Made by a program: the position numbers and the translations under genes | Part shown: positions 1 to 64,000 of the stretch, piece by piece | How the letters are laid out: each line of letters begins with the position of its first letter | Position numbering within the stretch: the first letter of the stretch is position 1 | Source of the DNA: a virus | Lineage: Duplodnaviria > Caudoviricetes | DNA length: 64,000 nt | Direction: 5' to 3' (one strand) | IMG/VR virus record: IMGVR_UViG_3300037851_000141 | Location: 128,001-192,000 of that record | Notes under the pieces: generated by a model | What the model was told of the DNA's origin: nothing | Database searches by the model: none | What the model saw: the letters and a program-made list of their open reading frames with translations, nothing else

Positions 1-1611
1 GAAAAGCTAAAAGATCATAATGGCGAAAAATTACATAAAGGTCGTCAAACAATATTTAAGATTTTATTGAATTCCTGTTACGGATATTTGGGTAGTATAT
101 ATTCCAGATTCTATGAAAAAGATAATGCCCTAGCGGTTACTGCCACTGGTCAAGAAATTATTAAATGTGCTATGGATTCAATCAATACCTATTTCCAAAA
201 CTGGCATAATACAGAACTTGGTAAAAAACTAAAAGCTGTAAGTATAGAAAACACAGTGACTTACGGGGACACAGATTCGGTTGTTTCTAATATGGAGTTG
301 AGATTAGATAACGGAGAAATTATTACAATATCTGATCTTTTCAATACTATGATGCGAGATGAACCAGACTCATATAAGATACATTATACTGGTGAGAGAG
401 AGTTTATTTTTCCTAAGAAGTTGAAATTACCATATTATGATAACCATGAAATAAAATACGGTAGAGTTCAATATATCGAACGACATCATGTGTCTAAACC
501 AATATTTAGGATAAAATCTAAGAGTGGCAAATATATTGATGTTACTGCTGATCATTCATGTATGGTATTAGAAAATGGGCAACTTAAAGAAAAGAAGGCT
601 ATTGATATTAGGCCAGGGGACAAAATTATAACAATTAATATTCCATTTGATTGTCAGATAGAAGAAGTTGAATCAGTTGAATATCTTAATTCTGACCCTC
701 AATATGTGTTTGATGTTGGAATGGAAGACACTCCACATACATTTTTTGCTAATGATATTCTCGTACATAACTCTTTATATATTAATGCTGGTCGGGTCTT
801 GGATGCTATTGGATATAAAGATAAAGATAATATAGAAAAGACATCCAAGTTTATTGACGAAAAAATATGTAAAATATTCGTTCAAGTAATTAATAAAAAT
901 GAAGAACATGTTGCTAAAGTCAGAATGAATTGTCCAGAATGTAAGATTTCGTTTAAGCGTGAAATGATTTGTCGTAGAGCAATATTCCTATCAAAGAAAC
1001 ATTATGCTGCTTGGATTATAATTGGTGAAAATGGTCCGGTAGCTGATGGTGATCCTCATGAGATAGAAGTTAAAGGTTTGGAATCAGTAAAATCTTCTAC
1101 TCCACAGATTATCAGAAAATATCTCAAACAATTTTACAAGTCTATTCTTAAGGTACACGACGAAATTGAAGTTAATAAAATAGTAAAGAAAATGTATACT
1201 GACTTAACTAATATGAAACCCGAAGAGTTTGCCAAGATAAGCAGCGCAAACAATATTGAAAAATACACTCTTCCAACTGGCGATTCTGCTACTGGAACAC
1301 CATTTCATATTAAAGGATGTATAGGGTTTAATAATCTTATTCGTAGATCAAATATGTCAGATTCTATTGAAAAAATATTTGAGGGCGATAAAGTAAAATG
1401 TGTTTATATTAAAGGTTGTACTAAATTCAGCGATTATCCTTATCAAGTTGTGTCATTCAAAGATAAGCTTCCCTCAGAATTTGGCTTTATTGTTGATTAT
1501 GAAACAAATATCAATAAAGTATTCGTAGAACCAATCAAACAATTCTATGAAGTACTAAAATGGAATCTACCGTCATTTACCACCGAAGATATCACCGAAT
1601 TCTTCTCATAA
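1..1611 (+). CDS. 43: Family B DNA polymerase (T4 gp43-like), C-terminal part; 5'-truncated by window edge; contains a mini-intein
   Basis: Frame 1 is open from base 1 (..KILLNSCYGYLG, motif B); YGDTD|S motif C is split by an intein; downstream SKKHYA and EVKGLE palm/thumb motifs. Confidence 0.95.
   Translation, partial: EKLKDHNGEKLHKGRQTIFKILLNSCYGYLGSIYSRFYEKDNALAVTATGQEIIKCAMDSINTYFQNWHNTELGKKLKAVSIENTVTYGDTDSVVSNMELRLDNGEIITISDLFNTMMRDEPDSYKIHYTGEREFIFPKKLKLPYYDNHEIKYGRVQYIERHHVSKPIFRIKSKSGKYIDVTADHSCMVLENGQLKEKKAIDIRPGDKIITINIPFDCQIEEVESVEYLNSDPQYVFDVGMEDTPHTFFANDILVHNSLYINAGRVLDAIGYKDKDNIEKTSKFIDEKICKIFVQVINKNEEHVAKVRMNCPECKISFKREMICRRAIFLSKKHYAAWIIIGENGPVADGDPHEIEVKGLESVKSSTPQIIRKYLKQFYKSILKVHDEIEVNKIVKKMYTDLTNMKPEEFAKISSANNIEKYTLPTGDSATGTPFHIKGCIGFNNLIRRSNMSDSIEKIFEGDKVKCVYIKGCTKFSDYPYQVVSFKDKLPSEFGFIVDYETNINKVFVEPIKQFYEVLKWNLPSFTTEDITEFFS
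277..771 (+). mobile_element. Mini-intein (165 aa, no homing endonuclease) at the Pol-c site
   Basis: Insert begins with Ser directly after YGDTD, has block B (VTADHS) and block F/G (VFDVGM..HTFFANDILVHN), followed by +1 Ser; removal restores YGDTDSLY. Confidence 0.92.
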
Positions 1612-1623
1612 AAAAGGAACCCC

Positions 1624-1785
1624 ATGAGTATTAACATCGAAAATATGCCAGATGTCCTTGCTATCATACAGGTTAGGGACGGTAAGATTGTTTTGGATAT
1701 TGATGATAAAAAGATTGAAAAGGACGAATTAATGGTTATAATATCTCAACTACTTACAACCTATCTACAACAAAAAGGAGAATAA
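1624..1785 (+). CDS. Small hypothetical protein (53 aa), absent from ORF track
   Basis: ATG 1624 after AAAAGGAA, open to TAA 1783-1785; fills the gap between polymerase and uvsX. Confidence 0.6.
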   Translation: MSINIENMPDVLAIIQVRDGKIVLDIDDKKIEKDELMVIISQLLTTYLQQKGE

Positions 1786-1786
1786 G

Positions 1787-2917
1787 ATGGCTAAGAGTGA
1801 ATCTGATAAACAGAAAAAGAACGCACTTGATTTTATTAAGAACTTCCAAAAGACAAATGGACTTGCTTCTGTATTGAGCGAATCTAAATTAAGCAACATT
1901 CGTGACTATATTAGTACCGGATCATATATACTTAATCGTGTTATAAGTGGTTCATATTTCAAGGGTTGGCCCAATAATAGAATCATGGTAATCGCTGGTG
2001 CAAACTCAACAGGTAAGACTTACGTATGCCTTAGTACTGCCAGAGAAGCGCAGAAAAAGGGTTGGCAAGTTGTTTATTTTGACTCAGAAAACGCAGTTGA
2101 TGCTGATTTCGCACGTAATATTGGTGTTGATCCAGAAACTATGCTTCATATTCCAGTAAAAACAATTTCTCAATTCCGAAATGAAGCAGTTAAGTTGATG
2201 CGTGAATGGCGAGCAAATGAAGCAACTAAAGATATACCAATGATAATGTTCTGCGACTCTATTGGTAACTTATCTGGTACTAAAGAAATGAATGACGTTG
2301 AAGCAAGTAAAGATGCCTCTGATATGGGCCAACGAGCAAAAGAGTTAAGAGCCTGTGCGCGTATTTTAACCATGGAATGTGCCGAAAACGAAGTTCCTCT
2401 TATTGCTACTAACCACACATATGAACAGCAAAATATGATGGGCGCTCCTACTATTAAAATGGGTGGTGGTGAAGGATTTGCTTACGCTACCTCTGGAATT
2501 CTTATTCTCCAGAAGAAAGTTGTTAATGATGACACTGGAGAGAAAGATTCTGAAGGTCGCAAGATCGTAAATAAGAGTGGCACCATTGTTATTGCTACAT
2601 CAGAAAAGAATAGATTAGTACCATTCGGAAGTCGTGGTTATGCTTATATTGACTTCCGTAAAGGATTAGTACCTCTTTATGGGTTATTGGATGATGCCTT
2701 AAAGTATGGATTAATTGAACAATCTGGTGCTTGGTACACTGTAAAAGGTGTCGAAAAGAAATTCAGAGAAAAAGAGTTATATACAAAAGAGGTCTGGCAG
2801 CCAATTATCAAAGAACTTAATGAAAAGGTTATGGCCGATAATAAGTTCTCTCAATATGATGATTCTGCTATTCCAGACTTTGTACTTGACGAGGAAGAAC
2901 AAAAAGAAGTCGAATGA
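1787..2917 (+). CDS. uvsX: RecA/UvsX-like recombinase
   Basis: STGSYILNRVISG, Walker A GANSTGKT, YFDSENA, DSIGNL, KMGGG motifs. Confidence 0.93.
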   Translation: MAKSESDKQKKNALDFIKNFQKTNGLASVLSESKLSNIRDYISTGSYILNRVISGSYFKGWPNNRIMVIAGANSTGKTYVCLSTAREAQKKGWQVVYFDSENAVDADFARNIGVDPETMLHIPVKTISQFRNEAVKLMREWRANEATKDIPMIMFCDSIGNLSGTKEMNDVEASKDASDMGQRAKELRACARILTMECAENEVPLIATNHTYEQQNMMGAPTIKMGGGEGFAYATSGILILQKKVVNDDTGEKDSEGRKIVNKSGTIVIATSEKNRLVPFGSRGYAYIDFRKGLVPLYGLLDDALKYGLIEQSGAWYTVKGVEKKFREKELYTKEVWQPIIKELNEKVMADNKFSQYDDSAIPDFVLDEEEQKEVE

Positions 2918-2936
2918 TGTAAATAAAATACAAAAT

Positions 2937-2970
2937 AGGGGCAGCCTCTTAGATGCGGTTGCCCTTTTTT
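2937..2970 (+). terminator. Intrinsic terminator after uvsX
   Basis: GGGCAGCC/GGTTGCCC stem followed by a T-run. Confidence 0.7.
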
Positions 2971-2987
2971 GTATCCTCAAATAGTTG

Positions 2988-3016
2988 TTGCTTTTAGGAC
3001 TAAACCACATTATAAT
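2988..3016 (+). promoter_or_regulatory. Sigma70-type promoter for the helicase operon
   Basis: TTGCTT-N17-TATAAT upstream of RBS GAGG and ATG 3034. Confidence 0.65.
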
Positions 3017-3033
3017 ATAGGTCGAGGAATTAA

Positions 3034-4467
3034 ATGGACTTTCAAGGATTTGATACAGATAAGATAGAAAATTACATTGTTAAGAATCTGTTAATAGATG
3101 ACCAATATTCAAGATATTTTGTCTCGAAATTATCATCAAAGATTTTCTCAGCAAAATACCAATCAATACTAAAAGGTTATCTTTGGTACTATAAGAAATA
3201 TAATAAGATTCCTCCAGTAAATATATTAGTGGATAAAATAATTCCAGCAGTTTGTAAGAGCAATGAAGCTGAAAGTGATAAATGTAAAGATGTAATAACT
3301 GGCTTAGAACGAATTGAATTTGATAATAAATCGGCCCATGAGTGGATATATGATGAAACCAAGAAATTTATAAAGACAAGAACTATCATCAATGCCATGG
3401 TCCAGTGTTTTGATCATATTGAGAAACAAGATCATGAATCTGTTGTTACTATTATGGAAGATGCGTTTAAGCTTGATTTTGATGATTCATTTGGTCATGA
3501 TTATTTTGATGACATGGAGATTCGCCAGTCTAAAGAAACTGATAATAGAACGATTTCGACTGGTATTCCAACTCTTGATCGGTTATTGGGTGGCGGATAT
3601 CGTAAAAAGACATTCTTCGTGTGGGCTGGTCCAAGTGGAAGTGGAAAAACCGCATTCTTAAATGATGGTGCCGTATCTGTAGCATTAGAAGGTTACAATG
3701 TTTTATATTTATCATTAGAATTATCAGAAGATTACATTGCTGCCCGTGCTGATGCTAATTTTGCTGAAGTTTCTATGGACCAAATAAATGTAAATAATAA
3801 GATTGCTATTGAGAAGGCTATTAAGAAAAGAGATTCCTATAAGAAAAATGGTAAAAAGCTTGGCAAGTTGATTTATAAAGAATATCCACCAAATGCTATA
3901 TGTGCGATGGATATAGAAGCATTAATAAAATCATTTGAGACTAAACGAGGACTTAAGTTTGATTTTGTTGTTGTTGACTATCTAAAACTTGTTAAACCTA
4001 ATGGTCGTGCCTTTGCTGATAATACATATGGAAGAATTGGTACTGTCTGCGAAGAATTGCGTGGAATAGCAAGTAAATATAACATTTGTTTATTAACTGC
4101 TGCTCAAACTGGCAGACAATCATATAATTCAGCTTCCATTGGTGTTGAAGATGTATCAGATTCACTTGGGATTGTTCAAGCTGCTGATGCTATAGTTACT
4201 ATTCAACAAACTAAAGATATGAAGGAAGACGGTCTGGTGCTATTGAATATTGGCAAATCTCGCTTTACAAAGAGTGAATCAACGTTAATGGTCAAGTTTG
4301 ATTCTAATTATATGCGTATCATAGATGTGTCGGAGGGGTCTGAACACATCAATCACATAAACCAAGTTAAATCCACAAGTGAAACGAAAGGTAAGCAACA
4401 TGGGGCTAAATCCATAGAGGACATAGAAAATGAGGCGACCGAAGATATCCAAGAACTTGACATTTGA
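3034..4467 (+). CDS. 41: DnaB-like replicative helicase (T4 gp41-like)
   Basis: ISTGIPTLDRLLGGG, Walker A GPSGSGKT, YLSLEL, VVVDYL, TAAQTGR, VSDSLGI motifs. Confidence 0.93.
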   Translation: MDFQGFDTDKIENYIVKNLLIDDQYSRYFVSKLSSKIFSAKYQSILKGYLWYYKKYNKIPPVNILVDKIIPAVCKSNEAESDKCKDVITGLERIEFDNKSAHEWIYDETKKFIKTRTIINAMVQCFDHIEKQDHESVVTIMEDAFKLDFDDSFGHDYFDDMEIRQSKETDNRTISTGIPTLDRLLGGGYRKKTFFVWAGPSGSGKTAFLNDGAVSVALEGYNVLYLSLELSEDYIAARADANFAEVSMDQINVNNKIAIEKAIKKRDSYKKNGKKLGKLIYKEYPPNAICAMDIEALIKSFETKRGLKFDFVVVDYLKLVKPNGRAFADNTYGRIGTVCEELRGIASKYNICLLTAAQTGRQSYNSASIGVEDVSDSLGIVQAADAIVTIQQTKDMKEDGLVLLNIGKSRFTKSESTLMVKFDSNYMRIIDVSEGSEHINHINQVKSTSETKGKQHGAKSIEDIENEATEDIQELDI

Positions 4468-4765
4468 AGAAATAGGTCAAGAATTAGACATATCACCACA
4501 ACAAGTTCATAAAATTGAAAAGGAAGCGTTTAACAAAGTGTTTCAGGGTTTATTGACTCTTGAAAAATATAATCCAGTTGAAATAGTTTCTTTTATATGT
4601 AATTATTTTGGCATTCAACCAGATCAATTTATGAAGAAACTTGATAAGAAAAATAAAGAAAAATTATTAACCTATATTAGTTCAGAATACGAGAAATACG
4701 TTCCAGGAATTACTGAAGCTATTCGTGATCGTTCTTATGATTGTATTGAGGAACTTATTCGATGA
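4430..4765 (+). CDS. Small protein with sigma-70 region-4-like HTH
   Basis: LTFEEIGQELDISPQQVHKIEKEAFNK matches the sigma region 4 pattern; RBS AGAGGA. Confidence 0.6.
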   Translation: MRRPKISKNLTFEEIGQELDISPQQVHKIEKEAFNKVFQGLLTLEKYNPVEIVSFICNYFGIQPDQFMKKLDKKNKEKLLTYISSEYEKYVPGITEAIRDRSYDCIEELIR

Positions 4766-5364
4766 CTGGATATGAGATTTATTGTTATTGTAGGGCTTTG
4801 ATTCGTCGTAATAGGCCATCAGAGGACTCCTATAATCAATCTCATGTTTCAAGTTATTATAATATGTTAAGTGAATATCTGACTAATAAACTTAAATTGT
4901 CTGATAAAGAATCCAAAGATTTTATACGATGTAATTATGCTAAAGATGAGGATAACTTCAATCCATTTTCTTTAATAAATGAGGACTGTTTGGATATATA
5001 TAATAGGTGGAAGGTAAAGGCAACAAATAAGTTTCTTTACTACGAAGATGTCCTTAATGGGATACGATTCATTGAAAATTTTTGTATAGGTAGGAACATA
5101 AGTTTTGATGAGTATGTCCAAAAATTTTCAGCAAAGCATATAAGAGAAAATAAGTTTGATTGGGCTATTGCTGTATATTGTAATATGGTAGATGTCGAAG
5201 GTTTGAAGAAGGTCGAAAAAATTCTCTTGAAAAAATTTTTATCTCAGTATAATATTATCAAGCAACGTCTGAATAACGGAGAGTTGGTTAATATAATAAA
5301 TGAAAGAATTCTCCAAATGAAACATTTACTGAGCCAATACAAAGTAAACCAAGTAATCAAGTAA
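4762..5364 (+). CDS. 59: Probable helicase loader (gp59-like)
   Basis: N-terminus MTGYEIYCYCRAL resembles gp59 homologues; ~200 aa; lies directly upstream of gene 32 as in T4. Confidence 0.55.
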   Translation: MTGYEIYCYCRALIRRNRPSEDSYNQSHVSSYYNMLSEYLTNKLKLSDKESKDFIRCNYAKDEDNFNPFSLINEDCLDIYNRWKVKATNKFLYYEDVLNGIRFIENFCIGRNISFDEYVQKFSAKHIRENKFDWAIAVYCNMVDVEGLKKVEKILLKKFLSQYNIIKQRLNNGELVNIINERILQMKHLLSQYKVNQVIK

Positions 5365-5410
5365 CTAAGTATGAACTCAAGTAATCAAGTAAGCCTAGTA
5401 CTCAAGTAAG
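5342..5410 (+). repeat. Array of 7 AAGTA plus 1 TAGTA units in the gene 32 leader; candidate autogenous translational operator
   Basis: Units spaced 7-12 nt apart, running up to the RBS AAGGAG. Confidence 0.7.
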
Positions 5411-5423
5411 AAAGGAGAACATC

Positions 5424-6425
5424 ATGGCTTTTCAGTCAATCAAATCCCAATTCGCTAAGGTAAAAGAATCCTTGGCAAACGAAGAGAAAAAAGGTTCCAA
5501 AGAAGGAGGCTTTTCAAACTCTTGGGAATTTAAACCAAAGATCATAAATGGCAAAGACGCCGAATTTAAGATCAGATTCCTACCAATCGAAACCCCAACT
5601 GGTCGTCCATGGGTTGAAATTCGTTATCACATGTTTGAGCGTTCCGGTGATAACAAATATATCAAGTGTATAGATCCTCGTACTTTTGATACTAAAGCCC
5701 CAAATCCAATTGCTGATAAAGGTTGGCAGTTATACAAGAGCGATAATCCCTTGGATAAAGACATGGCATCAAAATTCATGTCCAAACGTCGTTATTTCAC
5801 CCTTGTCTATGTAAAATCCGCTCCAGAAGATCAAAAGCAATTCGAAGGTAAAGTTCTTGTATATGAGGCTGGTACTCAGGTTTATAACAAGATGAAGGTT
5901 GCTATGGAGAAGTTCAACCTGTGTTTCTACGATCCATTTGAAGGCACAGATTTTATCCTCTCAATCAAGGAAACTGGAACCAAGGCTCGTAAATATCCTT
6001 CATACTTAGAGAGTGATTTCATCAGAGAAAATGGTCCAATTGCTGATACTGATGAAGAAATGGAGCGTATAGAGGCTGAGATTAAGAAGATTGATATCAA
6101 GAGTCTCATTATCGGAAAAGATAAAATTCCTAGTGAGAAACAACTTCTGGAATATCTTGATGGTGGGTTAAAATCAATTACTACCGACATTGATAATTCA
6201 GAAGAAATTGTTGTCTCTGATGATAACATGGTTGAAGTGGATACCGTTGAGGAAGCACCAAAGAAACCGACTCCTGCTCCTCAAGCTAAAGCCACCCCAA
6301 CTAAACCCCAACCTCAAAAGCCCGTAGCCGCGCAACCAAAACCTGCTGCTGCTCCAGTCCAAGAGGAAGAGGCTAAAGTTGACGATATTGATATTAACTT
6401 CGATGATATCAATATAGACGAATGA
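5424..6425 (+). CDS. 32: Single-stranded DNA binding protein (gp32-like)
   Basis: IRFLP..PW..H, FYDPFEG.DF.L, YPSYLESDF motifs; Pro/Ala linker and acidic C-terminal tail. Confidence 0.9.
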   Translation: MAFQSIKSQFAKVKESLANEEKKGSKEGGFSNSWEFKPKIINGKDAEFKIRFLPIETPTGRPWVEIRYHMFERSGDNKYIKCIDPRTFDTKAPNPIADKGWQLYKSDNPLDKDMASKFMSKRRYFTLVYVKSAPEDQKQFEGKVLVYEAGTQVYNKMKVAMEKFNLCFYDPFEGTDFILSIKETGTKARKYPSYLESDFIRENGPIADTDEEMERIEAEIKKIDIKSLIIGKDKIPSEKQLLEYLDGGLKSITTDIDNSEEIVVSDDNMVEVDTVEEAPKKPTPAPQAKATPTKPQPQKPVAAQPKPAAAPVQEEEAKVDDIDINFDDINIDE

Positions 6426-6436
6426 TAAAAAATAAG

Positions 6437-6465
6437 TTGTAAATCTGAGTAAACCCCGGTATAAT
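6437..6465 (+). promoter_or_regulatory. Sigma70-type promoter for rmlB, overlapping the gene 32 terminator hairpin
   Basis: TTGTAA-N17-TATAAT. Confidence 0.55.
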
Positions 6466-6488
6466 AGTGTATCGGGGTTTACTTGTTT
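6449..6488 (+). terminator. Terminator-like hairpin after gene 32
   Basis: GTAAACCCCGGTA/TATCGGGGTTTAC 13-bp stem followed by TTGTTTT. Confidence 0.7.
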
Positions 6489-6501
6489 TATAAGGAATTT
6501 T

Positions 6502-7497
6502 ATGTCTGAAACTCTTATATTAACTGGATGTGCTGGATTCATTGGGTTAAATTTTCTCAATACATTAACATATGATGGATTAAGAGAAAAATTTAGTAGA
6601 ATCATAACCATTGATAAACTTGGTTACGCCACCCAATATAACAGAGAACAATACTCAAAATGCTGCTTCGTTCTTGATTTAGAAAGATTTGACCTTAGTA
6701 TAAAAGATGTTTACCAAAATAAACTTCTAAAATTTGATTCAACTGAGAAAATAACTGTACTATCATTCGCATCAGAAAGTCACGTAGATCGTTCAATCAA
6801 TACACCATCAGAAATATATATTGAAAATGTCGAAATTCCAGCTTATCTATTACAATCGATTCCATTATCACAAATATCCACATATTACCACATAAGTACT
6901 GATGAGGTCTATGGTAGTATTCCTCTTGATAAAATAACTGATAAAAATAACTGGTTCACCACATCAACGCAATATAACCCAGGAAACCCATATGCTGCTT
7001 CTAAACTCGCTCAAGATGCGTATTTATTATCCATGTCACATACTTTCGGTTTACCTCTTAGAATTCTGCGCCTTGCTAATCAATTTGGCTGCTATCAACA
7101 TTTAGAAAAAATGATTCCAGCATCCATTACCAGAGTCTTGAATGGCACTTCAATAAAAGTATATGGTGCTGGTACAAATATGAGACAATGGACTTGGGTT
7201 GAAACCACAGCAGAAATAATAAAACAAATAATATTCAACGGAACTTCAAATCTTATTACACACATTGCCGATGAACGATTCCTATTTGATAATAATTATG
7301 TTGCTAAAATGATGTTAAGAATACTTGGAGCAAAAGGTATATATGGTAAAATTGAATATATACCAGATAGATTGGGACATGATTCGGCGTATGCTCTTGT
7401 TGTAAATAATGAAGTCTTGGGTAAATATATTGACTCGTTTGAACTTATGTTAAATAAAACAATTGATTATTATATAGCTCAAAATAAAAAGGAATAA
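6502..7497 (+). CDS. rmlB: dTDP-glucose 4,6-dehydratase (RmlB-like)
   Basis: TGCAGFIG, IDKLGYA, FASESHVDRSI, ISTDEVYG, YAASK, FGCYQHLEKMIP. Confidence 0.92.
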   Translation: MSETLILTGCAGFIGLNFLNTLTYDGLREKFSRIITIDKLGYATQYNREQYSKCCFVLDLERFDLSIKDVYQNKLLKFDSTEKITVLSFASESHVDRSINTPSEIYIENVEIPAYLLQSIPLSQISTYYHISTDEVYGSIPLDKITDKNNWFTTSTQYNPGNPYAASKLAQDAYLLSMSHTFGLPLRILRLANQFGCYQHLEKMIPASITRVLNGTSIKVYGAGTNMRQWTWVETTAEIIKQIIFNGTSNLITHIADERFLFDNNYVAKMMLRILGAKGIYGKIEYIPDRLGHDSAYALVVNNEVLGKYIDSFELMLNKTIDYYIAQNKKE

Positions 7498-7498
7498 T

Positions 7499-8788
7499 AT
7501 GGATACCGTAGCTTTTACCAGAGTAGAATCCTTTTTTGATAATGCTGTTCAAATTGATGAAATAAAAGAATATGGTGATGATCGTGGGTTTGTATCAGAA
7601 GTTTGGCGCTTAGATGATGATCAATATAACCAAGCAACTCCAAAAATGTGCTATTATTCTCATACTCAACCGTTTATTATGAGAGGTCCACATGAACATA
7701 CCACCCAAGTAGATTTCTTCATTACTATAAAATCCCAAATGTTATATATGTTTGTAAAAGGTGATAAAGCCAATTTCTTCATAACAAATCCAAATAAAAT
7801 ATATCGTGTAAAAGTTGGAAATGGTATAATCCACTCATATAGAAATATCTCAACCGCACAAACTGCCGTAACTGCCAACTTCCCTTCATCATTGTTCAAA
7901 GGACCAAACAAATCCGAACCAATTGATGAAAAACGATATGAACCAGAGATAGAAAAGAATAAAAATATATATGTTCTTGGTGCTGGTGGTAGATTAGGTA
8001 ATGCTGTATTTACTTCTCTATTACAAGACATGGGATTTCATAAATATAACGTCATTCCTGTCTTTGATAAGTTTGATGATAAATCCATTGAAAAATTGCT
8101 TGACCTTATATCACATAATAAGTTTAGAACAGAAAATGACGTAATTATAAACTGTATCGGTAAAACAAATGTTCAAGAGTCTGGTTCTGATTTTATGTTG
8201 GGCAATTTCATCATTCCAAGAATACTAACTAACTTTGCTATTACAGAGAAAATACATTTAGTTCACTTCTCAACAGATTACGTATATCAAACTGGCAATA
8301 TAAGCGAATATACTAAATCTAAAAAATCATATGAGTCTTGGATTGAAACTCTTTACGAATCTCAATTTCAATACTATCCCGAATTACAAAAATATTTACA
8401 TGTAATTCGTGTCGCCAACCTATTCTCCCAAGCAAAAACTGATGTACATAATGCCGTAAATAAAATAATTTCAGCTTATCAAAAAGGCCCACTCAATATA
8501 GTAGAAAACTCGTCAATAATGTTAACCGACGTTGCTCATATAGCTGATTTCATTAGTAAAAAATATATACACTCAATCACAGATTACCCTCAATTTATAA
8601 ACATATCAGGTAAATGCTATACTATTGAACATGTTATAAAAGAATTGTTTGGAGTAACTGATGCTAAATTCAACTATATTACCGAACCAAAAGTAATCAA
8701 TAACCCTCACTTGTTCCTAAATCGGTCAAATTATTATCAGTTGGATTGTGATTCTGCTATAAAAGAAAAGGCTAAAAATGCCAGATGA
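7499..8788 (+). CDS. Fused RmlC-like cupin epimerase and RmlD-like SDR reductase
   Basis: N-terminal GDDRGFVSE and MRGPHEH (RmlC); C-terminal VLGAGGRLG, HFSTDYVY, YTKSK (RmlD). Confidence 0.8.
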   Translation: MDTVAFTRVESFFDNAVQIDEIKEYGDDRGFVSEVWRLDDDQYNQATPKMCYYSHTQPFIMRGPHEHTTQVDFFITIKSQMLYMFVKGDKANFFITNPNKIYRVKVGNGIIHSYRNISTAQTAVTANFPSSLFKGPNKSEPIDEKRYEPEIEKNKNIYVLGAGGRLGNAVFTSLLQDMGFHKYNVIPVFDKFDDKSIEKLLDLISHNKFRTENDVIINCIGKTNVQESGSDFMLGNFIIPRILTNFAITEKIHLVHFSTDYVYQTGNISEYTKSKKSYESWIETLYESQFQYYPELQKYLHVIRVANLFSQAKTDVHNAVNKIISAYQKGPLNIVENSSIMLTDVAHIADFISKKYIHSITDYPQFINISGKCYTIEHVIKELFGVTDAKFNYITEPKVINNPHLFLNRSNYYQLDCDSAIKEKAKNAR

Positions 8789-9507
8789 CCGCAGATTATC
8801 AGAAATTTGAGATTATATTCGATGCTGATGGGGTTCCAGTTACTCTTTTTGAGATTGAAAACTGGTGGGCAAACGCTAATGTCAATCAGAGGCGAGGATT
8901 ACTAAGTCCAGATTTGGGTGATGATGCTCGTATAAAAATTGCTCAACGAATAGTACAAGAGTTGCGACAAAGATTTAGTAAAGAACAACTCGAAATAATC
9001 CGAAGCTTTGAACGACAAAAAATAAAAGTAAAACATAATTGGGAAGCATATAAACCAAATTCAAGGATTGGTTATGATAGCGATCTTGAAAGTATAAAGA
9101 AAAAAGATTTTGAGTTTTACAGTGGAGAGACATATGAACATAATCAACCTCAATATACTCCACCAGTTCCACCACGACCGCCTGATCTAAATCCAATTCC
9201 AGATGGCGATATCTTTACTGCCGCAATGAGAAAAGCCAATGAAAAACTAAGAAGAGAACAGGAACAAATAAGGGCAAGAGAACGTTATCAACAATGGCAA
9301 AGGCAACAAGCTGAACTTAATAAGCCAAAAGAACCAAAACGGACTTGGCAGGATGTTCTTGGTCTTCCTGGTAAAGTATCCATAGAACAGCTAAATAAAG
9401 CCTTCCGTGATCTGGCTAAGAAAAATCACCCTGACGTTGGTGGTTCTGAAGAAAAGATGAAAGAACTTATTGATGCCAGAAATCAGGCGTTAAAAGAAAT
9501 TGGTTGA
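8785..9507 (+). CDS. Protein with C-terminal J domain
   Basis: WQDVLGL..AFRDLAKKNHPDVGGSEEKMKEL with an intact HPD. Confidence 0.85.
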   Translation: MTADYQKFEIIFDADGVPVTLFEIENWWANANVNQRRGLLSPDLGDDARIKIAQRIVQELRQRFSKEQLEIIRSFERQKIKVKHNWEAYKPNSRIGYDSDLESIKKKDFEFYSGETYEHNQPQYTPPVPPRPPDLNPIPDGDIFTAAMRKANEKLRREQEQIRARERYQQWQRQQAELNKPKEPKRTWQDVLGLPGKVSIEQLNKAFRDLAKKNHPDVGGSEEKMKELIDARNQALKEIG

Positions 9508-9555
9508 ATAGTTAAATCCATTGGTTATAATTTTAGGCTAAATAAGGGATTCATA

Positions 9556-11466
9556 ATGACACTTAAATCAGAAGATATTAAGATTTTATCAGATCGGGAC
9601 CATTGCCTTAAGCGTCCCGAGATATGGATTGGTTCAACTCGTATAGAAAAGCGAGAATTTTGGTTTATAGAAAATGGTCAATTGAATAAAGAAGAACTTG
9701 ACTATATTCCAGGTCAGTATAAGCTTTTTTGTGAGATTCTTGATAACGCTATTGATGAACATATAAGAGGTCATGGCGATAAGATAAAAGTCCATTATGA
9801 TATGACCACTGGATTCATTACGATAAAAGATAATGCTCGCGGAATCCCTATTGATGTACATAAAGAGGCTAAGGTACATACGCCACAGGTTGTTTTCGCT
9901 CAATTACGGTCTGGAAGCAATTTCAACGATCAAGATGGAAGAACGACAGTAGGTATGAATGGTGTTGGTGCGTCTCTTTGTACTATATTCTCTGAAAAAC
10001 TGATTATTGAAATCCATCGTGATAATAAGGTATATAAGCAAGTATTTTCAGATAACATGGATAAGATAGGCAAACCATCAATTACAGACGGAAAATCAAA
10101 GTCAACGGGAACCGCAGTATCATTTAAGTTGGATGATAAGATTTTCAAGATTCCATTATCACCTAAACTAATACGGAAGCGTTGTCAAGAACTATCATAC
10201 GCCTTCCCTAAACTTGAAATCCACTTTATATTGATTGAAGATTTGGGTCAGGAAGCAAAAGAAATATATAAAGGGAATGATTTTGAGTCATTGGCTAAAA
10301 TGGTTTCTGATGAATATAGAATAGTTGACGAAAAGAAGTTTAAGATGGCTATTTGTTTCAACACAAAGACTGAGAATTTTGAGCATATAAGCAATGTAAA
10401 TGGTGCTGATACTTGGCGTGGCGGAACACACGTTGATTATTTCAGGGAGTTATTTTGCTCTGATATTCAAGAAAAGATAAGAAAAGAGAATAAAATTGAA
10501 GTCTCTCCATCAGATGTTGCTAAGAATCTTTTTATAATCTTATTTACAACTTGGAATGCGCCTACCTTTGAAGGTCAGACTAAAGAGAAGTTGGTTAATG
10601 ATAAAAAAGAGATTTCTACGTTCTATGATGAATTCTTTTCAAGTCGTAAAGTAACATCAATAACATCAGATTTACCGAAAATAAAACAACAAACAGTGGA
10701 TGATGTAACTGCTAAAAACGATAAGAAACTACTCTCTGAACTAAAGAAAACTCAGAAAGCCCTTGATCGTAAACGCATACCTAAACTTATTGAATGTTCA
10801 TCTCGTCAACGTCAGGAATGTAGCATTTATATAACGGAAGGTGACTCAGCTATATCAAACTTGGCTACTGTCAGAAATGCTAAGACTATGGCTGGACTGC
10901 CTTTACGTGGTAAAATATTAAATGTTCATGAAATTTCTCCAAAGGACGCTCTTGAAAATAAAGAACTTCAAGCAATCATGGCATCTATAGGTCTAAAGTT
11001 TGGCGAAGATTGCTTTAACCGGAATAATAAAGGTATCGTAACCAGCAGCAATTTATCATATGGAAGAATCATTATTGCAACTGACCAAGATATGGATGGT
11101 TATTGTATTCGTAGTTTGATGGTCAATTTCTTCTATAAGTTCTGGCCAGAGTTGTTTACTGAGGGGATTATTCATATTCTCGAATGTCCTTTGTATGAAG
11201 TTATAGAAAAGAAATCATCTGATATACATTATTTCTATGATAAGGTTGAATACGAAGACTTTATGAAAAATAAGAAATCAGCAAGTTATGAAGTTTCTTA
11301 TTTTAAGGGTCTTGGATCTTGCGGTAAAGAGGCTTGGAATTACATGATAAATGAAAAGCCAAACCTTATTAAACTTACACTGAATGATGTTCAAGCCGCT
11401 AAAAATATTCTTCAGATGGCATTTGGTGATGATCCTGATGCCCGTAAAAAATGGATTGCTAATTGA
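9556..11466 (+). CDS. 39: Type II topoisomerase large subunit (gp39+60/GyrB-like)
   Basis: EILDNAIDE, GMNGVGASL, TEGDSA, PLRGKILN, TDQDMDG, YFKGLG. Confidence 0.95.
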   Translation: MTLKSEDIKILSDRDHCLKRPEIWIGSTRIEKREFWFIENGQLNKEELDYIPGQYKLFCEILDNAIDEHIRGHGDKIKVHYDMTTGFITIKDNARGIPIDVHKEAKVHTPQVVFAQLRSGSNFNDQDGRTTVGMNGVGASLCTIFSEKLIIEIHRDNKVYKQVFSDNMDKIGKPSITDGKSKSTGTAVSFKLDDKIFKIPLSPKLIRKRCQELSYAFPKLEIHFILIEDLGQEAKEIYKGNDFESLAKMVSDEYRIVDEKKFKMAICFNTKTENFEHISNVNGADTWRGGTHVDYFRELFCSDIQEKIRKENKIEVSPSDVAKNLFIILFTTWNAPTFEGQTKEKLVNDKKEISTFYDEFFSSRKVTSITSDLPKIKQQTVDDVTAKNDKKLLSELKKTQKALDRKRIPKLIECSSRQRQECSIYITEGDSAISNLATVRNAKTMAGLPLRGKILNVHEISPKDALENKELQAIMASIGLKFGEDCFNRNNKGIVTSSNLSYGRIIIATDQDMDGYCIRSLMVNFFYKFWPELFTEGIIHILECPLYEVIEKKSSDIHYFYDKVEYEDFMKNKKSASYEVSYFKGLGSCGKEAWNYMINEKPNLIKLTLNDVQAAKNILQMAFGDDPDARKKWIAN

Positions 11467-11500
11467 AACCCGGTTTGTATAATATTGCCAGGAGAATAAC

Positions 11501-12259
11501 ATGAAGGGTTTATTTAAGGATCAAGCAGCAGTAAAATCATTTATATCACCAATGAAAGATTTTGCTGCTTTGATGGGTGATAGTGGAATCGTTATCAATT
11601 TTGGGACTAAAACATCAGATAATAAAGTTCCAGTATCAATTACGGCTCTGAATCAAGCTGCTGGAGTTGTTATATTAGCGTCATTCAAGGACTTATTTGA
11701 CGATTTCACGTTTGATTCAGATAGCGGGTGTAAGATTGGTGTTGTGAAGGTATCAGAGTTTGTAAATCTTTTTAGTTTATTTTCTGATGCTGAACTTGCT
11801 GTAGACTTTGATGAAACGACTAAGAGTTTATCATTATCTCAAGGTAAATCAAAAGTAACTTATCAGACAGCAGATCCAGACCTTATTAAACAGTTTACCA
11901 AATCATTCAATTCAACAAAATGGATAGCGTCGTTTGTATTAGACGAGTCATTCAAGAAATTCAATAGAGCAATGAGCGTATTAGGTAATGAAGAGTGTAT
12001 ATTAATAGAAGGTAATACTGAAACCGCCAAAGTATCATTAACTATCAAGAATAAAACGGTATCAATAAATAGTTATACACTTGAAGTAGATGCTCAAATA
12101 ACAGAGAACTTCAACATATTTTTCAGAAAAGACGCTATACAAAAAGTGTTCAATTCTGGATTTGATTCCATGAAGATGTCAATTGGTGAGAGAATTTGTG
12201 ATATAGAATGCTCAAACCAACATTGTGTCGCTAATTACTACTTGGCCAAGATGCTATAA
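11501..12259 (+). CDS. 45: Sliding clamp (gp45-like)
   Basis: Clamp-sized protein with YQTADPDLI and C-terminal YYLA, directly upstream of the clamp loader. Confidence 0.7.
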   Translation: MKGLFKDQAAVKSFISPMKDFAALMGDSGIVINFGTKTSDNKVPVSITALNQAAGVVILASFKDLFDDFTFDSDSGCKIGVVKVSEFVNLFSLFSDAELAVDFDETTKSLSLSQGKSKVTYQTADPDLIKQFTKSFNSTKWIASFVLDESFKKFNRAMSVLGNEECILIEGNTETAKVSLTIKNKTVSINSYTLEVDAQITENFNIFFRKDAIQKVFNSGFDSMKMSIGERICDIECSNQHCVANYYLAKML

Positions 12260-12267
12260 GGAAACAC

Positions 12268-13188
12268 ATGGAAGATATCAATTATCCTTGGGTTGAAGAA
12301 TTTAGACCAACAAAGATTGAAGACGTTATTGGTGCTTCATCTTTGGTTGATAAAATGAATGAGTATATACAGAATAAATCATTACCACATTTATTATTGC
12401 TTGGTACTCCTGGGGTCGGTAAAACCACTATTGCTAAGATTCTCGCTCAAAACATTGCTGGAGACGAATATCTGTATATAAATGCCTCTGATGAACGCGG
12501 CATGGATACTATTAGAACAAAGGTCCAAGATTTCTGTTCAATGGCGTCAATGGCTGAGTTGAAGATAGTAATATTGGATGAAGCTGATGGATTGACTCAA
12601 GATGCTCAAAAAATACTAAGAGCCGTTACAGAACAATATGCTAAATCTTGTCGGTTTATATTGACTGCTAATTATGAGAATCGCATCCTTGATCCAGTAA
12701 AATCAAGATTCCAGATATTTAGATTCCAAAGCGCAGGCAAACAAGATATAGCTAAACGCTGCTGCCAAATACTAATGAAAAAAGGTATCAAGATAACAGA
12801 GCAAATTAAGACCGATATAATAAAATTGGTTAAGACATTCTATCCTGATATAAGGTCAACTATAAATAATTTACAAAAATGTACTAAAGGTCAAGAATTC
12901 TCATTTATTGAGGTTGATGATAGAATTGAAACAAATAAGAAACTAATAGAATATCTCAAGGCCAGGAAGATTCGTCAAATAAGAGAAGAAATACTATCAA
13001 ACGCAACAGATTATGATAGTTTATATAATGCCATTTATCAGAATGTTAAAGAATTGTCTGATGATGCCGATAAGTGCGCTGCTATAATTGTTTATTTGGC
13101 TGGTTATCAATATCAAAATCTTACACATGTCAACAGAGAACTTAATTTTGTTGCTTGTTTACTTGAGATTCAGGATAAGTTGAAATAG
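12268..13188 (+). CDS. 44: Clamp loader large subunit (gp44/RFC-like)
   Basis: WVEEFRP, GTPGVGKTT, INASDERG, ILDEAD, SRF motifs. Confidence 0.93.
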   Translation: MEDINYPWVEEFRPTKIEDVIGASSLVDKMNEYIQNKSLPHLLLLGTPGVGKTTIAKILAQNIAGDEYLYINASDERGMDTIRTKVQDFCSMASMAELKIVILDEADGLTQDAQKILRAVTEQYAKSCRFILTANYENRILDPVKSRFQIFRFQSAGKQDIAKRCCQILMKKGIKITEQIKTDIIKLVKTFYPDIRSTINNLQKCTKGQEFSFIEVDDRIETNKKLIEYLKARKIRQIREEILSNATDYDSLYNAIYQNVKELSDDADKCAAIIVYLAGYQYQNLTHVNRELNFVACLLEIQDKLK

Positions 13189-13269
13189 GAAACAAATGTG
13201 GAGTCAAGTTATTATTTTAGAGACTTTGGTATAATAGATAAGATAAAAATACTCATTAGGAGTTTTATA

Positions 13270-14193
13270 ATGAATAAACAAACTTTTTTAGCTGTAATAG
13301 ATACAACTGAAGAACGTAGACCAATTACCGTACCAAAAGGAATCATCAATACATATATCGTAAAAGCTGTTGATGAAAATCACGCTCGCCAGATTATTTT
13401 ACGAACAATGATACCTCAAATTGCTAATCAATTGGTTAACCATGTGTATGTATATCCAATTCAACCTATTCTTGATTCTATTGATTATGCTGATGAATCT
13501 GGTAAAACTCTCCCAATGTATTCATTCATGCCACTAAATGGAACTCGACCACCTAAAGTTCTTTTATTACCAGATATGAGAAAACAAGATCAATCAATAT
13601 CTGAATCAAATCAAAAAGAACCAATTAAAGAAACTCAACAAACGGTAATACATAAAAGCACAGTTATACCTCCCGTTGTCCAGCCAAGAAACGTTAGACA
13701 AGTCCGATCAGTCGATTTTCAGCGCCCAGAGTATGAAAATCCGCCAACTACTTCAAACACTCTTACACCAGAGCAAGCACAAATTATCCATTCTATGGGA
13801 GCTTTACCGCTTGCTAATGGCGCAGATGAAGGAGCTAATCCTCGAATTAACTCGTCTATAGGAAGAAACGCTAATCTTTCAAGACCTCAAGTAACCAAGG
13901 GTCCAACTGATTCTTTAACGCCAGAACAAGCTGCTTTACTTCGTTCAGTTGGAGTAAATGAGACTCAACCAATATTAGTAGAAGAAAAAGTCGTATATTC
14001 TACAGAAGGACAGCTTGTAGAACCAGATCCAGAATTGTCTCAGATTCCAAGAGATTCTGGAGTTGATCTTAATGCTCTCCAAGCTGAATATCGTGAAATG
14101 GTTGAAAAAACAGGAATAGAAGTACCAGACTCAAAGCCTATAACACAAATTGAACCAACTAAACCCACCCGTTCATCAAAGAAAGGTAAATAA
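13270..14193 (+). CDS. Hypothetical protein with low-complexity C-terminal half and duplicated LTPEQA motif
   Basis: AGGAG RBS favours ATG 13270 over the GTG at 13198; no family recognised. Confidence 0.75.
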   Translation: MNKQTFLAVIDTTEERRPITVPKGIINTYIVKAVDENHARQIILRTMIPQIANQLVNHVYVYPIQPILDSIDYADESGKTLPMYSFMPLNGTRPPKVLLLPDMRKQDQSISESNQKEPIKETQQTVIHKSTVIPPVVQPRNVRQVRSVDFQRPEYENPPTTSNTLTPEQAQIIHSMGALPLANGADEGANPRINSSIGRNANLSRPQVTKGPTDSLTPEQAALLRSVGVNETQPILVEEKVVYSTEGQLVEPDPELSQIPRDSGVDLNALQAEYREMVEKTGIEVPDSKPITQIEPTKPTRSSKKGK

Positions 14194-14573
14194 TGACTGC
14201 CAGCGCCTTCCGTAAAGCCCCAAAAGAGAAAAATCTAACTAATAAGATGATGCGCCAAAAAATGGAAGAATTGGCGCAACTTATGATAGCACTTGAAACA
14301 ACTCTTATGGAATGGGAAATGTGGTATCGTCTCGTTCCAGATATTAAAGCCGGTATGACTGAATCAGAATATGCTGCTTTCCTTGCCGATGGTCCTATTT
14401 TTAGTGAGATTCCAGAAAAAATCATGATTAGTATTCGCAATCAAATGCCAAAGCGCGAACCAGTTAAACCAGAAGAAAAGAAACCAGTATTGTTTGATGG
14501 TAAAGGAAATGTTGCGAGTGTTGATGATAAGCCCATTCTACAGGATTCTTCTGGCAATATTATAAACAAGTGA
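14193..14573 (+). CDS. Hypothetical protein
   Basis: Coupled ORF (TAATG overlap). Confidence 0.7.
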   Translation: MTASAFRKAPKEKNLTNKMMRQKMEELAQLMIALETTLMEWEMWYRLVPDIKAGMTESEYAAFLADGPIFSEIPEKIMISIRNQMPKREPVKPEEKKPVLFDGKGNVASVDDKPILQDSSGNIINK

Positions 14574-14588
14574 TATAATATACGTATC

Positions 14589-15119
14589 ATGGTTAATAAA
14601 AATAATGAATTGAAACAACTTGATATACTGGCTGCCGCTAAAGGCAAAGATGGGTTTATTGAGTTGGAAGAAGAAATTAAAGAACAAAAAACAAAAATAA
14701 CAATCTTTGATTTTGTCACTGATATTCGTAAAAGTAAAAAAATGGATATGTTGGATAAAGAAGATAATTTACCAATATGGAATTCTTATATGATTTTACA
14801 GGCACTCTCAATGAAAGAGGGTGATGTATTTTTATGTAACCTATTAAATAAATATTCTGGTATGTTATCTAAGCAACAAATGTATCAGGCTTTAACGTAT
14901 ATCATACCAAGGGATCATAATTTTCATCGTTGGATTAAGAAAACCAATGTTGTACCAAATGAAAATTGTGAGTTTGTGTCTCGTTACTTTGAGTGTTCCT
15001 TAAATGAAGCAGAAGAATATATCAAAGTAATGGGAATGGATTGGTCTGAACAAATAAAAAATAAATTTGGTGGTGAAGTCAGCCGCCATATATCTAAGCC
15101 AAGAAAGGGCAAATTATGA
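14589..15119 (+). CDS. 62: Clamp loader small subunit (gp62-like)
   Basis: IFDFVTDI..WNSYMILQALS..RWIKK..YFECSLNEAEEY pattern; upstream of regA. Confidence 0.8.
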   Translation: MVNKNNELKQLDILAAAKGKDGFIELEEEIKEQKTKITIFDFVTDIRKSKKMDMLDKEDNLPIWNSYMILQALSMKEGDVFLCNLLNKYSGMLSKQQMYQALTYIIPRDHNFHRWIKKTNVVPNENCEFVSRYFECSLNEAEEYIKVMGMDWSEQIKNKFGGEVSRHISKPRKGKL

Positions 15120-15508
15120 CTATGAATATCGGAATTCCGGTTCGTCTTAAGGTAGATTTCTCCGTTGTGAGAGAAACCCTTGAACGAGTAGGTATAAAAA
15201 ACATCAATAAAAAGGAATTCTACCCTTCTTGTTATTGCGTGGAAACTGCTACCGATGGAATATATAGAATAGTCCACTTTAAAGAGCTATTCCCTCTCTT
15301 TAATCGTGAGTCAACTTATAATTCAGTCGATACTTTGCGCCTAAAAACCATTGTTCAACTTTTGGCCCATTGGAATCTTGTTGAACCCCAAGTTGAAATA
15401 GATGAAATTATGTCTGAAAAGGTGGCAGTCTTAAAACACCAAGAGAAAAAAGACTATAATATCATCCATAAATTTAAGTTCTCAAAGAAAATAGTGCTGG
15501 AATCTTGA
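15116..15508 (+). CDS. regA: Translational repressor RegA
   Basis: VRETLERVGI, YPSCY, YRIVHFKELF, LLAHWNLV motifs. Confidence 0.9.
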   Translation: MTMNIGIPVRLKVDFSVVRETLERVGIKNINKKEFYPSCYCVETATDGIYRIVHFKELFPLFNRESTYNSVDTLRLKTIVQLLAHWNLVEPQVEIDEIMSEKVAVLKHQEKKDYNIIHKFKFSKKIVLES

Positions 15509-15532
15509 AAACGACATAGTATAATATGGGCT

Positions 15533-16606
15533 ATGAAATTTCCGGCCCACGTTATACATTCGATATTCTTTGAGATAATCGAAAAGGCAGCAACGGTCAG
15601 GAAGGCATCTGGTAAAACAGTCCTTCGTGGCCGTTGTCCTATTTGTGGCGATAGTAAAAATAAATATAAAACCCGATTCTACTGTCTTGAAAATCAAAAT
15701 CATTGGGTTGTTTATTGTCATAATTGCGGATATGAAAAAAGTTTCTTAGGCTTCCTTCAAGAGAATTATCCAGAAAAAGCGGATGGATTATCTTTACAAT
15801 GCTTCGAGATGATAAAATCTGGACAGGCTTTTTCTAAACGTTCATATGATAAAGAAGAAGTAAAAATAAAACCAAATCAAAAAATACATGATTATTTAAC
15901 TAAATTCTTTAATGAGAAATGTATAAAGTTAACGGAACCTCAGATAGAACCAAATAAAGAAAAATTTAGGTTATATGCTCTCAAGAAGATGAAAGATAGA
16001 CATATACCACAATTCTATATAAATCAGTTTTTCTTTTGTTATAAAGGTCTGTATAATTGGCGAGTGATTATCCCTTTTATTGATTCTCAGGGGCTTTATT
16101 ATAACTTTCAAGCCAGAGACATACACCCAAATCCAGATATATATAGAAAAAATAAAAAGTATATATTTGCTTCGTTTAAGGACATTGATTTACCAAGTGA
16201 TAAAATATATAGACAGCATCAAGTTGTAAAATCAAGGCCAGTCTATATTTGTGAAGGTATAATCGACTGCATGCACATTGAAAATGCTATAGCTCTGTGT
16301 AATGCCAATGTAACCGGAGATAAATCAGATTTTATAAGAAAAGAATATCCTCAGAGGGTTTGGATTCTTGATAGTCCTTGGCGTGATCAAACTGGATATG
16401 AAAGAACTCTCAAACTCCTTGAAATGGGAGAACGTTGTTTTATTGTTCCTCAAAAGGTTAATAATAAAGATGTAAAAGACATAAATGATATTGCTATTGC
16501 CACAGATCAGGATATAATATTACACGATTTCATTGAGCAAAATACTATTCAAGGTATGGTCGCTCTTATGAAATTGAAGACCTATAAAATTGGAAAGAAA
16601 GCATGA
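15533..16606 (+). CDS. 61: DNA primase (gp61-like)
   Basis: Zn ribbon RCPICGDS..YCHNCG; TOPRIM YICEGIID and DIND. Confidence 0.92.
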   Translation: MKFPAHVIHSIFFEIIEKAATVRKASGKTVLRGRCPICGDSKNKYKTRFYCLENQNHWVVYCHNCGYEKSFLGFLQENYPEKADGLSLQCFEMIKSGQAFSKRSYDKEEVKIKPNQKIHDYLTKFFNEKCIKLTEPQIEPNKEKFRLYALKKMKDRHIPQFYINQFFFCYKGLYNWRVIIPFIDSQGLYYNFQARDIHPNPDIYRKNKKYIFASFKDIDLPSDKIYRQHQVVKSRPVYICEGIIDCMHIENAIALCNANVTGDKSDFIRKEYPQRVWILDSPWRDQTGYERTLKLLEMGERCFIVPQKVNNKDVKDINDIAIATDQDIILHDFIEQNTIQGMVALMKLKTYKIGKKA

Positions 16607-17910
16607 GAACTTTAAGTATAGAACAACTGATAAATACGCAATATAAGAAATATTCCTTATATACGGTTGAATCCAGAGCTATTCCTTATATTACAGATGG
16701 TCTAAAGCCGGTTATGCGTCGTTCTTTATGGATTGGAACTAAATTGGCTAAAGATTGGGTTAAAGTCACCAAACTGGCTGGAGCTACCCTGTCCCTGCAT
16801 CCTCATGGTTCAACTTCGGTCGAGGACGCAATTTCAAGTAATGCTCAAAGATTTTCTGGTGCCAATAATGTTTGCTGGTTTAATGGAAAAGGGGCCTTCG
16901 GATCAAAAATTGTAGGTCCAGGCAATGGAATAGGTGCTGCTCGTTATGTTTCAGTAAAGCTATCAGATCACTTTTATAAGATTATGGATGTTGATCATGA
17001 TTTGATAGAACTTCAAGCAAACTATGATGATACTGAACAAGAACCTAAATCATTTTTACCATTAGTTCCAACTGTTTTACTAAATCCAGTTCAAGGTATT
17101 GCTGTTGGTTTCGCGTGTAATATTCTACCTCGTAAATTGGAAGATATAATACATTGTCAAATACAGCATATACAAGGTAAAGACTTCAGAGAACCAAAAG
17201 TATTCTTTGATGGGTTTAAGGGTAAAGTTGAAAAATTAGAACATAATACTTGGAAGGTCACGGGAGTATTTGAGAAAAAGGGCAACCAACTTCATATTAC
17301 AGAATTGCCGATTGGAACCAGCAGAGAACAGTTTATAAAGATATTGGATAACCTTGAAGATAAAGAAATAGTATCATCTTTTATTGATGGATGTACTGAT
17401 GAGTTTGACTTTATTGTAAACCTTAAAGTTGATCTTACAGATGATGAAATATACGAGAAATTTAAGTTATATAATACAATAAATGAAAATATAAATGTAA
17501 TAGATATAAGTGGTAAAATCAGAAATATGACAGTTTCGGAGATAATTAAAGAGTTTACTGATTATAGATTTAAGTTCTATTTGGCGAGATTTAAGAAACA
17601 GTTTCATGCTTTACGCGCCGAATTTGAGTTTGAAAAGGACTTATTAAGAGTTATACAGAAGGGATTATTCAAGAAATTCCCAAATCTTAAAAAGGCAGAA
17701 ATACATCAACTATTATTAGAGAATGAAATCAAAGAAGAAAATATACCAAAAATAATACAAACTCCAATATATAAATTCGGTAAAGATGAGATAGAAAAGA
17801 TAATAAATACATTAAAAGAACTAAAGATAAAATTGGAGAATCTGATAAAATTGTGTAAGAACGAAGATTTAAGAAAAGATGAATATATAAAAGAACTAAA
17901 AGGAATCTAA
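16603..17910 (+). CDS. 52: Type II topoisomerase medium subunit (gp52/GyrA-like)
   Basis: DGLKPVMRR, HPHGSTS, GAARY catalytic Tyr. Confidence 0.93.
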   Translation: MRTLSIEQLINTQYKKYSLYTVESRAIPYITDGLKPVMRRSLWIGTKLAKDWVKVTKLAGATLSLHPHGSTSVEDAISSNAQRFSGANNVCWFNGKGAFGSKIVGPGNGIGAARYVSVKLSDHFYKIMDVDHDLIELQANYDDTEQEPKSFLPLVPTVLLNPVQGIAVGFACNILPRKLEDIIHCQIQHIQGKDFREPKVFFDGFKGKVEKLEHNTWKVTGVFEKKGNQLHITELPIGTSREQFIKILDNLEDKEIVSSFIDGCTDEFDFIVNLKVDLTDDEIYEKFKLYNTINENINVIDISGKIRNMTVSEIIKEFTDYRFKFYLARFKKQFHALRAEFEFEKDLLRVIQKGLFKKFPNLKKAEIHQLLLENEIKEENIPKIIQTPIYKFGKDEIEKIINTLKELKIKLENLIKLCKNEDLRKDEYIKELKGI

Positions 17911-18752
17911 TGTCCACTATATTATTTGCCCAACCTGTATTTTTGCCAGATGAAAAAAGATTACAAAGAAATATAGACTCTTTATCATCGTTCTATCAAT
18001 ATATGAAAAATCAACCTGAATCTATTGGACAAAATGGACTTGTTCTGGCTATAGGTGGATGGGCTAAAACTGATGATCTTTGGAGTAGATTTTGTTCTTT
18101 CGTTAAAACAATATTTGATGGCAAACTTAATGTGCTACGCTTTGATAAAAACTATGGAAAAGCTATAGTTGTAAACACTTTGATAAAGAAAATACAAGAA
18201 CAAAATATCAAATTTGATTACATTTTTACTATGGATTCAGATATTATTTTCATTCAAGAGCAACGAAATATGTTTGTTCGGCTATTATATTCGGCTCATA
18301 AACTATCTTCAGTTAAAAAGATGCCATTTGGAATGATATCAATGAATCAGTCCGGTCAGAATTGTCACCTTCCTCATGTTTATGAAAATTCTGTAGACTT
18401 TACTGTTACAATTAATAATATTGTGTATACAGAAAAATTGGTTTGGCCAACTAATCCAAGTGGAATGGCCGGCGGGTGTTTATTCATTAGTAAAGATTAT
18501 TGGTGCAAAGTTGGTGGGTATAAAGTATTTGGGGTTTATGCTGGCGATGATGCTCATTTGTTATTGGATTGTGGGCGAATGGGATTTTCATATCAAATGT
18601 TTCACACATTAAGTATATTACATCCTATGGATAACGATGAAGAATATGCCCGGTGGAAGGTTCAAGCTTGTCAAGGAGATACAAGAACTGGATTAAAACA
18701 AAATATTGATTCTTCTATTAAAAATGCTGATGATTTTTGGGATAAACGATGA
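17910..18752 (+). CDS. GT-A fold glycosyltransferase (GT2-like)
   Basis: FTMDSDI DxD motif; KVGGY..YAGDD. Confidence 0.7.
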   Translation: MSTILFAQPVFLPDEKRLQRNIDSLSSFYQYMKNQPESIGQNGLVLAIGGWAKTDDLWSRFCSFVKTIFDGKLNVLRFDKNYGKAIVVNTLIKKIQEQNIKFDYIFTMDSDIIFIQEQRNMFVRLLYSAHKLSSVKKMPFGMISMNQSGQNCHLPHVYENSVDFTVTINNIVYTEKLVWPTNPSGMAGGCLFISKDYWCKVGGYKVFGVYAGDDAHLLLDCGRMGFSYQMFHTLSILHPMDNDEEYARWKVQACQGDTRTGLKQNIDSSIKNADDFWDKR

Positions 18753-19855
18753 ATGTATTTTGTAATCCTACGGTGATTTTAATATATGGTATGCCCGGTA
18801 ATGGTAAATCATTTTTAGGAAACGAAATACATCAATTATCTAAAAATTCAATATTAATTCACAGTGATCTTTTATTTCATGAAGATGGTGATAGAAGAAT
18901 AATGTGGGATTTTTATAATAGTTTTCCAAATGGTAACATATATGACATAACGCTATCAAAAGAATTTACTAAATATAAGTTTTTAATGATATATAAATTG
19001 GTAAATAAAATAGAAAATATATTAGATGAGAACAAGTTTATTTCGAATATTATTATTGAAGGGTTTTCAGTTAAATATTTGATTGATTACTTAGAACTTT
19101 ATTTTAAGGAAAAAAATATTACTAAAGTATTGAAGTTCGAGATGAAAGCTAAAGAGATATTTAACGGAGATAATACAGTTATTGCTAATACTGATAAAAA
19201 ACTCGACAGTATAAAACGACTTATAACAGATGGCAATATATTAACTAAATCAAATTACCAATCTTTTGATTTTTTAGGTGATTGTAAAAAAGATAGCAGT
19301 TCTTGTGCTAAATATGAGTGTGCTAAATTAGATGATATTTCTCTTGAAAATAAGATAGTATTGGATATTGGTTGTAATGCTGGGTATTTTATTTATCGAT
19401 TACTTAATAAAAATCCCGAGAAAGTTATTGGATTGGATAATAGTGGGCATTATTGTTCAATAGCATATGAAATCAATAAGACTTATTTTGATTCTAATAA
19501 AGTTTTAATAATAAATGATTCTCTATTTAATATAAACGAAAGAGTTCATTTCATTTTATGTACATCAACTTTACATTATTTTGTTGATCAGCAGCAGAAT
19601 TTTTTCGATAAATGTTTTGACCTTCTTTATGATAATGGTCATTTGTTGGTTGAAGTTGAAGAATATGACCATAATGAAATGCCAGAAATTATAAAAAAGA
19701 GTAGAAATAATAGTCTTAGTTTTCTTGACTATCCCAATGAAAAAATGGTTCTTGAAATGATTAAAAATAAGTTTATAATACAAGACAAGTTTAAATCTGT
19801 ATTTCAACCGGGGCAATTTTTTGATAGGTATTTTTATTCATTGAGGCGACTATGA
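18749..19855 (+). CDS. P-loop kinase-like domain fused to a class I SAM methyltransferase
   Basis: GMPGNGKS; VLDIGCNAGYF; STLHY. Confidence 0.75.
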   Translation: MNVFCNPTVILIYGMPGNGKSFLGNEIHQLSKNSILIHSDLLFHEDGDRRIMWDFYNSFPNGNIYDITLSKEFTKYKFLMIYKLVNKIENILDENKFISNIIIEGFSVKYLIDYLELYFKEKNITKVLKFEMKAKEIFNGDNTVIANTDKKLDSIKRLITDGNILTKSNYQSFDFLGDCKKDSSSCAKYECAKLDDISLENKIVLDIGCNAGYFIYRLLNKNPEKVIGLDNSGHYCSIAYEINKTYFDSNKVLIINDSLFNINERVHFILCTSTLHYFVDQQQNFFDKCFDLLYDNGHLLVEVEEYDHNEMPEIIKKSRNNSLSFLDYPNEKMVLEMIKNKFIIQDKFKSVFQPGQFFDRYFYSLRRL

Positions 19856-20613
19856 GATTAGACTTAAAAGACTTAACATTTAATATACCAATACGATATG
19901 ACACAGAACATCGTATACAAAATATAAATTTGATTGTAGATTATATTCAATCTCATTTTGACACTAATATAATTGTAATGGAAGAATCATCGACACCAAG
20001 ATTCGATTATCTTAGGAATAAAGTTAATTATATTCATAAACATAGTAATGAACAGCATTTACATAGAACTAAATGTCTAAATGAAATGTCAAAAGTATCA
20101 AAAACTCCATATATTGCTAACTATGATGCTGATGTACTTTTTAGAGTTCAACAATACATTGACGCTATAAACATTTTAAGAAACTCTCAAGCAGATTTAG
20201 TGTTTCCGTATGCTGGCAGATTTATGGAATGTAATCGTGATCGTTTTTTCAATAGGATAAACGAATCAAAATCTGTTGAATGGATAAACGAATCAGACCT
20301 TCATTGTAATCATCCTCAATCAGTTGGTGGGGCTATTTTTTGGAATAAATCAAAATTTGTATCTATTGGAATGGAGAATGAGAATTTTAAGTCTTGGGGT
20401 TGGGAAGATGGAGAAAGATTTGTACGAGCGACAAAACTTGGACTTAGACCAGCAAGAACATTTGGAATTTTATATCATATGGACCATCAAAGATTAGCAG
20501 ATTCAACTCAAAATAATCCACATTACCAGAATAATATAAATGAATTTTCTAAAGTACAACATATGAGTCCTGCCGAATTAAATAATTATATAAAAACATG
20601 GGAGTGGCGATGA
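19852..20613 (+). CDS. Glycosyltransferase with GT7-like C-terminal domain
   Basis: NYDADV; GMENENFKSWGWEDGE. Confidence 0.8.
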   Translation: MRLDLKDLTFNIPIRYDTEHRIQNINLIVDYIQSHFDTNIIVMEESSTPRFDYLRNKVNYIHKHSNEQHLHRTKCLNEMSKVSKTPYIANYDADVLFRVQQYIDAINILRNSQADLVFPYAGRFMECNRDRFFNRINESKSVEWINESDLHCNHPQSVGGAIFWNKSKFVSIGMENENFKSWGWEDGERFVRATKLGLRPARTFGILYHMDHQRLADSTQNNPHYQNNINEFSKVQHMSPAELNNYIKTWEWR

Positions 20614-22496
20614 ATATAATATTACCAATAGGTGGTCGTGGTGAAAGATTTAAGACTGATGGATATAGATTTCCAAAACCTCTTATAAATGTATTTGGTA
20701 AGCCTCTTATATTATGGGTGTTGGATAATCTTAATGTATCCGATGATGATAAGCTTTTTATTGTATATAATGAAGAACTTGATAACTATAATTTTAGTCA
20801 GATAGTAAAGTTTAGATATAAAAAGGCTAAGAATCTAAATTTTATAAAGATAAATTATTATACAAGAGGAGCAGCAGAGACTTTACTTTGTGGTTTAAAT
20901 CAGATTCCAAAAGAAGATATGGATAATCTGACGGTTTCTCTTGATTGTGACACCTTTTACGTTGATGATATTATAACAAAATGTAAAGAAAATAATAATA
21001 ATCTTATATTTTATTTTAATGATGTTGAAGAGAAACCAATTTATTCATACATTAAAACAAACAATATTGGTCAGGTTGTTGAAATAAAAGAAAAAATAAA
21101 AATATCCGACAACGCGAACACCGGAGCTTATTGTTTTAGAACAGCCAATCTTCTCAAATCATATTGTGAAAAACTTATTAGTACTCAATTAAGTCAAGAT
21201 AAAAAAGAATACTATGTCTCTCTTTTATATGATATGATTATTCGGGATATGGGTATTGTTTATTCAGCTAAAGTTGAAAAATTCCATTGTTTAGGTACAC
21301 CAGAGCAAGTTCAGTCTTTTTGTTTATTGAATCAAGAGAAAACGAAACCAAAGAGATTCTGTTTTGATCTTGACAATACCTTAGTAACATATCCAGTTAT
21401 TGATGGTGATTATACTTCAGTTTTACCTATACAAACTACAATAGATTATGTTAAATCATTAAAGCGTTTAGGTCATACGATAATAATATATACTGCCAGA
21501 AGAATGAAAACTCATAGTGGTAACGTTGGCGCTATAATTGCTGATGTTGGCAAGATAACTATTGATACATTGGCAAAATATGACATACCATACGATGAGC
21601 TTTATTTTGGTAAACCTTATGCTGACTTTTATATAGACGATTTAGGTGTCAATCCTTATTATGATATGCCAAAAGAACTTGGTTTTTATAAAGATACCAT
21701 AGATGCTCGTTCATTTAATAGTATAGAATTTCAAGATAAAACTATTATAAAAAGATCGAAAAATGGTAAATCTCTTGGTGAAATAACTTGGTATAGGCAT
21801 TTAACTCCAAACTCTATTGCTTCAATCTATGTTCCAAAATTGATTTCACATAATTCGGATGAGACTGAAATGACAATTGAACGTGTTGATGGTATTCCAG
21901 TTTCTTTATTATATATTAATGGTTCTATGACAAATGATATACTTAACTCTATATTTCGTGGGCTTTACTATATTCACATTCATCAAACAGAACATATTGA
22001 TATTCCAATAGATAATTGTTTTTACACTAACAAGCTTCGTGAGCGGTATGAATCTTATGATTATTCCTATTTAGGACCAGATATACATAACGAATATCTG
22101 GATTTAATGTCAAAATTAAGTCAATATGAACAAAAAATTTCTCAAAATACTTTTATACACGGAGATTCAGTTTTAACGAATATATTGCTTACTAAAAAAT
22201 CTGATATAATGTTTATTGATATGCGTGGAACCGTATTTGGAGATAAACTGTATGATTATGCTAAATTATATCAGTCAATAATTGGATATGATTTTATTCT
22301 TAATGATAAGCCTATAAATGATGATTATGTTAATAAATGGAAGACGATAATAGAACGTAATGTTACGACTACATTTACCGATAGAACAATAGAAGACCTC
22401 AAGTTGGTTACTCGCAGTTTATTATTTACTCTTATTCCATTACATAATAACGAAAAGTGTCATCAATATTACAAACTTATAAAGGATATTAAATGA
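20610..22496 (+). CDS. Tri-domain nucleotidyltransferase, HAD phosphatase and choline/aminoglycoside-kinase-like protein
   Basis: ILPIGGRGERF..PKPL; CFDLDNTL..YTARRM..GKPYADFYIDD; IHGDSVLTNIL..FID..YDYAKL; ATGA-coupled start at 20610. Confidence 0.85.
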   Translation: MNIILPIGGRGERFKTDGYRFPKPLINVFGKPLILWVLDNLNVSDDDKLFIVYNEELDNYNFSQIVKFRYKKAKNLNFIKINYYTRGAAETLLCGLNQIPKEDMDNLTVSLDCDTFYVDDIITKCKENNNNLIFYFNDVEEKPIYSYIKTNNIGQVVEIKEKIKISDNANTGAYCFRTANLLKSYCEKLISTQLSQDKKEYYVSLLYDMIIRDMGIVYSAKVEKFHCLGTPEQVQSFCLLNQEKTKPKRFCFDLDNTLVTYPVIDGDYTSVLPIQTTIDYVKSLKRLGHTIIIYTARRMKTHSGNVGAIIADVGKITIDTLAKYDIPYDELYFGKPYADFYIDDLGVNPYYDMPKELGFYKDTIDARSFNSIEFQDKTIIKRSKNGKSLGEITWYRHLTPNSIASIYVPKLISHNSDETEMTIERVDGIPVSLLYINGSMTNDILNSIFRGLYYIHIHQTEHIDIPIDNCFYTNKLRERYESYDYSYLGPDIHNEYLDLMSKLSQYEQKISQNTFIHGDSVLTNILLTKKSDIMFIDMRGTVFGDKLYDYAKLYQSIIGYDFILNDKPINDDYVNKWKTIIERNVTTTFTDRTIEDLKLVTRSLLFTLIPLHNNEKCHQYYKLIKDIK

Positions 22497-23248
22497 GAAC
22501 CGCTCTTTTATTTTATGGTCAGTTTAGATTTGTTGAAGAATGCTTCCAATCAATTAAACAAAATCTTATAGAACCAAATTTCCCTGATATATTCTTTCAT
22601 GGTTGGTATAGTGATGATGAAATAACCCAACCGTATAAGTTTGGCGGTAATGGCGGTTGGCAACATCAGAGAATAAAAAAAGATGCTCATAAAAAAGCCT
22701 TTGAGTTATATTCTCCAGTTAAGACAAAAATTGAACCTTCAAAAAAATTTTTAGATAAGAATATGGATTTCAGTCTTAGTATTCAGAGATATTATCGTGG
22801 CGCTTTAGAACGACCGGACATGAATCCAGACTTTCGTAATAAGATGATAAACAACATTCATAGTATGTGGTATTCAATTCACCAAAGTAATTTATTAAAA
22901 CAAGAATATGAACTTGATCGGGACTTTAAGTACGATTGTGTAATACGAAGTAGGTTTGATAATGTAATAAAAACAAGAATTGAAGTTGCTTCTTTAGATT
23001 TAAGTAAAATACACTATATTGAAATGGGTCAACCCGCACCTATGGTTTCAGATTGGTTGAATATCGGTAATAGTCAAAATATGGATGTTATAAATTCAAT
23101 ATATCCAAACATTAGTAAATATGTAGAACTTACCAAACGGGATACTGGTGGTTCTTTTTGTAGTGAGTTATTGATAAGAAAAGCTGCTGATATGTTTGGT
23201 ATTCCAGTACAACAACAAGGGTGGCATGTAGAATTGCCGAGGTTTTAG
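22493..23248 (+). CDS. Putative glycosyltransferase-like protein
   Basis: ALLFYGQFR and YDCVIRSRFD pattern typical of glycan-locus proteins. Confidence 0.6.
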   Translation: MRTALLFYGQFRFVEECFQSIKQNLIEPNFPDIFFHGWYSDDEITQPYKFGGNGGWQHQRIKKDAHKKAFELYSPVKTKIEPSKKFLDKNMDFSLSIQRYYRGALERPDMNPDFRNKMINNIHSMWYSIHQSNLLKQEYELDRDFKYDCVIRSRFDNVIKTRIEVASLDLSKIHYIEMGQPAPMVSDWLNIGNSQNMDVINSIYPNISKYVELTKRDTGGSFCSELLIRKAADMFGIPVQQQGWHVELPRF

Positions 23249-23251
23249 AAC

Positions 23252-24139
23252 ATGATAAATAACAAAAACGTCATTCTATGGGTTCCTGCGGGTCGTCAAC
23301 GGTATATGGAACTTCTCATACCCCATCTTATAAAGAATATTGAGTATGTTGACGAGATTCATTTGTGGCGGAATACTCGTAATGACTCAGATGCTCGTTA
23401 TCTTGAGTCTCTTGCTAATGTACATCCAAAAATAAAAATAAGAGAACATGGTAGACAGGAATATAAAGGTAAAGTCGAATATTTAAGGTTTGTCTATCCA
23501 GAATATAAAGAATCTAATACAGTCTATATAAAAGTCGATGATGATGTTGTATATATTGAGCCAAACAAGCTAAAATCATTTATAGAATTTCGTATAAACA
23601 ACCCACAATATTTTCTTGTTTACCCAATGACTGTCAATAATCCATTTTGTATGTGGAAAGCTTCTCGTTTAGGTATAATCCCAAATCTACCAAGCACTTA
23701 TGACTCTTGGGAATCTACAATAAAGACAGTTAAACCAAAAATACAACGTCGCTCAGAACCTCGCCTTACTCATTATATGGATGAAAAACAAGTTCTTTGT
23801 CCTGATTTTTGGGGTAATAACGATAATGCCTTAATGTTCCATAGACAACTGATTGAACATGGTCCAAATAAGTTCCATATGCCTAATTGGGAGTTGACTA
23901 ATAACGAAACAGTTTCAATCAATTTTATATCATGGTTGGGCGAGTCATTTCAAGAGTTTAATGGACAAGTTGATTCGTTTGAGGATGAAACTTGGCTTGC
24001 GACATTCTATCCAATATACTCCAATAAAATAAACTGTGTATATGGGGATTTTGTTGTTTCTCATTTCTCGTATTACCCTCAAATGAAATTTCTTGATTCA
24101 ACTGATTTATTGATGAGTTATGGTAAAATAAATGACTAA
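23252..24139 (+). CDS. GT-A fold glycosyltransferase
   Basis: VPAGRQRY; YIKVDDDVVYI. Confidence 0.7.
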   Translation: MINNKNVILWVPAGRQRYMELLIPHLIKNIEYVDEIHLWRNTRNDSDARYLESLANVHPKIKIREHGRQEYKGKVEYLRFVYPEYKESNTVYIKVDDDVVYIEPNKLKSFIEFRINNPQYFLVYPMTVNNPFCMWKASRLGIIPNLPSTYDSWESTIKTVKPKIQRRSEPRLTHYMDEKQVLCPDFWGNNDNALMFHRQLIEHGPNKFHMPNWELTNNETVSINFISWLGESFQEFNGQVDSFEDETWLATFYPIYSNKINCVYGDFVVSHFSYYPQMKFLDSTDLLMSYGKIND

Positions 24140-24150
24140 AGGGATATGAA

Positions 24151-25110
24151 ATGAAAATTATTATATGGGGATACCCCCTTCATTCACATACACATTCTTA
24201 TATTCATGATGCTTTTTATCGAACGTTTAAGCACATGGGATATGAGACATATTGGTTTCATGATGGTGGATATCCAAAAGACTTTAATTGGGATGATTGT
24301 ATTTTTTGGACTGAGGGGTTTGCTGACAAGAATATTCCACTAAATAAAACATCAACTTATTTTGTTCACGTTTGTCCAAATCCTCGCAAATATATAGGAC
24401 AGGTAAAGAGATTCATTGATGTTCGGTATAATCACCTATGGCACAATGATCACTGTTATTCATACACAATCAATAAATCAGAGTTAAAAAAGGTCGGACC
24501 TTGTTGTTATCTCCAAGAAAAAGAGAATAAACAAATCAGAGTCAAGAATAACTATCAAGACTATATGATTGAAGATTATGATAAACTGTATTTCACATGG
24601 GCGGCCAATTTCTTCCCAGAACAGTTCAATTTAGATGATGTAAACTATCCAAGAAAAAATGTTATAAACTTCTGCGGTAATCTGACTTCTAATGGTCGGT
24701 GTGAAAATTTGTCAACATTTAGACCATTTATAGATGAATGTAATAAGCATCATATTCCATTTATCCACAATTGTCCATTCTCTAATCCATTAAGTGATGA
24801 TGAAGTAATCAAACGAACAAAAGAATCATTACTTGGTGTTGATATTCGTGGACCAGAACATATTAGAAATGGATATGTACCATGTCGAGTCTTCAAATCA
24901 ATAAGTTATGGCCATCTTGGTATGACGAATTCCAGAGAAGTATTCAATGAAATGGAAGGACATTGTATCTTTAACGAGAATACGGATCAATTGTTTCACG
25001 ATGCTATGGCTAAGAAAGACGATAAGGAATATATAAGAACTTCGATGTTATACGTTCGTGATAACCACACTTATATAAATAGAATAAACACCATATTAGG
25101 AATAATCTAA
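24151..25110 (+). CDS. GT-B-like glycosyltransferase (CgeB-like C-terminus)
   Basis: RVFKSISYG; HTYINRINTIL. Confidence 0.6.
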   Translation: MKIIIWGYPLHSHTHSYIHDAFYRTFKHMGYETYWFHDGGYPKDFNWDDCIFWTEGFADKNIPLNKTSTYFVHVCPNPRKYIGQVKRFIDVRYNHLWHNDHCYSYTINKSELKKVGPCCYLQEKENKQIRVKNNYQDYMIEDYDKLYFTWAANFFPEQFNLDDVNYPRKNVINFCGNLTSNGRCENLSTFRPFIDECNKHHIPFIHNCPFSNPLSDDEVIKRTKESLLGVDIRGPEHIRNGYVPCRVFKSISYGHLGMTNSREVFNEMEGHCIFNENTDQLFHDAMAKKDDKEYIRTSMLYVRDNHTYINRINTILGII

Positions 25111-25736
25111 TGAAAACAATCACAGAAATAGCAAAAAAATATTTTACCGATAAAGGTATTGAACTTATTCACGAAGGCAGAAATATTGCTCATGGATATT
25201 CTGTTCTATATGATCGCTATTTTGGTCATATGAGAAATGATACGTTGAATATTCTTGAGATTGGGTTAGGTGATGCTGCCGGAAGTGCGTTCTTATGGGC
25301 AGAAGTTTTTCCTAATGCTCAAATATATATGGCTGATTATGATCACAATAAAATAAATCGGTTCATGCCACAGGTTCCAAAAAATGTTCATATGATTTAT
25401 GCCGATCAATCAAACCGAAACTCGCTGAACAATTTGTCTAGCCAGATTCCTAATAATATGGATATAATAATAGATGATGGTAGCCATAAGAATGATCACA
25501 TTATATTATCGTTTGATGTTCTGTTTCCTAAATTGAAAGATGGTGGAGTTTATATAATTGAAGACACATATCAATCCTATACGGAATCGGGTGAAACCCC
25601 AATTATGTTCTTTAAGGATATCATTGACCGTATAAATGATTATTTGTCTGATAAAAAAGATATATATGGAATAAACTCAATACATTTTTATCGCAACCTT
25701 ATTCTCGTTTTTAAGGGTGAAAAAATAACAAAATGA
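25110..25736 (+). CDS. Class I SAM-dependent (sugar O-) methyltransferase
   Basis: ILEIGLG; DIIIDDGSH; LKDGGVYIIED. Confidence 0.85.
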   Translation: MKTITEIAKKYFTDKGIELIHEGRNIAHGYSVLYDRYFGHMRNDTLNILEIGLGDAAGSAFLWAEVFPNAQIYMADYDHNKINRFMPQVPKNVHMIYADQSNRNSLNNLSSQIPNNMDIIIDDGSHKNDHIILSFDVLFPKLKDGGVYIIEDTYQSYTESGETPIMFFKDIIDRINDYLSDKKDIYGINSIHFYRNLILVFKGEKITK

Positions 25737-26419
25737 CCATTGGCGCATATTTACAGGTATATAAAAATAATAATAAAGTTGATTTTGTTTTAAGCAAGTT
25801 TCGTGAAATATACCCTGATGCTCCAATATATCTTGTATCTGATGCGGGCGACGATTTTACAGAGTTATCAAAAAAATATAATTGTTTTTATGAACATGCT
25901 ACATTGAATACTGGAGTTAGTCATATCGGGTTTAATAAAGAACAGACCCTAACTTGGCTTCTCCGATTCTATAATGCTTGTAAATATGTAAATACGGACC
26001 ACATTATATATCTTGAGGATGATGTTTTAGTAAGACGCCCAATACAAATAAACCCAGAATGGAATATTGCTGGAGTACTCATAAATGAGATACCAGCATG
26101 TATAGTCGAGTATCTTAGAACTAAACATAATGCCGTTTTTAATACTACTTTATATGGTGCTTGCGGTGGAACAATATATAAATGTAGCGAACTAATAAAA
26201 ATCTACGATAATATGGTTTCGTTTATTAACTCTGATTTTGACGTTTTTTATCGTGATCTTGGTGTACATTTTGGATTTCTTGATATGTTCATGCCTATAT
26301 TTTTTATGATGAATGGATATAGATATGAACAGAATACAGAATTGATAGAAAGTCATCGGAATTCAAGTTGGAGACATTCACATCATTCAATAGTACATGG
26401 TAAGGAAATCTATGGCTGA
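25733..26419 (+). CDS. GT-A fold glycosyltransferase
   Basis: LVSDAG; IIYLEDDVLV. Confidence 0.65.
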   Translation: MTIGAYLQVYKNNNKVDFVLSKFREIYPDAPIYLVSDAGDDFTELSKKYNCFYEHATLNTGVSHIGFNKEQTLTWLLRFYNACKYVNTDHIIYLEDDVLVRRPIQINPEWNIAGVLINEIPACIVEYLRTKHNAVFNTTLYGACGGTIYKCSELIKIYDNMVSFINSDFDVFYRDLGVHFGFLDMFMPIFFMMNGYRYEQNTELIESHRNSSWRHSHHSIVHGKEIYG

Positions 26420-27356
26420 AGGAAAATCATACACAAGTAATGTATCTAAACTACTTAAACATCTTGACAAATTACAAGGATTACAGAATGGTGTTGTTTC
26501 GCCAATTATGGTTCATCTTGCTCTTACTAATATATGTAATCTTCGCTGTTCTTTTTGTTGCTTTGCTAATCGTAAGCGGAGCGAAGTTCTATCGTTAGAT
26601 GATGTAAAATCTGTTCTGAATCAATTTCGTCAGTTAGGTACAAGTGCTGTTGAATTTACTGGCGGCGGTGAACCTCTTTTACACCCTAATATAAATGACA
26701 TTGCTCAATATGCTTATGATTCTGGTTATAGTCTTGGAGTTTGTACTAATGGAACATGTGTAAACCGAATAAAGAATTGGGATTTATTCAAGTGGGTACG
26801 TTTAGGTCTTTATTTTGTAGATAACGATTATAATATTGATATTGAATACCTTAAGCAATTCAAGCAAGTAGATATTAGTGGTGCTTATGTGTGGGACAAT
26901 CCAAATCCAGACTTATTCTATAAAATGATAAACTTCGCAGAAACCCATAAAATTCCAACTCGTATTGCCGTAAATGCTATCAAACCAACTGATCAAATCC
27001 TGAGAGACATGGATATTGTGAGCGAACAGTTAAGTAAGGTTGATCGGAAGTATGTATTCTTGTCTGACTTTAATCTCAAAACAGAACGTCGAAATAATAA
27101 GTGCTTTGTACATATGATAAAACCATTTGTATTCCCTGATAGAAACGTATATGCTTGTCCATCAGCAGAACTCGCAGTAGAAAATGGAATAAATGTAAAC
27201 GATGAATTTAAGTTATGTAGCATTGATAAAATATTAGAATTCTATCAAAAAGGTGTATCAGTTCGTAATCATAACTGTTCATTCTGTAAATACGCTCAAC
27301 AAAATGAATTGATTGAAGACCTATTAGTGAGGACAACCCACAATGAATTCGCCTAA
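26412..27356 (+). CDS. Radical SAM protein with SPASM/twitch-like C-terminus
   Basis: CNLRCSFC, FTGGGEPLLHP; C-terminal CFVH..YACP..CSFC; start at 26412 follows TAAGGA. Confidence 0.9.
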   Translation: MAEGKSYTSNVSKLLKHLDKLQGLQNGVVSPIMVHLALTNICNLRCSFCCFANRKRSEVLSLDDVKSVLNQFRQLGTSAVEFTGGGEPLLHPNINDIAQYAYDSGYSLGVCTNGTCVNRIKNWDLFKWVRLGLYFVDNDYNIDIEYLKQFKQVDISGAYVWDNPNPDLFYKMINFAETHKIPTRIAVNAIKPTDQILRDMDIVSEQLSKVDRKYVFLSDFNLKTERRNNKCFVHMIKPFVFPDRNVYACPSAELAVENGINVNDEFKLCSIDKILEFYQKGVSVRNHNCSFCKYAQQNELIEDLLVRTTHNEFA

Positions 27357-27966
27357 ATACGATGAAGATTATTATGAGAATGGTATAAAATGTGGAATAA
27401 GTGGATACGAAAATTATCACTATATGCCAACCAGAAGTTATAGCGAAGCAATTTCAATACATAAAAACATAGAATTTACTGATTGTATAGATTATGGTTG
27501 CGCTAAAGGGTTTCTGGTACACGCACTAAATCAATTAGGACATTATACTATTGGCTTGGATATTAGTGAGTATGCTATTCAACATTGTTTGCCGACAGTA
27601 CAAGATAAGGTATATTTACTTAATGATACAATTACAAATATGGGATTTCAGACTGACCTTCTCATAGCTAAAGACGTACTTGAACATATAGCAGAACAAG
27701 ACATTACAACGGTATTATCTGACTTCAAGAATGTGTGTAATAAAGCTCTTTTAGTAATACCCCTTGGCGACAACGATTTATTCCGAATACGAGAATATGA
27801 AATAGATAAAACTCATATAACTAAAAAGAATGAAGATTTTTGGATTGATAAGATAAGGGAAGTTGGATTTAAGTTGACATCATTTGATTATTGTTTAGGA
27901 GACGTTAAAAAGAAGTGGGTTGACCAGTATCCCCATGGCAATGGCTTTTTCATTATTGAGAGCTAA
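27343..27966 (+). CDS. Class I SAM methyltransferase
   Basis: IDYGCAKGFLV; DVLEHI. Confidence 0.85.
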   Translation: MNSPKYDEDYYENGIKCGISGYENYHYMPTRSYSEAISIHKNIEFTDCIDYGCAKGFLVHALNQLGHYTIGLDISEYAIQHCLPTVQDKVYLLNDTITNMGFQTDLLIAKDVLEHIAEQDITTVLSDFKNVCNKALLVIPLGDNDLFRIREYEIDKTHITKKNEDFWIDKIREVGFKLTSFDYCLGDVKKKWVDQYPHGNGFFIIES

Positions 27967-27968
27967 CC

Positions 27969-28805
27969 ATGGATAAGACCTTTTTTTATATAGTTGGTGG
28001 TCAGCAAGTCCATTATGATAATATTATGCGGAGTATTAGAAGTCTTCGCCAATTTGATAAAAAATCCAAAATAATGATATTTGAGGTTGGTGATAAGTTA
28101 AAGACAACAGCAGATTATATTGTTATCAATCAACCAAATATTATTGATTTAAACCATAAAGGTAAGATCGGGTTCAAGTTTTGGAAGCAGAAATACGTTG
28201 CCGCCCTTTACGTTAATACAGAATACGGCATATATATGGACAGCGATACAGTTGTTGTTAATGATAATTTTGACGAACTGTTGACAAAAATAGGTGATAA
28301 AGTTGGTTCGGCTCAACATTTTTGGGTTCCTACAATTGGGGAATTTCATAATAAGGCTGTTCCACCGCAGAATAGGCAATCGTTTAATTCTGTGATATCT
28401 CGGCTCGGTTGTTCAAATGACACTCCATTGTTTGCTGGCGGAATCTTTATGTTTAAGAATACTCCAATAATAAAAAATATAATGAATGATACCTTATATG
28501 TTTATGATGATGTTTATTCTGTTGATTCATCTTATATAACTGGATTAACGGATGAGATATTCTTTTCAGGCATATTAAACAAGTACAATTCCTCATATAG
28601 ATTAAATGGAGCATTAAATCATTGTTGTATGGGTGATGCTTTGATGCCAGTAAAATATGAAAATGGATTGTTATATGGACGGAACACATGGGAGTCTGAA
28701 TGGGAGAAAATAACCTTATTCCATTGCGATCCTACGAGAAGAAATCCCGCCAAAGATTATAATGGTATAGTACAGCAACAAATACAGAAAGCGTGGTCAG
28801 TATGA
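27969..28805 (+). CDS. GT8-like glycosyltransferase
   Basis: IYMDSDTVV; AGGIFMF; DEIFFS. Confidence 0.7.
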   Translation: MDKTFFYIVGGQQVHYDNIMRSIRSLRQFDKKSKIMIFEVGDKLKTTADYIVINQPNIIDLNHKGKIGFKFWKQKYVAALYVNTEYGIYMDSDTVVVNDNFDELLTKIGDKVGSAQHFWVPTIGEFHNKAVPPQNRQSFNSVISRLGCSNDTPLFAGGIFMFKNTPIIKNIMNDTLYVYDDVYSVDSSYITGLTDEIFFSGILNKYNSSYRLNGALNHCCMGDALMPVKYENGLLYGRNTWESEWEKITLFHCDPTRRNPAKDYNGIVQQQIQKAWSV

Positions 28806-29764
28806 GATTTTGTATAGTTGGTCCAGGAATAATGCCAATACCACCTACCGGCTGGGGTGCTGTTGAAATTCTTATTTGGGATTATGCTCAAACTTTACAA
28901 AATCTTGGCCATGAAGTCCGAATCGTAAATACACCTAATCATCAAGATATAATCCGTCAATGTAATGAGTTTAATGCCGATATTACCCATATACAATACG
29001 ATGATTTTTGGCATGTTGTTCCTCATATCAATAGCAGAATCAAAGCTATTACGAGCCATTACGGTTATATTACCCAAGTCGGTCAACGTCCAATAACACA
29101 GGGATACATACCAATCGTAAATGGCTTTAAGCAAATATCAGATAAAGCATATATATTTTGTTTATCACCCGAAATAAAACAATCATATATAAGGTTAGGT
29201 ATTCCAGAAAATAAATTGGTCGTAACTCCTAATGGTGCCAGAACCGATTTATTTAGATATTCTCCAACATGTGAGTTAGCCGACCAATCAATCTTCTTGG
29301 CTAAAGTTGATTACAGAAAACGTCAACGGCTCGCTCAAGTTGGCGCTAATGTTTACTTTGTTGGTAATATTGATAGAAACAACTCTGGTGGGTTTATCCA
29401 AGACAGATTTTATCATGGTGAATGGACAAAACAACAAATATACCAAGACTTAACCAGATACGCCAACTTAGTATTATTGTCTGACGGTGAAGCAGATCCG
29501 TTAGTGACAAAAGAAGCAATGATGTCCGGTTTGGGATTGGTTATATCAGAATATTCAACCGCTAATCTTGATTTATCTAAGCCCTTTATTGATGTGATAC
29601 CAGAATCCCGTATAAATGATGCTGGCTATGTAAAATCAGTTATAGAATCAAATCGTATCAAATCAGCATCAATGAGATCAGAGATTCGTCAATATGCTGA
29701 ACAAAATTTTAGTTGGTCTGCCTTGATAGAGAAATATGTTCAGATGATTGGGGGTTTAGTATGA
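28802..29764 (+). CDS. GT4-like (GT-B) glycosyltransferase
   Basis: PIPPTGWGAVE; LLSDGEADPLVTKEAMMSGL. Confidence 0.8.
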   Translation: MRFCIVGPGIMPIPPTGWGAVEILIWDYAQTLQNLGHEVRIVNTPNHQDIIRQCNEFNADITHIQYDDFWHVVPHINSRIKAITSHYGYITQVGQRPITQGYIPIVNGFKQISDKAYIFCLSPEIKQSYIRLGIPENKLVVTPNGARTDLFRYSPTCELADQSIFLAKVDYRKRQRLAQVGANVYFVGNIDRNNSGGFIQDRFYHGEWTKQQIYQDLTRYANLVLLSDGEADPLVTKEAMMSGLGLVISEYSTANLDLSKPFIDVIPESRINDAGYVKSVIESNRIKSASMRSEIRQYAEQNFSWSALIEKYVQMIGGLV

Positions 29765-30435
29765 ATGTTGGAATAATCATAATAGCAACGCACAAATATA
29801 TCAGATTTGTTCCTCAATTATATCAATCAATAAAAGATAATTTCTTGAAGAATCATAATGTATCTGTATTTGTTCTTACTGATCAACCTGAAGTGCCAAA
29901 TGGCTGTATAAAGGTTCCATTTCCACACAGACCTTGGCCATATTCAACTCTTATGCGATTCCATGGATTTACAGACAATCAACAGTACTTTAATGGTCAG
30001 GATTACTTATATTATATTGATGCTGATACAAGAGTCATTAATGTTGGTGATGAAGTGTTAGGCGATTTGGTTGGAACGGTTCATCCTGGTTGGTACAATC
30101 GTAGACCAGTAGATTTGTGTTATGACCGAAATCCTGTGAGTAAAGCATATGTCAAACCGGGTGATGGAAGACATTATTATTTTGGAACGTTCTTTGGTGG
30201 TAAAGCCTCTGAGTTTATGAAAATGTCGCATACGCTAAGAAATAATGTTGAAGAAGATTTATCAAAGAATACAATAGCACTCTGGCATGACGAGTCTCAT
30301 ATGAATAGATATTTCATTGATAATCCACCAACAATCTCATTACATCCTGGTTATGGTTATCCCGAAAGTTGGAGATTGCCATTTGATAAGCACATTTTGG
30401 CTTTAGATAAAAATCACGAAGAAATTAGAACTTAG
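29761..30435 (+). CDS. GT6 family (ABO-type) glycosyltransferase
   Basis: IIATHKY, YYIDADT, YYFGTFFGG, ALWHDESHMNRYF signature. Confidence 0.9.
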   Translation: MNVGIIIIATHKYIRFVPQLYQSIKDNFLKNHNVSVFVLTDQPEVPNGCIKVPFPHRPWPYSTLMRFHGFTDNQQYFNGQDYLYYIDADTRVINVGDEVLGDLVGTVHPGWYNRRPVDLCYDRNPVSKAYVKPGDGRHYYFGTFFGGKASEFMKMSHTLRNNVEEDLSKNTIALWHDESHMNRYFIDNPPTISLHPGYGYPESWRLPFDKHILALDKNHEEIRT

Positions 30436-31229
30436 ATAAACTTAAATGGTATTTCGTAATGAGGACTATTTGGATTTAGACCATATATATTTTCGGTAGA
30501 TATTACTTTACCACCTAAAAATATCTGATTCAATATGTCGTTCCCAAAGTAATGATTTAGTCCAGCATGATTAAGATTTTCATTTTGTACACGGTTTACT
30601 GGAATATTCATGATTTTAGATTCGTTGAAACATAACATAAGAGTCTTTGACATAGTTCCGCTTTGAGAATCAAGATATCCTTCTAAGGTGTTTGGCGCTC
30701 GGTAATTGCCGTTGAAGAACATATGCTTAATGTCAGAAAATCTAAATATATGACCATCTAAAGATAAAGGATACTCCCAATCAGAAGGGAACGGAGTCTG
30801 TCTCTTCCAATTCCATGTCCTATCTTGGTTGAATGGCGGAAGTGAACATGATTTCTTCTGAGTATAGCAATAGTTTATATGTGGAGATAGACGTAGACTT
30901 AATGTTAATATATCTGGTCGGTTGAAAAATGTCTTAACTTCTGTTTCGTTTAATGAAAAGTTGCGAATAAAAACAATATCATCAACGAGAAACATTTTAT
31001 ACTCGTCATCATTTAGATTAGATAATAAATCATTTCTAAAGTTAGATTCTTTTACGTAACTAAATTCAGGATGTATCTGTCTTACTTTATTATATCCAGC
31101 ATCAAAATCTGGAGTTGTTGCCCGATAAATTACTTTAATATCGGCAAATCCAATCCATTTGTCTTTTATAGAACGCAAAAGAAGTTCAAGTTGGGCGGTT
31201 CTGTCTTTACTGAATATTAGGGTCTGCAT
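30432..31229 (-). CDS. GT-A-like putative glycosyltransferase; on the minus strand although the ORF track lists it as +
   Basis: CAT at 31227-31229 reads ATG CAG ACC CTA on the reverse strand; TTA at 30432-30434 is the stop; MFLVDDIVF motif. Confidence 0.8.
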   Translation of the reverse strand: MQTLIFSKDRTAQLELLLRSIKDKWIGFADIKVIYRATTPDFDAGYNKVRQIHPEFSYVKESNFRNDLLSNLNDDEYKMFLVDDIVFIRNFSLNETEVKTFFNRPDILTLSLRLSPHINYCYTQKKSCSLPPFNQDRTWNWKRQTPFPSDWEYPLSLDGHIFRFSDIKHMFFNGNYRAPNTLEGYLDSQSGTMSKTLMLCFNESKIMNIPVNRVQNENLNHAGLNHYFGNDILNQIFLGGKVISTENIYGLNPNSPHYEIPFKFI

Positions 31230-31258
31230 GACAACTATTATATTATCTTTCTAAAAAA

Positions 31259-31266
31259 TATAAATA
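31259..31266 (+). promoter_or_regulatory. T4-type late promoter
   Basis: Exact TATAAATA 18 nt before ATG 31285. Confidence 0.55.
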
Positions 31267-31284
31267 CGATAGTGAGGGCCGCTT

Positions 31285-32478
31285 ATGACTGATACCTCCA
31301 ACACCGAACAATTCAAAAAAGATGTTGAAGCATATCCGAAAAAAAGACAAACCCTAAACCCAAATAAGACATGTAAATTCATAGACGACATATCTCAAAA
31401 ATTACAAAATAACGTTATTGGACAAGATGATCCAATAAAAGCAATAGTTGATGGCCTTTCAAGAGTTGTTTCAGGTGTAAAGAATCCAGAAAAACCTATA
31501 TTGACGATGTTATTATTAGGTTCAACTGGTGTAGGTAAAACAGAAACAGTTAAGGTAATGGCCGAAGCTTTTTTTGGAAGTCGTTCATCATTTACAAGAA
31601 TTAACTGCGAAGAACTATCAGAGAGCCATACAATTTCTAAATTACTCGGTTCTCCTCCAGGTTATATCGGTGGAGAAATACAACCATTGTTAGCTCAAAA
31701 CTTTATAGATGATCCTTGTCAAGAAGCTTGGGATGAAAAGAAAGGTATCTTCTCCGGTGATCTATCCATACCACTTAAGTTCATAAACCCAGCTAAAGAT
31801 GAACACCTATCAATTATACTTTTTGATGAAATTGAAAAAGCACATCAAAAAGTGTGGACATCATTACTCGCAATTTTAGATGATGGACACTTAACTTTAT
31901 CAAATACCAACGAAGTCAATCTTAGACACTCCATTATAATCATGACTACCAATGTTGGCTCTCGGGAACTGGATCAAACAATAAGTAAGGCATCGCTGGG
32001 GTTCCAAATAGAAGACGCTAAACAACAAAATACTGAAGTCAAGCATGAGGCAATTACAGCAGTTAAAGAATACTTCCCACCAGAATTTTGTAATCGGTTT
32101 GATAGTATAATCGCATTTAACCTATTGACAGAAAAAGATTTACGAAAAATTCTAACCTTACATCTTGATAAATTTCAACAACAAATAATACATACATCAA
32201 CACCAATTAAACTCTCATATAAGAAGAAATTTTTAGATTTAGTTATTAAAGAGGGTACAAGTGTTCAACATGGAGCCAGACACTTAAGTAGAGCCATACA
32301 GAACTTGGTTATTACCCCTATTTCTAAAATGATTGCCAGTGAACAACTTATTGGTGGGGATAACGTTATATTGACTGTAAATAGAAATAAACCTAAATTT
32401 ATAAGAGAAGAACGTACAGATAAACAAATAGAAAATTGGATTAAGAAAAAAGGCAAAAAGAAGCACATCAAATCTTAA
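31285..32478 (+). CDS. ClpA/ClpB-like AAA+ ATPase, single D2-type module
   Basis: GSTGVGKTE, SKLLGSPPGYIG, LFDEIEKAH, LDDGHLT, IMTTNVG, PPEFCNRFD, GARHL. Confidence 0.9.
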   Translation: MTDTSNTEQFKKDVEAYPKKRQTLNPNKTCKFIDDISQKLQNNVIGQDDPIKAIVDGLSRVVSGVKNPEKPILTMLLLGSTGVGKTETVKVMAEAFFGSRSSFTRINCEELSESHTISKLLGSPPGYIGGEIQPLLAQNFIDDPCQEAWDEKKGIFSGDLSIPLKFINPAKDEHLSIILFDEIEKAHQKVWTSLLAILDDGHLTLSNTNEVNLRHSIIIMTTNVGSRELDQTISKASLGFQIEDAKQQNTEVKHEAITAVKEYFPPEFCNRFDSIIAFNLLTEKDLRKILTLHLDKFQQQIIHTSTPIKLSYKKKFLDLVIKEGTSVQHGARHLSRAIQNLVITPISKMIASEQLIGGDNVILTVNRNKPKFIREERTDKQIENWIKKKGKKKHIKS

Positions 32479-32524
32479 TATAAACATCATAATTTCTTAA
32501 TCGTTGTATTGTATAAATCCTGGT

Positions 32525-33274
32525 ATGAAAATCAAAACACTATTCCTATCCGACATACATCTTGGTACCAAATTTTGCCAAGCAAGAAAACTACTACAAT
32601 TATTAAAATCATTAGAATCAGAAGATGGAAAACAATATAATGTAGAAAATTTATTCCTCATTGGTGATATTATTGACTTTGAGCATCTAAATAGAAAAAA
32701 TGAATGGGCGCATGAACATTGGCAGGTTATTCAGAAATTCCTAAGAATGAGTAGAAAAGGCGTTAATGTAGTTTATATTTCCGGTAATCATGATTTGGCT
32801 GTATCTTGGCTCAAAAATCAATCATATGGAAATATCATGTTCAAGGATTCTATGATTTATACAGTAAATAACGGTAGAAAATATCTCTTACTTCATGGAC
32901 ATCAGTTTGACACTGCTATACACTCAATGCCTTGGTTATATTGGTTGGGTGATACGTCTTATACCATAGCTCTTTATATAAATTCAATTTTTAGTTCATG
33001 TAGATCGTTGTTTGGATATAAAAGTGAATGGTCTTTATCACATTGGCTTAAATCAAAAGTGAAACAAGTTGTCAAATATGCCTCTGATTATGAAAAATTA
33101 GTTGTAAAATATTGCGAGAAATACGGTTGCGAAGGTATTATATTGGGTCACATCCATATAGCAGCCAATCATAATATTGAAAACATACATTACTTAAATT
33201 GTGGTGCTTGGGTTGAAATGTGTACTGCCGTGGTTGAATATCACGATGGTACTATGGAACTTATCACCTTATAA
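32525..33274 (+). CDS. Metallophosphoesterase (UDP-2,3-diacylglucosamine hydrolase-like)
   Basis: SDIHLG, GDIID, GNHD, HGHQFD, GHIH. Confidence 0.85.
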   Translation: MKIKTLFLSDIHLGTKFCQARKLLQLLKSLESEDGKQYNVENLFLIGDIIDFEHLNRKNEWAHEHWQVIQKFLRMSRKGVNVVYISGNHDLAVSWLKNQSYGNIMFKDSMIYTVNNGRKYLLLHGHQFDTAIHSMPWLYWLGDTSYTIALYINSIFSSCRSLFGYKSEWSLSHWLKSKVKQVVKYASDYEKLVVKYCEKYGCEGIILGHIHIAANHNIENIHYLNCGAWVEMCTAVVEYHDGTMELITL

Positions 33275-33333
33275 AGTCCTTGATTTCTTATTTTATCTTT
33301 ATATAATATGGTCCAGAATTAAAAGGACAATAT

Positions 33334-34677
33334 ATGTTAACGAGTTTATTTGCTGGCGGTGCTATTATAGGTACATTGGTTGGTTTTTGGTCAACTATTA
33401 AAATGTATCTGATGAAAATATATAGTTTGTTTGTCGTGACTATTCATTTCAAGAACCCATTAGCAATAGAATCCGCACTTTATTATTTGTTTGAGCATAT
33501 GAAGGTATCAAAAATAAAGACACATTCTGTTGTTGGTCTGTGTTTGTATAAGCGATCAATTAACGCATATCGTTCCTTTTTATTCGATATGCCACCAACA
33601 GGCTCTCAAATTTATTGGCGCGGGTGGAAACCAGTATTAGTGAATGTTGATGATAAAGCTTTTTCAATATCTTTCATACGAGGATTTTTTAATTACACTA
33701 AACTATTAAAAGATATAGAAGATTATTATAATAAAGTTTCATATACAAAAGAAAAGATGAACAGATTTCATATACAGCAATGCTTTGGTTCATTAAAACG
33801 TAAAGATTCTGAATCAGAATATCCATCACCTCTTTCGTATAATGGCAATTCCGCCGAGGCCACGGTTCCTGTTGAAACTTCAACGAATAATGGTATGGAG
33901 AAGACAATATTAAATATTATTTTAGGTGGAGCAGGGTCAAATATTTCTCCGCTATTCCATGATAAATCTGATGTTGGTCAACGTATCATAAAGAATCCTA
34001 TAGATATGATGGCATTAAATTCCGATTCAATGGCTATGGTTGAAGATATTAAGCATTGGTATAACAGTGAGTCTTGGTATAAAGATCGGTTTATTCCATG
34101 GAAGAGAGGGTTTTTACTTCATGGCAATCCTGGCAATGGTAAATCAAGTTTGACAAGATTGCTTGGTATGGAATTTAATATGCCCATTTTTGCTTTTGAT
34201 TTATCTACGTTTACTAATGGGCAATTTATTAACGAATGGAAATGTCGAACGTCTAATTGGTCCCCTTGTATTATGTTATTAGAAGATATAGATTCAGTAT
34301 TCAATGGAAGAAAAAATGTTACCGGCTATGAAAATGCTTTGACTTTTGACTGCTTGCTTAATTGTATTGATGGAGTTGGGTCAAATGATGGTGTAATAAC
34401 TATCATAACAACCAATAAAATTGACACTATTGACGAAGCTATAGGAAAACCAAATGGCGATGGATTAACAACTCGCCCTGGTAGAATAGATCGTCTTGTT
34501 GAAATGACTCCACCTAATGAAGAAGGTCGTAGAAAGATTGCTAAAAGAATATTAAGAGATTATCCTGACCAGATTGAATCCGTTGTACATGTAAGTCATA
34601 ACGATAGTGGCGCTCAATTCCAAGAACGTTGTACTCGTCTGGCACTTGAGTTATATTGGAAAGACAAAAAGGATTGA
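33334..34677 (+). CDS. BCS1-like AAA ATPase with N-terminal hydrophobic segment
   Basis: WKRGFLLHGNPGNGKSS, LLEDID, LLNCIDG, ITTN, RPGRID. Confidence 0.85.
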   Translation: MLTSLFAGGAIIGTLVGFWSTIKMYLMKIYSLFVVTIHFKNPLAIESALYYLFEHMKVSKIKTHSVVGLCLYKRSINAYRSFLFDMPPTGSQIYWRGWKPVLVNVDDKAFSISFIRGFFNYTKLLKDIEDYYNKVSYTKEKMNRFHIQQCFGSLKRKDSESEYPSPLSYNGNSAEATVPVETSTNNGMEKTILNIILGGAGSNISPLFHDKSDVGQRIIKNPIDMMALNSDSMAMVEDIKHWYNSESWYKDRFIPWKRGFLLHGNPGNGKSSLTRLLGMEFNMPIFAFDLSTFTNGQFINEWKCRTSNWSPCIMLLEDIDSVFNGRKNVTGYENALTFDCLLNCIDGVGSNDGVITIITTNKIDTIDEAIGKPNGDGLTTRPGRIDRLVEMTPPNEEGRRKIAKRILRDYPDQIESVVHVSHNDSGAQFQERCTRLALELYWKDKKD

Positions 34678-34719
34678 CTTTCAAGTTTCTTCAAGTAAAA
34701 TACAACCAAGGAGACGAAC

Positions 34720-35259
34720 ATGGGCAGATACGGTGATTTAGATCAAACTGTGGCTGGTTCTGTCATGGTTGTAAAAATGCCAGATGGATCTACAGAATTG
34801 GTCGAACAAGTAGAAAACAATGGTAAAAAAGAGTGGATTTTCGTTAAAGATCGCATTCGTAAACAAAAAGAAAATGAAGATTTTGATGCCAGATTCGCTA
34901 AAACTGAAACTAAACCAGACGATGAAAATAAAGTCAAAACTGAACCTATTACTCGTAAGAAAATAGGAAAACTTCATGAATTTGACCCACAACCTAATCC
35001 GGCAGAGCATATAAATTCTGACCTCGGTGACACAACTAAACAATTAACGAAAACACAAAAACACCTATATGCTCACTTGATTGAAGTTCTTGGCGGACAT
35101 CCTGCTTCAATCTTACAAAATGGATTAAGTCAAAAAATATTGGATAGTCTAAAGAAGAATCCAGTGATTGTATCGACTGTTTTAGAAATCATAAAGGCTA
35201 TTGATCATCCAGCATGGAACTCGGTTGGAGATTTGTTGAAAGAGTTTAGAAATGCCTGA
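34720..35259 (+). CDS. Hypothetical protein
   Basis: RBS AGGAG; long ORF. Confidence 0.7.
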   Translation: MGRYGDLDQTVAGSVMVVKMPDGSTELVEQVENNGKKEWIFVKDRIRKQKENEDFDARFAKTETKPDDENKVKTEPITRKKIGKLHEFDPQPNPAEHINSDLGDTTKQLTKTQKHLYAHLIEVLGGHPASILQNGLSQKILDSLKKNPVIVSTVLEIIKAIDHPAWNSVGDLLKEFRNA

Positions 35260-35593
35260 CTTTATCTGTCCACTATGCCAAAATACCCTTCAACATTATA
35301 AAATAAATAAGAATCTTGATCATTATGCCGATAGTAATTTTGGCGTAAATATATCATATGAAATGGTTTCTTGTTCAAGTTGTTTGTATAATGTTGAACT
35401 TAATGAAAATTGGACTGGAAAATATTTAATAATCGCTAAAGATGAACTTAAGTTACTTAAAGATAATGGTTGGACTTTGGTTGGCTTATATCCTCTGAAA
35501 ATAAGAAAAGAAATGCTTAATGTTGTTGGTGATTATGAAGTTTTAAGTGAAGTGACTAAAATAAAACAAATTCTGTACAGTAAAAAGACTTGA
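35252..35593 (+). CDS. Hypothetical protein with Zn-ribbon Cys pairs
   Basis: CPLC..CSSC. Confidence 0.6.
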   Translation: MPDFICPLCQNTLQHYKINKNLDHYADSNFGVNISYEMVSCSSCLYNVELNENWTGKYLIIAKDELKLLKDNGWTLVGLYPLKIRKEMLNVVGDYEVLSEVTKIKQILYSKKT

Positions 35594-35638
35594 CAATCAT
35601 TTTTTATTTTGTATAATCATCAGCAGATATGAAGAACT

Positions 35639-36670
35639 ATGTATATCAGTCTGAATCCTTGTCATTCTCAAGAGTTGATTGATGATGTTCTGGCAGTTAT
35701 TGGTGTAGAAGATTTATATGAATTCTATGCTAAATGGTCAGAATCACATAGGTATTTCCATAACTTAGATCATTTATATAGTATTGTAATGGCTGTACAT
35801 GATAAATATAAAAATGATGAACATACGTATGTAGTTTATATGTTGGCCGCGATGTTCCACGATATTGTATATGAACCAAATAGAACAGATAACGAAGTAA
35901 AGAGTGTAGAAGTATTTAATCATTATGTCAATCCATTAGACTTATCCAAGAAAACAATAGATGAAGTCTGTTCTTTGATCTTGGCAACTGCGGATATGAA
36001 TGATGATAACGATTTCAACCAGATGGATCGAAAAATCTTAACAGAAACCTCCATCAGCAAACTCATTGATTACGAACACAAAATCGCTAAAGAATATCAG
36101 TATTTAGATTATCCAACTTATAAGAAAAATCGTATTGAATTCTTAACAAAATGTCTGACTAAGTATCCTAATTTGGCTCCATTAATCGATTATGTACAGA
36201 ATAGAAAAATCTCTGTGGGGTGTTATTTCGGAACCTTCAATCCATTTCACGTAGGGCATTATAATATCTTAGAAAAAGCCAATAAGTTATTTGATAAAGT
36301 TGTTGTTGTTTTAGGGATGAATCCAGATAAATCATATGATCATACTATGAATACTCGGCTAACAACGCTCAAGAATACACTAAAATATTACGAAGTTGAT
36401 GATATGGGCGCTGGAACGCAAGTACATTATATGAATAACATGATTGCGTCTGGTATGTATTCATTGGTGACTGCGATAAAAGGACTAAGAAATGAACGGG
36501 ATTTGGTTGATGGCTTTGAATCAGAATATTGGTCAAAGAAACTCGGTAATTATAATGTTGTTTATCTATCATGTGATGAACAATATAAAAATGTTTCTTC
36601 AAGAGGAATCAATATGTTAAACCGATATGATGCTCGTAAGGCTGAACAGTTAATTTTTAAACCAAAATGA
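35639..36670 (+). CDS. HD-domain phosphohydrolase fused to a CoaD-like cytidylyltransferase-family domain
   Basis: RYFHNLDH..AMFHDIVY; GTFNPFHVGH..VSSRGI. Confidence 0.8.
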   Translation: MYISLNPCHSQELIDDVLAVIGVEDLYEFYAKWSESHRYFHNLDHLYSIVMAVHDKYKNDEHTYVVYMLAAMFHDIVYEPNRTDNEVKSVEVFNHYVNPLDLSKKTIDEVCSLILATADMNDDNDFNQMDRKILTETSISKLIDYEHKIAKEYQYLDYPTYKKNRIEFLTKCLTKYPNLAPLIDYVQNRKISVGCYFGTFNPFHVGHYNILEKANKLFDKVVVVLGMNPDKSYDHTMNTRLTTLKNTLKYYEVDDMGAGTQVHYMNNMIASGMYSLVTAIKGLRNERDLVDGFESEYWSKKLGNYNVVYLSCDEQYKNVSSRGINMLNRYDARKAEQLIFKPK

Positions 36671-36978
36671 ATTTAGTTGTCCACTGTAAGAAATCAGAAT
36701 ATGCGGTTTACATTGGTCGTCCGTCTATTTGGGGCAATCCGTTTGAAATTGGTAAAGACGGAACCAGAAAACAAGTAATAGAAAAATATGAAGAATATTT
36801 ATTAAACAATCCAAATCTTTTAATTAAACTTCCAGAATTGAAAAATAAGATTCTTGGTTGTTGGTGTTCGCCACTTGCTTGCCATGGTGATATTCTGGTA
36901 AAATACGCAAATCAAGATAAATTAGATGAATGGATAAAAGAAAGACTTGAAATAATTAAAATGTTTGATATAATGTAA
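36667..36978 (+). CDS. DUF4326-like protein
   Basis: VYIGRPSIWGNPF; LGCWCSPLACHGDIL. Confidence 0.85.
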   Translation: MNLVVHCKKSEYAVYIGRPSIWGNPFEIGKDGTRKQVIEKYEEYLLNNPNLLIKLPELKNKILGCWCSPLACHGDILVKYANQDKLDEWIKERLEIIKMFDIM

Positions 36979-37014
36979 TCATCTGGCCCGTAAGCCGGTA
37001 AAGGAGTTGTTCCT

Positions 37015-37458
37015 ATGTTGTCTTATAATCCATTACACAATTGTGTTCATTTAGCAATAGATAATGCCTTAAACAATTATGAACAACTTAAAACAAAGCT
37101 TAACTTTATAAATTCTCGTAAAGCTTTTGTACAAGAATTCCTTACTTATCATATTCGGTTTCCTCGTCAATCTGGACACACTTCTTCTATTAAAGAATGT
37201 GTCAATTATTATGAGGAAATTTGCCCATCTGCCATTTTTCTTCCTACTATTCATTTTATTCGTGGTTTTCAGAGAGATGTTCCAAAAGATTGCTTAGTTC
37301 TTTGTGCTAAGTCGATATATGATGATAATTTACATGGTATTCGCATTAACAGTATGTTTGTTGATTGCACCAGCTTGATATCAAATGCTCAAAAAGATAA
37401 GATAATTGAGCATGCTTGTAATCAGCCTGACTTAAAATTTCTTATGTTTTTAGAATAA
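37015..37458 (+). CDS. Hypothetical protein
   Basis: RBS AAGGAG; degenerate P-loop-like PRQSGHT. Confidence 0.65.
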   Translation: MLSYNPLHNCVHLAIDNALNNYEQLKTKLNFINSRKAFVQEFLTYHIRFPRQSGHTSSIKECVNYYEEICPSAIFLPTIHFIRGFQRDVPKDCLVLCAKSIYDDNLHGIRINSMFVDCTSLISNAQKDKIIEHACNQPDLKFLMFLE

Positions 37459-37496
37459 TCTTCTTGATTTGTCTTATAGTTTAGGTATAATATCGC

Positions 37497-38333
37497 ATGC
37501 CATCCAACGAAGCTACACTTAAATTGATTGCTGGCATTCGTGCTAAACACGTTGAACCACAATCATCTTCTACAGCTTGTCCAATGAAAGTAGAAAAACG
37601 AATAGAAGAGTTTGAATTAGAAAAGATATTTAATCAAATTCAGAAAGAAAGTCCTGTTGTAATTGATGATCATTGTCATGCTGTTCTAAATGATAGTTGT
37701 TGTCCTAAACCGCCGAATATGAAATCTGGAGACGATCTTTATATGCCAGTATGTAAAGAAAGTGCTGGTGTAATTTATCCTCCACCATATCAACCTGTGG
37801 ATGTGACCGTTGATCATAATCCACGAACAAGAGAATTCTATATAACTGATCTTAAAACTGGTCAAAAAACAACTATTACGGAATCTGAGTTTAGATTATT
37901 GCCAAAATATCGAAATATTGTTAATGTTGATGTTGGTAGTATGTTGTCAAAAGCAGCAAACGAATATGTTTCTGATCATATAGCAAGACTTAAAAAAGCA
38001 GCCCAAGAATATAAAGATTCGGTTGAAGATATTAAACCAATACAACCAAACGAAGACGGAACGTTTAATATAGGGCAATCTGTAAACATTGGTTCACTTA
38101 TTTGTTATCTCACCGGCTTTCACGTAGGTAATTGTGAACATAAAGAAGTATACGGAATAACAGAACTATATCAAAGAATAAATAAAAAGTTGACACCAGA
38201 CTATATTTTAAGAACTGTTTATGGTGATATTTCTAAACTAAAAATAGACATTGAAAACTTTGATAATGATGATATGTGGATAAAAATAAAAGAAAAGTTT
38301 GGTGAAAAAATAAAACTAAGGAATGTAGAATGA
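37497..38333 (+). CDS. Hypothetical protein
   Basis: Long ORF, no family recognised. Confidence 0.65.
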   Translation: MPSNEATLKLIAGIRAKHVEPQSSSTACPMKVEKRIEEFELEKIFNQIQKESPVVIDDHCHAVLNDSCCPKPPNMKSGDDLYMPVCKESAGVIYPPPYQPVDVTVDHNPRTREFYITDLKTGQKTTITESEFRLLPKYRNIVNVDVGSMLSKAANEYVSDHIARLKKAAQEYKDSVEDIKPIQPNEDGTFNIGQSVNIGSLICYLTGFHVGNCEHKEVYGITELYQRINKKLTPDYILRTVYGDISKLKIDIENFDNDDMWIKIKEKFGEKIKLRNVE

Positions 38334-39205
38334 ATCAAAATTATGTTTTATACGATTTTGACAACAATTTACAAAAAGTTCTTGATTCTGGTATGCCACT
38401 TAAAGATCGTACTGGCACCGGATGTAAATTTCTCCCAGGTATATTAAGCACAGTTGATATTTCACAAAGGATTCCTGTTCCAACTCGTAGAGCAACGGTT
38501 TGGAAGTCAATGCTTAAGGAATATTTATGGTTTATATCTGGTTCCCATAATATAAATGACCTTAATAAAATGGGATCTAAAGTTTGGGATTTTTGGAGAG
38601 ACGATAAATGGACAGAACAGAATGGGTTTGATGAAGGTTCTATTGGATATGGTTATGGATTCAATTTATGTCATTTTGGATCTGATATACATAATAAAGA
38701 AACTCCAGGGTTCAACCAACTGGATTATGTAATAAATGAACTTAAAAATAATAGAAACTCAAGGCGCATTCTTTTTATATTCTATAGACCAGATAAATCA
38801 GATTCTAAGTCAGTAAAATTGCCCCCTTGTCACGTTGTTTATCAATTTATTCCTGAACCAGACGCTACCGGGGAACTAAATCGTTTATCTTGTTGTGTGT
38901 TCCAGCGGTCATCAGATGCGTTTGTTGGAAACTTAAGTACAAATCTTCAAGGCGCAACCTTTTTAACTTATATGTTGTGTCAGCAAGTTAATATGATTCC
39001 AAGTAAACTTTATCATTTTTCTGCGCATTTTCACATTTATGATAACCATTTTGACTTTGTTAAGGAATATCTTGCTCGACCAGCCCCAAATTCTCCGATT
39101 CTTAAGTTAAATAAACGAGATTCTATTTACGATTATGTTGCCGATGATTTTGTGCTTGACGATTACAATCCTTTAGATAAAATGCGTTTGCCAATAGCAG
39201 TCTGA
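38330..39205 (+). CDS. thyA: Thymidylate synthase (ThyA-type)
   Basis: KDRTGTG, SRRIL, LPPCH, QRSSD..N, HIYDNH. Confidence 0.92.
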   Translation: MNQNYVLYDFDNNLQKVLDSGMPLKDRTGTGCKFLPGILSTVDISQRIPVPTRRATVWKSMLKEYLWFISGSHNINDLNKMGSKVWDFWRDDKWTEQNGFDEGSIGYGYGFNLCHFGSDIHNKETPGFNQLDYVINELKNNRNSRRILFIFYRPDKSDSKSVKLPPCHVVYQFIPEPDATGELNRLSCCVFQRSSDAFVGNLSTNLQGATFLTYMLCQQVNMIPSKLYHFSAHFHIYDNHFDFVKEYLARPAPNSPILKLNKRDSIYDYVADDFVLDDYNPLDKMRLPIAV

Positions 39206-39214
39206 AGGGATTGT

Positions 39215-39853
39215 ATGTTCCATCGACATAAGCATGAACACTTTTTCACTTGTACCTTGGATGATATAGGTTGTCCAGAATTTCGTGTAAAAACTGAACA
39301 TGGTCCAAAATCATCTTCGTTTTATTATACAAGAGATGGTTACGGTGATAAAATTAGACCTTATCCAAAACACGTTCAAGTTGTTGTAAAGCGATGTTCG
39401 TGTGGTGATATTACATTACGTTGTTCAGATGGTTCTACAGATTTTTTAATAGACCATGATTATGCTGTTGCCAAAGTGTTACAATTAAAGAAAATAGCAG
39501 ATCAAAAAGAAGAAGAACGATTGTTGAATATTTGTAATCCTGACTATCTTAAAGTTAAAATGTTGGAAGAAGAACTAAAAAACAAAGATAAAATAATAAA
39601 TGAAAAATTGAATAAGATTGATGCTCTGGAAGAAAAAATAAAAGCAATCATCCAAGATAATCAAGCCAAATCAAAGATATTAACAGAAGTTCAAGAGCAT
39701 ATTCAAGCAGTAAAGAAAATCAAGATTAAAGATGAAAAAGTAAAAGAAATACTTAAAGACATTTTTTACGAAATTGATATGCTAAAAGCCACGAAAAATG
39801 AATCTCCAATTATCAAACCATCTTATGAAATGATTGATAAAATACTTGCTTGA
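39215..39853 (+). CDS. Hypothetical protein with C-terminal coiled coil
   Basis: Long ORF with RBS. Confidence 0.65.
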   Translation: MFHRHKHEHFFTCTLDDIGCPEFRVKTEHGPKSSSFYYTRDGYGDKIRPYPKHVQVVVKRCSCGDITLRCSDGSTDFLIDHDYAVAKVLQLKKIADQKEEERLLNICNPDYLKVKMLEEELKNKDKIINEKLNKIDALEEKIKAIIQDNQAKSKILTEVQEHIQAVKKIKIKDEKVKEILKDIFYEIDMLKATKNESPIIKPSYEMIDKILA

Positions 39854-39901
39854 TTTCTGTTTTTTCTACGATATAATAATACAACAACAAAGGAGCCGTA
39901 T

Positions 39902-40126
39902 ATGTCTCAACGTCAAATCAAAAACCTTCGTAAATCATTACCATACAAAGGTCAACCAAAATATGTTCCAGGTCCAGTAATAAACGAAGAAACTAAAATT
40001 CAAGAAACTGTTTCTTTACAAGTTGGTCCAAATACTATTACCTATCCTAAAGTTTCTCCGATATTTAATGAAAAATTTAATCAAGAAGCATTCAAATTCT
40101 ATAAACAAGCAAAGAAAGATCGCTGA
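39902..40126 (+). CDS. Hypothetical protein
   Basis: RBS AAGGAG after a sigma70-like promoter. Confidence 0.6.
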   Translation: MSQRQIKNLRKSLPYKGQPKYVPGPVINEETKIQETVSLQVGPNTITYPKVSPIFNEKFNQEAFKFYKQAKKDR

Positions 40127-40129
40127 ACA

Positions 40130-40327
40130 ATGCCACTTGAAGAATATTTTTGTTTTGTTTGTGATAAAAATGGGTTATGGTATAAAATTCCCGTCAGAGT
40201 AAAAAATACATTTGATGAGTTTAGTGAAAACAATAACCCACTCATTAAAGAGTTTAGTAAATATCGGTCAATGCACCCGTGTAATTATATGTTTAATGAT
40301 ATATTCGTCCTAAAGGAATCAAAATGA
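40130..40327 (+). CDS. Hypothetical protein
   Basis: Coupled ORF. Confidence 0.5.
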   Translation: MPLEEYFCFVCDKNGLWYKIPVRVKNTFDEFSENNNPLIKEFSKYRSMHPCNYMFNDIFVLKESK

Positions 40328-41220
40328 AAAATATCCCCGTACTCCATGTATCAGGAAACTCATTAGCTGAAGCATATGAGAAATCACTTCTGGAACTCTA
40401 TCATAATGGCTGTCGGTTTAAGACCCAATATGATAAACCCGGTGATCCTGAATCTGTTGATGCTACTATGAATATTACGATAAATGATCCTGAAGCAGAT
40501 CCGATGATTCATAAAGCATTCCCTGGTGGATTCTCTGATCTTAGGGAATATGTTTATGAATTGATGGGTGTTAAAGATCATTGGGTAAAATTTCATGATG
40601 ATTTGAATGACACTCGTTGGGAATATACATATAGTGGTCGTATTCGTCATTGGGGTCGATTGAAGTATCGTGGTGTTGATAATTCTGTTAATTGGCTTGG
40701 TGAAAATATTGATCAAACCAAGATTGTTATTGATAAACTAAGCAAGCAGCCATTTACTCGTCAAGCACAGATGATTACTTGGGATCCTCGTTTTGACACT
40801 AATTGTTATGACCCAGCATGTTTACAATCTTTATGGTATCGTATTCTTGAAGATGATGGTGTATATTATCTCAACTGTAATGTTCGCTTCCGCAGCAATG
40901 ACGCTTGGGGTGCGAATTTTATGAATAGTTTTGGTTTTATTCAGTTCAATAAAGAGGTTATAGCTAAAGGTGTTGCTGAAAAAACTGGTAAAGTTGTTAA
41001 GCTTGGTCGTATGAATTGGCAGGCTGATTCATTCCACATTTACGGTAAAGATATTGCTGACTTTGAACGTCGTCTACTTGAAAGAGTTAAAACTACCTCT
41101 TTTGATGAACGTGTATATAACTTCCAAGATGAAGAAATACAAATGATGTACCATGAATGTGAGAACGAATTGCTTGCTAAGTTTAAGTCCGTAGAAGAAA
41201 CATTCAAGGAATCAAAATGA
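40324..41220 (+). CDS. Second, divergent thymidylate synthase/nucleotide hydroxymethylase-family protein
   Basis: YTYSGR, TRQAQMITW, DPACLQ catalytic Cys, FRSNDAWGANFMN, SFHIY. Confidence 0.85.
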   Translation: MKNIPVLHVSGNSLAEAYEKSLLELYHNGCRFKTQYDKPGDPESVDATMNITINDPEADPMIHKAFPGGFSDLREYVYELMGVKDHWVKFHDDLNDTRWEYTYSGRIRHWGRLKYRGVDNSVNWLGENIDQTKIVIDKLSKQPFTRQAQMITWDPRFDTNCYDPACLQSLWYRILEDDGVYYLNCNVRFRSNDAWGANFMNSFGFIQFNKEVIAKGVAEKTGKVVKLGRMNWQADSFHIYGKDIADFERRLLERVKTTSFDERVYNFQDEEIQMMYHECENELLAKFKSVEETFKESK

Positions 41221-41465
41221 AAATCATAGAAACTATAAAAAGTCCAGACGATTGTAGCTATCCTTATTTTACTATAATTGAACGTACATATCAAGATGGT
41301 GCGGTTGATTATATGTATGAAGAATATTCCAGAGATGGTGTTGTTTCTAAAAGCGTAAATCCTTTTGGCAGTTATGATGCTGTTTTATCTTATGTCAAAA
41401 CTCTTATTAAGCCAAAACCAAATATCACAAACGCTAAAATAATATCCTACGTGATGAGTGACTAA
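41217..41465 (+). CDS. Hypothetical protein
   Basis: ATGA-coupled ORF. Confidence 0.55.
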   Translation: MKIIETIKSPDDCSYPYFTIIERTYQDGAVDYMYEEYSRDGVVSKSVNPFGSYDAVLSYVKTLIKPKPNITNAKIISYVMSD

Positions 41466-41688
41466 AATGGACCTAATAAGCAAATATCTTCCAATAGCCC
41501 TGGACATCGTACTTTGGTGTTCAGGGTTATATTTTCTACTATCTATTGGTGGATTTATCTCTGGCATTATAATAACTCTCATGATAATATACAGCATTAT
41601 AAATCTAAAGATAATAACCCACTACTTTAGGCATGTTTGGTTGATTGGTAGACATGTAATTCGAGAAATAAAAAAGTTTAGATTTTGA
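41458..41688 (+). CDS. Small membrane protein
   Basis: Two hydrophobic segments. Confidence 0.5.
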   Translation: MTKMDLISKYLPIALDIVLWCSGLYFLLSIGGFISGIIITLMIIYSIINLKIITHYFRHVWLIGRHVIREIKKFRF

Positions 41689-41700
41689 TATAATATTCGG

Positions 41701-42231
41701 ATGATTACTTCACTTATCGTTGCTATGACTCCAAAGGGTATTATAGGTCGAAACGGCAGAATACCTTGGAAGTCATCTGAAGATATGAAATATTTTAAGG
41801 AAACTACAATGGGGTTTCCTGTTATTATGGGTCGAAATACTTGGGATTCGTTAAGGATAAAGCCATTACAAGGTAGATATAACGTTGTAATTACCAGAAA
41901 CACAGCATTGGTTGGTAAAATTGTTGAAGGTGAGAACGGCCCCTGGTTTCATGATTCATTAGAAGATGTGTTGGAAAAGTTCAGAGAAATGGATACGCCA
42001 GAGGTTTTTATTATTGGTGGCGCTCAAATATATGATGAAGCTATATCCAAAGACATTGTTGACCAAATGTACATCAATATAATGAAAAAAGATGTTGAGG
42101 GCGATGCTTGGTTCCCATACATAGAAAAAACATTGTGGCAAATTGAAAAATCCGGCACAGAGTTCAATGATTTTGATGCTTACTTATATGTCAGAAATCC
42201 CGAGCCAGAAGAAATCAGTCCTATAATATAA
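41701..42231 (+). CDS. folA: Dihydrofolate reductase
   Basis: IGRNGRIPW..EDMKYFK, VIMGRNTW, PLQGRYNVVITR, IIGGAQIY, EGDAWFP. Confidence 0.95.
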   Translation: MITSLIVAMTPKGIIGRNGRIPWKSSEDMKYFKETTMGFPVIMGRNTWDSLRIKPLQGRYNVVITRNTALVGKIVEGENGPWFHDSLEDVLEKFREMDTPEVFIIGGAQIYDEAISKDIVDQMYINIMKKDVEGDAWFPYIEKTLWQIEKSGTEFNDFDAYLYVRNPEPEEISPII

Positions 42232-42268
42232 ATAAGGTTGATGACTGATACTACTCTGGTTGCTGGTT

Positions 42269-42598
42269 ATGTCTGGTAGCGGCAAAGAAGACCTTTATCA
42301 TTGCCCTATCTGTAATCGTCTCCATCGTAAAGAATTCATGACTATCCATCATTTGTTTCCTGCTCTCGGCGCTAAACCTAAACTTGAGCCAATAATTTAT
42401 ATATGTAGAACCTGTCACGAAGTTATACATTATTGCCATACAAACGCAGAACTAAGACTATATTGGAATACATACGATAAACTCATAAAATCTCCAAAGA
42501 TACAAAATCTACTTGAAATATATAAATATAAACCGGATAACTGTGTGTTCAAGTTGAAAAAACTCAAGAATACACTAAAATCATTACAAGTAGCATAA
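42269..42598 (+). CDS. Small HNH endonuclease-like protein
   Basis: CPICNR..TIHHLFP..ICRTCHEVIH. Confidence 0.75.
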   Translation: MSGSGKEDLYHCPICNRLHRKEFMTIHHLFPALGAKPKLEPIIYICRTCHEVIHYCHTNAELRLYWNTYDKLIKSPKIQNLLEIYKYKPDNCVFKLKKLKNTLKSLQVA

Positions 42599-42611
42599 AA
42601 AGGAATATAAA

Positions 42612-43196
42612 ATGGCTGATGATAAAAAAGAACCAGAATGGATGAGTTATAAAGATAAAATCCAATCTCTCCTAAAACGTGTAGAAAATGGCGAAGAAAT
42701 ATATAAAAAAGAGGAAGAAAATCCCCTACATCAAAAAATAAAAGCTGAAGGTGTTAAACCAGTCCTCGTCCAAATATTTACTGAAGGTATGATTGGCGAC
42801 TATACTATAACCGAAGAAGAAACTGAAGAATCCTTAAGAATACCCGATACTAACCTTTTTCGAGTAAAACTGTCATCCGGTGTTGAAGATCAGGCCAGCG
42901 ATTATTGGGCAGGTATATTAACAACACTTAAATCAAAATGGAAGGTTTATGATAATATTGATGGACTCGCTACCGTTCAATTTGGTACAACTGGAAGTCC
43001 ACACGAAAACCTTGCCCTGACTCTCGTTCGTGATGAAGATCGACATGATAAACTTGCTATATTGTTCCAATGGACTGATGCTGAAAAAACAACGTCAGAT
43101 GAAATAAAAGATATATTATCAAAAGTCGGTATGATTCCAGAAGATGGCTCAATAAAAGACCTTGATGATAAAGTTGTTATGGCTCCAATAAAATAA
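42612..43196 (+). CDS. Hypothetical protein (probably late)
   Basis: Long ORF with RBS. Confidence 0.65.
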   Translation: MADDKKEPEWMSYKDKIQSLLKRVENGEEIYKKEEENPLHQKIKAEGVKPVLVQIFTEGMIGDYTITEEETEESLRIPDTNLFRVKLSSGVEDQASDYWAGILTTLKSKWKVYDNIDGLATVQFGTTGSPHENLALTLVRDEDRHDKLAILFQWTDAEKTTSDEIKDILSKVGMIPEDGSIKDLDDKVVMAPIK

Positions 43197-43204
43197 TATA
43201 AATA
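43197..43204 (+). promoter_or_regulatory. T4-type late promoter TATAAATA (further copies at 42227, 43688, 44752, 47559, 49282)
   Basis: Exact octamer recurs in intergenic gaps before successive genes. Confidence 0.6.
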
Positions 43205-43209
43205 ATAAT

Positions 43210-43659
43210 ATGTCATTTAAGTCATTTCTAAACGAACAACTTTTATTTGAGGATACGTTTGAGGAAATTAAACGTTTGGGTGAACCAAGTCAAAGAACTT
43301 TTTTAGATATAATGAAACGGTCCATAAGTGCTAAGGCTCGTAACGCATTACAAATATATATCCTCGCTCTTATTATTGGTATTCCTAAAGAAAAACTGTT
43401 AGCAACATCAACACTTAATGACTCTCCAGAAATAAAAAATATGGTAACTGCTGCTTTAACTTCTCCAGCAGGAATGGGTTATATGAAAGATTTCGCTGAA
43501 CAAGTTAGAAAAATAAATGGAATAGATGATAACCAAATTCCTGACTTCACTAATCCTGAAGTTGTAAATCTAATAAAAACATTGTCTGATAAATATGGAC
43601 AATCCCTTGATATAGAAAATATTAAAGATAAGATCAAGGAACCAAAAGCGGCCGTATAA
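43210..43659 (+). CDS. Putative internal head protein
   Basis: N-terminus MSFKSFLNE resembles the T4 capsid-targeting sequence MKTYQEFIAE; late promoter upstream. Confidence 0.55.
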   Translation: MSFKSFLNEQLLFEDTFEEIKRLGEPSQRTFLDIMKRSISAKARNALQIYILALIIGIPKEKLLATSTLNDSPEIKNMVTAALTSPAGMGYMKDFAEQVRKINGIDDNQIPDFTNPEVVNLIKTLSDKYGQSLDIENIKDKIKEPKAAV

Positions 43660-43723
43660 AATAATGTGAAAATAATAGATGAACGAATATAAATAATAAC
43701 AGGAATAACATAGGAGTATCCAA

Positions 43724-44668
43724 ATGAGCAAAAAGCAACCACAATATTTTGATGCCAACAAGAGAGAAGAACTTTTTGAGAAGAATCAAACTGTTGAACG
43801 CTCACTTAAAACAAGTTGGAAGACTATGTTAACTGAAAGTGCTAAAAAAGGTATAAAGGCTCCAACAGGCGCAGACCTTATGAAGAAACAAGGTGTAAAA
43901 AAGATGGACGAGGAAGATGTTAAGCCTGTTGATGACATTGATACTCCTCCTGTTACCGATGCTCCAGTTGACGCTCCAGTTGACGCTCCCGCTCCAGTTG
44001 ATGGCGAAGTTCCTCCCGGTGTAGACCCTGCTGGCGAACCTGCTCCCGCTCCAATTTCAACCGACACTCCAGAAATGGATCCTGCCGCTGATGCTGCTGC
44101 TCCAACTGTAGATCCTGAAGCTGTTGAAGAACTTAAGAAATTTGCCGCATCTAAACTCACATCATTGCCTGCTAATGGCGGAACTGCTGAATCCTCTGTT
44201 GATGAAACTAAAGGTGTATTCAAGCAAGAGATTCAAGATGAACAAAGTGGTAAAACTTTCGTTGTATTAGCGTTCTCTAAAGATGTATATCCTGGTTTAC
44301 ATGATATGGCCAATGCTATCGAACCAATTGACCAAGCTGTTCCAGGTGCCGAAGTAGCTCCAACTGATGTTCCTCCTGTTGATGGTGCTGCTCCCGCTCC
44401 AACTGATATGCCTGCTACTGACGCCCCAGCCGGTGATATGCCTCCTGTTGATGGTGCCGCTCCAGTTGATGCTCCAGCCCCAACGCCAACAGAAGAACCA
44501 GCACCAGTTGAAGAACCAAAAGAAGATGCTGAAATAAAAGAATCTGATAAAGAAGAATGTGAAGTAGAAGATTGTGATGAAAAGAAACTTGAAGAAGCCC
44601 GCGACCCAACCGTTGTAGGTAAAAAAGATTGGAAGTTGTTCTTCGAATCTCGCTACTCAAAGAAATGA
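43724..44668 (+). CDS. Acidic Pro/Ala/Asp-rich protein, probable internal head or core protein
   Basis: PVDA repeats; LTE and LEE motifs; late promoter at 43688. Confidence 0.65.
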   Translation: MSKKQPQYFDANKREELFEKNQTVERSLKTSWKTMLTESAKKGIKAPTGADLMKKQGVKKMDEEDVKPVDDIDTPPVTDAPVDAPVDAPAPVDGEVPPGVDPAGEPAPAPISTDTPEMDPAADAAAPTVDPEAVEELKKFAASKLTSLPANGGTAESSVDETKGVFKQEIQDEQSGKTFVVLAFSKDVYPGLHDMANAIEPIDQAVPGAEVAPTDVPPVDGAAPAPTDMPATDAPAGDMPPVDGAAPVDAPAPTPTEEPAPVEEPKEDAEIKESDKEECEVEDCDEKKLEEARDPTVVGKKDWKLFFESRYSKK

Positions 44669-44693
44669 TTGCTCTTAAATAATAATATAAGTA

Positions 44694-44728
44694 AAGGGTT
44701 GGGCCAAAAGTCCAGCCCTTTATTTTTT
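44694..44728 (+). terminator. Intrinsic terminator
   Basis: AAGGGTTGGGC/GTCCAGCCCTT stem followed by TATTTTTT. Confidence 0.8.
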
Positions 44729-44780
44729 ATCTAATTTGTCAAGATAAAAAATATAAATACAATAGATTAGGAGTCTTACT

Positions 44781-45251
44781 ATGGATACCCCAGAAATTCA
44801 ACCAACCCCAGAAGCCAAAGTCGAATTAGATGAGGCAACACAAAAACGCATAGCTAAAGCTGAAGAACGTAGAACTGCTTTAGAAGATGAAATGAAACAA
44901 CTTGAAGAAGAAATCGGATATCTACAACAACTTGGCGAGAAAAAAGCTAAACTCGCTCAAGCAAGAGAACAATCCGCTCAACTTCGTGAAGAAATATCTC
45001 AATTAAAAGAAGCTAAAAAGAAACCAGAAGCCAAAGAAACCACAGAAGAAATACCAGAAGAAACTCCTGTAAATGATGAGCCAATGACTCTTAAAGGTCA
45101 TAAACCTGGAGATGCTGAAGAAGTCGAAACTGATAAAATTGAAGAAAAGAAAGCTAAACTCAATGAAGGCTTCCAACAATATCTTAAGAATCGTAAACCA
45201 TTAAACGAATCTCAAATTAAACCAATCGGCTACAGAGTATCAATGGGATGA
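44781..45251 (+). CDS. Coiled-coil acidic protein, probable head core protein
   Basis: Heptad-rich N-terminal half; LNEG and LNES motifs; late promoter at 44752. Confidence 0.65.
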   Translation: MDTPEIQPTPEAKVELDEATQKRIAKAEERRTALEDEMKQLEEEIGYLQQLGEKKAKLAQAREQSAQLREEISQLKEAKKKPEAKETTEEIPEETPVNDEPMTLKGHKPGDAEEVETDKIEEKKAKLNEGFQQYLKNRKPLNESQIKPIGYRVSMG

Positions 45252-45257
45252 TTCAAT

Positions 45258-46799
45258 ATGTTTCTTAAAAAAGCTTGGCGACAAATAAAAGAATCTAAAT
45301 CTTCAAACCCAGAACTTGAATCAGCATCAATCTGGGAACAAGGTCATGGTTTTGTTAAATTATCAGATATTAATGAAACTGTAGAAAATTTGTTGAAACA
45401 AGCTAAAGATGCTATCAAACATGAACAAGATCCATCAGCATCTATTCAAGAAATCAGACATGAACAAGATCGTATATCTAAATATGTCAGACACGCTCAA
45501 GAACATGGTAAAGATACATTTCAACATCAAGAACTCCTAAGAACTATATCAGATAAAATAGCAGAAGTAACACAAAAACAATTAAATGAAAAAGAAATAA
45601 TCAAAGGTGGACTTGCTGATCATAAATCACTCCAAGATATAGCTAAAAAACATAACGTCAGCTTAGAAGAAATCACTAAAGAATATGAAATGGGACTAAA
45701 AGTAGAAAAAGAACACACCAACAGTAAAGCAAAAGCAGCAGAAATAGCTAAGGATCATCTCATGGAAAACCCAAAATACTATTCTAAACTAAAAGCAGCA
45801 AAAATAGATGAGGCTGCTCCACCACAACTTGCTTTTGGTGATGATGATGAATTTATAATCGAACCAGATAAAGTACAAGAATATGTTGATGAAGTTTCTG
45901 ACCTCCAACCAAATGAAGCAGTTGAATATTTAAGTCAAATGAAATCTAAAATTGAAAAAAACCTACCAAGACTTGAAACAAAATTAGCTCATTATAAAGG
46001 AAGTTATAATCCGGCAAATCCATCAGAAGGTGGTCAATTCTCAACTCTTATTAATACACTTATGAAAGCGGGCAAAAATCAAAAAGGAGCAACATCAAGT
46101 ATCGGTCAAGTTCACGCACCATTCCAAACTATAGATGATGCCGTTAATGCGTTTTTTATGACTGATGACGAAAGACTTGAAAAATTTATAAACTATCTTC
46201 AAGTTATATCTCAAGCTAAAATTACTGCCACAGATCCAACACTTAAATACGGTTCCAAAGAAAAAGGTGGACAAACTCTCGGATCTACTGCCCGGCGTCG
46301 TCCAATGAAAAGTCAACTTACCGGAGAGTTTGATCGTAAACCAGAAGATACTGAAGCCAAATCAAAAGGAATGAAACTTGGTCCATTCCAAAGATTCGAT
46401 ATCATGCACGGACCACTTTTCGGACCTAATATCCAAGATGAAAATGCTGGTTGGCACGCATTATCTCAAATAAACGATAAACTCAATAAAGGTGAAAATA
46501 TATCTATCGATGAGTTCAATAATGCCGCTAAATATTTCAACGGCTCTATCGGTAAATTATTAAGATTCGTTCTACTTCATGATACATCTGTTATAAATGA
46601 ACCAATAAATAAAATGATAACAAAATACCATGATCAGGTAATTACAGTAAATCAAATAAAAGAAGATATTGCTGCCATTAATAAAGCTATACAAACAGTT
46701 GCCCAAAAACCTGAAGAACAATTTACTGAATCTACCATGCGTAAAGGAAGACTCAATTGGAATCAGTTTAAAAAGGATAACTACTCAAAAAAAGCGTAA
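45258..46799 (+). CDS. Probable virion internal protein containing a DUF5661-like segment; may be extended by -1 frameshift
   Basis: GLKVEKEHT..AAEIAKDHLMENPKYYSKL; repeated (I/L)xE motifs. Confidence 0.7.
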   Translation: MFLKKAWRQIKESKSSNPELESASIWEQGHGFVKLSDINETVENLLKQAKDAIKHEQDPSASIQEIRHEQDRISKYVRHAQEHGKDTFQHQELLRTISDKIAEVTQKQLNEKEIIKGGLADHKSLQDIAKKHNVSLEEITKEYEMGLKVEKEHTNSKAKAAEIAKDHLMENPKYYSKLKAAKIDEAAPPQLAFGDDDEFIIEPDKVQEYVDEVSDLQPNEAVEYLSQMKSKIEKNLPRLETKLAHYKGSYNPANPSEGGQFSTLINTLMKAGKNQKGATSSIGQVHAPFQTIDDAVNAFFMTDDERLEKFINYLQVISQAKITATDPTLKYGSKEKGGQTLGSTARRRPMKSQLTGEFDRKPEDTEAKSKGMKLGPFQRFDIMHGPLFGPNIQDENAGWHALSQINDKLNKGENISIDEFNNAAKYFNGSIGKLLRFVLLHDTSVINEPINKMITKYHDQVITVNQIKEDIAAINKAIQTVAQKPEEQFTESTMRKGRLNWNQFKKDNYSKKA

Positions 46800-46832
46800 A
46801 GCCCCTCTCTCCTAAAATAATAAAAGAGGGGC
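46787..46832 (+). other. Candidate programmed -1 ribosomal frameshift signal
   Basis: In-frame A AAA AAA, 7-nt spacer, 8-bp GCCCCTCT/AGAGGGGC hairpin; -1 frame is open to 47527. Confidence 0.6.
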
Positions 46833-47527
46833 AAGAACTTATTAATGAAGATCACCCAATTATTGATTCGTTCCAAAAAATAATATCTAAATTAAAAAAA
46901 TCAAACGAATCAAAAGATAAAAATGGTATCCACAATGCCGTTGCTGGATTAGCTTTTATTGATGACGCCCTAAGAAAAAAATCACAAGGCATCACAGGCA
47001 TAACTCAAGCATTCCTCACTGATTGGCATACAGCTACAAAAATATTAGATGAATGGCTGATGTTTATGGAACCAGAATATCAAGACGTATATAAAGACCT
47101 CCTTCAGAAAAATGGCGGAAACTTAGATAATATATTCAACACCAAAATGAAAAATATAGAACAAGAAACTGAAGCAAAATTAGATAAACTTATACAAACT
47201 ATCGGCTCACATGTTTCAGAAATACTTTGGGAAATGGTTAGAGTTGAAATTGAAGATGATCCAGATATGCTTAAAACTCTATTTAAAGGTATGATGAAAT
47301 CCTTTACGTTCGAGTTCAAAGATGTTCCAGATAGAATCAATTTACATTATCTAAAATCACAATCAGATCAACAAGCCGATTCTCAAGAACTAATCTATAA
47401 TCTCGGTGTTATGCTCGGACAAAAAATGGATGAAACTGAAATAAAAAATGCCTACGATAATCTGTTTGGACAAAATGATAAAAGTAAACAGTTTATAACA
47501 AAAATGGGCTTAGTAAAAGCAAGATGA
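46793..47527 (+). CDS. -1 frame extension (244 aa) including the 155-aa ORF at 47060
   Basis: 89 stop-free codons with no ATG/GTG/TTG precede the ATG at 47060. Confidence 0.55.
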   Translation, partial: SVKPLSPKIIKEGQELINEDHPIIDSFQKIISKLKKSNESKDKNGIHNAVAGLAFIDDALRKKSQGITGITQAFLTDWHTATKILDEWLMFMEPEYQDVYKDLLQKNGGNLDNIFNTKMKNIEQETEAKLDKLIQTIGSHVSEILWEMVRVEIEDDPDMLKTLFKGMMKSFTFEFKDVPDRINLHYLKSQSDQQADSQELIYNLGVMLGQKMDETEIKNAYDNLFGQNDKSKQFITKMGLVKAR

Positions 47528-47567
47528 AAAAAGTTCTTGCTTTTGTATAATGGCGTGATATAAATAT

Positions 47568-47781
47568 GGACGTAACGAGAAAGGATACCCCTGTGGCCAA
47601 TCTAAGCATGGATAAGAACCTACTGTCGGATAGCCAGAATTGGAATCAACCCCAACTCTGCCATAATAGCAGTATGTCCTCATATCCACGCGCCTTTATT
47701 AAGGATATGAGTTAGCCCCAGGAGAGTCCAAGAGACACTTTCCAAACCCTGGGGTCAAAAACTCCAGGGTTTCTTGCTTTT
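47568..47781 (+). ncRNA. Structured leader or ncRNA upstream of the tRNA array, ending in a terminator hairpin
   Basis: GGACGTA/TATGTCC and CTCATATCC/GGATATGAG stems; 11-bp terminator 47744-47772. Confidence 0.5.
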
Positions 47782-47814
47782 ACAAGTATATATCTGCGGC
47801 AACTGAGAGTTCAT

Positions 47815-47903
47815 GGTAGGTTGGGTGAGAGGATAAACCAACGGTTTTGAAAACCGTCGAGCCTCCGAAAGAGGCTCCATCCGTTCGAATCGGATACCTA
47901 CCT
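47815..47903 (+). tRNA. tRNA-Ser(TGA)
   Basis: GGTAGGT/ACCTACC acceptor; ACGGT-TTTGAAA-ACCGT; long variable arm; TTCGAAT. Confidence 0.9.
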
Positions 47904-47908
47904 TATAT

Positions 47909-47998
47909 GGAAAAGTGCCAGAGAGGCTGATTGGCGCATCTTGGAAAGATGATGGTGATCCAAAAGATCACACGGGAGTTCGAATCTCCCCTTTTCCG
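47909..47998 (+). tRNA. tRNA-Ser(GGA)
   Basis: GGAAAAG/CTTTTCC acceptor; loop TTGGAAA; long variable arm; G73. Confidence 0.9.
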
Positions 47999-48004
47999 TA
48001 GTAT

Positions 48005-48090
48005 GGGGGTTTGCCAGAGTGGTCAATTGGGTCGCACTGTAAATGCGATGGCTCACGCCTTCAGTGGTTCGAATCCACTAGCTCCCACCA
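48005..48090 (+). tRNA. tRNA-Tyr(GTA)
   Basis: TCGCA-CTGTAAA-TGCGA; variable arm; encoded CCA. Confidence 0.92.
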
Positions 48091-48094
48091 TATC

Positions 48095-48169
48095 CCCTTT
48101 GTAGCTCACAGGTAGAGCAGAGGATTGAAAATCCTCCAGTAGTCGGTTCGATTCCGACCAAGGGGACCA
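48095..48169 (+). tRNA. tRNA-Phe(GAA)
   Basis: GAGGA-TTGAAAA-TCCTC; GTCGG-TTCGATT-CCGAC; encoded CCA. Confidence 0.92.
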
Positions 48170-48295
48170 CAGAAAAGCGGTAAGATTCTCACGAAACGGG
48201 AGAATCCATTGTTGCCCGGCGATGGGAGGGGGCCAGGGCGAAAAATTGGTTGACTTTCTTATTTTGTTCGTTATCATGATGTCAAAGGAAATTAT

Positions 48296-49102
48296 ATGGA
48301 GTCAGATAGCTTCGGTGATCGGATGAAATTGCTTGAACAGGCTGAAGCAGGAAGACAACTCATTCCGCTTCTTCCTATTATGATCCGTCTTGATGGTAAA
48401 GGATTTCATAATTGGACTAAAGGCTTGAATAGACCATATGATATTGGCCTGTCAACCCTTATGAAAGAGACAACACGTTTTCTGGTTGAAGAAACTAATG
48501 CTAAAATCGGATATACTCAATCAGATGAAATAAGTCTGATACTTTACTCCGATACATATGATTCTCAACCTTTTTTCAACGGCAAAATACAAAAACTAAA
48601 TTCTGTTATATGCTCCATGACAACCGCTTTCTTTAATCATAATGTTCAGAAATATCTACCAGAAAAAACAGGCAAGTTAGCTATTTTTGATTGTCGCATC
48701 TGGAATGTCCCTACGAAAACTGAAGCAACTAATACAATTCTTTGGAGAGAACAGGACGCATCTAAAAATTCAATCAGTATGGCAGCAAGACACTTTTTCT
48801 CACATAAACAACTCCAAAATAAAACTGGTTCAGAGATGCAAGAGATGATGTTTACTGAGAAAAATGTCAATTGGAATGATTATCCTGCTTTCTTTAAACG
48901 AGGCACTTTCATCCAACGTAAAAAGAAAATGGTAAAATTCTCTGCTGAAGAAATCAATAACCTTCCAGAAAAACACCAAGCAAGAACAAATCCAGACCTT
49001 GTAATTGAACGTACGGTTGTTGAAGAAATCAATATGCCAAAATTCTCAACAGTTAAAAATAGAAATGAAGTTGTCTTTGATGGTGCTGATCCTGTTGTCT
49101 AA
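48296..49102 (+). CDS. thg1: tRNA-His guanylyltransferase (Thg1)-like 3'-5' polymerase
   Basis: FGDRMK, IRLDGKGFH, YTQSDEIS, FDCR, WREQDASKNSI. Confidence 0.93.
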   Translation: MESDSFGDRMKLLEQAEAGRQLIPLLPIMIRLDGKGFHNWTKGLNRPYDIGLSTLMKETTRFLVEETNAKIGYTQSDEISLILYSDTYDSQPFFNGKIQKLNSVICSMTTAFFNHNVQKYLPEKTGKLAIFDCRIWNVPTKTEATNTILWREQDASKNSISMAARHFFSHKQLQNKTGSEMQEMMFTEKNVNWNDYPAFFKRGTFIQRKKKMVKFSAEEINNLPEKHQARTNPDLVIERTVVEEINMPKFSTVKNRNEVVFDGADPVV

Positions 49103-49106
49103 CTAT

Positions 49107-49180
49107 ACCCTGGCAGATGGTGGGTACATCGGTCAGCCTCCAAAACTGACGCTTAAAAGGTTCGATTCCTTTCCAGGGTG
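49107..49180 (+). tRNA. tRNA-Trp(CCA)
   Basis: ACCCTGG/CCAGGGT acceptor; loop CTCCAAA; AAAGG-TTCGATT-CCTTT. Confidence 0.8.
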
Positions 49181-49190
49181 CTTTTCATAC

Positions 49191-49281
49191 GGAATGGTGA
49201 GTGAGAAGGATTAAACTAGCTGTTTACTAAACAGCCGAGCCTCCCAAAGAGGCTCCGTGGGTTCGAATCCCACCCATTCCA
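49191..49281 (+). tRNA. tRNA-Ser with unusual ACT anticodon
   Basis: GGAATGG/CCATTCC acceptor; GCTGT-TTACTAA-ACAGC; Ser-type long variable arm. Confidence 0.85.
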
Positions 49282-49330
49282 TATAAATAATCTCTTGACT
49301 TAGTAAATTATGTTATTATAATGTGGTCCT

Positions 49331-50230
49331 ATGATTAAACTTCATATTAGACCCAGCCAAACAGTAGAAACCCTTCAACAAGCCAACCATTATGTGATGG
49401 CATTGGATGGTTATGTACCTAGCGCACCATATCATTTAGCTGATTGTAAACTAATTAATTTCAATCATCATGAAAATGTGGATCGACTGTCTACAAGAGC
49501 TACATGTTCACAAGTTCTTATTTCTATTCGTCAAGGAATGATGGATCTATTTAGAATTAATGGAGAGATAACCCTTGATGTGTATGTAAACGATTGTGAT
49601 CAAGATGTTTGTCTTTCTTGGTTCCTTCTTAAGAATCATCATCTTGTTGAAAATTCTATGAATCCTCTTATCAATAGATTAGTTCATATTGAAGATATGA
49701 TGGATACTTGCGGTGGTACATATCCATTTCATCGTGATACTCCAGTCTTAAAAGAAATAGCTTGGATCTTTCAACCATATACTTTGTTTAGACTCACAGG
49801 CGGAATTGAACGTAAAAATGTAAATGAATATCAAAATGTAATTGATAATGTATGTCAACGAATCATGTTACATATTACCGGAAACTCACATTCTATTGAT
49901 CTTGATATAAACTATAATGTTGATTACAGATCAGCAACATGGTCATTAGTTGAAGAAAAAGGTCGTGATGATCGTATGGCATATTGGGATGATGGGATTA
50001 AAGCTTTTATAGCATACCGCAAAAGAGTTGATGGAAATTATACGTATACTGTCGGAAAAATGAGTCCATTCATTGATTTTAATATCAGTGGAATTCTATC
50101 AAAGCTTAATCAGTTAGAAGAAGGTTGGGGTGGCTCAAATACTATTGGGGGCAGTCCTAGAACTGTTGGAAGTAAAATTAATCCACAAGAAATAATTGTG
50201 ATAGTTAATAATATACTTTCGCATAAATAA
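49331..50230 (+). CDS. DHH-like phosphoesterase (tentative)
   Basis: LDG, NFNHH, VNDCDQD acidic motif; C-terminal WGG..GGSPR. Confidence 0.5.
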   Translation: MIKLHIRPSQTVETLQQANHYVMALDGYVPSAPYHLADCKLINFNHHENVDRLSTRATCSQVLISIRQGMMDLFRINGEITLDVYVNDCDQDVCLSWFLLKNHHLVENSMNPLINRLVHIEDMMDTCGGTYPFHRDTPVLKEIAWIFQPYTLFRLTGGIERKNVNEYQNVIDNVCQRIMLHITGNSHSIDLDINYNVDYRSATWSLVEEKGRDDRMAYWDDGIKAFIAYRKRVDGNYTYTVGKMSPFIDFNISGILSKLNQLEEGWGGSNTIGGSPRTVGSKINPQEIIVIVNNILSHK

Positions 50231-50245
50231 TAACAAGGAAACCAA

Positions 50246-50695
50246 ATGACTGACCTAAAATCTGCCTATAAAGAAATGTCTAAACCACCAAGAATGATCC
50301 AAGTCGTACTATCAGATGAATCAAGAAATAAACTACTTAATTACCTAAACCCATTAAAATACTCCAATAAATCAGCTAAACCAGATCAATACTGCCACCA
50401 TATCACACTCGCCGTCAACCCCAATCAAAAACAACTCATATTCCTTAACTCACAAATACAAGAAAATCAAGAACTGAATATAACTTGCTTTCAACGGGCT
50501 TGGAGCGATTCTCTACAAATTGAGGCTGTCCTTGTAGAAATACCTTATCTGGAAGTACCCTGGCAAACTCTTCATATCACAACCTCAATGGAACACGATA
50601 AACCCGCCCTAAGCAACCAAATGATTAAATCAACAGATAAACAAACACAACAAATAAACTTGGAACTAAAAGGAACCGTAAAATACTATAAATAA
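50246..50695 (+). CDS. 2H phosphoesterase-superfamily protein
   Basis: Two HxT motifs (HHITL, LHITT) about 60 aa apart in a 149-aa protein. Confidence 0.75.
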   Translation: MTDLKSAYKEMSKPPRMIQVVLSDESRNKLLNYLNPLKYSNKSAKPDQYCHHITLAVNPNQKQLIFLNSQIQENQELNITCFQRAWSDSLQIEAVLVEIPYLEVPWQTLHITTSMEHDKPALSNQMIKSTDKQTQQINLELKGTVKYYK

Positions 50696-50709
50696 TAACG
50701 AGGTCAATT

Positions 50710-50946
50710 ATGAAACAAACTCTAAAAGAACAACTCGAAAATGCCTGGAATCAAGTTCAACAAACTAATGATCCAAGCCCTAAATACCTCGTCGGTGATA
50801 TCAAAGCAGGATTAAAAGCAGTTATAGAATTAATCCAAGAAGGTATAGATCAAAAACAATTGGCTAAAGTCGAAGGTACTATGAATAAATTGATCGAAAT
50901 AAGTAATAAACTGGATCAACTTGAAAAGAAAATAGGACTTGACTAA
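50710..50946 (+). CDS. Small coiled-coil hypothetical protein
   Basis: RBS GAGG. Confidence 0.6.
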   Translation: MKQTLKEQLENAWNQVQQTNDPSPKYLVGDIKAGLKAVIELIQEGIDQKQLAKVEGTMNKLIEISNKLDQLEKKIGLD

Positions 50947-51022
50947 TTTCAGAACTGTGGTAGAATAAGAGCGTTGAAAACAATATCTTTGACGCTCTTA
51001 TATCTTGGCAACTGAGAGTTTT
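50939..51022 (+). promoter_or_regulatory. Promoter and leader of the second tRNA block (TTGACT..TAGAAT, hairpin, boxA-like motif)
   Basis: AAGAGCGT/ACGCTCTT hairpin followed by TCTTGGCAACTGAGAGTTTT. Confidence 0.6.
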
Positions 51023-51024
51023 AT

Positions 51025-51095
51025 CAGGCCGTGGGATAGCGGTAGTCTACTAGTCTTGGGCACTAGGGGTGAGGGTTCAACTCCCTCCGGTCTGA
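51025..51095 (+). tRNA. tRNA-Pro(TGG)
   Basis: CAGGCCG/CGGTCTG acceptor; CTAGT-CTTGGGC-ACTAG. Confidence 0.9.
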
Positions 51096-51100
51096 TATTT

Positions 51101-51172
51101 GTTGCGGTGACTGAATGGCTAGGTGGCGGTTTGCAAAACCGTTCTATGTGGGTCCGAATCCCACCCGTAACT
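51101..51172 (+). tRNA. tRNA-Cys(GCA)
   Basis: GTTGCGG/CCGTAAC acceptor; loop TTGCAAA; U73; T-loop variant TCCGAAT. Confidence 0.88.
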
Positions 51173-51175
51173 TAT

Positions 51176-51322
51176 TAATATGTTGATAGTTGACTTAAGC
51201 AATGACAAGAGAAATTGCCGTGGAAACCTCAGACTATAGCTAAGTTAGAGGGAATAACATGCGACTGCGAGCCGGAACTCCAGAGTGGGAGAATGCCCCA
51301 ACCTTTTTTCTTCAACATATTA
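51176..51322 (+). ncRNA. Structured ncRNA A (147 nt), not a tRNA
   Basis: Perfect 11-bp terminal stem TAATATGTTGA/TCAACATATTA plus internal hairpins. Confidence 0.65.
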
Positions 51323-51332
51323 TTTCTTTTCT

Positions 51333-51479
51333 AAATAGAACACTGATAGGTTGACGAATCGAAAGAAATATTAAAACCGTCAATCGTTAACTTTGTCATG
51401 ACATTGTTGGTGTGTAGAACGACTATCTAAGGGGTAGGTAAGGAGTATGACCTTGTAATATTTTTTCGGTGTTCTATTT
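51333..51479 (+). ncRNA. Structured ncRNA B (147 nt), paralog-like to A
   Basis: 14-bp terminal stem AAATAGAACACTGA/TCGGTGTTCTATTT; motifs shared with A. Confidence 0.65.
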
Positions 51480-51482
51480 TAT

Positions 51483-51569
51483 GCCCGTATGGTGGAATTG
51501 GCAGACACACAAGACTTAGGATCTTGTGCCTTAACTGGCGTGTAGGTTCAAGTCCTACTACGGGTACCA
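51483..51569 (+). tRNA. tRNA-Leu(TAG)
   Basis: CAAGA-CTTAGGA-TCTTG; variable arm; encoded CCA. Confidence 0.93.
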
Positions 51570-51573
51570 ATAT

Positions 51574-51646
51574 GGGGACTTAGCTCATCTGGTAGAGCGT
51601 TTGCCTTGCACGCAAAAGGTGAGGGGTTCGACTCCCCTAGTCTCCA
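51574..51646 (+). tRNA. tRNA-Ala(TGC)
   Basis: GGGGACT/AGTCTCC acceptor with G3:U70; loop CTTGCAC. Confidence 0.93.
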
Positions 51647-51695
51647 TTATATAAATTGTTTGGACTTACCGAAATAGTATGATATAATAATATCT

Positions 51696-52337
51696 ATGAA
51701 AAATAAACTTTGTCTTAAATGTAAAAAAGAATTTCCACAAACCATAAGAATTGATGGGAAAAGACGCAATCTAAACAATAGAAAATATTGCTTAGACTGC
51801 TCTCCATTTGGTTCACATAATACAAGAGAACTACAAGATAATGTGTCCAGTATAAATTTATGTAAACGTTGTGGTCGTCATTTAAGATGTAAAAGGCGAA
51901 GATATTGTCAATGGTGTACACTTAAAAGAAAAAGAGATAGTATTTCGAAAAATGTTTATAATTTATTAGGTAATAGATGCTGGATTTGTAATGAATGTTC
52001 TACAAATGATGATTATACCAATTATCTTTTTTGTTTACATCACGTATATCCAGAATATAAAAAATATAAACTATCTAAAGATAATATGAGTAGACTTTCG
52101 CATTATCAATTAAAAGAAGAAATAAAAAAATGTGTTTGTTTATGTCATAATTGTCATAGTACGTTTCATTATACTGATTTGATAACACAAAATCAAATAA
52201 TTACAGTATATAATAATTTTTGGTTAAATATTGTTGATGATGATATGAATAAACTTTTTAAATTATATGACTATGAAAACATCAAAGATAAAAATCAAAA
52301 AGATTTATCATATCCAGAAATCGAATATTATATATAA
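51696..52337 (+). CDS. HNH endonuclease with multiple Zn-binding Cys pairs, probably free-standing homing endonuclease
   Basis: CLKC, CLDC, CKRC, CQWC, CWIC; LHHVYP..KCVCLCHNCH; own promoter ending in TATAAT. Confidence 0.8.
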   Translation: MKNKLCLKCKKEFPQTIRIDGKRRNLNNRKYCLDCSPFGSHNTRELQDNVSSINLCKRCGRHLRCKRRRYCQWCTLKRKRDSISKNVYNLLGNRCWICNECSTNDDYTNYLFCLHHVYPEYKKYKLSKDNMSRLSHYQLKEEIKKCVCLCHNCHSTFHYTDLITQNQIITVYNNFWLNIVDDDMNKLFKLYDYENIKDKNQKDLSYPEIEYYI

Positions 52338-52343
52338 TTTCAT

Positions 52344-52427
52344 TCAACGGTGCCCCGAATGATAAGGGACTCGGCTGTTAACCGAGCGGGAGAAATCCCA
52401 TTGCTGGTTTGACTCCAGCCCGTTGAG
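52344..52427 (+). tRNA. tRNA-Asn(GTT) with atypical long variable arm
   Basis: TCAACGG/CCGTTGA acceptor (U1:A72), G73; CTCGG-CTGTTAA-CCGAG; GGGA-GAAA-TCCC variable hairpin. Confidence 0.82.
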
Positions 52428-52457
52428 TTAAAAGTCCTTGCAAAAGGACTAAAAATC

Positions 52458-52586
52458 AAAGACTGAATGCCTGAAAGTTTACATTAGGATCTCTTGGTAG
52501 GTGGTTCAATTCCACCCAACCCGCCTCGCGTGGTTGTAGCTCACCGGCAGAGCAGGAGAGTTAACTTTCAACTTTTGTCAGTCTTT
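52458..52586 (+). ncRNA. Circularly permuted tRNA-like RNA, candidate YrlA-type Y RNA
   Basis: 5'-3' order is terminal stem, T arm (GGTGG-TTCAATT-CCACC), loop-closed acceptor stem, D arm (GCTC-ACCGGCA-GAGC), terminal stem; AAAGACTGA/TCAGTCTTT and TGAAAGTT/AACTTTCA helices; no anticodon loop. Confidence 0.75.
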
Positions 52587-52590
52587 TTAT

Positions 52591-52662
52591 GTTGATGAAG
52601 CTAAATGGCGCAGCGAAGGTTTCATAAGCCTTTTCAAGTGGGTTCGATTCCCACCATCAACA
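52591..52662 (+). tRNA. tRNA with CAT anticodon (Met, or Ile2 if lysidinylated)
   Basis: GTTGATG/CATCAAC acceptor; AAGGT-TTCATAA-GCCTT. Confidence 0.85.
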
Positions 52663-52685
52663 TTAAAACCATAGAAAGGTATATT

Positions 52686-52835
52686 ATGAAGATTCTCGCG
52701 TTTATGATATTTGTGTTGATGTTATGTGGATGTAGTAGTCGTCCAGGGATTATTGCTAATATGTCATCTGATGCTGGTATAAATTGGGATGATGGTGACG
52801 TTATTCCGATTTGTATTTGGTCGTGGACGTTTTAA
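52686..52835 (+). CDS. Small putative lipoprotein (49 aa)
   Basis: MK, hydrophobic stretch, lipobox-like LCGC; RBS GAAAGG. Confidence 0.6.
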   Translation: MKILAFMIFVLMLCGCSSRPGIIANMSSDAGINWDDGDVIPICIWSWTF

Positions 52836-52841
52836 TTTTAT

Positions 52842-52913
52842 GAGGGTTGTAGTCTAGTGGTAAAACGCTTCGTTGTGGCCGAAGATACTCGGGTTCGATT
52901 CCCGGCAGCCCTA
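52842..52913 (+). tRNA. tRNA-His(GTG)
   Basis: CTTCG-TTGTGGC-CGAAG; AGGGTTG/CAGCCCT acceptor; G at -1, A at 73. Confidence 0.88.
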
Positions 52914-52922
52914 TTTTTATAA

Positions 52923-52994
52923 CCTCCCATAGTTTAATGGTTAGAACGCAGTCCTGATACGGCTGATATCACTGTTCAAATCAGTGTGGGAGGA
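52923..52994 (+). tRNA. tRNA-Ile(GAT)
   Basis: CCTCCCA/TGGGAGG acceptor; CAGTC-CTGATAC-GGCTG. Confidence 0.88.
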
Positions 52995-53190
52995 CTTTTA
53001 TAATATTTATAGTAAAAATAAATGTATATATTATCGGTACTGATATTTTACTTAGTTTTATTTCTACATTATAATCAACCAAATATATAAAAATTTTATC
53101 GTTTTATTTATATAATTGACGACAGAAAATATTTATCAAAAACTTAACACTCATGATATAAATACATGTATAACCAGAAATGGAGATAAG

Positions 53191-53349
53191 ATGAAAGATA
53201 CCAAAGATAATGAAGTAAGAATAAGACTAACAAGTGAAGATAAAAACTTGATTGAAACTAATGCCAAGAACTTCGGATTTGTCTCAGTAAGTGAATACCT
53301 TAGATATATAGGTAAAAACTGTAAAGAAATCAAAATAAAAATCCAATGA
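53191..53349 (+). CDS. Small ribbon-helix-helix protein (52 aa)
   Basis: EVRIRLTSEDKNLIETNAKNFGFVSVSEYLR; RBS GGAG; ATGA-coupled to tnpB. Confidence 0.75.
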   Translation: MKDTKDNEVRIRLTSEDKNLIETNAKNFGFVSVSEYLRYIGKNCKEIKIKIQ

Positions 53350-54956
53350 TAAAATCTTACTCGTTCTACTGCTCTGACCTTAATAAGAAAAAGACAGATT
53401 TACTCTTACAAAAAGCAGTAGAATTGAGAGATTTTAAGAATCAAATATCTAAAGAAGTTTGTTCTAACTTTAGTTATTTCAACGAGATAAGTAAATTTGA
53501 CTGGATAACTTATTTCAGAACTCAACTTCCAAATTGTAATAATCAAGATATAAGTAATGCTATTTCAGATGTTTATGATAGTTATGAAAATAAACGAAAT
53601 AAGTTTATACAAAATATCTCATTCAAAGTCCAAAAAGAAATAAAATATACTTATTACAAAAATAACGGTAAAACTTATAAAAAAGGTGATGTTCGAGATG
53701 CTGAAGTTATCCTTGGAAGTAATAAGTTTACTAAATGCCTTACCTACTTATGTAGATACTGGAATCCTAACTTTATATCCTGGCTTGAAGAAAATAAAGA
53801 CCTTGATGAAAAGAAAGCCCAACTTCGTAATGATGCTCTGTCTTTGTTTAAGAAATATCCTGAACGAATAACGGTTCTTATTATCTCTCATAGAACCTCA
53901 GTAATAAACGAACTTGTTGAACATCCAATAACGTTCAACTCACTTAGTTTCAGAAGTTGTAATGAACTAAGAACTAAAATACTTAATAGAAATAAGAATC
54001 TCCAGGCTATATTTGGTGCTATTATAACTCTTGGAGGACAGAAAACATCATCAGGCAAACTCCATATTCCTGTAAAATATAGTTACTCTCATCATGGAAA
54101 TATAGATGACTATGATAAATCACCAAACGCTAAAGGGGTCAAAACTATATCATATACAGTCTGCTTCTATAAAAATAAAATAAGATTTGTATTAGGTAAA
54201 ACTGTAGATGATGAACTTCCGATAACTGACAAGAACGAATATTATGGAATTGATCTAAACGTTAAACATAATCTCTTCTGTGATAAACATGGGCAAACTA
54301 TAGATTATGATAGACGTATATTTCAAGATTATGTTAACTTCCTCAAAACCTTAGACTCAAAACATCAATATAAAAAACAACATAATCTCAATCTGGAATT
54401 AAGTAAAAAAGACCAAGACAAGTATGACACTTGGACTTCTCGTATAAAAGATATGTTGAAACGTAAATCTAATCAATTAGTCAAACAAGCAATAACTCAA
54501 GGCAAAAATCACATTGTAATGGAAGACCTTGGACAATTCTGTAAGTCATTTTCAAGATCAGAAGACTTTGACGGTTTCAAGTATTCTAGACTCATAAAGA
54601 TGTTAAATCTATCTGACTTGAAAAACATTGTCAAGTCAATTGCGAATAAACACGGAATTCAAGTCTCATTTGTTCATTCTCATTATACTAGCCAAACTTG
54701 CTCAAAATGTGGATTCATCTCAAGAGAAAATCGTAAATCGCAAGAAACTTTCTCTTGTCTTGAATGTGGACATACTAATAATGCTGATTCCAATTCTGCT
54801 GAAAATATAGAAAATAGAATGTCTGTAGATGATCTACAGGTCAAACTTCTATTGTCAGATAATGGTTCATGCTATCCTAAGAAACTAGGGAAGGCAACTA
54901 TTATCTCTATATTACATGATTACTATTCTCAAAAAGAAATAAACAAATTAGAGTGA
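53346..54956 (+). CDS. tnpB: TnpB-family RNA-guided endonuclease-like protein (536 aa)
   Basis: RuvC-I GIDLN, RuvC-II VMEDL, Zn ribbon TSQTCSKCG..CLECG, RuvC-III NADSN. Confidence 0.88.
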   Translation: MIKSYSFYCSDLNKKKTDLLLQKAVELRDFKNQISKEVCSNFSYFNEISKFDWITYFRTQLPNCNNQDISNAISDVYDSYENKRNKFIQNISFKVQKEIKYTYYKNNGKTYKKGDVRDAEVILGSNKFTKCLTYLCRYWNPNFISWLEENKDLDEKKAQLRNDALSLFKKYPERITVLIISHRTSVINELVEHPITFNSLSFRSCNELRTKILNRNKNLQAIFGAIITLGGQKTSSGKLHIPVKYSYSHHGNIDDYDKSPNAKGVKTISYTVCFYKNKIRFVLGKTVDDELPITDKNEYYGIDLNVKHNLFCDKHGQTIDYDRRIFQDYVNFLKTLDSKHQYKKQHNLNLELSKKDQDKYDTWTSRIKDMLKRKSNQLVKQAITQGKNHIVMEDLGQFCKSFSRSEDFDGFKYSRLIKMLNLSDLKNIVKSIANKHGIQVSFVHSHYTSQTCSKCGFISRENRKSQETFSCLECGHTNNADSNSAENIENRMSVDDLQVKLLLSDNGSCYPKKLGKATIISILHDYYSQKEINKLE

Positions 54957-55006
54957 TATTTTATCATTCTATGCTGTTTTTAGTAATCATCCAGCGTAAT
55001 TTATAG

Positions 55007-55123
55007 TACTCCTTAGTTCAATGGTAGAACATCGGCCTTGATCGCTATAGGAAGCAATGTAGTTCAAGTCTACAAGTGATCACCATGGAGCCGAGAATGC
55101 TGGTTCGAATCCAGCAGGAGTAA
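55007..55123 (+). tRNA. tRNA-Gln(TTG) interrupted in the anticodon loop by a 46-nt insert
   Basis: TACTCCT/AGGAGTA acceptor (U1:A72), GTTC/GAAC D stem, TCGGC/GCCGA anticodon stem, GCTGG-TTCGAAT-CCAGC; removing 55040-55085 gives loop CT-TTG-GA. Confidence 0.75.
55040..55085 (+). ncRNA. Nested mini-tRNA (acceptor stem, T arm, ACCA) inside tRNA-Gln
   Basis: GATCGCT/AGTGATC 7-bp stem, 11-nt linker, TGTAG-TTCAAGT-CTACA, A-CCA. Confidence 0.75.
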
Positions 55124-55129
55124 TTTTAT

Positions 55130-55201
55130 ACCCCTAAAGTGAAGATACCGTCACGTTAGCTTGTCGCGCTAAAGGGGAGAGTGGAAGTCTCTCTAGGGGT
55201 G
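55130..55201 (+). tRNA. Atypical tRNA-Asp(GTC)
   Basis: ACCCCTA/TAGGGGT acceptor, G73; TTAGC-TTGTCGC-GCTAA; non-canonical T-loop TGGAAGT. Confidence 0.75.
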
Positions 55202-55251
55202 CTTGCTTTTTCATTTTTTTATGGTACAATAATAATCTACGGAAAGAGGAT

Positions 55252-55734
55252 ATGCCGAAGTTAAAGATAACCCAAGAATTGTTAAACACGATATTAGCTG
55301 AGAGAATAGCGAAGTTTAACAAAGTGTGTACATCTGAGAAACTGAAGAATATCATAAACACAATACCTATAGTCATTTACGTTGATAATCGTACAGCGAC
55401 ATATTTAGGTTATGCTGATACAGTTAAGCGTAGAAACAAGAAAGAGATGAAGCGATACAAGATAAATTCACGTAAGAGTAAGAGTTATTTTTTTGAGGAT
55501 GACAACGTTTATTTTCTTATTGGAGTATGTACGAAGTTATTTAATTCGTATAATTTTAAGAATAATAAGAGTAGGCGTATGGAATTAACTGATACTGTTG
55601 CTCATGAGTTAGGTCATATATTGGAGTTTTTTGTTCATGGATATGAGGAACGTGTTTGTATTTTTCATACGAAGACATGGAAGAGATTTGCTCGTTTATT
55701 TGGATGTAGGAATGTTCGTGCTGTACAAGAATAA
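55252..55734 (+). CDS. SprT-like zinc metalloprotease-domain protein
   Basis: TVAHELGH..HTKTWK; promoter TTGCTT-N17-TACAAT. Confidence 0.7.
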   Translation: MPKLKITQELLNTILAERIAKFNKVCTSEKLKNIINTIPIVIYVDNRTATYLGYADTVKRRNKKEMKRYKINSRKSKSYFFEDDNVYFLIGVCTKLFNSYNFKNNKSRRMELTDTVAHELGHILEFFVHGYEERVCIFHTKTWKRFARLFGCRNVRAVQE

Positions 55735-55737
55735 TAT

Positions 55738-55812
55738 GCCCGCGTAGTTTAACAGAAGAACAAAAGGCTACGGACCTTTAGATAGTTTTAGGTGCAAATC
55801 CTCTCGCGGGTG
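55738..55812 (+). tRNA. tRNA-Arg(ACG), weak T stem
   Basis: GCCCGCG/CGCGGGT acceptor; AAAGG-CTACGGA-CCTTT; only 3 bp of T stem around TGCAAAT. Confidence 0.7.
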
Positions 55813-55821
55813 CTTTTATTT

Positions 55822-55902
55822 GTCCAAGTGGTGAAATGGCAGACACAGCATCTTGAGGGGGTGCCGCCGCGAGGCATGAAGGTTCGACTCCTTTCTTGGA
55901 CA
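55822..55902 (+). tRNA. tRNA-Leu(GAG)
   Basis: GTCCAAG/CTTGGAC acceptor, A73; loop TTGAGGG; variable arm. Confidence 0.9.
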
Positions 55903-55909
55903 TAAGTAT

Positions 55910-55993
55910 GGGGCTGTACGCAAACTGGAAAAGCGGCTTGTTTTCTTAGAATTCAAGTGTTTTTGAAGGTTCGATTCCTTTCCAGCCCCACCA
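55910..55993 (+). tRNA. Leu(TAG)-like tRNA with expanded 13-nt anticodon loop
   Basis: GGGGCTG/CAGCCCC acceptor, encoded CCA, Leu-type D loop; CTTG-TTTTCTTAGAATT-CAAG. Confidence 0.6.
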
Positions 55994-56020
55994 ATAAAAA
56001 CTCTCAGTTGTCGTTATAAT

Positions 56021-56581
56021 ATGTTGATGGAATATCGTCAAATAATACGTCGGTTATATAAGTGGGTATTTTTTAAGAAGCACCACAAGTTATTTTTTCA
56101 CAATTGTTATCCTATTAATTGGTTTGAGTCTGATTTTATTTCAATAACTGGATCTGATTTTATACATGAGTTTGAGGTAAAGCGTACTGCTGCGGATTTT
56201 AGGAATGATTTTACAAAGGAAGTGAAGCATAGTTGGTTAGGTGGAAAGCGTGATATAGTTAAGTTAGATGAGCGGCATAAGCGTGGTTTGTTGAATGTTG
56301 AGAAGAATGATGATGATACGGTAAAGATTCAATACGAGTATGATTTATCTAAGTTTGAGGGGCCTAATTATTTTTGGTATGTTTGTCCTGTTGGAGTAAT
56401 AAAGATTGAGGATATTCCAAGTTATGCGGGTTTAATTGAGGTAAATGATAAGAATTTAGTGATGAATATAGTTAAAGAGGCACCAAGGCTACATAAGAAT
56501 AAGATTACAATTGAGCGTAAGCAGCAGTTATGGATGGGCATTATGTTTAAGTACTGGAAGGCTTATTATAAAGAAAAGTGA
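56021..56581 (+). CDS. PD-(D/E)XK nuclease-like (MmcB-like) protein
   Basis: ESDFI..EFEVK..ADFRND. Confidence 0.6.
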   Translation: MLMEYRQIIRRLYKWVFFKKHHKLFFHNCYPINWFESDFISITGSDFIHEFEVKRTAADFRNDFTKEVKHSWLGGKRDIVKLDERHKRGLLNVEKNDDDTVKIQYEYDLSKFEGPNYFWYVCPVGVIKIEDIPSYAGLIEVNDKNLVMNIVKEAPRLHKNKITIERKQQLWMGIMFKYWKAYYKEK

Positions 56582-56642
56582 AATCTCTTGAATGGTGATT
56601 AGATGTTGGTATAATAGTGTGAGCCATTGAAAGGGAACCCTG

Positions 56643-57002
56643 ATGCCATATATACAGCAATGTGATCGTGAGAAGTTTGAGGTTGACATAAATTCTACTG
56701 ATTATGCTGTTGGATTGCGGACAAAGATGGAGAAGTGTGTAGCTGGAATAAATGATGTTGGAGAGTTGAATTATTTTATTACTTGTATTTGTCAGGAGTA
56801 TATTAAGAAGAATGGTTTGAGGTATAAGTATCTGAATGATGTTATAGGTGTATTGGAGTGTTTGAAGCTTGAGTTATATCGTAAAATTGGTGGACCGTAT
56901 GAGGACATTGCTATTGCTAAAAATGGTGATGTTCATATTCTTGATGATTTGATGAATAAAGCGGCTAAGTCTGTTCAACAAGATTATTCTAAAAAGGATT
57001 GA
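56643..57002 (+). CDS. Conserved phage protein (DUF6899-like)
   Basis: MPYI..R..GELNY.IT..GVLECLKLELYR..PYED..I.KNGDV. Confidence 0.65.
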   Translation: MPYIQQCDREKFEVDINSTDYAVGLRTKMEKCVAGINDVGELNYFITCICQEYIKKNGLRYKYLNDVIGVLECLKLELYRKIGGPYEDIAIAKNGDVHILDDLMNKAAKSVQQDYSKKD

Positions 57003-57006
57003 ATAA

Positions 57007-57525
57007 ATGGGATACCTAAAGAACAAAGTTGTATATTTATGTGGACCAATAACCAATGTATCTGATGATGGGACGACATGGAGAAACTATTTAACTCCTA
57101 TACTTGAGACTAAGTTTGGTATTATAGTAGACGATCCATGTAAGAAAACTATTGATGGTGTTGGTGAGATTGGGGCAGATAAACTGTACTTTAAGAAATT
57201 GATAAAAGAAAGGCAATTTGAGAGAGTTAAGAAGGAATTTTACAAGATTATACGTAAGGATTTGAAATCAGTAGACAAGTCAGATTTTTTGATTTTTTAT
57301 CATGAGCCTAAGATTGCTACTGTTGGAACATATCATGAGGTTGTAAATGCTGTAAATAGTAAAAAGCCAGTATTATTGATGTGTGAGGAACAGAATCTTG
57401 ATAATCTGAATCCTTGGTTATTGACATTGATAAAGAGTCAGTGGTTATTTACAAATTGGGATGACATGTTATTGTATTTAGAGCAGATAGATAATGAGCG
57501 GTTGGATACGAGTCATTGGTGGTGA
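57007..57525 (+). CDS. Nucleoside 2-deoxyribosyltransferase-like protein
   Basis: VYLCGPI; DLKSVDKSDFLI; GTYHEV. Confidence 0.75.
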   Translation: MGYLKNKVVYLCGPITNVSDDGTTWRNYLTPILETKFGIIVDDPCKKTIDGVGEIGADKLYFKKLIKERQFERVKKEFYKIIRKDLKSVDKSDFLIFYHEPKIATVGTYHEVVNAVNSKKPVLLMCEEQNLDNLNPWLLTLIKSQWLFTNWDDMLLYLEQIDNERLDTSHWW

Positions 57526-57526
57526 T

Positions 57527-58297
57527 ATGGAGGATTTTCAAGATGACAAGATTATGCGAGAGTTAAAAAATACCTGGAAGAATCAAAAACCACATCTTAA
57601 AAATATAAGTATTGTTTTAGAAAATAGGACTATAGTTGAACGAGAAGGTGATGAGACTCGGCGTACAGTTGCTAATGATTTTTTACAATTGCTTAAAGAA
57701 AATATTAATAAAATAAAACCTGAAATAGTAAAAACAAAAACTGGAGTTGGGTTATTTTTAGATTATTCCAGTTTATTAAAAGAAAAGTTTGAGATTCTTT
57801 TTTATGTATTTGAGGACGGTAATGCTGATTTAGGATATTGGGATAATGATAAAAAGTTAATGTATGTAAATATATTGGATAACGTTGAATTTACTAATAT
57901 TATAAAAAATAAAAAGTATTTAATGTTATTTGATATTTATAGTTCTGTAATCTTTCATGAATTGATACATAGATTTGATCATATGAGATATTTAGGAAGA
58001 CATAAGCCATTGGAGACTGATGCTTATGTTAATACTTATGAAGAGTTTAATGCGTTTTATCAACAGTATGCTCGTTCAGTTGATATATTAGTTAGCAAGA
58101 TGAAAACAATTGATGAGTTTTATAAAAGATTTGGAATAAGTGCTGCTGGATTAATTGCTGATTTTTGGAAGATTGTTCCTAATGATATGAAAAAAGAAAT
58201 AAAGTCGAGTAATAAGTGGAACAATAAATGGAACAAGAGGTTATATCAGCTTTATTATGAAAAATTGAGTAAGTTTCAGAAAAATAGAAACTCCTAA
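57527..58297 (+). CDS. Hypothetical protein with HExxH motif
   Basis: IFHELIHRFDH; EEFNA. Confidence 0.65.
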   Translation: MEDFQDDKIMRELKNTWKNQKPHLKNISIVLENRTIVEREGDETRRTVANDFLQLLKENINKIKPEIVKTKTGVGLFLDYSSLLKEKFEILFYVFEDGNADLGYWDNDKKLMYVNILDNVEFTNIIKNKKYLMLFDIYSSVIFHELIHRFDHMRYLGRHKPLETDAYVNTYEEFNAFYQQYARSVDILVSKMKTIDEFYKRFGISAAGLIADFWKIVPNDMKKEIKSSNKWNNKWNKRLYQLYYEKLSKFQKNRNS

Positions 58298-58327
58298 CCT
58301 TTTTGTTTATTTAATTGTATCTTATTA

Positions 58328-58549
58328 TTAGTTATAGAAAATAAAGTCATAAAATACTCCACATTTAGGACATCCAATACCTTTCATATGAGACATTATT
58401 TGTTGATAAAATTTTCCATGTATAGGACAAATAATCTCCATTTTATCATTTACTGTTTTTATAATTTGAGTTATATCATATGTATATTTGTTTTTATGTA
58501 TTTTATTTGAGCGAGCCATTATTTCGTCAAACGATAAACGTTTTCCCAT
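58328..58549 (-). pseudogene. Truncated endonuclease-associated Zn-binding repeat (DUF723-like), no nuclease domain
   Basis: KYTYD..KMEIICPIHGKF..H.KG.GCPKC, then an immediate stop. Confidence 0.6.
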
Positions 58550-58697
58550 TTGAAGAAACCTCCACTTTAGCGTTTAATATAATAAATCTTATATATTCGC
58601 TAACTGTGTTAAATTTTAATTGTTTTGTTTTTTCTTTGATTTGATTTAATTCACTTTCTGAAACTTTTATGTTTATTTGTTTATTTTTTATAATCAT
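58527..58697 (-). CDS. Small ribbon-helix-helix protein (56 aa), absent from ORF track
   Basis: Manual translation MIIKNKQINIKVSESELNQIKEKTKQLKFNTVSEYIRFIILNAKVEVSSNGKTFIV; RBS AGGAG. Confidence 0.75.
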   Translation of the reverse strand: MIIKNKQINIKVSESELNQIKEKTKQLKFNTVSEYIRFIILNAKVEVSSNGKTFIV

Positions 58698-58735
58698 TGA
58701 TGACTCCTATTATATACTATATGGTATATTTATAT

Positions 58736-58775
58736 CTAAAAAAGAACCTCCAACATAAAAATATTGGAGGTTCTT
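58736..58775 (-). terminator. Intrinsic terminator for the minus-strand gene at 58791-59018
   Basis: AAGAACCTCCAA/TTGGAGGTTCTT stem with a T-run on the minus strand. Confidence 0.75.
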
Positions 58776-58790
58776 AATCATATCAATCTA

Positions 58791-59018
58791 TCAAACTGAG
58801 AATGCCCAGAAATCGTTCTTGGGGATGTGATGTACTTGTCCGGTTACTTGGTTGACGGCGATGATCTTTTGACCTTGAGTAGCGCCAGTATCAACTTTTG
58901 ATTGAACTTTCAATACGCCGAAACCGACCATATTGCGAAGGTCATAGAAAAGGGTTCCGACAGTAGCAGCCGCGAACGTGAGATTGGGCTTGCCGGTGTA
59001 GATGTAGTTAGTAGCCAT
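58791..59018 (-). CDS. Small hypothetical protein (75 aa)
   Basis: Strong RBS AAGGAGG and its own terminator. Confidence 0.75.
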   Translation of the reverse strand: MATNYIYTGKPNLTFAAATVGTLFYDLRNMVGFGVLKVQSKVDTGATQGQKIIAVNQVTGQVHHIPKNDFWAFSV

Positions 59019-59147
59019 AGTGGCCTCCTTGTTGTTGTGTACGATATTTCTTTATCTGTACAATAGTATTTAGAAAGAGATTTTATTTTTTCTTGTTATA
59101 ATATACGAATAGGATTATTTTATTAGAAACTTTTATAAATAACTATT

Positions 59148-59807
59148 ATGTATAAAAAAGATATTTACGAACAGGCTATGATGTTAAAACGAAATGGACT
59201 AAAAACTATCCAAGTCCATAGTATTACAGGAGTTCCGATAAGTACATTGAAGGGTTGGTTTAGAAAAAATAGTAGAAAAGACCACCGGGAATATGCTGAT
59301 CCTTTACAGTTGTTGGAATCATTCAAGGACGAAAACAATAGAAACTTTTTATATGATATTTATTCTTATTTGTTGGGATTTTACCTTATTCGTGGGCATT
59401 TATATGAACATGGTGACACTTGGGAGTTAAGTTTTTTCATATCAGACCATTTATTTAAGAATTTCAACAATAAGTTTAAGTTTTTATTTGGTCGTGGTTT
59501 TTTCATCATTAAGAACAAGAAGCAGGCATTCTCTTTATATTCTAAGTATTTGGACAAGTTATTTCCTAAACCAAAAGAGTTAAAAGAATGGCAAACCCGC
59601 ATATTGAATATTACTGAGTTATTTAAGGGAATGGTACATACAGTTGACATAAAAGATGGTTATTTTAGGATTAGGTGTAATGATGATAACGCTTTAAGGG
59701 TATTTCAAGGGTGTTGTATTCAATTGGGTATTGCTTTTCAAAAAAATGGGAATATAATTGAAGTAACTGACCGGGAATCCTGGCTACGCATCAGAAGGAT
59801 TTACTAA
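59148..59807 (+). CDS. HTH plus degenerate LAGLIDADG-like domain protein
   Basis: N-terminal HTH (TGVPISTLKGW); YSYLLGFYLIRG in place of the usual YLLGxYLGDG. Confidence 0.55.
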   Translation: MYKKDIYEQAMMLKRNGLKTIQVHSITGVPISTLKGWFRKNSRKDHREYADPLQLLESFKDENNRNFLYDIYSYLLGFYLIRGHLYEHGDTWELSFFISDHLFKNFNNKFKFLFGRGFFIIKNKKQAFSLYSKYLDKLFPKPKELKEWQTRILNITELFKGMVHTVDIKDGYFRIRCNDDNALRVFQGCCIQLGIAFQKNGNIIEVTDRESWLRIRRIY

Positions 59808-60622
59808 TGGACAAAAAGATTATTAGTTATAGCAATTCTGAGATACAAGCTGCTATTTCAGATTTATTAACTAAAGTATCAGTGATTAAAGATAAGATCA
59901 AGAAAGTTGTTGGTATTGCTAATGGTGGGTTGTATATTAGTATTCCTATTGCTGAAAGTCTAGGCAAGGAACATTCTGAAATAAATATCAAATTCTATAA
60001 TAAATCTGGTGTTGCTCTTGATAAACCGATGATAGATGTTGTTGATACGAGTAAAATACAAACTCCGTTTTTATTGATAGATGATTTGATAGATAGTGGG
60101 AGAACCATAAATTATTTTATTGATAAGACTGGTTATATTCAAGGTAAACATTTTTATATTGGTTGTTTATTTTATGATGAAAAGAATGAGTTTAGAGTTG
60201 TTCCCGATTTTTATGTTTATCCGAAACCTGATGCTTGGGTTGAATTTCCTTGGGAGAAGGTGACAAGTTATACATCATCACAAATTTCATTGGCATTAGT
60301 TGAGCGAACTCCATATTTGACATTAGATAAACTTAAACAATTGAGAGAGATTTGTTTGAAGGCTAGTCGTGGACCATGGACATTTGATGAAGATGAAGAT
60401 TGTCAAAGGATATTTTCTACAAATCTTCATGAAATTGCTAAAGATGAATATATGATTGGGCATCCTTTACAACTTGCTAAATGTCCGAAAAGGAATAGTG
60501 GGTTTGCTGAATATTGGTTCACTGAAAATGACCTGAAGTTTTTGATTTCGGCTTCCAAGTACATGTTGCCGATGGTTGAAACTCTTATAAAAGTTGCTGA
60601 GGAAGAAAATAATGAAAGCTAG
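59807..60622 (+). CDS. Type I phosphoribosyltransferase (Gpt/Hpt-like) with C-terminal extension
   Basis: GIANGG; LLIDDLIDSGRT; WVEFPWE. Confidence 0.85.
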   Translation: MDKKIISYSNSEIQAAISDLLTKVSVIKDKIKKVVGIANGGLYISIPIAESLGKEHSEINIKFYNKSGVALDKPMIDVVDTSKIQTPFLLIDDLIDSGRTINYFIDKTGYIQGKHFYIGCLFYDEKNEFRVVPDFYVYPKPDAWVEFPWEKVTSYTSSQISLALVERTPYLTLDKLKQLREICLKASRGPWTFDEDEDCQRIFSTNLHEIAKDEYMIGHPLQLAKCPKRNSGFAEYWFTENDLKFLISASKYMLPMVETLIKVAEEENNES

Positions 60623-60977
60623 GAGATACCCATTTCGTAGTCGTAGGTTGCGTAAGAAATATCGTCAAAAAGAATTTGCTGAATATGGATTTGAGGTATC
60701 TGGAAGTTATTTTGGTGAGTGTAAGTGTTTGTGGTTTGTTAGAGACGAAGTTTTTATAAATTTAGCTGAAATGATTGAAAAAGCCGGGTTTTATTTTGGT
60801 GGTGGATATAATGATAATACTTGGGGTTTTACGTTTGGTAAGTATCGTGGTTCCATTACTTTAGAAGATAAAAATAAGATACTCGAAGAGATTAAAAAGA
60901 TGGAAGGTGCTGGTCTAAAAATTGAAAAAGTTAGTGATTTGATTGACCTTTGGTACGAAAATCGGGATCCAAAATAG
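60612..60977 (+). CDS. YggL/DUF469-like protein
   Basis: RSRRLRKKYRQKEFAEYGFEV..FGGG. Confidence 0.8.
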   Translation: MKARRYPFRSRRLRKKYRQKEFAEYGFEVSGSYFGECKCLWFVRDEVFINLAEMIEKAGFYFGGGYNDNTWGFTFGKYRGSITLEDKNKILEEIKKMEGAGLKIEKVSDLIDLWYENRDPK

Positions 60978-60980
60978 TTC

Positions 60981-61008
60981 TTGACTTTGATTTTTTGTCG
61001 GCTATAAT
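60981..61008 (+). promoter_or_regulatory. Sigma70-type promoter for the Ro60 gene
   Basis: TTGACT-N16-TATAAT. Confidence 0.65.
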
Positions 61009-61063
61009 GTTCGTCGCAAAAGCCAATAAACCCTTGTCCCTCCAAGAAAGGAAGGAATGTATC

Positions 61064-62695
61064 ATGGCTAACAAGAATCTTTTCCAATCATCTGCTGGTA
61101 TGGCTCCAATCACTGACGCTCTTAATGAGGCTGGTGGTGTAGCTTATAACCTCTCTGATAAAGCGGCCCTTGCTCAGATGGTGGTTACTGGTTGCTTTAA
61201 TCAGACTTTTTATGCTGATGCCAAAACTCAGCTTGATACTGTGTTGAAGCTGGCAAACAAGGTTCCAACCAAGTTTGTCGCTCAACTGGCGGTATATGCT
61301 CGCACTAATGCTTATATGAAGGATTCTCCTGCGGTTCTTGCTGCTGTGCTGGCAAGTCGTGATATGGGAATGCTGAAGTCTATTTTTGCCACTGTAATTG
61401 ATAATGGCAAGATGGTTCGCAACTTCTGCCAAATCCTTCGTTCTGGTGTTGTTGGTCGCAAGTCATTTGGAACTGCTGCTAAGAAACTGGTTCAAAACTG
61501 GCTGATTAACCGTAAGCCAGAGCAGTTGTTCCGTGATATTGTCGGCAACGATCCTTCTCTGTCAGATGTTATTAAGATGACTCACCCTCATCCAAAGAAC
61601 AAGACTCAAGAGTTTATGTTTGCCTATATCTGTGGTCGAGTCAACATTGAAGTCAAGGGTAATACTTTGACTGCTACCAAGGTGTATAATGGCAAGACTC
61701 AAACCATCAAGTCTGAGAATATTCCAGATATTGTCAGAGATTTTGAGATTTTCAAGGCGAAGAAACTTGCTGGAAAGAGTGCTGGTGAGACTCCAGATGT
61801 GCCTTTCCAAATGTTGTCTTCATTGAATATGGGTACTGCTGAGTGGACTGAAATGGCTCGCAATGGGTCTTGGACGTTTACTCGCATGAATCTGAACAAT
61901 TTCTTGAAGTATGATGTGTTCAAGGATAAAAAGATGGTTGATATGATTGCTGATCGACTTTCTTCATCAACCGAAGTGAAGAAGTCCAGAGTATTCCCAT
62001 ATCAGCTACTTACTGCGTTCAAGTCAGTATCTTCAGAAATGCCAACCAAGATCACCAACGCACTTCAAGATGCTATGGAGATTGCTGTTGGGAACATTCC
62101 TGATCTTGACGGTAAGAAAATCTATGTTTGTGTTGATACCAGTGGAAGCATGCAGAGTGCTGTAACTGGTGATCGTGGCGGTGGTACTACTGCGACAACT
62201 TGTGTTGATGTAGCTGGACTTGTAGCCTCTGCGATTCTGCGTAAAAATCAAGATACCAGCGTAATTCCATTTGATACTGACGTTCACTTGGTTTCTCTTA
62301 ATTCACGGGATAGTGTCATGACCAACGCACAAAAGTTGGCTCTGCGTGGGGGTGGTACTGATTGTTCTTGTGCGCTTCGGTATCTTAACAACATTGAGGC
62401 TAAAGGGGATGTCGTTATCTTTGTCTCTGATAATGAGAGTTGGGCTGATCGTGGATATGGTCGTGGAACCGGAACGCACAACGAATTCCTGAAATTCCGT
62501 AAGCGTAATCCAAATGCGGTTCTGATCAATATCGACATTCAGCCAAACACTTATACTCAAACCAAGGAATCACCTTATATCTTCAATATTGGCGGATTCT
62601 CTGATCAAGTATTTGAGATTATCGCTGCCATTGCCAAAGATAGACTCAATAAGGATTGGTTCGTGACTGAGATTGAAAAAGTTAAGATTGGCTGA
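61064..62695 (+). CDS. rsr: Ro60/Rsr (TROVE plus vWA) RNA-binding protein
   Basis: NEAGG.AY, TGCFNQTFY, YARTNAYMKD, RKSFG, SRVFPYQLL; vWA VDTSGSM..GGGTDC..FVSDNES; RBS-supported start 61064. Confidence 0.92.
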   Translation: MANKNLFQSSAGMAPITDALNEAGGVAYNLSDKAALAQMVVTGCFNQTFYADAKTQLDTVLKLANKVPTKFVAQLAVYARTNAYMKDSPAVLAAVLASRDMGMLKSIFATVIDNGKMVRNFCQILRSGVVGRKSFGTAAKKLVQNWLINRKPEQLFRDIVGNDPSLSDVIKMTHPHPKNKTQEFMFAYICGRVNIEVKGNTLTATKVYNGKTQTIKSENIPDIVRDFEIFKAKKLAGKSAGETPDVPFQMLSSLNMGTAEWTEMARNGSWTFTRMNLNNFLKYDVFKDKKMVDMIADRLSSSTEVKKSRVFPYQLLTAFKSVSSEMPTKITNALQDAMEIAVGNIPDLDGKKIYVCVDTSGSMQSAVTGDRGGGTTATTCVDVAGLVASAILRKNQDTSVIPFDTDVHLVSLNSRDSVMTNAQKLALRGGGTDCSCALRYLNNIEAKGDVVIFVSDNESWADRGYGRGTGTHNEFLKFRKRNPNAVLINIDIQPNTYTQTKESPYIFNIGGFSDQVFEIIAAIAKDRLNKDWFVTEIEKVKIG

Positions 62696-62710
62696 AACAG
62701 TCAGATAATA

Positions 62711-62750
62711 AAATCCCCTTGACAACTAAAAAGGTCAAGGGGATTTTTTC
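62711..62750 (+). terminator. Intrinsic terminator after rsr
   Basis: AAATCCCCTTGAC/GTCAAGGGGATTT 13-bp stem followed by a T-run. Confidence 0.85.
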
Positions 62751-62785
62751 TTTTTCTGATATAATACAAACGCAACGGAATAATA

Positions 62786-62980
62786 ATGAGATATATAGTC
62801 GCTAAACCAACAACACAAGAAATAGCGGAATATGGATTTTATAGTTCGTATGATGATGCCGCTCGTCGTTGTGAAGTTCTTAATCATCGTGCTGGCGCTC
62901 CTGAACGTGAACCTTGGGTTGTATGCCAGCTTGTTAAAGTAAATCCAACAGATATAAAGAGGAACCAAGATGACATTTGA
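62786..62980 (+). CDS. Hypothetical protein
   Basis: Short ORF coupled to the next gene. Confidence 0.55.
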   Translation: MRYIVAKPTTQEIAEYGFYSSYDDAARRCEVLNHRAGAPEREPWVVCQLVKVNPTDIKRNQDDI

Positions 62981-63617
62981 CTTTACAGCTTTAGCAAAAA
63001 TGATTGAGCAAAACCAGTTGATGATTCAATTCTTATATTCTATTGCTCTTGAGCGGAAGGTAACAATTGATGATTATAATTCAGTAAAGCCTCAGAATCT
63101 TAGTAATGATTATGCGTTTGATATATTGGCAAAATGTATATCTGACTTGGAACAGAATTCTCAAATTGAATATTATAAAGTCATGTTAGGTTCCAAGGAT
63201 TTAACTGACTCGTTTTTCAATGATGTTCAAGGCTTTATTAAGAAGTTTGAAGACCTTACTGATGTTGAAATTGATGAAACTACTTCAGATGGTAAGATGT
63301 CAGAGATTGAAATGAAATTGATTGCGGATGGAATATCTTTGTCAAATACTATGTTGAGCCGAAGTTTATCATATATTGCTGATTTGATTCAACGGTTACA
63401 TGCTTCCACATTTAAGAAGATAATAATTACACTTCTTCGTAATGGAGTTGATATCAATAGGATAATACAGACAAAAGCTAATGAAAAAGATAAAGAATAT
63501 ATTAAACAAAAGATAAAAACTGAACTTGAAAAATTACCAGATGGTTTACAAAAAGAAAAAGTAAAAAACTACCTTTGTAAGAGATTTGACATTGATCCAA
63601 CTGAACTTGAGGCTTGA
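62970..63617 (+). CDS. Hypothetical protein
   Basis: RBS GAGG; long ORF. Confidence 0.7.
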   Translation: MTFDFTALAKMIEQNQLMIQFLYSIALERKVTIDDYNSVKPQNLSNDYAFDILAKCISDLEQNSQIEYYKVMLGSKDLTDSFFNDVQGFIKKFEDLTDVEIDETTSDGKMSEIEMKLIADGISLSNTMLSRSLSYIADLIQRLHASTFKKIIITLLRNGVDINRIIQTKANEKDKEYIKQKIKTELEKLPDGLQKEKVKNYLCKRFDIDPTELEA

Positions 63618-63664
63618 CATTCTAAAAATTGATGTAGAATGATGGCGTTAGAAAGGGGTGGATT

Positions 63665-64000
63665 ATGCCTCTTCAAGAAGTACGCGCCAAGCATTTTAGC
63701 AACGGATCGGTATATGCTCTTAAAACCGATTCTGGACACCCTATTGAAACAACTGATACTTTTCTTCCGTTCTACACAAAGAATGCGAAAGATCAACATA
63801 CTAACGTTCTAACGGATTATAATTTAGGTGATCGTAGTGAACGTTGGATGGTTGGTGTTTCTGTAAGTTCAAGCTGTCTAGTTCGTTGTAAGTTTTGTGC
63901 TACTGGTAAGTTAAAAGGATTCCGTAATTTGGCTGCGGATGAAATTGTTGACCAAGTTGAATTTGTATTGGCCAAGAATCCAGAATATAAGTTTAGTAAT
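63665..64000 (+). CDS. RlmN/Cfr-like radical SAM RNA methyltransferase, N-terminal part; truncated by window edge and absent from ORF track
   Basis: Manual translation ..WMVGVSVSSSCLVRCKFCATGKLKGFRNLAADEIVDQV; RBS AAGGGG. Confidence 0.8.
   Translation, partial: MPLQEVRAKHFSNGSVYALKTDSGHPIETTDTFLPFYTKNAKDQHTNVLTDYNLGDRSERWMVGVSVSSSCLVRCKFCATGKLKGFRNLAADEIVDQVEFVLAKNPEYKFSN

Follow-up and report, generated by a model that had tools for sequence, protein, structure and literature searches.

The recoding mechanism considered here is already known; what is new is the pair of genes concerned, geneA and geneB, together with the contrast between this pair and relatives that encode both proteins separately. 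Among described systems, E. coli dnaX (tau/gamma) and the insertion sequences IS3 and IS911 resemble the present locus in having an in-phase, A-rich heptamer of the form X_XXY_YYZ, a spacer of ~7 nt, a 3' stem-loop, a zero-frame stop just past the site and, possibly, a Shine-Dalgarno-like element ~10 nt 5', and they have no sequence relationship to it. While the dnaX shift shortens its product, here, as in IS3 OrfAB, two coding regions would be fused. However, the heptamer in this locus ends in A and not in G, and in E. coli A_AAA_AAA shifts far less readily than A_AAA_AAG (PMC5009743); this, and a 16-nt loop that is large for a stimulatory hairpin, are points against a slip.

Several phage systems offer further comparisons. 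In extensions of the phage T7/T3 gene 10A/10B type, a slip near the end of a late gene yields a minor, longer form that shares the whole of the short form, as proposed here; however, the extension in those phages is a short tail, while here it would be a 244-residue conserved protein that is a free-standing gene in relatives. The lambda gpG/gpGT pair is similar in that the downstream frame has no start and is made only as a low, fixed-ratio fusion, which is also what we propose for geneB. In contrast to lambda, no tail genes adjoin the locus, and its neighbors (DHFR, thymidylate synthase, small hydrophilic proteins and a tRNA array), along with the lack of any family match, do not indicate a tail assembly chaperone of the G/GT kind. 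A separate likeness is to the internal proteins IPI-III of phage T4, which carry a capsid targeting sequence and whose ip genes adjoin tRNA genes, as does the cluster examined here. Leaders of 9-12 residues ending in (L/I)xE are found on geneA, on a nearby protein and on the geneB homologues, and the phage encodes a gp21-type prohead protease, as T4 does; however, the proteins here do not resemble the T4 internal proteins in sequence, and the latter are themselves not frameshifted.

Genomic setting of the locus

The window, which is the whole 64,000-nt stretch of DNA that was analyzed, corresponds to bases 128001-192000 of a single 331,849-bp virus contig (~332 kb) from a freshwater metagenome. 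Nearly all genes are oriented on the + strand. Upstream of the locus are genes of replication and nucleotide metabolism, which encode a UvsX-like recombinase, a DnaB-like helicase, topoisomerase II, two thymidylate-synthase-like proteins and DHFR, followed at 42260-47527 by consecutive small hydrophilic proteins without a family match (PHROG, Pfam) and, 3' of these, by an array of 16 tRNA genes. The sequence TATAAATA was considered as proof of late expression and rejected, with 30 and 50 copies on the two strands versus 41 expected per strand and hence no genome-wide enrichment. The coding regions discussed below are as follows.

45258-46799, + strand: geneA, zero-frame product of 513 aa (P0002)
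46793-47527, + strand: geneB as read after the proposed slip, 244 codons (P0001)
46793-47065, + strand: -1-frame coding stretch without a start, which reaches the annotated ATG at 47066 after 91 codons

The geneA product begins MFLKKAWRQIKE and ends ..NWNQFKKDNYSKKA. Its residues 127-180 match DUF5661 (PF18905) with 57.6 bits against a Pfam gathering cut-off of 27; DUF5661 is a domain without known function that occurs in scattered phage proteins. The geneB product is predicted to be all-helical. Neither PHROG nor Pfam returned a match that names the product of geneA or geneB, and no similarity to internal proteins was found in sequence or fold.

Anatomy of the putative slip site

The 3' end of geneA reads TCA AAA AAA GCG TAA, and the elements of the putative signal are arranged around it in the following order.

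46773-46777, + strand: AAGGA, a Shine-Dalgarno-like pentamer 9 nt 5' of the heptamer, identical in the close relative L001
46787-46793, + strand: slippery heptamer A_AAA_AAA, in phase with geneA (codons TCA AAA AAA)
46794-46800, + strand: 7-nt spacer GCGTAAA, which includes the geneA stop TAA at 46797-46799
46801-46832, + strand: stem-loop with an 8-bp stem (6 G-C pairs) and a 16-nt loop, without a T-run on its 3' side
46835-46873, + strand: second, weaker predicted hairpin directly 3' of the first
46841-46843, + strand: ATT in the geneB frame, a candidate rival start

In the minimum-energy structure, 46801-46808 pairs with 46825-46832, and the 3' arm of this stem contains GAGGGG (46826-46831). 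The whole 121 nt spanning the hairpin region has a folding z-score of -4.3. After stops at 46769 and 46778, the -1 frame is open from 46781 to 47527; since the geneA stop lies at 46797, any switch of frame is confined to the two-frame overlap at 46781-46799, in which the in-phase A7 is the sole slippery sequence. The stem begins 7 nt 3' of the heptamer, inside the 5-9 nt typical of such signals, and the upstream AAGGA may act as a 5' stimulator like that of dnaX. The first ATG, GTG or TTG in the -1 frame is at 47060, 89 codons beyond the heptamer. Every element described in the initial annotation (the end of geneA, the A7 run, the 7-nt spacer, the 8-bp hairpin and the 89 start-less codons) is present, and the 513-aa short form does end in W..F....YSKK, as does the protein encoded at 43724-44668 (the 43724 protein).

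From this arrangement, together with the coding and comparative evidence below, we infer a -1 ribosomal frameshift, including the slip itself, its ribosomal nature and its efficiency, as the most likely route to geneB, and we consider it moderately probable. A geneA-geneB fusion produced by any route is likely, and the two genes are on balance probably one recoded unit. Most ribosomes would translate geneA and stop at the TAA at 46797, releasing the 513-aa protein. A minority would pause with two lysine tRNAs on the heptamer because, as we propose, the hairpin 7 nt further 3' resists unwinding; these ribosomes would slip back by one base, translate through the hairpin in the -1 frame and reach 47527. 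The predicted product, a geneA-geneB fusion of 756 aa, would contain the junction ..YSKK-SVKPLSPK. Because geneB here lacks a start, a leader and a motif of its own, the slip would be its only or main route of expression, and its amount would be a small fraction of that of geneA.

Phage T4 gene 60, the comparison case for translational bypassing, suggests another way of joining the two frames. A peptidyl-tRNA-Lys could take off from the AAA at 46791-46793 and land on the AAA at 46814-46816, which is in the geneB frame; the 5' arm of the hairpin would then be skipped. The matching AAA codons, the stop just past the take-off codon, the hairpin at the take-off site and the T4-like character of the phage are all in keeping with such a hop. 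However, a hop is unnecessary, as the -1 frame is already open across the stretch that would be skipped; in addition, no nascent-peptide signal is evident, and more special assumptions are required than for a one-base slip, which makes bypassing extremely improbable. Other readings of the site were considered and rejected. Readthrough of the TAA would meet the next frame-0 stop six codons on, and the gap is too short for an intron. As a terminator on the plus strand, the hairpin lacks a T-run; it does have a T-rich tail on the minus strand, yet no minus-strand gene lies downstream that it could terminate.

Frequency of the signal in the genome

On the window's (+) strand, A7 runs occur 44 times in the genome, near the random expectation from base composition. 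Inside genes, 29 of the 69 runs of seven or more A's are in slippery phase, and the heptamer alone is no strong signal, since the phage tolerates these 29 in-phase runs. In addition, the ..SKK C-terminus makes an A-rich run at this position not very improbable, which is a point against the slip. An in-phase run within 40 nt of the stop is much rarer (5 of 357 genes), and among these five genes a long -1 frame without its own ATG follows only the run in geneA. The 45 nt 3' of the heptamer fold with -14.6 kcal/mol, a stability reached by 0.5% of the 45-nt windows in the genome. Comparably stable structures directly after the stop were found in 7 of 356 genes (2%), and the strongest of these seven are ordinary terminators with T-runs, while the geneA hairpin has none. 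Thus, the heptamer alone is within chance, but the whole combination is far beyond it, because a rare near-stop run, a start-less -1 frame and a rare hairpin coincide.

The same A7 run could also act at the level of transcription. If RNA polymerase added one A to the run in some transcripts, the frame change would be exactly the same and the same 756-aa fusion would be produced. Known cases of efficient polymerase slippage involve ~9 or more A's, and the seven found here are short for efficiency. Transcriptional slippage would also assign no role to the conserved, well-spaced hairpin, and an A7 count near random expectation does not favor it. There is precedent for the use of homopolymer slippage in Thermus dnaX and in some IS elements (PMC5009743). 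On these grounds, we consider polymerase slippage improbable as the source of the fusion.

Coding potential and conservation of the start-less frame

Both genes were recovered at ~91% identity on L001, a Logan contig of 2775 bp that derives from a different study's groundwater metagenome. Between 46851 and 47065, 13 of the 21 substitutions separating the window from L001 are at third positions of the -1 frame; read in that frame, 12 changes are synonymous and 9 non-synonymous, compared to 2 and 19 in each of the other frames. This pattern matches that of 47066-47527, and over the geneB span 46851-47527 there are 28 synonymous changes against 14 non-synonymous ones. Judging from these substitutions, purifying selection acts on the -1 frame of the 89 start-less codons. 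The ATG at 47060 is not conserved in L001, and the database call for geneB (P0003, 153 aa, first codon ATG 47066) is too short because codons before the first ATG are coding. A selected -1-frame protein without its own start is thus indicated by the synonymous bias, by the homologues described below and by 89 codons without ATG, GTG or TTG. Shine-Dalgarno sites in this phage are of the AGGAG type, with a gap to the start of 5-8 nt in 121 of the 148 scored genes, and for geneB no canonical start was found that has a Shine-Dalgarno sequence at the usual distance.

No substitution separates the window from L001 at 46764-46850, while about five would be expected from the third-position divergence of 21% in geneA and 14% in geneB. 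This invariance points to a constraint at the level of the RNA, with the reservation that divergence along the locus is uneven; within the stem it also means zero variation, and hence no covariation signal to score. The heptamer, stop and hairpin are identical in L001 at an overall divergence of ~9%.

Homopolymers are classic sites of sequencing error and the evidence inspected consists of contigs, so it is conceivable that the run is in truth an A8 within one continuous 756-aa gene, or alternatively that geneB is a recently disabled remnant. The contigs come from three samples and three studies. The source assembly (depth 21.8) and L001 (depth 7.8) agree letter for letter over the A7, the stop and the hairpin, and a contig from the third study (X4, 151 nt, depth 2), which covers 46689-46832, has no indel. 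An assembly error is unlikely because all three elements are retained in L001 and in the contig of the third sample, although rare variants may escape notice at the level of contigs; decay is at odds with the purifying selection on geneB since its split from L001. Taken together, artefact and decay are very improbable explanations.

Distant homologues of geneB

When 1.8 billion cluster representatives were searched exhaustively with HMMER, only two real relatives of geneB were identified, both stand-alone proteins: P0006 (283 aa, E = 6e-29) and P0007 (300 aa, E = 3e-17). A third candidate from the same search, P0008, was rejected as a low-complexity repeat protein. A word-indexed protein search gave no relatives beyond L001, P0006 and P0007, and no additional relatives were found in IMG/VR, the JGI metagenomes, the GTDB genomes, the ESM Atlas or the cluster members. 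DNA and protein searches of phage records gave the DUF5661 domain of geneA as the sole match, and a search of Rfam gave no meaningful match. The family found is thus tiny: it comprises one close relative and two distant ones, which restricts what comparison can prove.

Both distant relatives encode the geneB homologue as a gene in its own right, which possesses an ATG, a leader of 10 residues that terminates in (L/I)xE, and a W..F....YS motif of its own. On L002, the contig encoding P0007, the upstream gene is homologous to the C-terminal portion of geneA and ends ..DPLNEGFRNWNNFKKKNY, with the W..F....Y motif that also ends geneA and the 43724 protein; three bases past its stop, an ATG (position 373) opens the geneB homologue, which begins MTTQKDPLLEGARNWNKFKKSEYS.. 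and has MTTQKDPLLE as its leader. P0006 begins MKIDKDPIKEG..W..F...YS.., and its gene overlaps the upstream gene by 11 nt. Compared to these, geneB in the window has no ATG, leader or motif of its own. The geneA-geneB pairs in the window and in L001 contain a single copy of the motif, at the end of geneA, and geneB starts out of frame just behind it. The predicted 756-aa fusion is colinear with both homologues from the motif through the entire geneB, and the P0007 score rises from 79 to 92 bits when the fusion is used.

Homology extends into the start-less codons. The alignments of P0006 and P0007 to the -1-frame read begin at residue 8, and the residues KIIKEGQEL (46814-46840) match RILNEMKKT and RILHEAHKL of the homologues better than all but 0.06% of the stop-free 9-mers of the genome (fixed register; p ~6e-4). 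The corresponding position is a helix in the P0006 model (pLDDT ~80). Further along, an ATG at 46845 in frame 0 opens a 12-codon ORF that ends in an A6 run, and a start there followed by a second slip was rejected by homology, since the geneB frame matches the homologues 5' of the A6 run (INEDHPIIDSF versus INEDVHAVVPSF).

In the initial annotation, homologues encoded as two independent genes were taken to speak against a frameshift. This is formally the case for P0006 and P0007, and the fact that both are independent genes with their own ATG is a point against the slip; however, the ATG, leader and motif that those genes possess are all missing in the geneB of the window. The main rival explanation is that geneB is also a separate protein here, made from a non-AUG start or by reinitiation. 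There are two potential routes. In the first, ribosomes terminating on geneA would open the stem and unmask GAGGGG, allowing initiation at the ATT at 46841 by translational coupling. Such a route is imaginable because the 3' arm of the hairpin is Shine-Dalgarno-like and is followed by this in-frame ATT 9-11 nt away, the only near-cognate codon in the geneB frame with a purine-rich tract 5' of it; the position of the geneA stop, 2 nt 5' of the stem, is also compatible with coupling. In the second, ribosomes would reinitiate after the TAA at the ATA codons at 46817 or 46820, which would keep the residues that match the homologues.

Several points speak against these routes. A gap of 9-11 nt exceeds the 5-8 nt usual in this phage, where gaps of at least 9 nt are a minority, and a start at ATT would remove residues 8-16, which are homologue-like and form the confident helix described above. 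The ATA codons lack a Shine-Dalgarno sequence. In addition, ATT and ATA support only very weak initiation in the bacteria that have been studied, and both routes leave the in-phase heptamer at the sole entry point unexplained. A separately initiated geneB therefore seems unlikely. The -1 frameshift put forward in the initial annotation is the better supported reading, given the selected start-less codons, the sole A7 at the entry point, the conserved signal and the colinear fusion.

A possible link to capsid delivery

The leaders mentioned above are MFLKKAWRQIKE in geneA, MSFKSFLNE in the protein at 43210-43659 (the 43210 protein) and the 10-residue leaders of P0006 (MKIDKDPIKE) and P0007, each ending in (L/I)xE. 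The gp21-type prohead protease (PF03420, 97.6 bits) is encoded at G000:C1:97297-97791. Indirectly, the (L/I)xE leaders, the gp21-like protease and the position beside the tRNA genes suggest that these proteins are candidates for T4-type packaged (internal) proteins. When the P0006 model was compared with known folds, only generic helical repeats and no structural relative were returned.

In addition, each copy of the motif has an (L/F)xE site before it (FTE in the window, LNE in L001, PLNE in L002 and LEE in the 43724 protein), which suggests a more speculative model in which the frameshift serves capsid delivery, with geneB, having no leader of its own, riding into the prohead on that of geneA before being cut by the protease. 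In the relatives, the geneB protein would enter the prohead by means of its own 10-residue, T4-style leader. In the lineage of the window, geneB would have lost its start, leader and motif and would use the leader of geneA as a frameshift fusion. The gp21-like protease would then cut at the (L/F)xE just before W..F....YS (FTE in the window, LNE in L001), releasing a mature protein, consisting of the motif and geneB, that is equivalent to the separate-gene protein of the relatives. We regard this model as doubtful.

Implications

The deposited 153-aa call from the ATG at 47066 misses ~90 conserved codons, and gene finders will mis-annotate the locus. If the slip is real, it would add a -1 frameshift outside the tail-chaperone and capsid genes in which phages usually employ one. 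The heptamer, 7-nt spacer and hairpin would also constitute a simple, testable cassette from an uncultivated giant phage. If the capsid-delivery model were true, recoding coupled to proteolytic maturation would set the copy number of a packaged protein. Compared to the distant relatives, in which the two proteins are encoded by separate genes, geneB here would depend on a frameshift in geneA, a contrast that would show that recoding can rescue a gene that has lost its start.

Gene order and annotation of geneB

In the region upstream of the DUF5661 protein gene (geneA), two thymidylate-synthase-like genes and a DHFR gene were identified:

38330-39205, first thymidylate-synthase-like gene
40324-41220, second thymidylate-synthase-like gene, much more divergent than the first
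41701-42231, DHFR gene, after both thymidylate-synthase-like genes

The contig of P0006, a distant stand-alone homologue of geneB (the coding stretch in the -1 frame behind geneA), has the same order, with DHFR followed by unknown genes, a DUF5661 protein and geneB. Approximately 90 conserved upstream codons are missing from the database call of geneB (153 aa, starting at ATG 47066; region 47060-47527), and comparison of the window with the close relative L001 showed that ATG 47060 is absent from that relative.

Apparent transcription unit and coupling

Two features lie ahead of the 44781 gene:

44689-44725, clean intrinsic terminator 3' of the 43724 gene
44752-44759 region, TATAAATA and a GGAG site, between this terminator and the 44781 gene

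Given these elements, the 44781 gene appears to be transcribed together with geneA and geneB as a single unit, and there is no terminator between the latter two. Besides geneA, the only gene with an in-phase A7 run touching its stop codon was complement 284929-285438 of the virus contig G000:C1 (AAAGGAAAAAAATGA; minus strand, outside the window). This gene simply shares an overlap with the ATG that starts the one after it and served as a control: where genes of this phage are coupled in the ordinary way, an ATG is used.

Behind geneA, inspection by eye found that TAATAA in the hairpin loop (46818-46823) is a perfect complement to TTATTA (46839-46844), located 7 nt 3' of the stem; this pairing would form a candidate H-type pseudoknot made exclusively of A-T pairs. 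A 12-codon frame-0 ORF (46845-46883; MKITQLLIRSKK), which terminates in an A6 run and TAA, is kept in L001 with one conservative change; it probably exists only because the geneB frame overlaps it.

Protein ends, leaders and protease

Across the whole genome, just two proteins end in the motif W..F....YSKK, and in both the motif is preceded by an (L/F)xE site:

44626-44668, end of the 43724 protein
46755-46799, end of the geneA protein

The distant relative L002 has two successive copies of the motif, one terminating its geneA homologue and the other close to the geneB start. T4-style leaders ending in (L/I)xE and a protease gene were also identified:

43210-43240, leader MSFKSFLNE of the 43210 protein
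45258-45295, leader MFLKKAWRQIKE of geneA
G000:C1:97297-97791, gp21-type prohead protease gene, same genome, outside the window

The co-occurrence of these leaders with a gp21-type protease gene suggests that the proteins are packaged and cleaved.

What the first reader, a model, noticed from the sequence alone, without database searches (positions are those of the whole stretch)
52458..52586. Permuted tRNA mimic (YrlA-type Y RNA) in a phage that also encodes Ro60
Seen: the T arm precedes the D arm, the acceptor stem (CAACC-CGC/GCG-T-GGTTG) is closed by a small loop, and the anticodon stem (TCTCT/GGAGA) continues into two long helices joining the 5' and 3' ends instead of forming a loop. The 5' strand carries CCTGAAAG. 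Known: this is the architecture of bacterial YrlA Y RNAs, whose terminal stem binds Ro60/Rsr, and the window encodes Ro60 at 61064-62695. Some phage Y RNAs are already known, so the class is not new. This copy sits inside the tRNA array about 8.5 kb from rsr, deviates from the GNCGAA-type motif as I recall it, and a standard tRNA scan would probably miss it.
Basis: partly seen in the sequence, partly recalled or inferred. Interest (0 to 1): 0.85.

Follow-up and report, generated by a model that had tools for sequence, protein, structure and literature searches.

The report
Phage Y RNA inside tRNA array
A 128-nt gene in the tRNA cluster of a 332-kb freshwater phage is a genuine YrlA-type Y RNA, a tRNA look-alike on a stem that most likely partners the phage's own Ro60 protein; this class is already published for phages, so it is a new member and not a new kind.

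Summary
Window 52460-52587 (+) matches the whole Rfam YrlA model (47.6 bits, E 5e-8 in 20 kb). That is below the curated cut-off of 69 bits. ARAGORN and the Rfam tRNA model both miss it.

- **Covariation:** in an alignment with 22 YrlA-like RNAs from other Ro60-encoding phages, 24 of 30 pairs show compensatory changes.
- **Relatives:** the closest relative with DNA, and cultured Myxococcus phage Mx1, carry the same RNA wedged between tRNA genes.
- **Ro60:** the gene at 61064-62695 is confirmed.

- The conserved handle is CUGAAUGC (52463-52470) with UUUUGUC (52573-52579), not CCUGAAAG.
- Its departure from GNCGAA is a compensated base-pair swap that is common in phages.
- A distance of 8.5 kb from rsr is not unusual for large phages.

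The same genome also holds three 65-73-nt mini Y RNAs with the same handle, 7.7 kb downstream of rsr.

Phage YrlAs have been published since 2014, and this scan has reported Ro60-like protein plus handle-RNA sets on other phage DNA before. Verdict: new member of a known kind, of moderate interest. Ro60 binding and function are inferred.

The parts
52460..52587 (+). YrlA-type Y RNA gene (whole RNA as matched by the covariance models)
   Evidence: Rfam RF02553 matches positions 1-114 at 47.6 bits. The phage-trained model R1 gives 88.5 bits, but this sequence was in the training set.
52460..52466 (+). Terminal stem, 5' strand. It pairs with 52578-52584.
   Evidence: All 7 pairs of this helix show compensatory changes among 23 phage YrlAs. 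The same holds in 33 mini Y RNAs.
52463..52470 (+). Conserved handle motif CUGAAUGC, the counterpart of GNCGAAN0-1G and the presumed Ro60 contact
   Evidence: It aligns to the 'CgaAUGC' consensus of the Rfam model. A at 52467 and U at 52468 are invariant; G at 52465 and A at 52466 are conserved in at least 90% of the sequences. The Ro60 contact is inferred from Chen 2014.
52472..52479 (+). Stem 2, 5' strand (UGAAAGUU).
   Evidence: Six of the 7 predicted pairs covary and the sequence is not conserved.
52479..52484 (+). Conserved UUACAU (the YUAY element of YrlA) at the junction after stem 2
   Evidence: UAC is invariant in the phage YrlAs and UACA in the mini Y RNAs. YUAY is described in Chen 2014.
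52490..52494 (+). Anticodon-stem analogue, strand equivalent to tRNA 39-43. It pairs with 52555-52559.
   Evidence: Three of these pairs are placed by the Rfam alignment. A natural variant, G52555A, turns U-G into U-A.
52500..52516 (+). T arm (5-bp stem, loop UUCAAUU)
   Evidence: GGUUC..A..UCC is nearly invariant in the family. A natural variant, C52515U, keeps the pair as G-U.
52517..52536 (+). Acceptor-stem analogue closed by a 3-nt loop. There is no discriminator base and no CCA.
   Evidence: Read directly from the sequence. All 7 pairs covary in the family.
52539..52553 (+). D arm (4-bp stem, loop ACCGGCA with G18 G19)
   Evidence: UAGCUC...GAGC is nearly invariant. The relative L070 has the compensated form GCAC/GUGC.
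52573..52579 (+). Conserved 3' handle motif UUUUGUC, facing GAAUGC across the internal loop
   Evidence: GUC is conserved in at least 90% of the phage YrlAs. In the mini Y RNAs the U, G and U of UUGUC are that conserved. It matches 'UuGuc' of the Rfam consensus.
52343..52428 (+). tRNA-Asn(GUU), the upstream neighbour. A 31-nt spacer with a small hairpin lies before the Y RNA.
   Evidence: ARAGORN.
52590..52663 (+). tRNA-Met(CAU), the downstream neighbour. It starts 2 nt after the Y RNA match ends.
   Evidence: ARAGORN and Rfam tRNA.
61064..62695 (+). Ro60/Rsr orthologue (TROVE ring plus vWA domain), the presumed protein partner
   Evidence: Pfam vWA_Ro60 at 7e-12 and TROVE at 3e-10. PDB matches are 2NVO Rsr, 9KOP phage phiLo Ro60 and 1YVP Xenopus Ro60.

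Best explanation
Window 52460-52587 (+) encodes a YrlA-type Y RNA. It has two modules.

- **The 'handle'.** The 5' and 3' ends pair as a terminal stem. An internal loop follows, carrying GAAUGC opposite UUUUGUC, then a second stem, then UUACAU.
- **The tRNA-like module.** It is circularly permuted: T arm, closed acceptor-like hairpin, D arm and a 5-bp anticodon-stem analogue, with no anticodon loop and no CCA end.

Inferred mechanism:
1. The RNA is transcribed as part of the tRNA-Asn / Y RNA / tRNA-Met precursor.
2. Its 3' end is set by RNase P cleavage at the 5' end of tRNA-Met, 2 nt away. Its 5' side is set by 3' processing of tRNA-Asn and trimming of the spacer.
3. The handle binds the outer surface of the phage Ro60 ring encoded 8.5 kb downstream on the same strand.
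4. The tRNA-like module tethers a second factor. This is most likely the host 3'-5' exoribonuclease PNPase, because the phage has none. The result would be a Ro60-Y RNA-PNPase type machine acting on structured or damaged RNA during infection.
5. Three shorter Y RNAs with the same handle but no tRNA module, 7.7 kb downstream of rsr, would compete for or gate the same Ro60.

Shown here: the family assignment, the structure, conservation with covariation, and the genomic association with Ro60. Inferred: expression, processing, Ro60 binding, the PNPase partner and the biological role.
For: **Family assignment and structure**
- The Rfam YrlA match is full length, 47.6 bits, E 4.8e-8 in 20 kb.
- No tRNA gene overlaps it.
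- The acceptor strands are mutually complementary and closed by a triloop.
- The tRNA-like fold lies within 1.6 kcal/mol of the MFE.
- Most tRNA tertiary partners are present, read from the sequence: U8-A14, G18/G19 with the T loop, U54-A58, A9, G45 and G46.

**Conservation and covariation**
- Aligned with 22 YrlA-like RNAs from other Ro60-encoding phages, RNAalifold recovers the terminal stem, stem 2 and the T, acceptor and D stems. 24 of 30 pairs show double compensatory changes.
- In the model search over the window and 67 related loci, nearly all centred on a phage rsr gene, all 148 model matches lie on the rsr strand.
- Relative L070 (Ro60 61% identical) was not used in training. It has a 74-bit YrlA 5.4 kb upstream of rsr, placed 1 nt after tRNA-Lys and 2 nt before tRNA-Thr.
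- Cultured Myxococcus phage Mx1 (Ro60 48% identical) has one 11.6 kb upstream of its TROVE gene, between tRNAs.
- A contig about 94% identical from another metagenome carries 5 substitutions and 1 insertion in the RNA. All fall in loops or keep pairing: G-C to G-U, and U-G to U-A.

**Link to Ro60**
- Ro60 is confirmed.
- The same handle occurs in three paralogous mini Y RNAs of this genome and about 40 in other Ro60 phages. 12 of 13 pairs covary.
- The genome has no RNase PH/PNPase domain.

**Published precedent**
- YrlA binds Rsr and is found with PNPase in Salmonella, and YrlAs were reported in 22 phages (Chen 2014, PMC4201824).
- Thermus phage phiLo Ro60 binds two phage Y-like RNAs and forms ternary complexes with host PNPase in vitro (PMC12135203).
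Against: - The score is below Rfam's gathering cut-off (47.6 against 69 bits).
- The gene lies 8.5 kb from rsr, outside the 4-kb high-confidence window of Chen 2014.
- The literal GNCGAAN0-1G motif is not met. The sequence is A-C-U-G-A-A-U-G.
- No RNA data exist. All six public runs holding the stretch are DNA metagenomes, so expression, the ends and Ro60 binding are untested.
- The YrlA model also fires on tandem tRNA genes in genomes without Ro60 (controls), so the E-value alone is not proof.
- The minus strand folds about as well by energy alone.
- The partner of the tRNA-like module is not established for any YrlA.
Confidence: 0.87

Rival explanations
1. It is a YrlA-shaped RNA whose main role does not depend on Ro60. 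Examples would be a processing or punctuation element of the tRNA-array precursor that recruits RNase P, RNase Z or modification enzymes, or a decoy for host factors that recognise the tRNA elbow.
For: - It is butted against tRNA genes here, in L070 and in Mx1.
- About 43% of 92 phage Y-RNA candidates lie within 15 nt of a tRNA gene.
- rsr is 8.5 kb away.
- M. smegmatis YrlA is an RNase P substrate (Chen 2014).
Against: - The handle (GAAUGC / UUGUC / UACAU) is the most conserved non-tRNA part.
- The handle is retained in mini Y RNAs that have no tRNA-like part at all.
- The handle RNAs were found by searching around Ro60 genes, always on the rsr strand.
- A mere punctuation element would not need a conserved handle.
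Confidence: 0.07
2. It is a false positive of the YrlA model or a decayed remnant of two tandem tRNA genes. The T arm and acceptor 3' strand would come from one tRNA, and the acceptor 5' strand and D arm from the next.
For: - Chen 2014 warn that tandem tRNAs score as YrlA.
- The model does fire on the tRNA-Leu/tRNA-Ala pair at window 51511-51632, at 20 bits.
- It also fires in control genomes.
- The element lies in a tRNA array.
Against: - No tRNA is called there by ARAGORN or Rfam.
- The two acceptor strands pair with each other across a 3-nt loop. There is no CCA, trailer or leader.
- The flanks form two covarying helices carrying the conserved handle.
- The score of 47.6 bits compares with 20 bits for the true tandem-tRNA artefact.
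- Orthologues are conserved with compensatory changes in L070, Mx1 and dozens of phage contigs.
Confidence: 0.03
3. It is a circularly permuted tRNA gene, as in Cyanidioschyzon merolae. Its transcript would be circularised and re-cut to give a conventional, chargeable tRNA.
For: - The 3' half precedes the 5' half.
- tRNA numbering is kept exactly.
- The phage encodes tRNA end-repair enzymes: a Thg1-like enzyme at 48296-49102, a CCA-adding enzyme and an Rnl-type ligase.
Against: - Joining the ends gives about 50 nt of paired handle, not a 7-nt anticodon loop.
- The acceptor analogue has no discriminator, no CCA and only a 3-nt connecting loop.
- The handle is shared with mini Y RNAs that contain no tRNA parts, so it is a functional module and not a processing scaffold.
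- The sequence matches the YrlA model end to end.
Confidence: 0.02

Closest known systems
YrlA (Y RNA-like A; Rfam RF02553) of Salmonella Typhimurium, Mycobacterium smegmatis and other bacteria, and of 22 phages (Chen et al. 2014, PMC4201824; structure preprint doi 10.1101/312249)
   Same: - The order of modules is the same: terminal stem, GAAUG-type motif, second stem, YUAY, T arm, closed acceptor-like hairpin, D arm, return strands.
- It lies on the same strand as a Ro60 orthologue.
- The match to the family's covariance model is full length.
   Different: - It scores 47.6 bits, below the 69-bit curated cut-off. The same was true of every match found in 50 Ro60 phage records.
- The handle reads ACUGAAUG in place of GNCGAAUG, through compensated pair swaps.
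- There is no V stem-loop. A 7-nt bulge sits in that position, and the anticodon-stem analogue is longer at 5 bp.
- It is 8.5 kb from rsr, not within 4 kb.
- It is wedged between tRNA genes.
Thermus phage phiLo Ro60 with Yrl1/Yrl2 (NAR 2025, PMC12135203; PDB 9KOP, 9L5Y)
   Same: - A phage-encoded Ro60 comes with several phage-encoded Y-like RNAs carrying a CGAA-type motif in a stem-bulge-stem.
- The phage has no PNPase of its own, so a host PNPase partner is proposed.
   Different: - The phiLo RNAs lie directly upstream of the Ro60 gene. That paper never uses the term 'tRNA-like'.
- Binding is shown experimentally there and not here.
- The Ro60 proteins are only distantly related (E 3e-11).
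YrlB of Salmonella and M. smegmatis, and Yrn2 of D. radiodurans (short second Y RNAs)
   Same: The three 65-73-nt mini Y RNAs of this genome share the handle with the YrlA and lack the full tRNA-like module. YrlB relates to YrlA in the same way.
   Different: - No Rfam family matches them.
- They sit beside tRNA genes 7.7 kb downstream of rsr.
- Homology to YrlB itself was not tested because no reference sequence was available.
Escherichia phage Bas63 gp130 (Ro60-like protein that counters the Ppl defence; PhageMaP preprint doi 10.1101/2024.10.10.617714)
   Same: A phage Ro60-like gene lies next to a tRNA array. The authors proposed that some of the 'tRNA genes' there are really Y RNAs.
   Different: - The Bas63 protein is Ro60-like only by structure, whereas this one is a clear TROVE plus vWA_Ro60 protein by sequence.
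- An anti-defence role is shown for Bas63 and is untested here.
Permuted tRNA genes of Cyanidioschyzon merolae
   Same: The 3' half of the tRNA body is encoded before the 5' half.
   Different: There is no anticodon loop, no CCA or discriminator, and no removable linker. The ends form a conserved protein-binding handle.

Membership tests
YrlA-type Y RNA (Chen et al. 2014; Rfam RF02553) | Significant full-length match to the family covariance model | tested here: met
   Model positions 1-114 of 114 match at 47.6 bits, E 5.3e-10 locally and 4.8e-8 in 20 kb. Chen 2014 used E below 5e-5.
YrlA-type Y RNA (Chen et al. 2014; Rfam RF02553) | Score at or above Rfam's curated gathering cut-off of 69 bits. 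This is an annotation threshold, not a biological feature. | tested here: not met
   The score is 47.6 bits (one search shows no hit at gathering). None of the matches in 50 Ro60-encoding phage records reached it either; the best was 64.9 bits. The cut-off is too strict for phage members.
YrlA-type Y RNA (Chen et al. 2014; Rfam RF02553) | Conserved T-arm-like and D-arm-like stem-loops in the order T then D, separated by an acceptor-like (AS) stem-loop | tested here: met
   T arm at 52500-52516, AS at 52517-52536, D arm at 52539-52553. The helices covary in the family.
YrlA-type Y RNA (Chen et al. 2014; Rfam RF02553) | The 5' and 3' ends pair into a stem that carries the Ro60-recognition motif GNCGAAN0-1G near the 5' end | tested here: inconclusive
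   The stem and the GAAUG core are present, and the element aligns to the motif. The literal motif fails at two paired positions: G to A at 52462 and C to U at 52464. Both are compensated on the 3' strand. The U-A variant is frequent in phage homologues: 5 of 23 YrlAs and 9 of 33 mini Y RNAs. Whether Ro60 accepts it is untested.
YrlA-type Y RNA (Chen et al. 2014; Rfam RF02553) | Conserved YUAY after the second stem | tested here: met
   UUAC lies at 52479-52482. UAC is invariant across the 23 phage YrlAs and UACA across the 33 mini Y RNAs.
YrlA-type Y RNA (Chen et al. 2014; Rfam RF02553) | Best model match in the genome, on the same strand as a Ro60 orthologue and within 4 kb of it (the high-confidence filter of Chen 2014) | tested here: inconclusive
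   It is the best and only full-length YrlA in the genome and lies on the rsr strand. The distance is 8,477 nt, not 4 kb or less. Comparable or larger distances occur in L070 (5.4 kb), L018 (9 kb), Mx1 (11.6 kb) and G019 (12-23 kb).
YrlA-type Y RNA (Chen et al. 2014; Rfam RF02553) | Bound by Ro60/Rsr in vivo or in vitro | not testable with these tools
   This needs EMSA or co-immunoprecipitation.
YrlA-type Y RNA (Chen et al. 2014; Rfam RF02553) | Carries tRNA-type modifications (pseudouridine 55, dihydrouridine) and is recognised by tRNA enzymes | not testable with these tools
   The substrate nucleotide U55 is present in UUCAAUU. The 7-nt D loop ACCGGCA contains no U, so dihydrouridine is unlikely here (read from the sequence).
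Permuted tRNA gene | Joining the transcript ends restores a 7-nt anticodon loop, and the acceptor ends carry a discriminator and CCA or a removable linker | tested here: not met
   The ends form two helices with a conserved internal loop. The acceptor analogue is closed by 3 nt, with no discriminator and no CCA.
Tandem-tRNA artefact of the YrlA model | The match overlaps two adjacent tRNA genes | tested here: not met
   The nearest tRNAs end at 52428 and start at 52590. The real artefact in this window, at 51511-51632, scores only 20 bits.

The most novel reading that the evidence does not exclude
In large Ro60-encoding phages, Y RNAs are built into the tRNA arrays as regular units. These include one tRNA-mimic YrlA and several roughly 65-nt 'handle-only' RNAs that no Rfam family covers. 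tRNA-processing enzymes (RNase P and RNase Z) would release them. The resulting Ro60-Y RNA particles would form part of a phage tRNA surveillance, repair or anti-defence toolkit together with Thg1-like, CCA-adding and RNA-ligase enzymes. On this reading the Y RNA set of a phage could be read straight from its tRNA array.
Probability: 0.3. Interest if true: 0.6.

Novelty: new member of a known kind. Interest (0 to 1): 0.4.

Why it matters
**What it adds**
- It names the likely RNA partners of a phage Ro60 in an uncultured 332-kb freshwater phage.
- It shows that standard annotation misses such genes. The Rfam cut-off and the tRNA finders missed this one, and none of the matches in 50 Ro60 phage records reached the Rfam cut-off.
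- The recurring placement of Y RNAs flush against tRNA genes gives a testable idea of how their ends are made.
- The unannotated homologues in cultured Myxococcus phage Mx1 offer an experimental system for asking what phage Ro60-Y RNA particles do. The options are RNA decay with host PNPase, tRNA quality control, or defence evasion as reported for Bas63 gp130.

**What it does not add**
It does not reveal a new class. Phage YrlAs, multiple Y RNAs per genome, and a phage Ro60-Y RNA-PNPase complex are all published.

Tried and rejected
1. **Own-genome search with RF02553.** It did not list this site. It listed only the tRNA-Leu/Ala tandem artefact and a partial hit, because its coarse first look never passed the site on. 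The direct cmscan is the valid test.
2. **Pattern search for close Ro60 relatives in viral contigs with the single protein.** It found nothing. The alignment-based search gave 67 loci, the best at 52% identity.
3. **Fetching contigs of the closest Ro60 homologues.** P0003, P0010 and P0008 returned gene tables but no DNA. L101 and L102 begin too close to rsr to include the upstream tRNA region, and they show no full-length YrlA.
4. **DNA similarity to catalogued phages.** It gave only a 52-nt match to Lak megaphages inside the upstream ORF, which is uninformative.
5. **RNA evidence.** No RNA run holds the stretch, so expression and ends could not be checked.
6. **Folding z-score as evidence of strand.** Rejected, because both strands give about -3.2.
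7. **The MFE alternative.** It forms a weak G-U-rich hairpin at 52483-52498 and re-pairs the D region. I considered it a possible V arm and rejected it, because it destroys the nearly invariant D arm. It is favoured over the tRNA-like fold by only 1.6 kcal/mol.
8. **The two 147-nt RNAs at 51176-51479 as extra Y RNAs.** Not supported. R1 gives 14.9 bits, E 0.67, and Rfam gives nothing.
9. **Complex prediction.** Not used, because it does not take RNA.

Full report
**Setting**

The window is bases 128001-192000 of a single 331,849-bp IMG/VR virus record. CheckV estimates it 92% complete. The only public run that holds the whole stretch is a freshwater metagenome, which may be the source of this DNA. 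The finding lies in a plus-strand tRNA cluster. ARAGORN tRNAs at 47815-55903, and the element sits between tRNA-Asn (52343-52428) and tRNA-Met (52590-52663).

**Observation**

- A T arm at 52500-52516.
- An acceptor-like helix at 52517-52536, which follows directly and is closed by a 3-nt loop.
- UA, then a D arm at 52539-52553, then A.
- GGAGA at 52555-52559, pairing back to UCUCU at 52490-52494. A 5-nt variable loop lies between that stem and the T arm.

The spacing follows tRNA numbering without a single offset. Beyond the anticodon-stem analogue there is no loop. A 7-nt bulge comes first, followed by C-G and A-U pairs. An 8-bp stem follows (52472-79 / 52563-70). Next comes an internal loop, and last a 7-bp terminal stem (52460-66 / 52578-84). 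This model costs -40.6 kcal/mol against an unconstrained MFE of -42.2. Energy z-scores are about -3.2 on both strands, so they carry little weight.

**Identity**

- At Rfam gathering thresholds nothing but tRNAs is reported, and no tRNA is called on the element.
- With E-value reporting, RF02553 (YrlA) matches 52460-52587 over model positions 1-114 of 114 at 47.6 bits. E is 5.3e-10 in 221 nt and 4.8e-8 in 20 kb.
- The alignment keeps the consensus GAAUGC, UAC, the T and D arms and UUGUC.

Chen et al. 2014 warn that tandem tRNA genes give false YrlA hits. That artefact does occur in this window, at 51511-51632, but scores only 20 bits. The element differs from the artefact in three ways. It overlaps no tRNA, its two acceptor strands pair with each other, and it has the handle.

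**Comparative evidence**

The Ro60 gene at 61064-62695 is confirmed by Pfam TROVE plus vWA_Ro60. It also matches Rsr 2NVO, phage phiLo Ro60 9KOP and Xenopus Ro60 in the PDB.

An alignment of its homologues retrieved 67 Ro60 loci from viral contigs. In 50 of those records the Rfam model finds matches at E of 0.001 or less in 32, and none reaches 69 bits. The best is 64.9 bits.

Twenty-two of the full-length matches, aligned with this element, share NNN(C/U)GAAUGC, (A/C)UUACAU, GGUUCRANUCC, UAGCUCA..GG.AGAGC and UUGUC(G/A)NNN. RNAalifold recovers five helices. 24 of 30 pairs have double compensatory changes.

A model built from that alignment (R1) finds 148 matches in the window and the 67 related loci searched, all on the rsr strand.

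Three further lines support the assignment.
- **L070.** In this contig the Ro60 is 61% identical and the sequence was not used for training. A 74-bit YrlA lies 5.4 kb upstream of rsr, 1 nt after tRNA-Lys and 2 nt before tRNA-Thr. Every stem sequence differs, but the pairs are kept.
- **Myxococcus phage Mx1.** This is the closest catalogued cultured phage by Ro60 (48% identity). An unannotated YrlA (R1 53.9 bits, Rfam 32 bits) lies 11.6 kb upstream of its TROVE gene. It sits between an unannotated tRNA-like sequence and an unannotated tRNA.
- **A natural variant.** A contig about 94% identical from a groundwater metagenome differs in the RNA at five positions plus one insertion. Two changes keep pairs (G-C to G-U at 52515, U-G to U-A at 52555). 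The rest are in loops. By my own rough estimate, six changes sparing every helix by chance has a probability near 0.02. The contig has low depth.

The published motif is GNCGAAN0-1G. By alignment the counterpart here is ACUGAAUG at 52462-52469. The first G and the C are replaced, and both replacements are compensated on the 3' strand. In the family alignments this position is C-G in 14 and U-A in 5 of 23 YrlAs. It is C-G in 19 and U-A in 9 of 33 mini Y RNAs. This is ordinary covariation and not a special deviation.

**More Y RNAs**

Scanning the whole genome with R1 gives one YrlA and three short matches at L103:8429-8493, 8505-8577 and 8779-8844 (genome 198429-198844). These lie 7.7 kb downstream of rsr. 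Two of them start 2 nt after a tRNA gene.

They have the same handle and an A-rich loop in place of the tRNA module. About 40 similar RNAs occur in the other Ro60 phage loci. In an alignment of 33, 12 of 13 pairs covary. No Rfam family matches them at E of 1 or less. An earlier first-stage note on this genome had listed the same three RNAs. I found them independently with the model.

**Context**

- Neighbours in the window are a Thg1-like enzyme inside the array (48296-49102), a phosphoribosyltransferase, and a YggL-like protein directly upstream of rsr.
- Downstream neighbours are a radical-SAM protein, a CCA-adding enzyme and IF3.
- The order PRTase, YggL or radical SAM, Ro60, (Rnl2), CCA-adding enzyme, IF3 recurs in relatives.
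- The genome has no RNase PH/PNPase domain and no RtcB. It has one Rnl-type ligase far away.
- Among 92 distinct phage Y-RNA candidates (49 long, 43 short), 40 have a tRNA gene within 15 nt and 63 within 300 nt.

**Mechanism**

Shown: the family assignment, structure, conservation, and association with rsr.

Inferred from published systems:
- The handle binds Ro60 (Chen 2014; phiLo).
- The tRNA-like module tethers another factor. Host PNPase is the leading candidate, because the phage lacks one and phiLo Ro60-Yrl-PNPase complexes form in vitro.

Inferred from the gene layout: the RNA is cut out of a tRNA precursor, and RNase P cleavage at tRNA-Met defines its 3' end. A role in tRNA quality control or in countering defence is suggested only by the neighbouring genes and by the Bas63 gp130 result.

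**What is known, and novelty**

- YrlAs were reported in 254 bacteria and 22 phages in 2014. [quoted passage not shown]
- TROVE proteins with a tRNA-like partner are noted for jumbo phages.
- A phage Ro60-Y RNA complex has been solved.
- A link between a phage Ro60-like gene and its tRNA array has been suggested.
- This scan has also reported Ro60-like proteins with handle RNAs in Felix O1-type and other phages on other DNA.

The element is therefore a new member of a known kind. Its modest added value has three parts: it demonstrates that curated thresholds miss phage members, it documents the tRNA-flush arrangement across many phages, and it identifies a cultured test system.

Noticed in passing
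L103:8429-8493, 8505-8577, 8779-8844 (genome 198429-198844; 6.4-6.8 kb beyond the window end): There are three 65-73-nt mini Y RNAs (YrlB-like). They have the same handle as the YrlA (NNNCGAAUGC, stem, UUACAU, loop, stem, UUUUGUCGNNN) but no tRNA module. Two start 2 nt after a tRNA gene. No Rfam family matches them.
   Followed up: yes
Loci L003-L070 (Ro60-encoding viral contigs): There are about 49 YrlA-like and 43 mini Y RNA candidates, all on the rsr strand. 40 of 92 have a tRNA gene within 15 nt. Several loci have only mini Y RNAs. None of the matches found in the 50 records searched reaches the Rfam YrlA gathering score.
   Followed up: partly
L118:255-383 and 607-713 (Myxococcus phage Mx1, OR576727.2 45169-45297 and 45521-45627): A cultured phage carries an unannotated YrlA-like RNA. 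It also carries a handle-plus-T-arm RNA that overlaps the annotated 'hypothetical protein' WNM70101.1. Unannotated tRNA-like sequences lie at L118:182-251 and 385-458.
   Followed up: partly
window 55007-55123: The Rfam tRNA model matches end to end (59.3 bits) over 117 nt, which means a tRNA body with an insert of about 46 nt. ARAGORN does not call it. Earlier first-stage notes read it as a mini tRNA-like element nested in the anticodon loop.
   Followed up: no
window 55910-55990: Rfam finds a further tRNA (34.7 bits) that ARAGORN does not call.
   Followed up: no
window 52432-52453: A 7-bp hairpin (AGUCCUU GCAA AAGGACU) fills the spacer between tRNA-Asn and the Y RNA. It is absent from relative L070, where the Y RNA starts 1 nt after the tRNA.
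   Followed up: no
window 51176-51479: Two adjacent structured units of about 147 nt lie between tRNA-Cys and tRNA-Leu. Neither Rfam nor the phage Y RNA model matches them (R1 14.9 bits, E 0.67). They are not Y RNAs by these tests, and their identity is open.
   Followed up: partly
window 53346-54956 (+) and L103:9027-10343 (-): Two TnpB/Cas12f-like ORFs (Pfam Cas12f1-like_TNB) are inserted in or next to the tRNA clusters.
   Followed up: no
window 59807-62695 plus L103:1665-5565; relatives: The gene order around phage rsr is conserved: phosphoribosyltransferase, YggL-like or radical SAM, Ro60, a roughly 210-aa unknown protein, (ADP-ribosylglycohydrolase, Rnl2 ligase), CCA-adding enzyme, IF3.
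   Followed up: partly
window 52687 onward (+): A short ORF directly after tRNA-Met begins with a lipoprotein-type signal (MKILAFMIFVLMLCGCSS), inside the tRNA cluster.
   Followed up: no

Follow-up and report, generated by a model that had tools for sequence, protein, structure and literature searches.

To our knowledge, no tRNA splicing is known in bacteria and their viruses apart from that of self-splicing group I introns. The closest described elements are the introns in the tRNA genes of Lak megaphages, which were called "enigmatic" and of which one "may itself encode a tRNA" (Devoto et al., 2019; PMC6784885, Fig. 4). That study made use of alleles with and without the intron. The Lak introns span 79-114 nt, carry a conserved CAGAGUAAACUG-like 5′ hairpin and end with a stem plus 2-3 nt (PMC6784885, Table S6). 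No mechanism was proposed in that paper, which never mentions RNase P or a ligase, and our literature searches brought up no subsequent work on introns of this kind. Here we describe a 46 nt insert in a tRNA-Gln gene of a jumbo phage, which, as judged from its sequence and fold, is the minimal, CCA-ending variant of this barely described kind of intron. The first-pass annotation of the locus had held that no element of this type was described; the tRNA-like introns of the Lak megaphages show that this was wrong.

The shape of the insert also recalls the substrates of tRNA end processing. RNase P external guide sequences are acceptor/T-arm minihelices with a 3′ RCCA, and the tRNA-like mascRNA is cut out of MALAT1 by the joint action of RNase P and RNase Z. 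Minimal substrates of RNase P consist of the acceptor/T-arm helix, the T loop and the 3′ RCCA, with U-1 and a G+1:C72 pair preferred at the cleavage site, and RNase P leaves a 3′-OH on the upstream product. The Rnl1 and Rnl2 types of RNA ligase, which depend on ATP, connect a 3′-OH with a 5′-phosphate. We know of no established use of RNase P to excise such an intron, nor of any enzyme that cleaves a bacterial precursor precisely behind its CCA with the trailer kept, save the Thermotoga-type RNase Z.

The source record (331,849 bp, 35% G+C) represents a jumbo phage from a freshwater metagenome, and the window, that is, the whole 64 kb stretch of DNA analyzed here, comprises its bases 128001-192000; the public sequencing runs that contain the phage sequence are all DNA. 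A tRNA body at 55007-55123 scores 59.3 bits with the Rfam tRNA model RF00005 (E = 2.8e-10, model positions 1-71; gathering score, 29). This score ranks fifth among the tRNAs in the window, with 49 nt of the anticodon loop left unaligned to the model. ARAGORN missed the gene in the default mode and recovered it with a 46 nt intron in the intron mode. In the Rfam alignment, the 5′ exon of tRNA-Gln(UUG) (55007..55039, plus strand) contains the acceptor strand UACUCCU, the D arm, the anticodon stem strand UCGGC and the loop bases C32, U33 and U34. The 3′ exon (55086..55123, plus strand) contains U35, G36, G37 and A38, the anticodon stem strand GCCGA, the variable loop, the T arm, the acceptor strand AGGAGUA and A73, and does not encode CCA. 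The uninterrupted neighbor tRNA-Asp(GUC) (55130..55201, plus strand; Rfam 40.2 bits) was likewise missed by ARAGORN. On the other side, an ORF for a TnpB/Cas12f-like protein of 536 aa (53346..54956, plus strand; Pfam Cas12f1-like_TNB, 60.9 bits) ends 50 nt upstream of tRNA-Gln. The genome harbors four TnpB-like copies, another of which adjoins the interrupted tRNA-Gly; we note them as genomic context and assign them no part in the intron system.

The boundaries of the insert can be placed exactly by means of an allele that naturally lacks it. A 4 kb contig from a groundwater metagenome run (X2), ~94% identical to the gene downstream of tRNA-Gln, carries the same tRNA without the insert. In this allele, the base corresponding to 55039 (...GGCCTT) runs directly into TGGAGCCG, the tRNA is exactly 46 nt shorter, and the junction reads CTT|TGGA. 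Bases 55014-55039 of the 5′ exon and the first 8 nt of the 3′ exon are identical to the X2 allele. As no exon base is repeated at either end of the insert, the register is unique. The X2 allele thus places the insert at 55040-55085 and gives a product with the loop CUUUGGA and the anticodon UUG. Searched as an exact pattern, the insert-free junction was absent from viral contigs and matched, among metagenome contigs, only the ordinary tRNA-Gln(UUG) of an unrelated organism, which has the same anticodon arm and the loop CUUUGGA.

The interrupted tRNA-Gln has a U1-A72 pair, whereas the phage's own tRNA-Pro(UGG) has C1-G72, the signature of bacterial tRNA-Pro. ARAGORN had named the interrupted gene Pro(UGG) through a one-base shift, a call that is excluded by the X2 allele, by U1-A72 and by the identical arm in the ordinary tRNA-Gln. 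Read in this way, the predicted product is tRNA-Gln(UUG). The first-pass annotation had placed the split between positions 34 and 35 and the 46 nt at 55040-55085, which the Rfam alignment and the X2 allele confirm to the base. Its further statements that exact excision restores CT-TTG-GA and that U1:A72 fits Gln are upheld by the X2 allele and by the contrast with C1-G72 in tRNA-Pro.

The insert (55040..55085, plus strand; 69.3 bits with model R1) is tRNA-shaped and absent from the X2 allele. A 7 bp acceptor-like stem, formed by GAUCGCU (55040-46) and AGUGAUC (55075-81), is stacked on the 5 bp stem of a T arm (UGUAG, 55058-62; loop UUCAAGU, 55063-69; CUACA, 55070-74). The D-loop-like element AUAGGAA (55047-53), followed by a GCAA linker, puts a GG at the place of the D loop, and this GG linker could dock on the T loop of the insert. 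The single-stranded tail ACCA (55082-85) corresponds to A73-CCA. The whole 117 nt folds with a minimum free energy (MFE) of -38.7 kcal/mol (z = -3.9, equaled by 0/200 shuffles), and the outer cloverleaf and the inner minihelix coexist in this fold; folded alone, the insert has a z of -2.25. The 7 bp acceptor stem, T arm and ACCA that had been noticed from the letters alone are thereby supported by the MFE fold, and also by the covariation described below.

We also agree with the earlier dismissal of group I and bulge-helix-bulge introns. The group I core model (Rfam RF00028) found nothing in 54950-55250 even with E values of up to 10 admitted, and no P3-P8 core is present. Group I introns reside at the same place in the anticodon loop, as in the phage's tRNA-Lys(UUU) (Rfam Intron_gpI, 49.1 bits), but are >200 nt in length against the 46 nt of the insert. 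The bulge-helix-bulge introns of archaea and eukaryotes are similarly short and located in or near the anticodon loop, with non-canonical positions known, and are spliced by proteins. However, these have two 3 nt bulges 4 bp apart, whereas in the fold of the insert both junctions lie at the same end of the 7 bp helix; the archaeal-type splicing endonuclease (PF01974) is also absent from the phage genome.

The features of an RNase P site are near ideal in the sequence 55039-55085 and its fold: U-1, G+1:C72, a 12 bp coaxial helix, the T loop and A73-CCA, all of which the insert has in common with minimal RNase P substrates and mascRNA. Like mascRNA, which is freed by tRNA end processing, it is a tRNA-like module inside a longer RNA. 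Unlike in these cases, both flanks of the insert would need to be kept and rejoined, with the module acting as an intron. With the Lak introns the insert shares its location in the anticodon loop of a phage tRNA (Thr, Gly, Phe and Tyr in the Lak phages), a tRNA-like domain with acceptor stem and T arm, variable presence among related phages and the lack of a matching Rfam intron family. In contrast to the Lak introns, it measures 46 nt and comprises the minihelix only, from base +1 of the stem to a terminal ACCA. The CAGAGUAAACUG-like 5′ hairpin is absent from the insert and present in the Lak introns and in the tRNA-Leu(UAA) intron of another large phage (G001). This composite 79 nt intron bridges the two forms, as it combines the Lak-type 5′ hairpin with the same UAUAGGAA/T-arm module. 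Bacterial YrlA Y RNAs also contain tRNA-like modules (Chen et al., 2014; PMC4201824), and the insert resembles them in its T arm, in the GG-containing D-like element and in the proximity of a Ro60 gene. In contrast to these RNAs, the insert has no Rfam match, with neither YrlA (RF02553) nor Y_RNA (RF00019) detected over the tRNA-Gln region at E up to 10, and the module occurs also in phages without Ro60.

Three more tRNA genes of the phage, for Thr, Gly and Arg(UCU), are interrupted. The Thr gene (G000:C1 197790-197908; Rfam body, 58.4 bits) contains a 45 nt insert. Another gene (G000:C1 275593-275714; Rfam body, 48.8 bits) contains a 48 nt insert, and the last (G000:C1 198848-198953) a 35 nt insert with a degenerate T arm, the latter being detected by ARAGORN only, with no Rfam match at E ≤ 0.01. 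We searched the 332 kb genome with a descriptor of the module, composed of a 7 bp stem, AGGAA, a 5 bp T stem with a UUCRANY loop, and the returning strand. It has three sites, all in tRNA anticodon loops, compared with none in 20 shuffled genomes. With the first base of the stem as the assumed start of every insert, the four genes yield Gln(UUG), Thr(UGU), Arg(UCU) and Gly(UCC). The exons of the Thr gene are most similar to tRNA-Thr(UGU), the top three matches of the Gly gene are all tRNA-Gly, and the interrupted Gly body has G1-C72, C2-G71 and U73. The four tRNAs were missed by ARAGORN in the default mode and misnamed 4/4 in the intron mode, as Pro, Ile, SeC and Trp for Gln, Thr, Gly and Arg, respectively; Ile(AAU), SeC and Trp were ruled out by way of the X2 allele, acceptor-end identity and exon similarity.

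The assigned products agree with the tRNA repertoire of the phage. The uninterrupted tRNAs, together with the group-I-split tRNA-Lys, cover all amino acids but Gln, Thr and Gly, with Arg(UCU) also missing, and exactly these gaps are supplied by the four interrupted genes. The codons concerned are heavily used: CAA accounts for 80% of those for Gln, and AGA leads among those for Arg. An opal suppressor would be unneeded because TGA is frequent as a stop. In all four interrupted genes, the outer tRNA lacks an encoded CCA, and only ~8 of the 26 tRNA genes have one, which argues that the CCA belongs to the insert.

By a motif scan of IMG/VR followed by tRNA scans of whole records, we found the module in other large phages. 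The tRNA-Gln genes of two of them, G002 and G003, have the exon end CUUU, an insert running from GAUUGUU to AACAGUC-GCCA, and GGA thereafter, so that the product loop is again CUUUGGA. The G002 Gln intron is 76% identical to that of the window; nine of the 11 differences fall in the stems, where no pair is broken and three changes are double compensatory. A second interrupted tRNA of G002 has an ACCA-ending insert and reads Asn(GUU) under the stem-start rule. This gene encodes tRNA-Asn or tRNA-Tyr; G73, U1-A72 and the short variable arm favor Asn, and G002 is otherwise without a tRNA-Tyr. With the two Gln introns as input, a covariance model recovered all of these introns as well as free-standing copies outside tRNA genes. 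MAFFT set the stems of the inserts out of register, and the descriptor search and the covariance model were used instead.

The alignment of 13 members has paired bases in 96% of the cells, compared with 59% in shuffles, and 11 of the 12 pairs vary on both sides. This alignment, which was fitted to the model, has a covariation score of 1.07 versus 0.28 in shuffles, none of 500 of which reach the observed value, and slid controls score ≤0.14. A covariance-model search for CCA-ending inserts in anticodon loops, which had been envisaged together with the first-pass annotation, has thus yielded homologs in other large phages. The concern raised there, that the locus is a one-off pseudogene without homologous inserts bearing compensatory changes, is answered by the G002 intron and the covariation among the 13 members.

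Closer relatives of the locus are few. BLAST of the locus against public phage records gave no match, and the downstream gene, used as a synteny anchor, had no relatives among viral contigs. Anchoring on a Thg1-like gene retrieved one relative, 55% identical (L035/G005); the stretches of it that were examined contain no interrupted tRNA. Among bacterial and archaeal genomes, the full module was found in a tRNA in 0 of the first 120 motif matches listed.

Comparison of the genes indicates what may set the splice sites. The insertion points vary by gene, between 34/35, 35/36 and 36/37, and the 3′ exon contributes between 2 and 4 nt to the loop; the sites are thus not dictated by the surrounding exon. 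Relative to the insert, the 5′ site always coincides with base +1 of the stem. The 3′ site falls directly after NCCA in five of the six minimal introns (ACCA, UCCA, ACCA, GCCA and ACCA), the chance of NCCA after a given stem being 1 in 64, and removal restores a 7 nt loop. The sixth, the Thr intron, ends in the stem plus AA without CCA, and an ACCA at this place would fit the rule exactly. The Thr intron looks like a CCA-type intron minus CC, in which case it would be either decaying or an indication that CCA is dispensable. These patterns suggest that the splice sites are set by the ends of the intron itself and not by the exon. The features regarded as invariant are the helix, with its first pair at the 5′ site, and a tail of RCCA at the 3′ end; in most copies they are accompanied by a T loop and a GG linker.

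The element is real and conserved, and the evidence from sequence makes it almost certainly an intron. We give a probability of about 55% to the full reading that 55040-55085 is a true intron of a functional tRNA-Gln(UUG), in the minimal form of its family, and is removed by RNase P, a second cut and an Rnl ligase. Splicing itself and each enzymatic step are what we infer from these data. Host RNase P would cut between U34 and G+1 and leave a 3′-OH on the 5′ exon. A putative endonuclease would then cut after CCA and leave a 5′-phosphate on the 3′ exon. A phage ligase of the Rnl1 or Rnl2 type would rejoin the halves within the anticodon loop, and the mini-tRNA would be set free with its CCA end.

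The first-pass annotation had pictured an RNA ligase joining the halves and had named Rnl1, Rnl2 and RtcB as candidates. Profile searches of the phage genome detected an Rnl1-type ligase (G000:C1 301931-303142; 54.5 bits) and an Rnl2-type ligase (283572-284579; 74.7 bits, with a T4_Rnl2_C domain of 72.4 bits), while RtcB was absent. The phage also encodes a CCA-adding-type nucleotidyltransferase. RNA ligase genes are common in jumbo phages, and they are present also in G005, the relative in which no such insert was seen in the stretches examined. The phage genome lacks an RNase Z-type nuclease and RNase P RNA in addition to the archaeal-type splicing endonuclease, so that host enzymes or a protein not yet known must act in the cleavage steps.

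The same scheme does not extend directly to the wider family. The Lak-type and G001 introns start with a hairpin of 27-31 nt and end with the stem plus 2 nt, and hence one simple RNase P rule cannot cover them all; owing to this 5′ hairpin, RNase P alone cannot define the Lak-type 5′ splice site. A role for the released RNA is possible given the free-standing copies of the module. That the insert hides the anticodon from nucleases or that a decoy is released, as the first-pass annotation had proposed, is speculation. A stronger version of the reading is that the pathway of RNase P, a CCA-end-specific cut and a phage Rnl is new to any organism and that the released mini-tRNA is functional, as a decoy or a mobile form; this is possible but less likely than not.

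Several observations on the distribution of the module could also be explained by a selfish, mobile mini-tRNA, an independent small RNA or mobile unit that enters anticodon loops. Its removal would be incidental, and the mini-tRNA, for example as a decoy, would be the functional product. Free-standing copies outside tRNA genes occur in several phages. In one of them (L145), two such copies lie ~300 nt apart, one with an ACCA end and an upstream TATAAA-like sequence. The module also differs in presence between close relatives, as in X2, and its insertion points vary, that of the G002 and G003 tRNA-Gln lying 1 nt further 3′ than that of the homologous intron in the window. However, no mobility machinery is linked to the module: no protein family recurs beside the interrupted tRNAs across phages, and the TnpB elements do so within this genome only. 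Nor do the flanks have a target motif in common. A mobile mini-tRNA is moreover compatible with splicing and needs it, because the tRNAs that host it are the sole copies of their kind in the phage. We therefore consider a purely selfish element unlikely.

It is less probable still that the insertion inactivated the gene, so that the locus would be a tRNA pseudogene or would yield a tRNA-shaped RNA that retains the insert and does not decode. The insertion may be a recent one, given how close a relative lacks it, and the integrity of the exons is by itself no proof of function at this locus. Past rearrangement is indicated by the TnpB element and by a 15 nt fossil, AATCATCCAGCGTAA (54986..55000, plus strand), that lies between this element and tRNA-Gln. 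The fossil represents the 3′ end of an insert-free, X2-type tRNA-Gln and matches the final 16 letters of the X2 allele at 15/16 positions. A second tRNA-Gln 5′ half that would partner the fossil is absent from the 64 kb window. The loss of CCA from the Thr paralog could also be seen as decay. Against this, the four interrupted tRNAs together fill exactly the gaps of the uninterrupted set. The Gln gene of G002 retains intact exons around an intron that is 24% diverged with pair-preserving changes only, and covariation in the family is strong.

Granted that the insert is an intron of a functional tRNA-Gln, its ends might be made by another chemistry than that of RNase P. A phage or host nuclease, or self-cleavage, would generate a 2′,3′-cyclic phosphate and a 5′-OH; a kinase would then heal these ends and Rnl1 would seal them, as in the anticodon-loop repair of T4. 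The phage resembles T4, with its Pnkp/Rnl1 repair and Rnl2, in having Rnl1- and Rnl2-type ligases and in the position of the break to be sealed, in the anticodon loop. A stand-alone AAA_33 kinase of 165 aa is encoded in addition to the Rnl1-type ligase, so that a heal-and-seal route through a cyclic phosphate is possible. An ORF with an ART fold and weak similarity to Tpt1 adjoins the interrupted tRNA-Arg. The T4 break differs in being made by a host anticodon nuclease as a defense and not to remove an insert, and a full Pnkp was not found in the phage, only the 165 aa kinase. The Tpt1 similarity is under the threshold (19.9 bits; PDB E = 0.1), and we rejected this ORF as a lead because the similarity is too weak. 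The 2H phosphoesterase is not supported by Pfam in the phage genome, which also lacks RtcB and the splicing endonuclease. No ribozyme family of Rfam matches the tRNA-Gln region at E up to 10, and the conserved parts of the module are exactly the tRNA-like ones, with no additional catalytic core. This route is thus very unlikely, and excision by RNase P followed by a second cut and ligation remains the preferred reading.

That the module is a Y-RNA-like tRNA mimic for docking on Ro60 rather than an intron is very improbable: a Ro60 homolog (TROVE + vWA, 60950-62695) does lie 6 kb downstream and YrlA RNAs do have tRNA-like modules, but a separate YrlA-like RNA at 52460-52587 (RF02553, 47.6 bits, E = 2.7e-9, full length, under the gathering score) would be the natural Ro60 partner, and the module carriers G001 (94% complete), G002 and G003 are without TROVE.

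The locus offers a tractable case, with a substrate of just 117 nt whose insert boundaries are known from an allele that naturally lacks the insert. The annotation of phage tRNAs could be improved by taking such inserts into account, as a default finder missed four tRNAs in this phage. If the proposed excision is true, the combination of RNase P, a cut at the CCA end and an RNA ligase would constitute a third way of removing tRNA introns. The RNA ligases of phages would gain a housekeeping role besides the repair of damage inflicted by host defense, and the "enigmatic" introns of the Lak phages would also be explained.

A 15-nt remnant of a tRNA-Gln 3′ end, AATCATCCAGCGTAA, lies at window positions 54986-55000, downstream of the stop codon of a TnpB/Cas12f-like ORF (window 53346-54956) and upstream of the present tRNA-Gln gene. 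This fossil matches the insert-free tRNA-Gln of the type found on a close-relative contig from the groundwater metagenome X2, with 15 of 16 positions identical to the 3′ end of that allele. Both its size and its position are as expected for a TnpB omega-RNA guide adjoining the right end of the element. The sequence TTTATA follows the fossil and also the present tRNA-Gln gene, and therefore the locus has been rebuilt.

A second TnpB-like ORF is encoded on the minus strand at L002:7027-8343 (G000:C1:199027-200343 in the 332-kb phage genome), and its 3′ end is 74 nt from the interrupted tRNA-Gly. Each of these two ORFs is preceded by an ORF of ~75 aa, the two small ORFs being homologous. Interrupted tRNAs adjoin two of the four TnpB copies in the genome. 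The interrupted tRNA-Arg is followed 70 nt 3′ by a plus-strand 317-aa ORF (L003:13784-14737), which belongs to phrog_11974, a family of unknown function, and carries a fold signal of the ADP-ribosyltransferase type and weak similarity to the RNA 2′-phosphotransferase Tpt1/KptA (Pfam 19.9 bits; PDB E 0.1).

In several phages, the stem/AUAGGAA/T-arm module also occurs as free-standing copies outside any tRNA gene, in the viral contigs L145, L020, L024/L034, L105, L114 and L138. The two minus-strand copies in L145 (1474-1522 and 1783-1831) are spaced ~300 nt apart, and one of them has an ACCA end and a TATAAA-like sequence upstream. A separate, conserved type of insert without tRNA-like shape, ~80 nt long, interrupts the anticodon loops of two tRNA-Thr(UGU) genes in the large phage G001 (L066:16752-16907 and L066:17754-17906). 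The blocks common to both inserts include UGGGUA..AUGGGAGAA and ACGUCCGAAGCGU, and Rfam returned no named family for them. In sample 3300045988, the viral contigs L010, L015 and L018 carry tRNA-like genes in which the anticodon arm is short or absent; in that of L010, hardly any sequence separates the D arm from the variable region plus T arm.

The tRNA islands of G000 encode a Thg1-like 3′-5′ polymerase (window 48296-49102), a CCA-adding-type nucleotidyltransferase (L002:639-1979) and a homologue of the translation initiation factor IF-3 (L002:3038-3565). One island contains both a Ro60 homologue with TROVE and vWA domains (window 60950-62695) and a candidate YrlA-type Y RNA (window 52460-52587), which matches RF02553 over its full length at 47.6 bits, below the gathering score of 69. 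Finally, the phage tRNA-Lys(UUU) gene harbors a 227 nt group I intron on the minus strand (L004:4611-4829, within G000:C1:316550-316852), matched by Rfam at 49.1 bits against a gathering score of 50. G000 therefore has two different kinds of tRNA intron.
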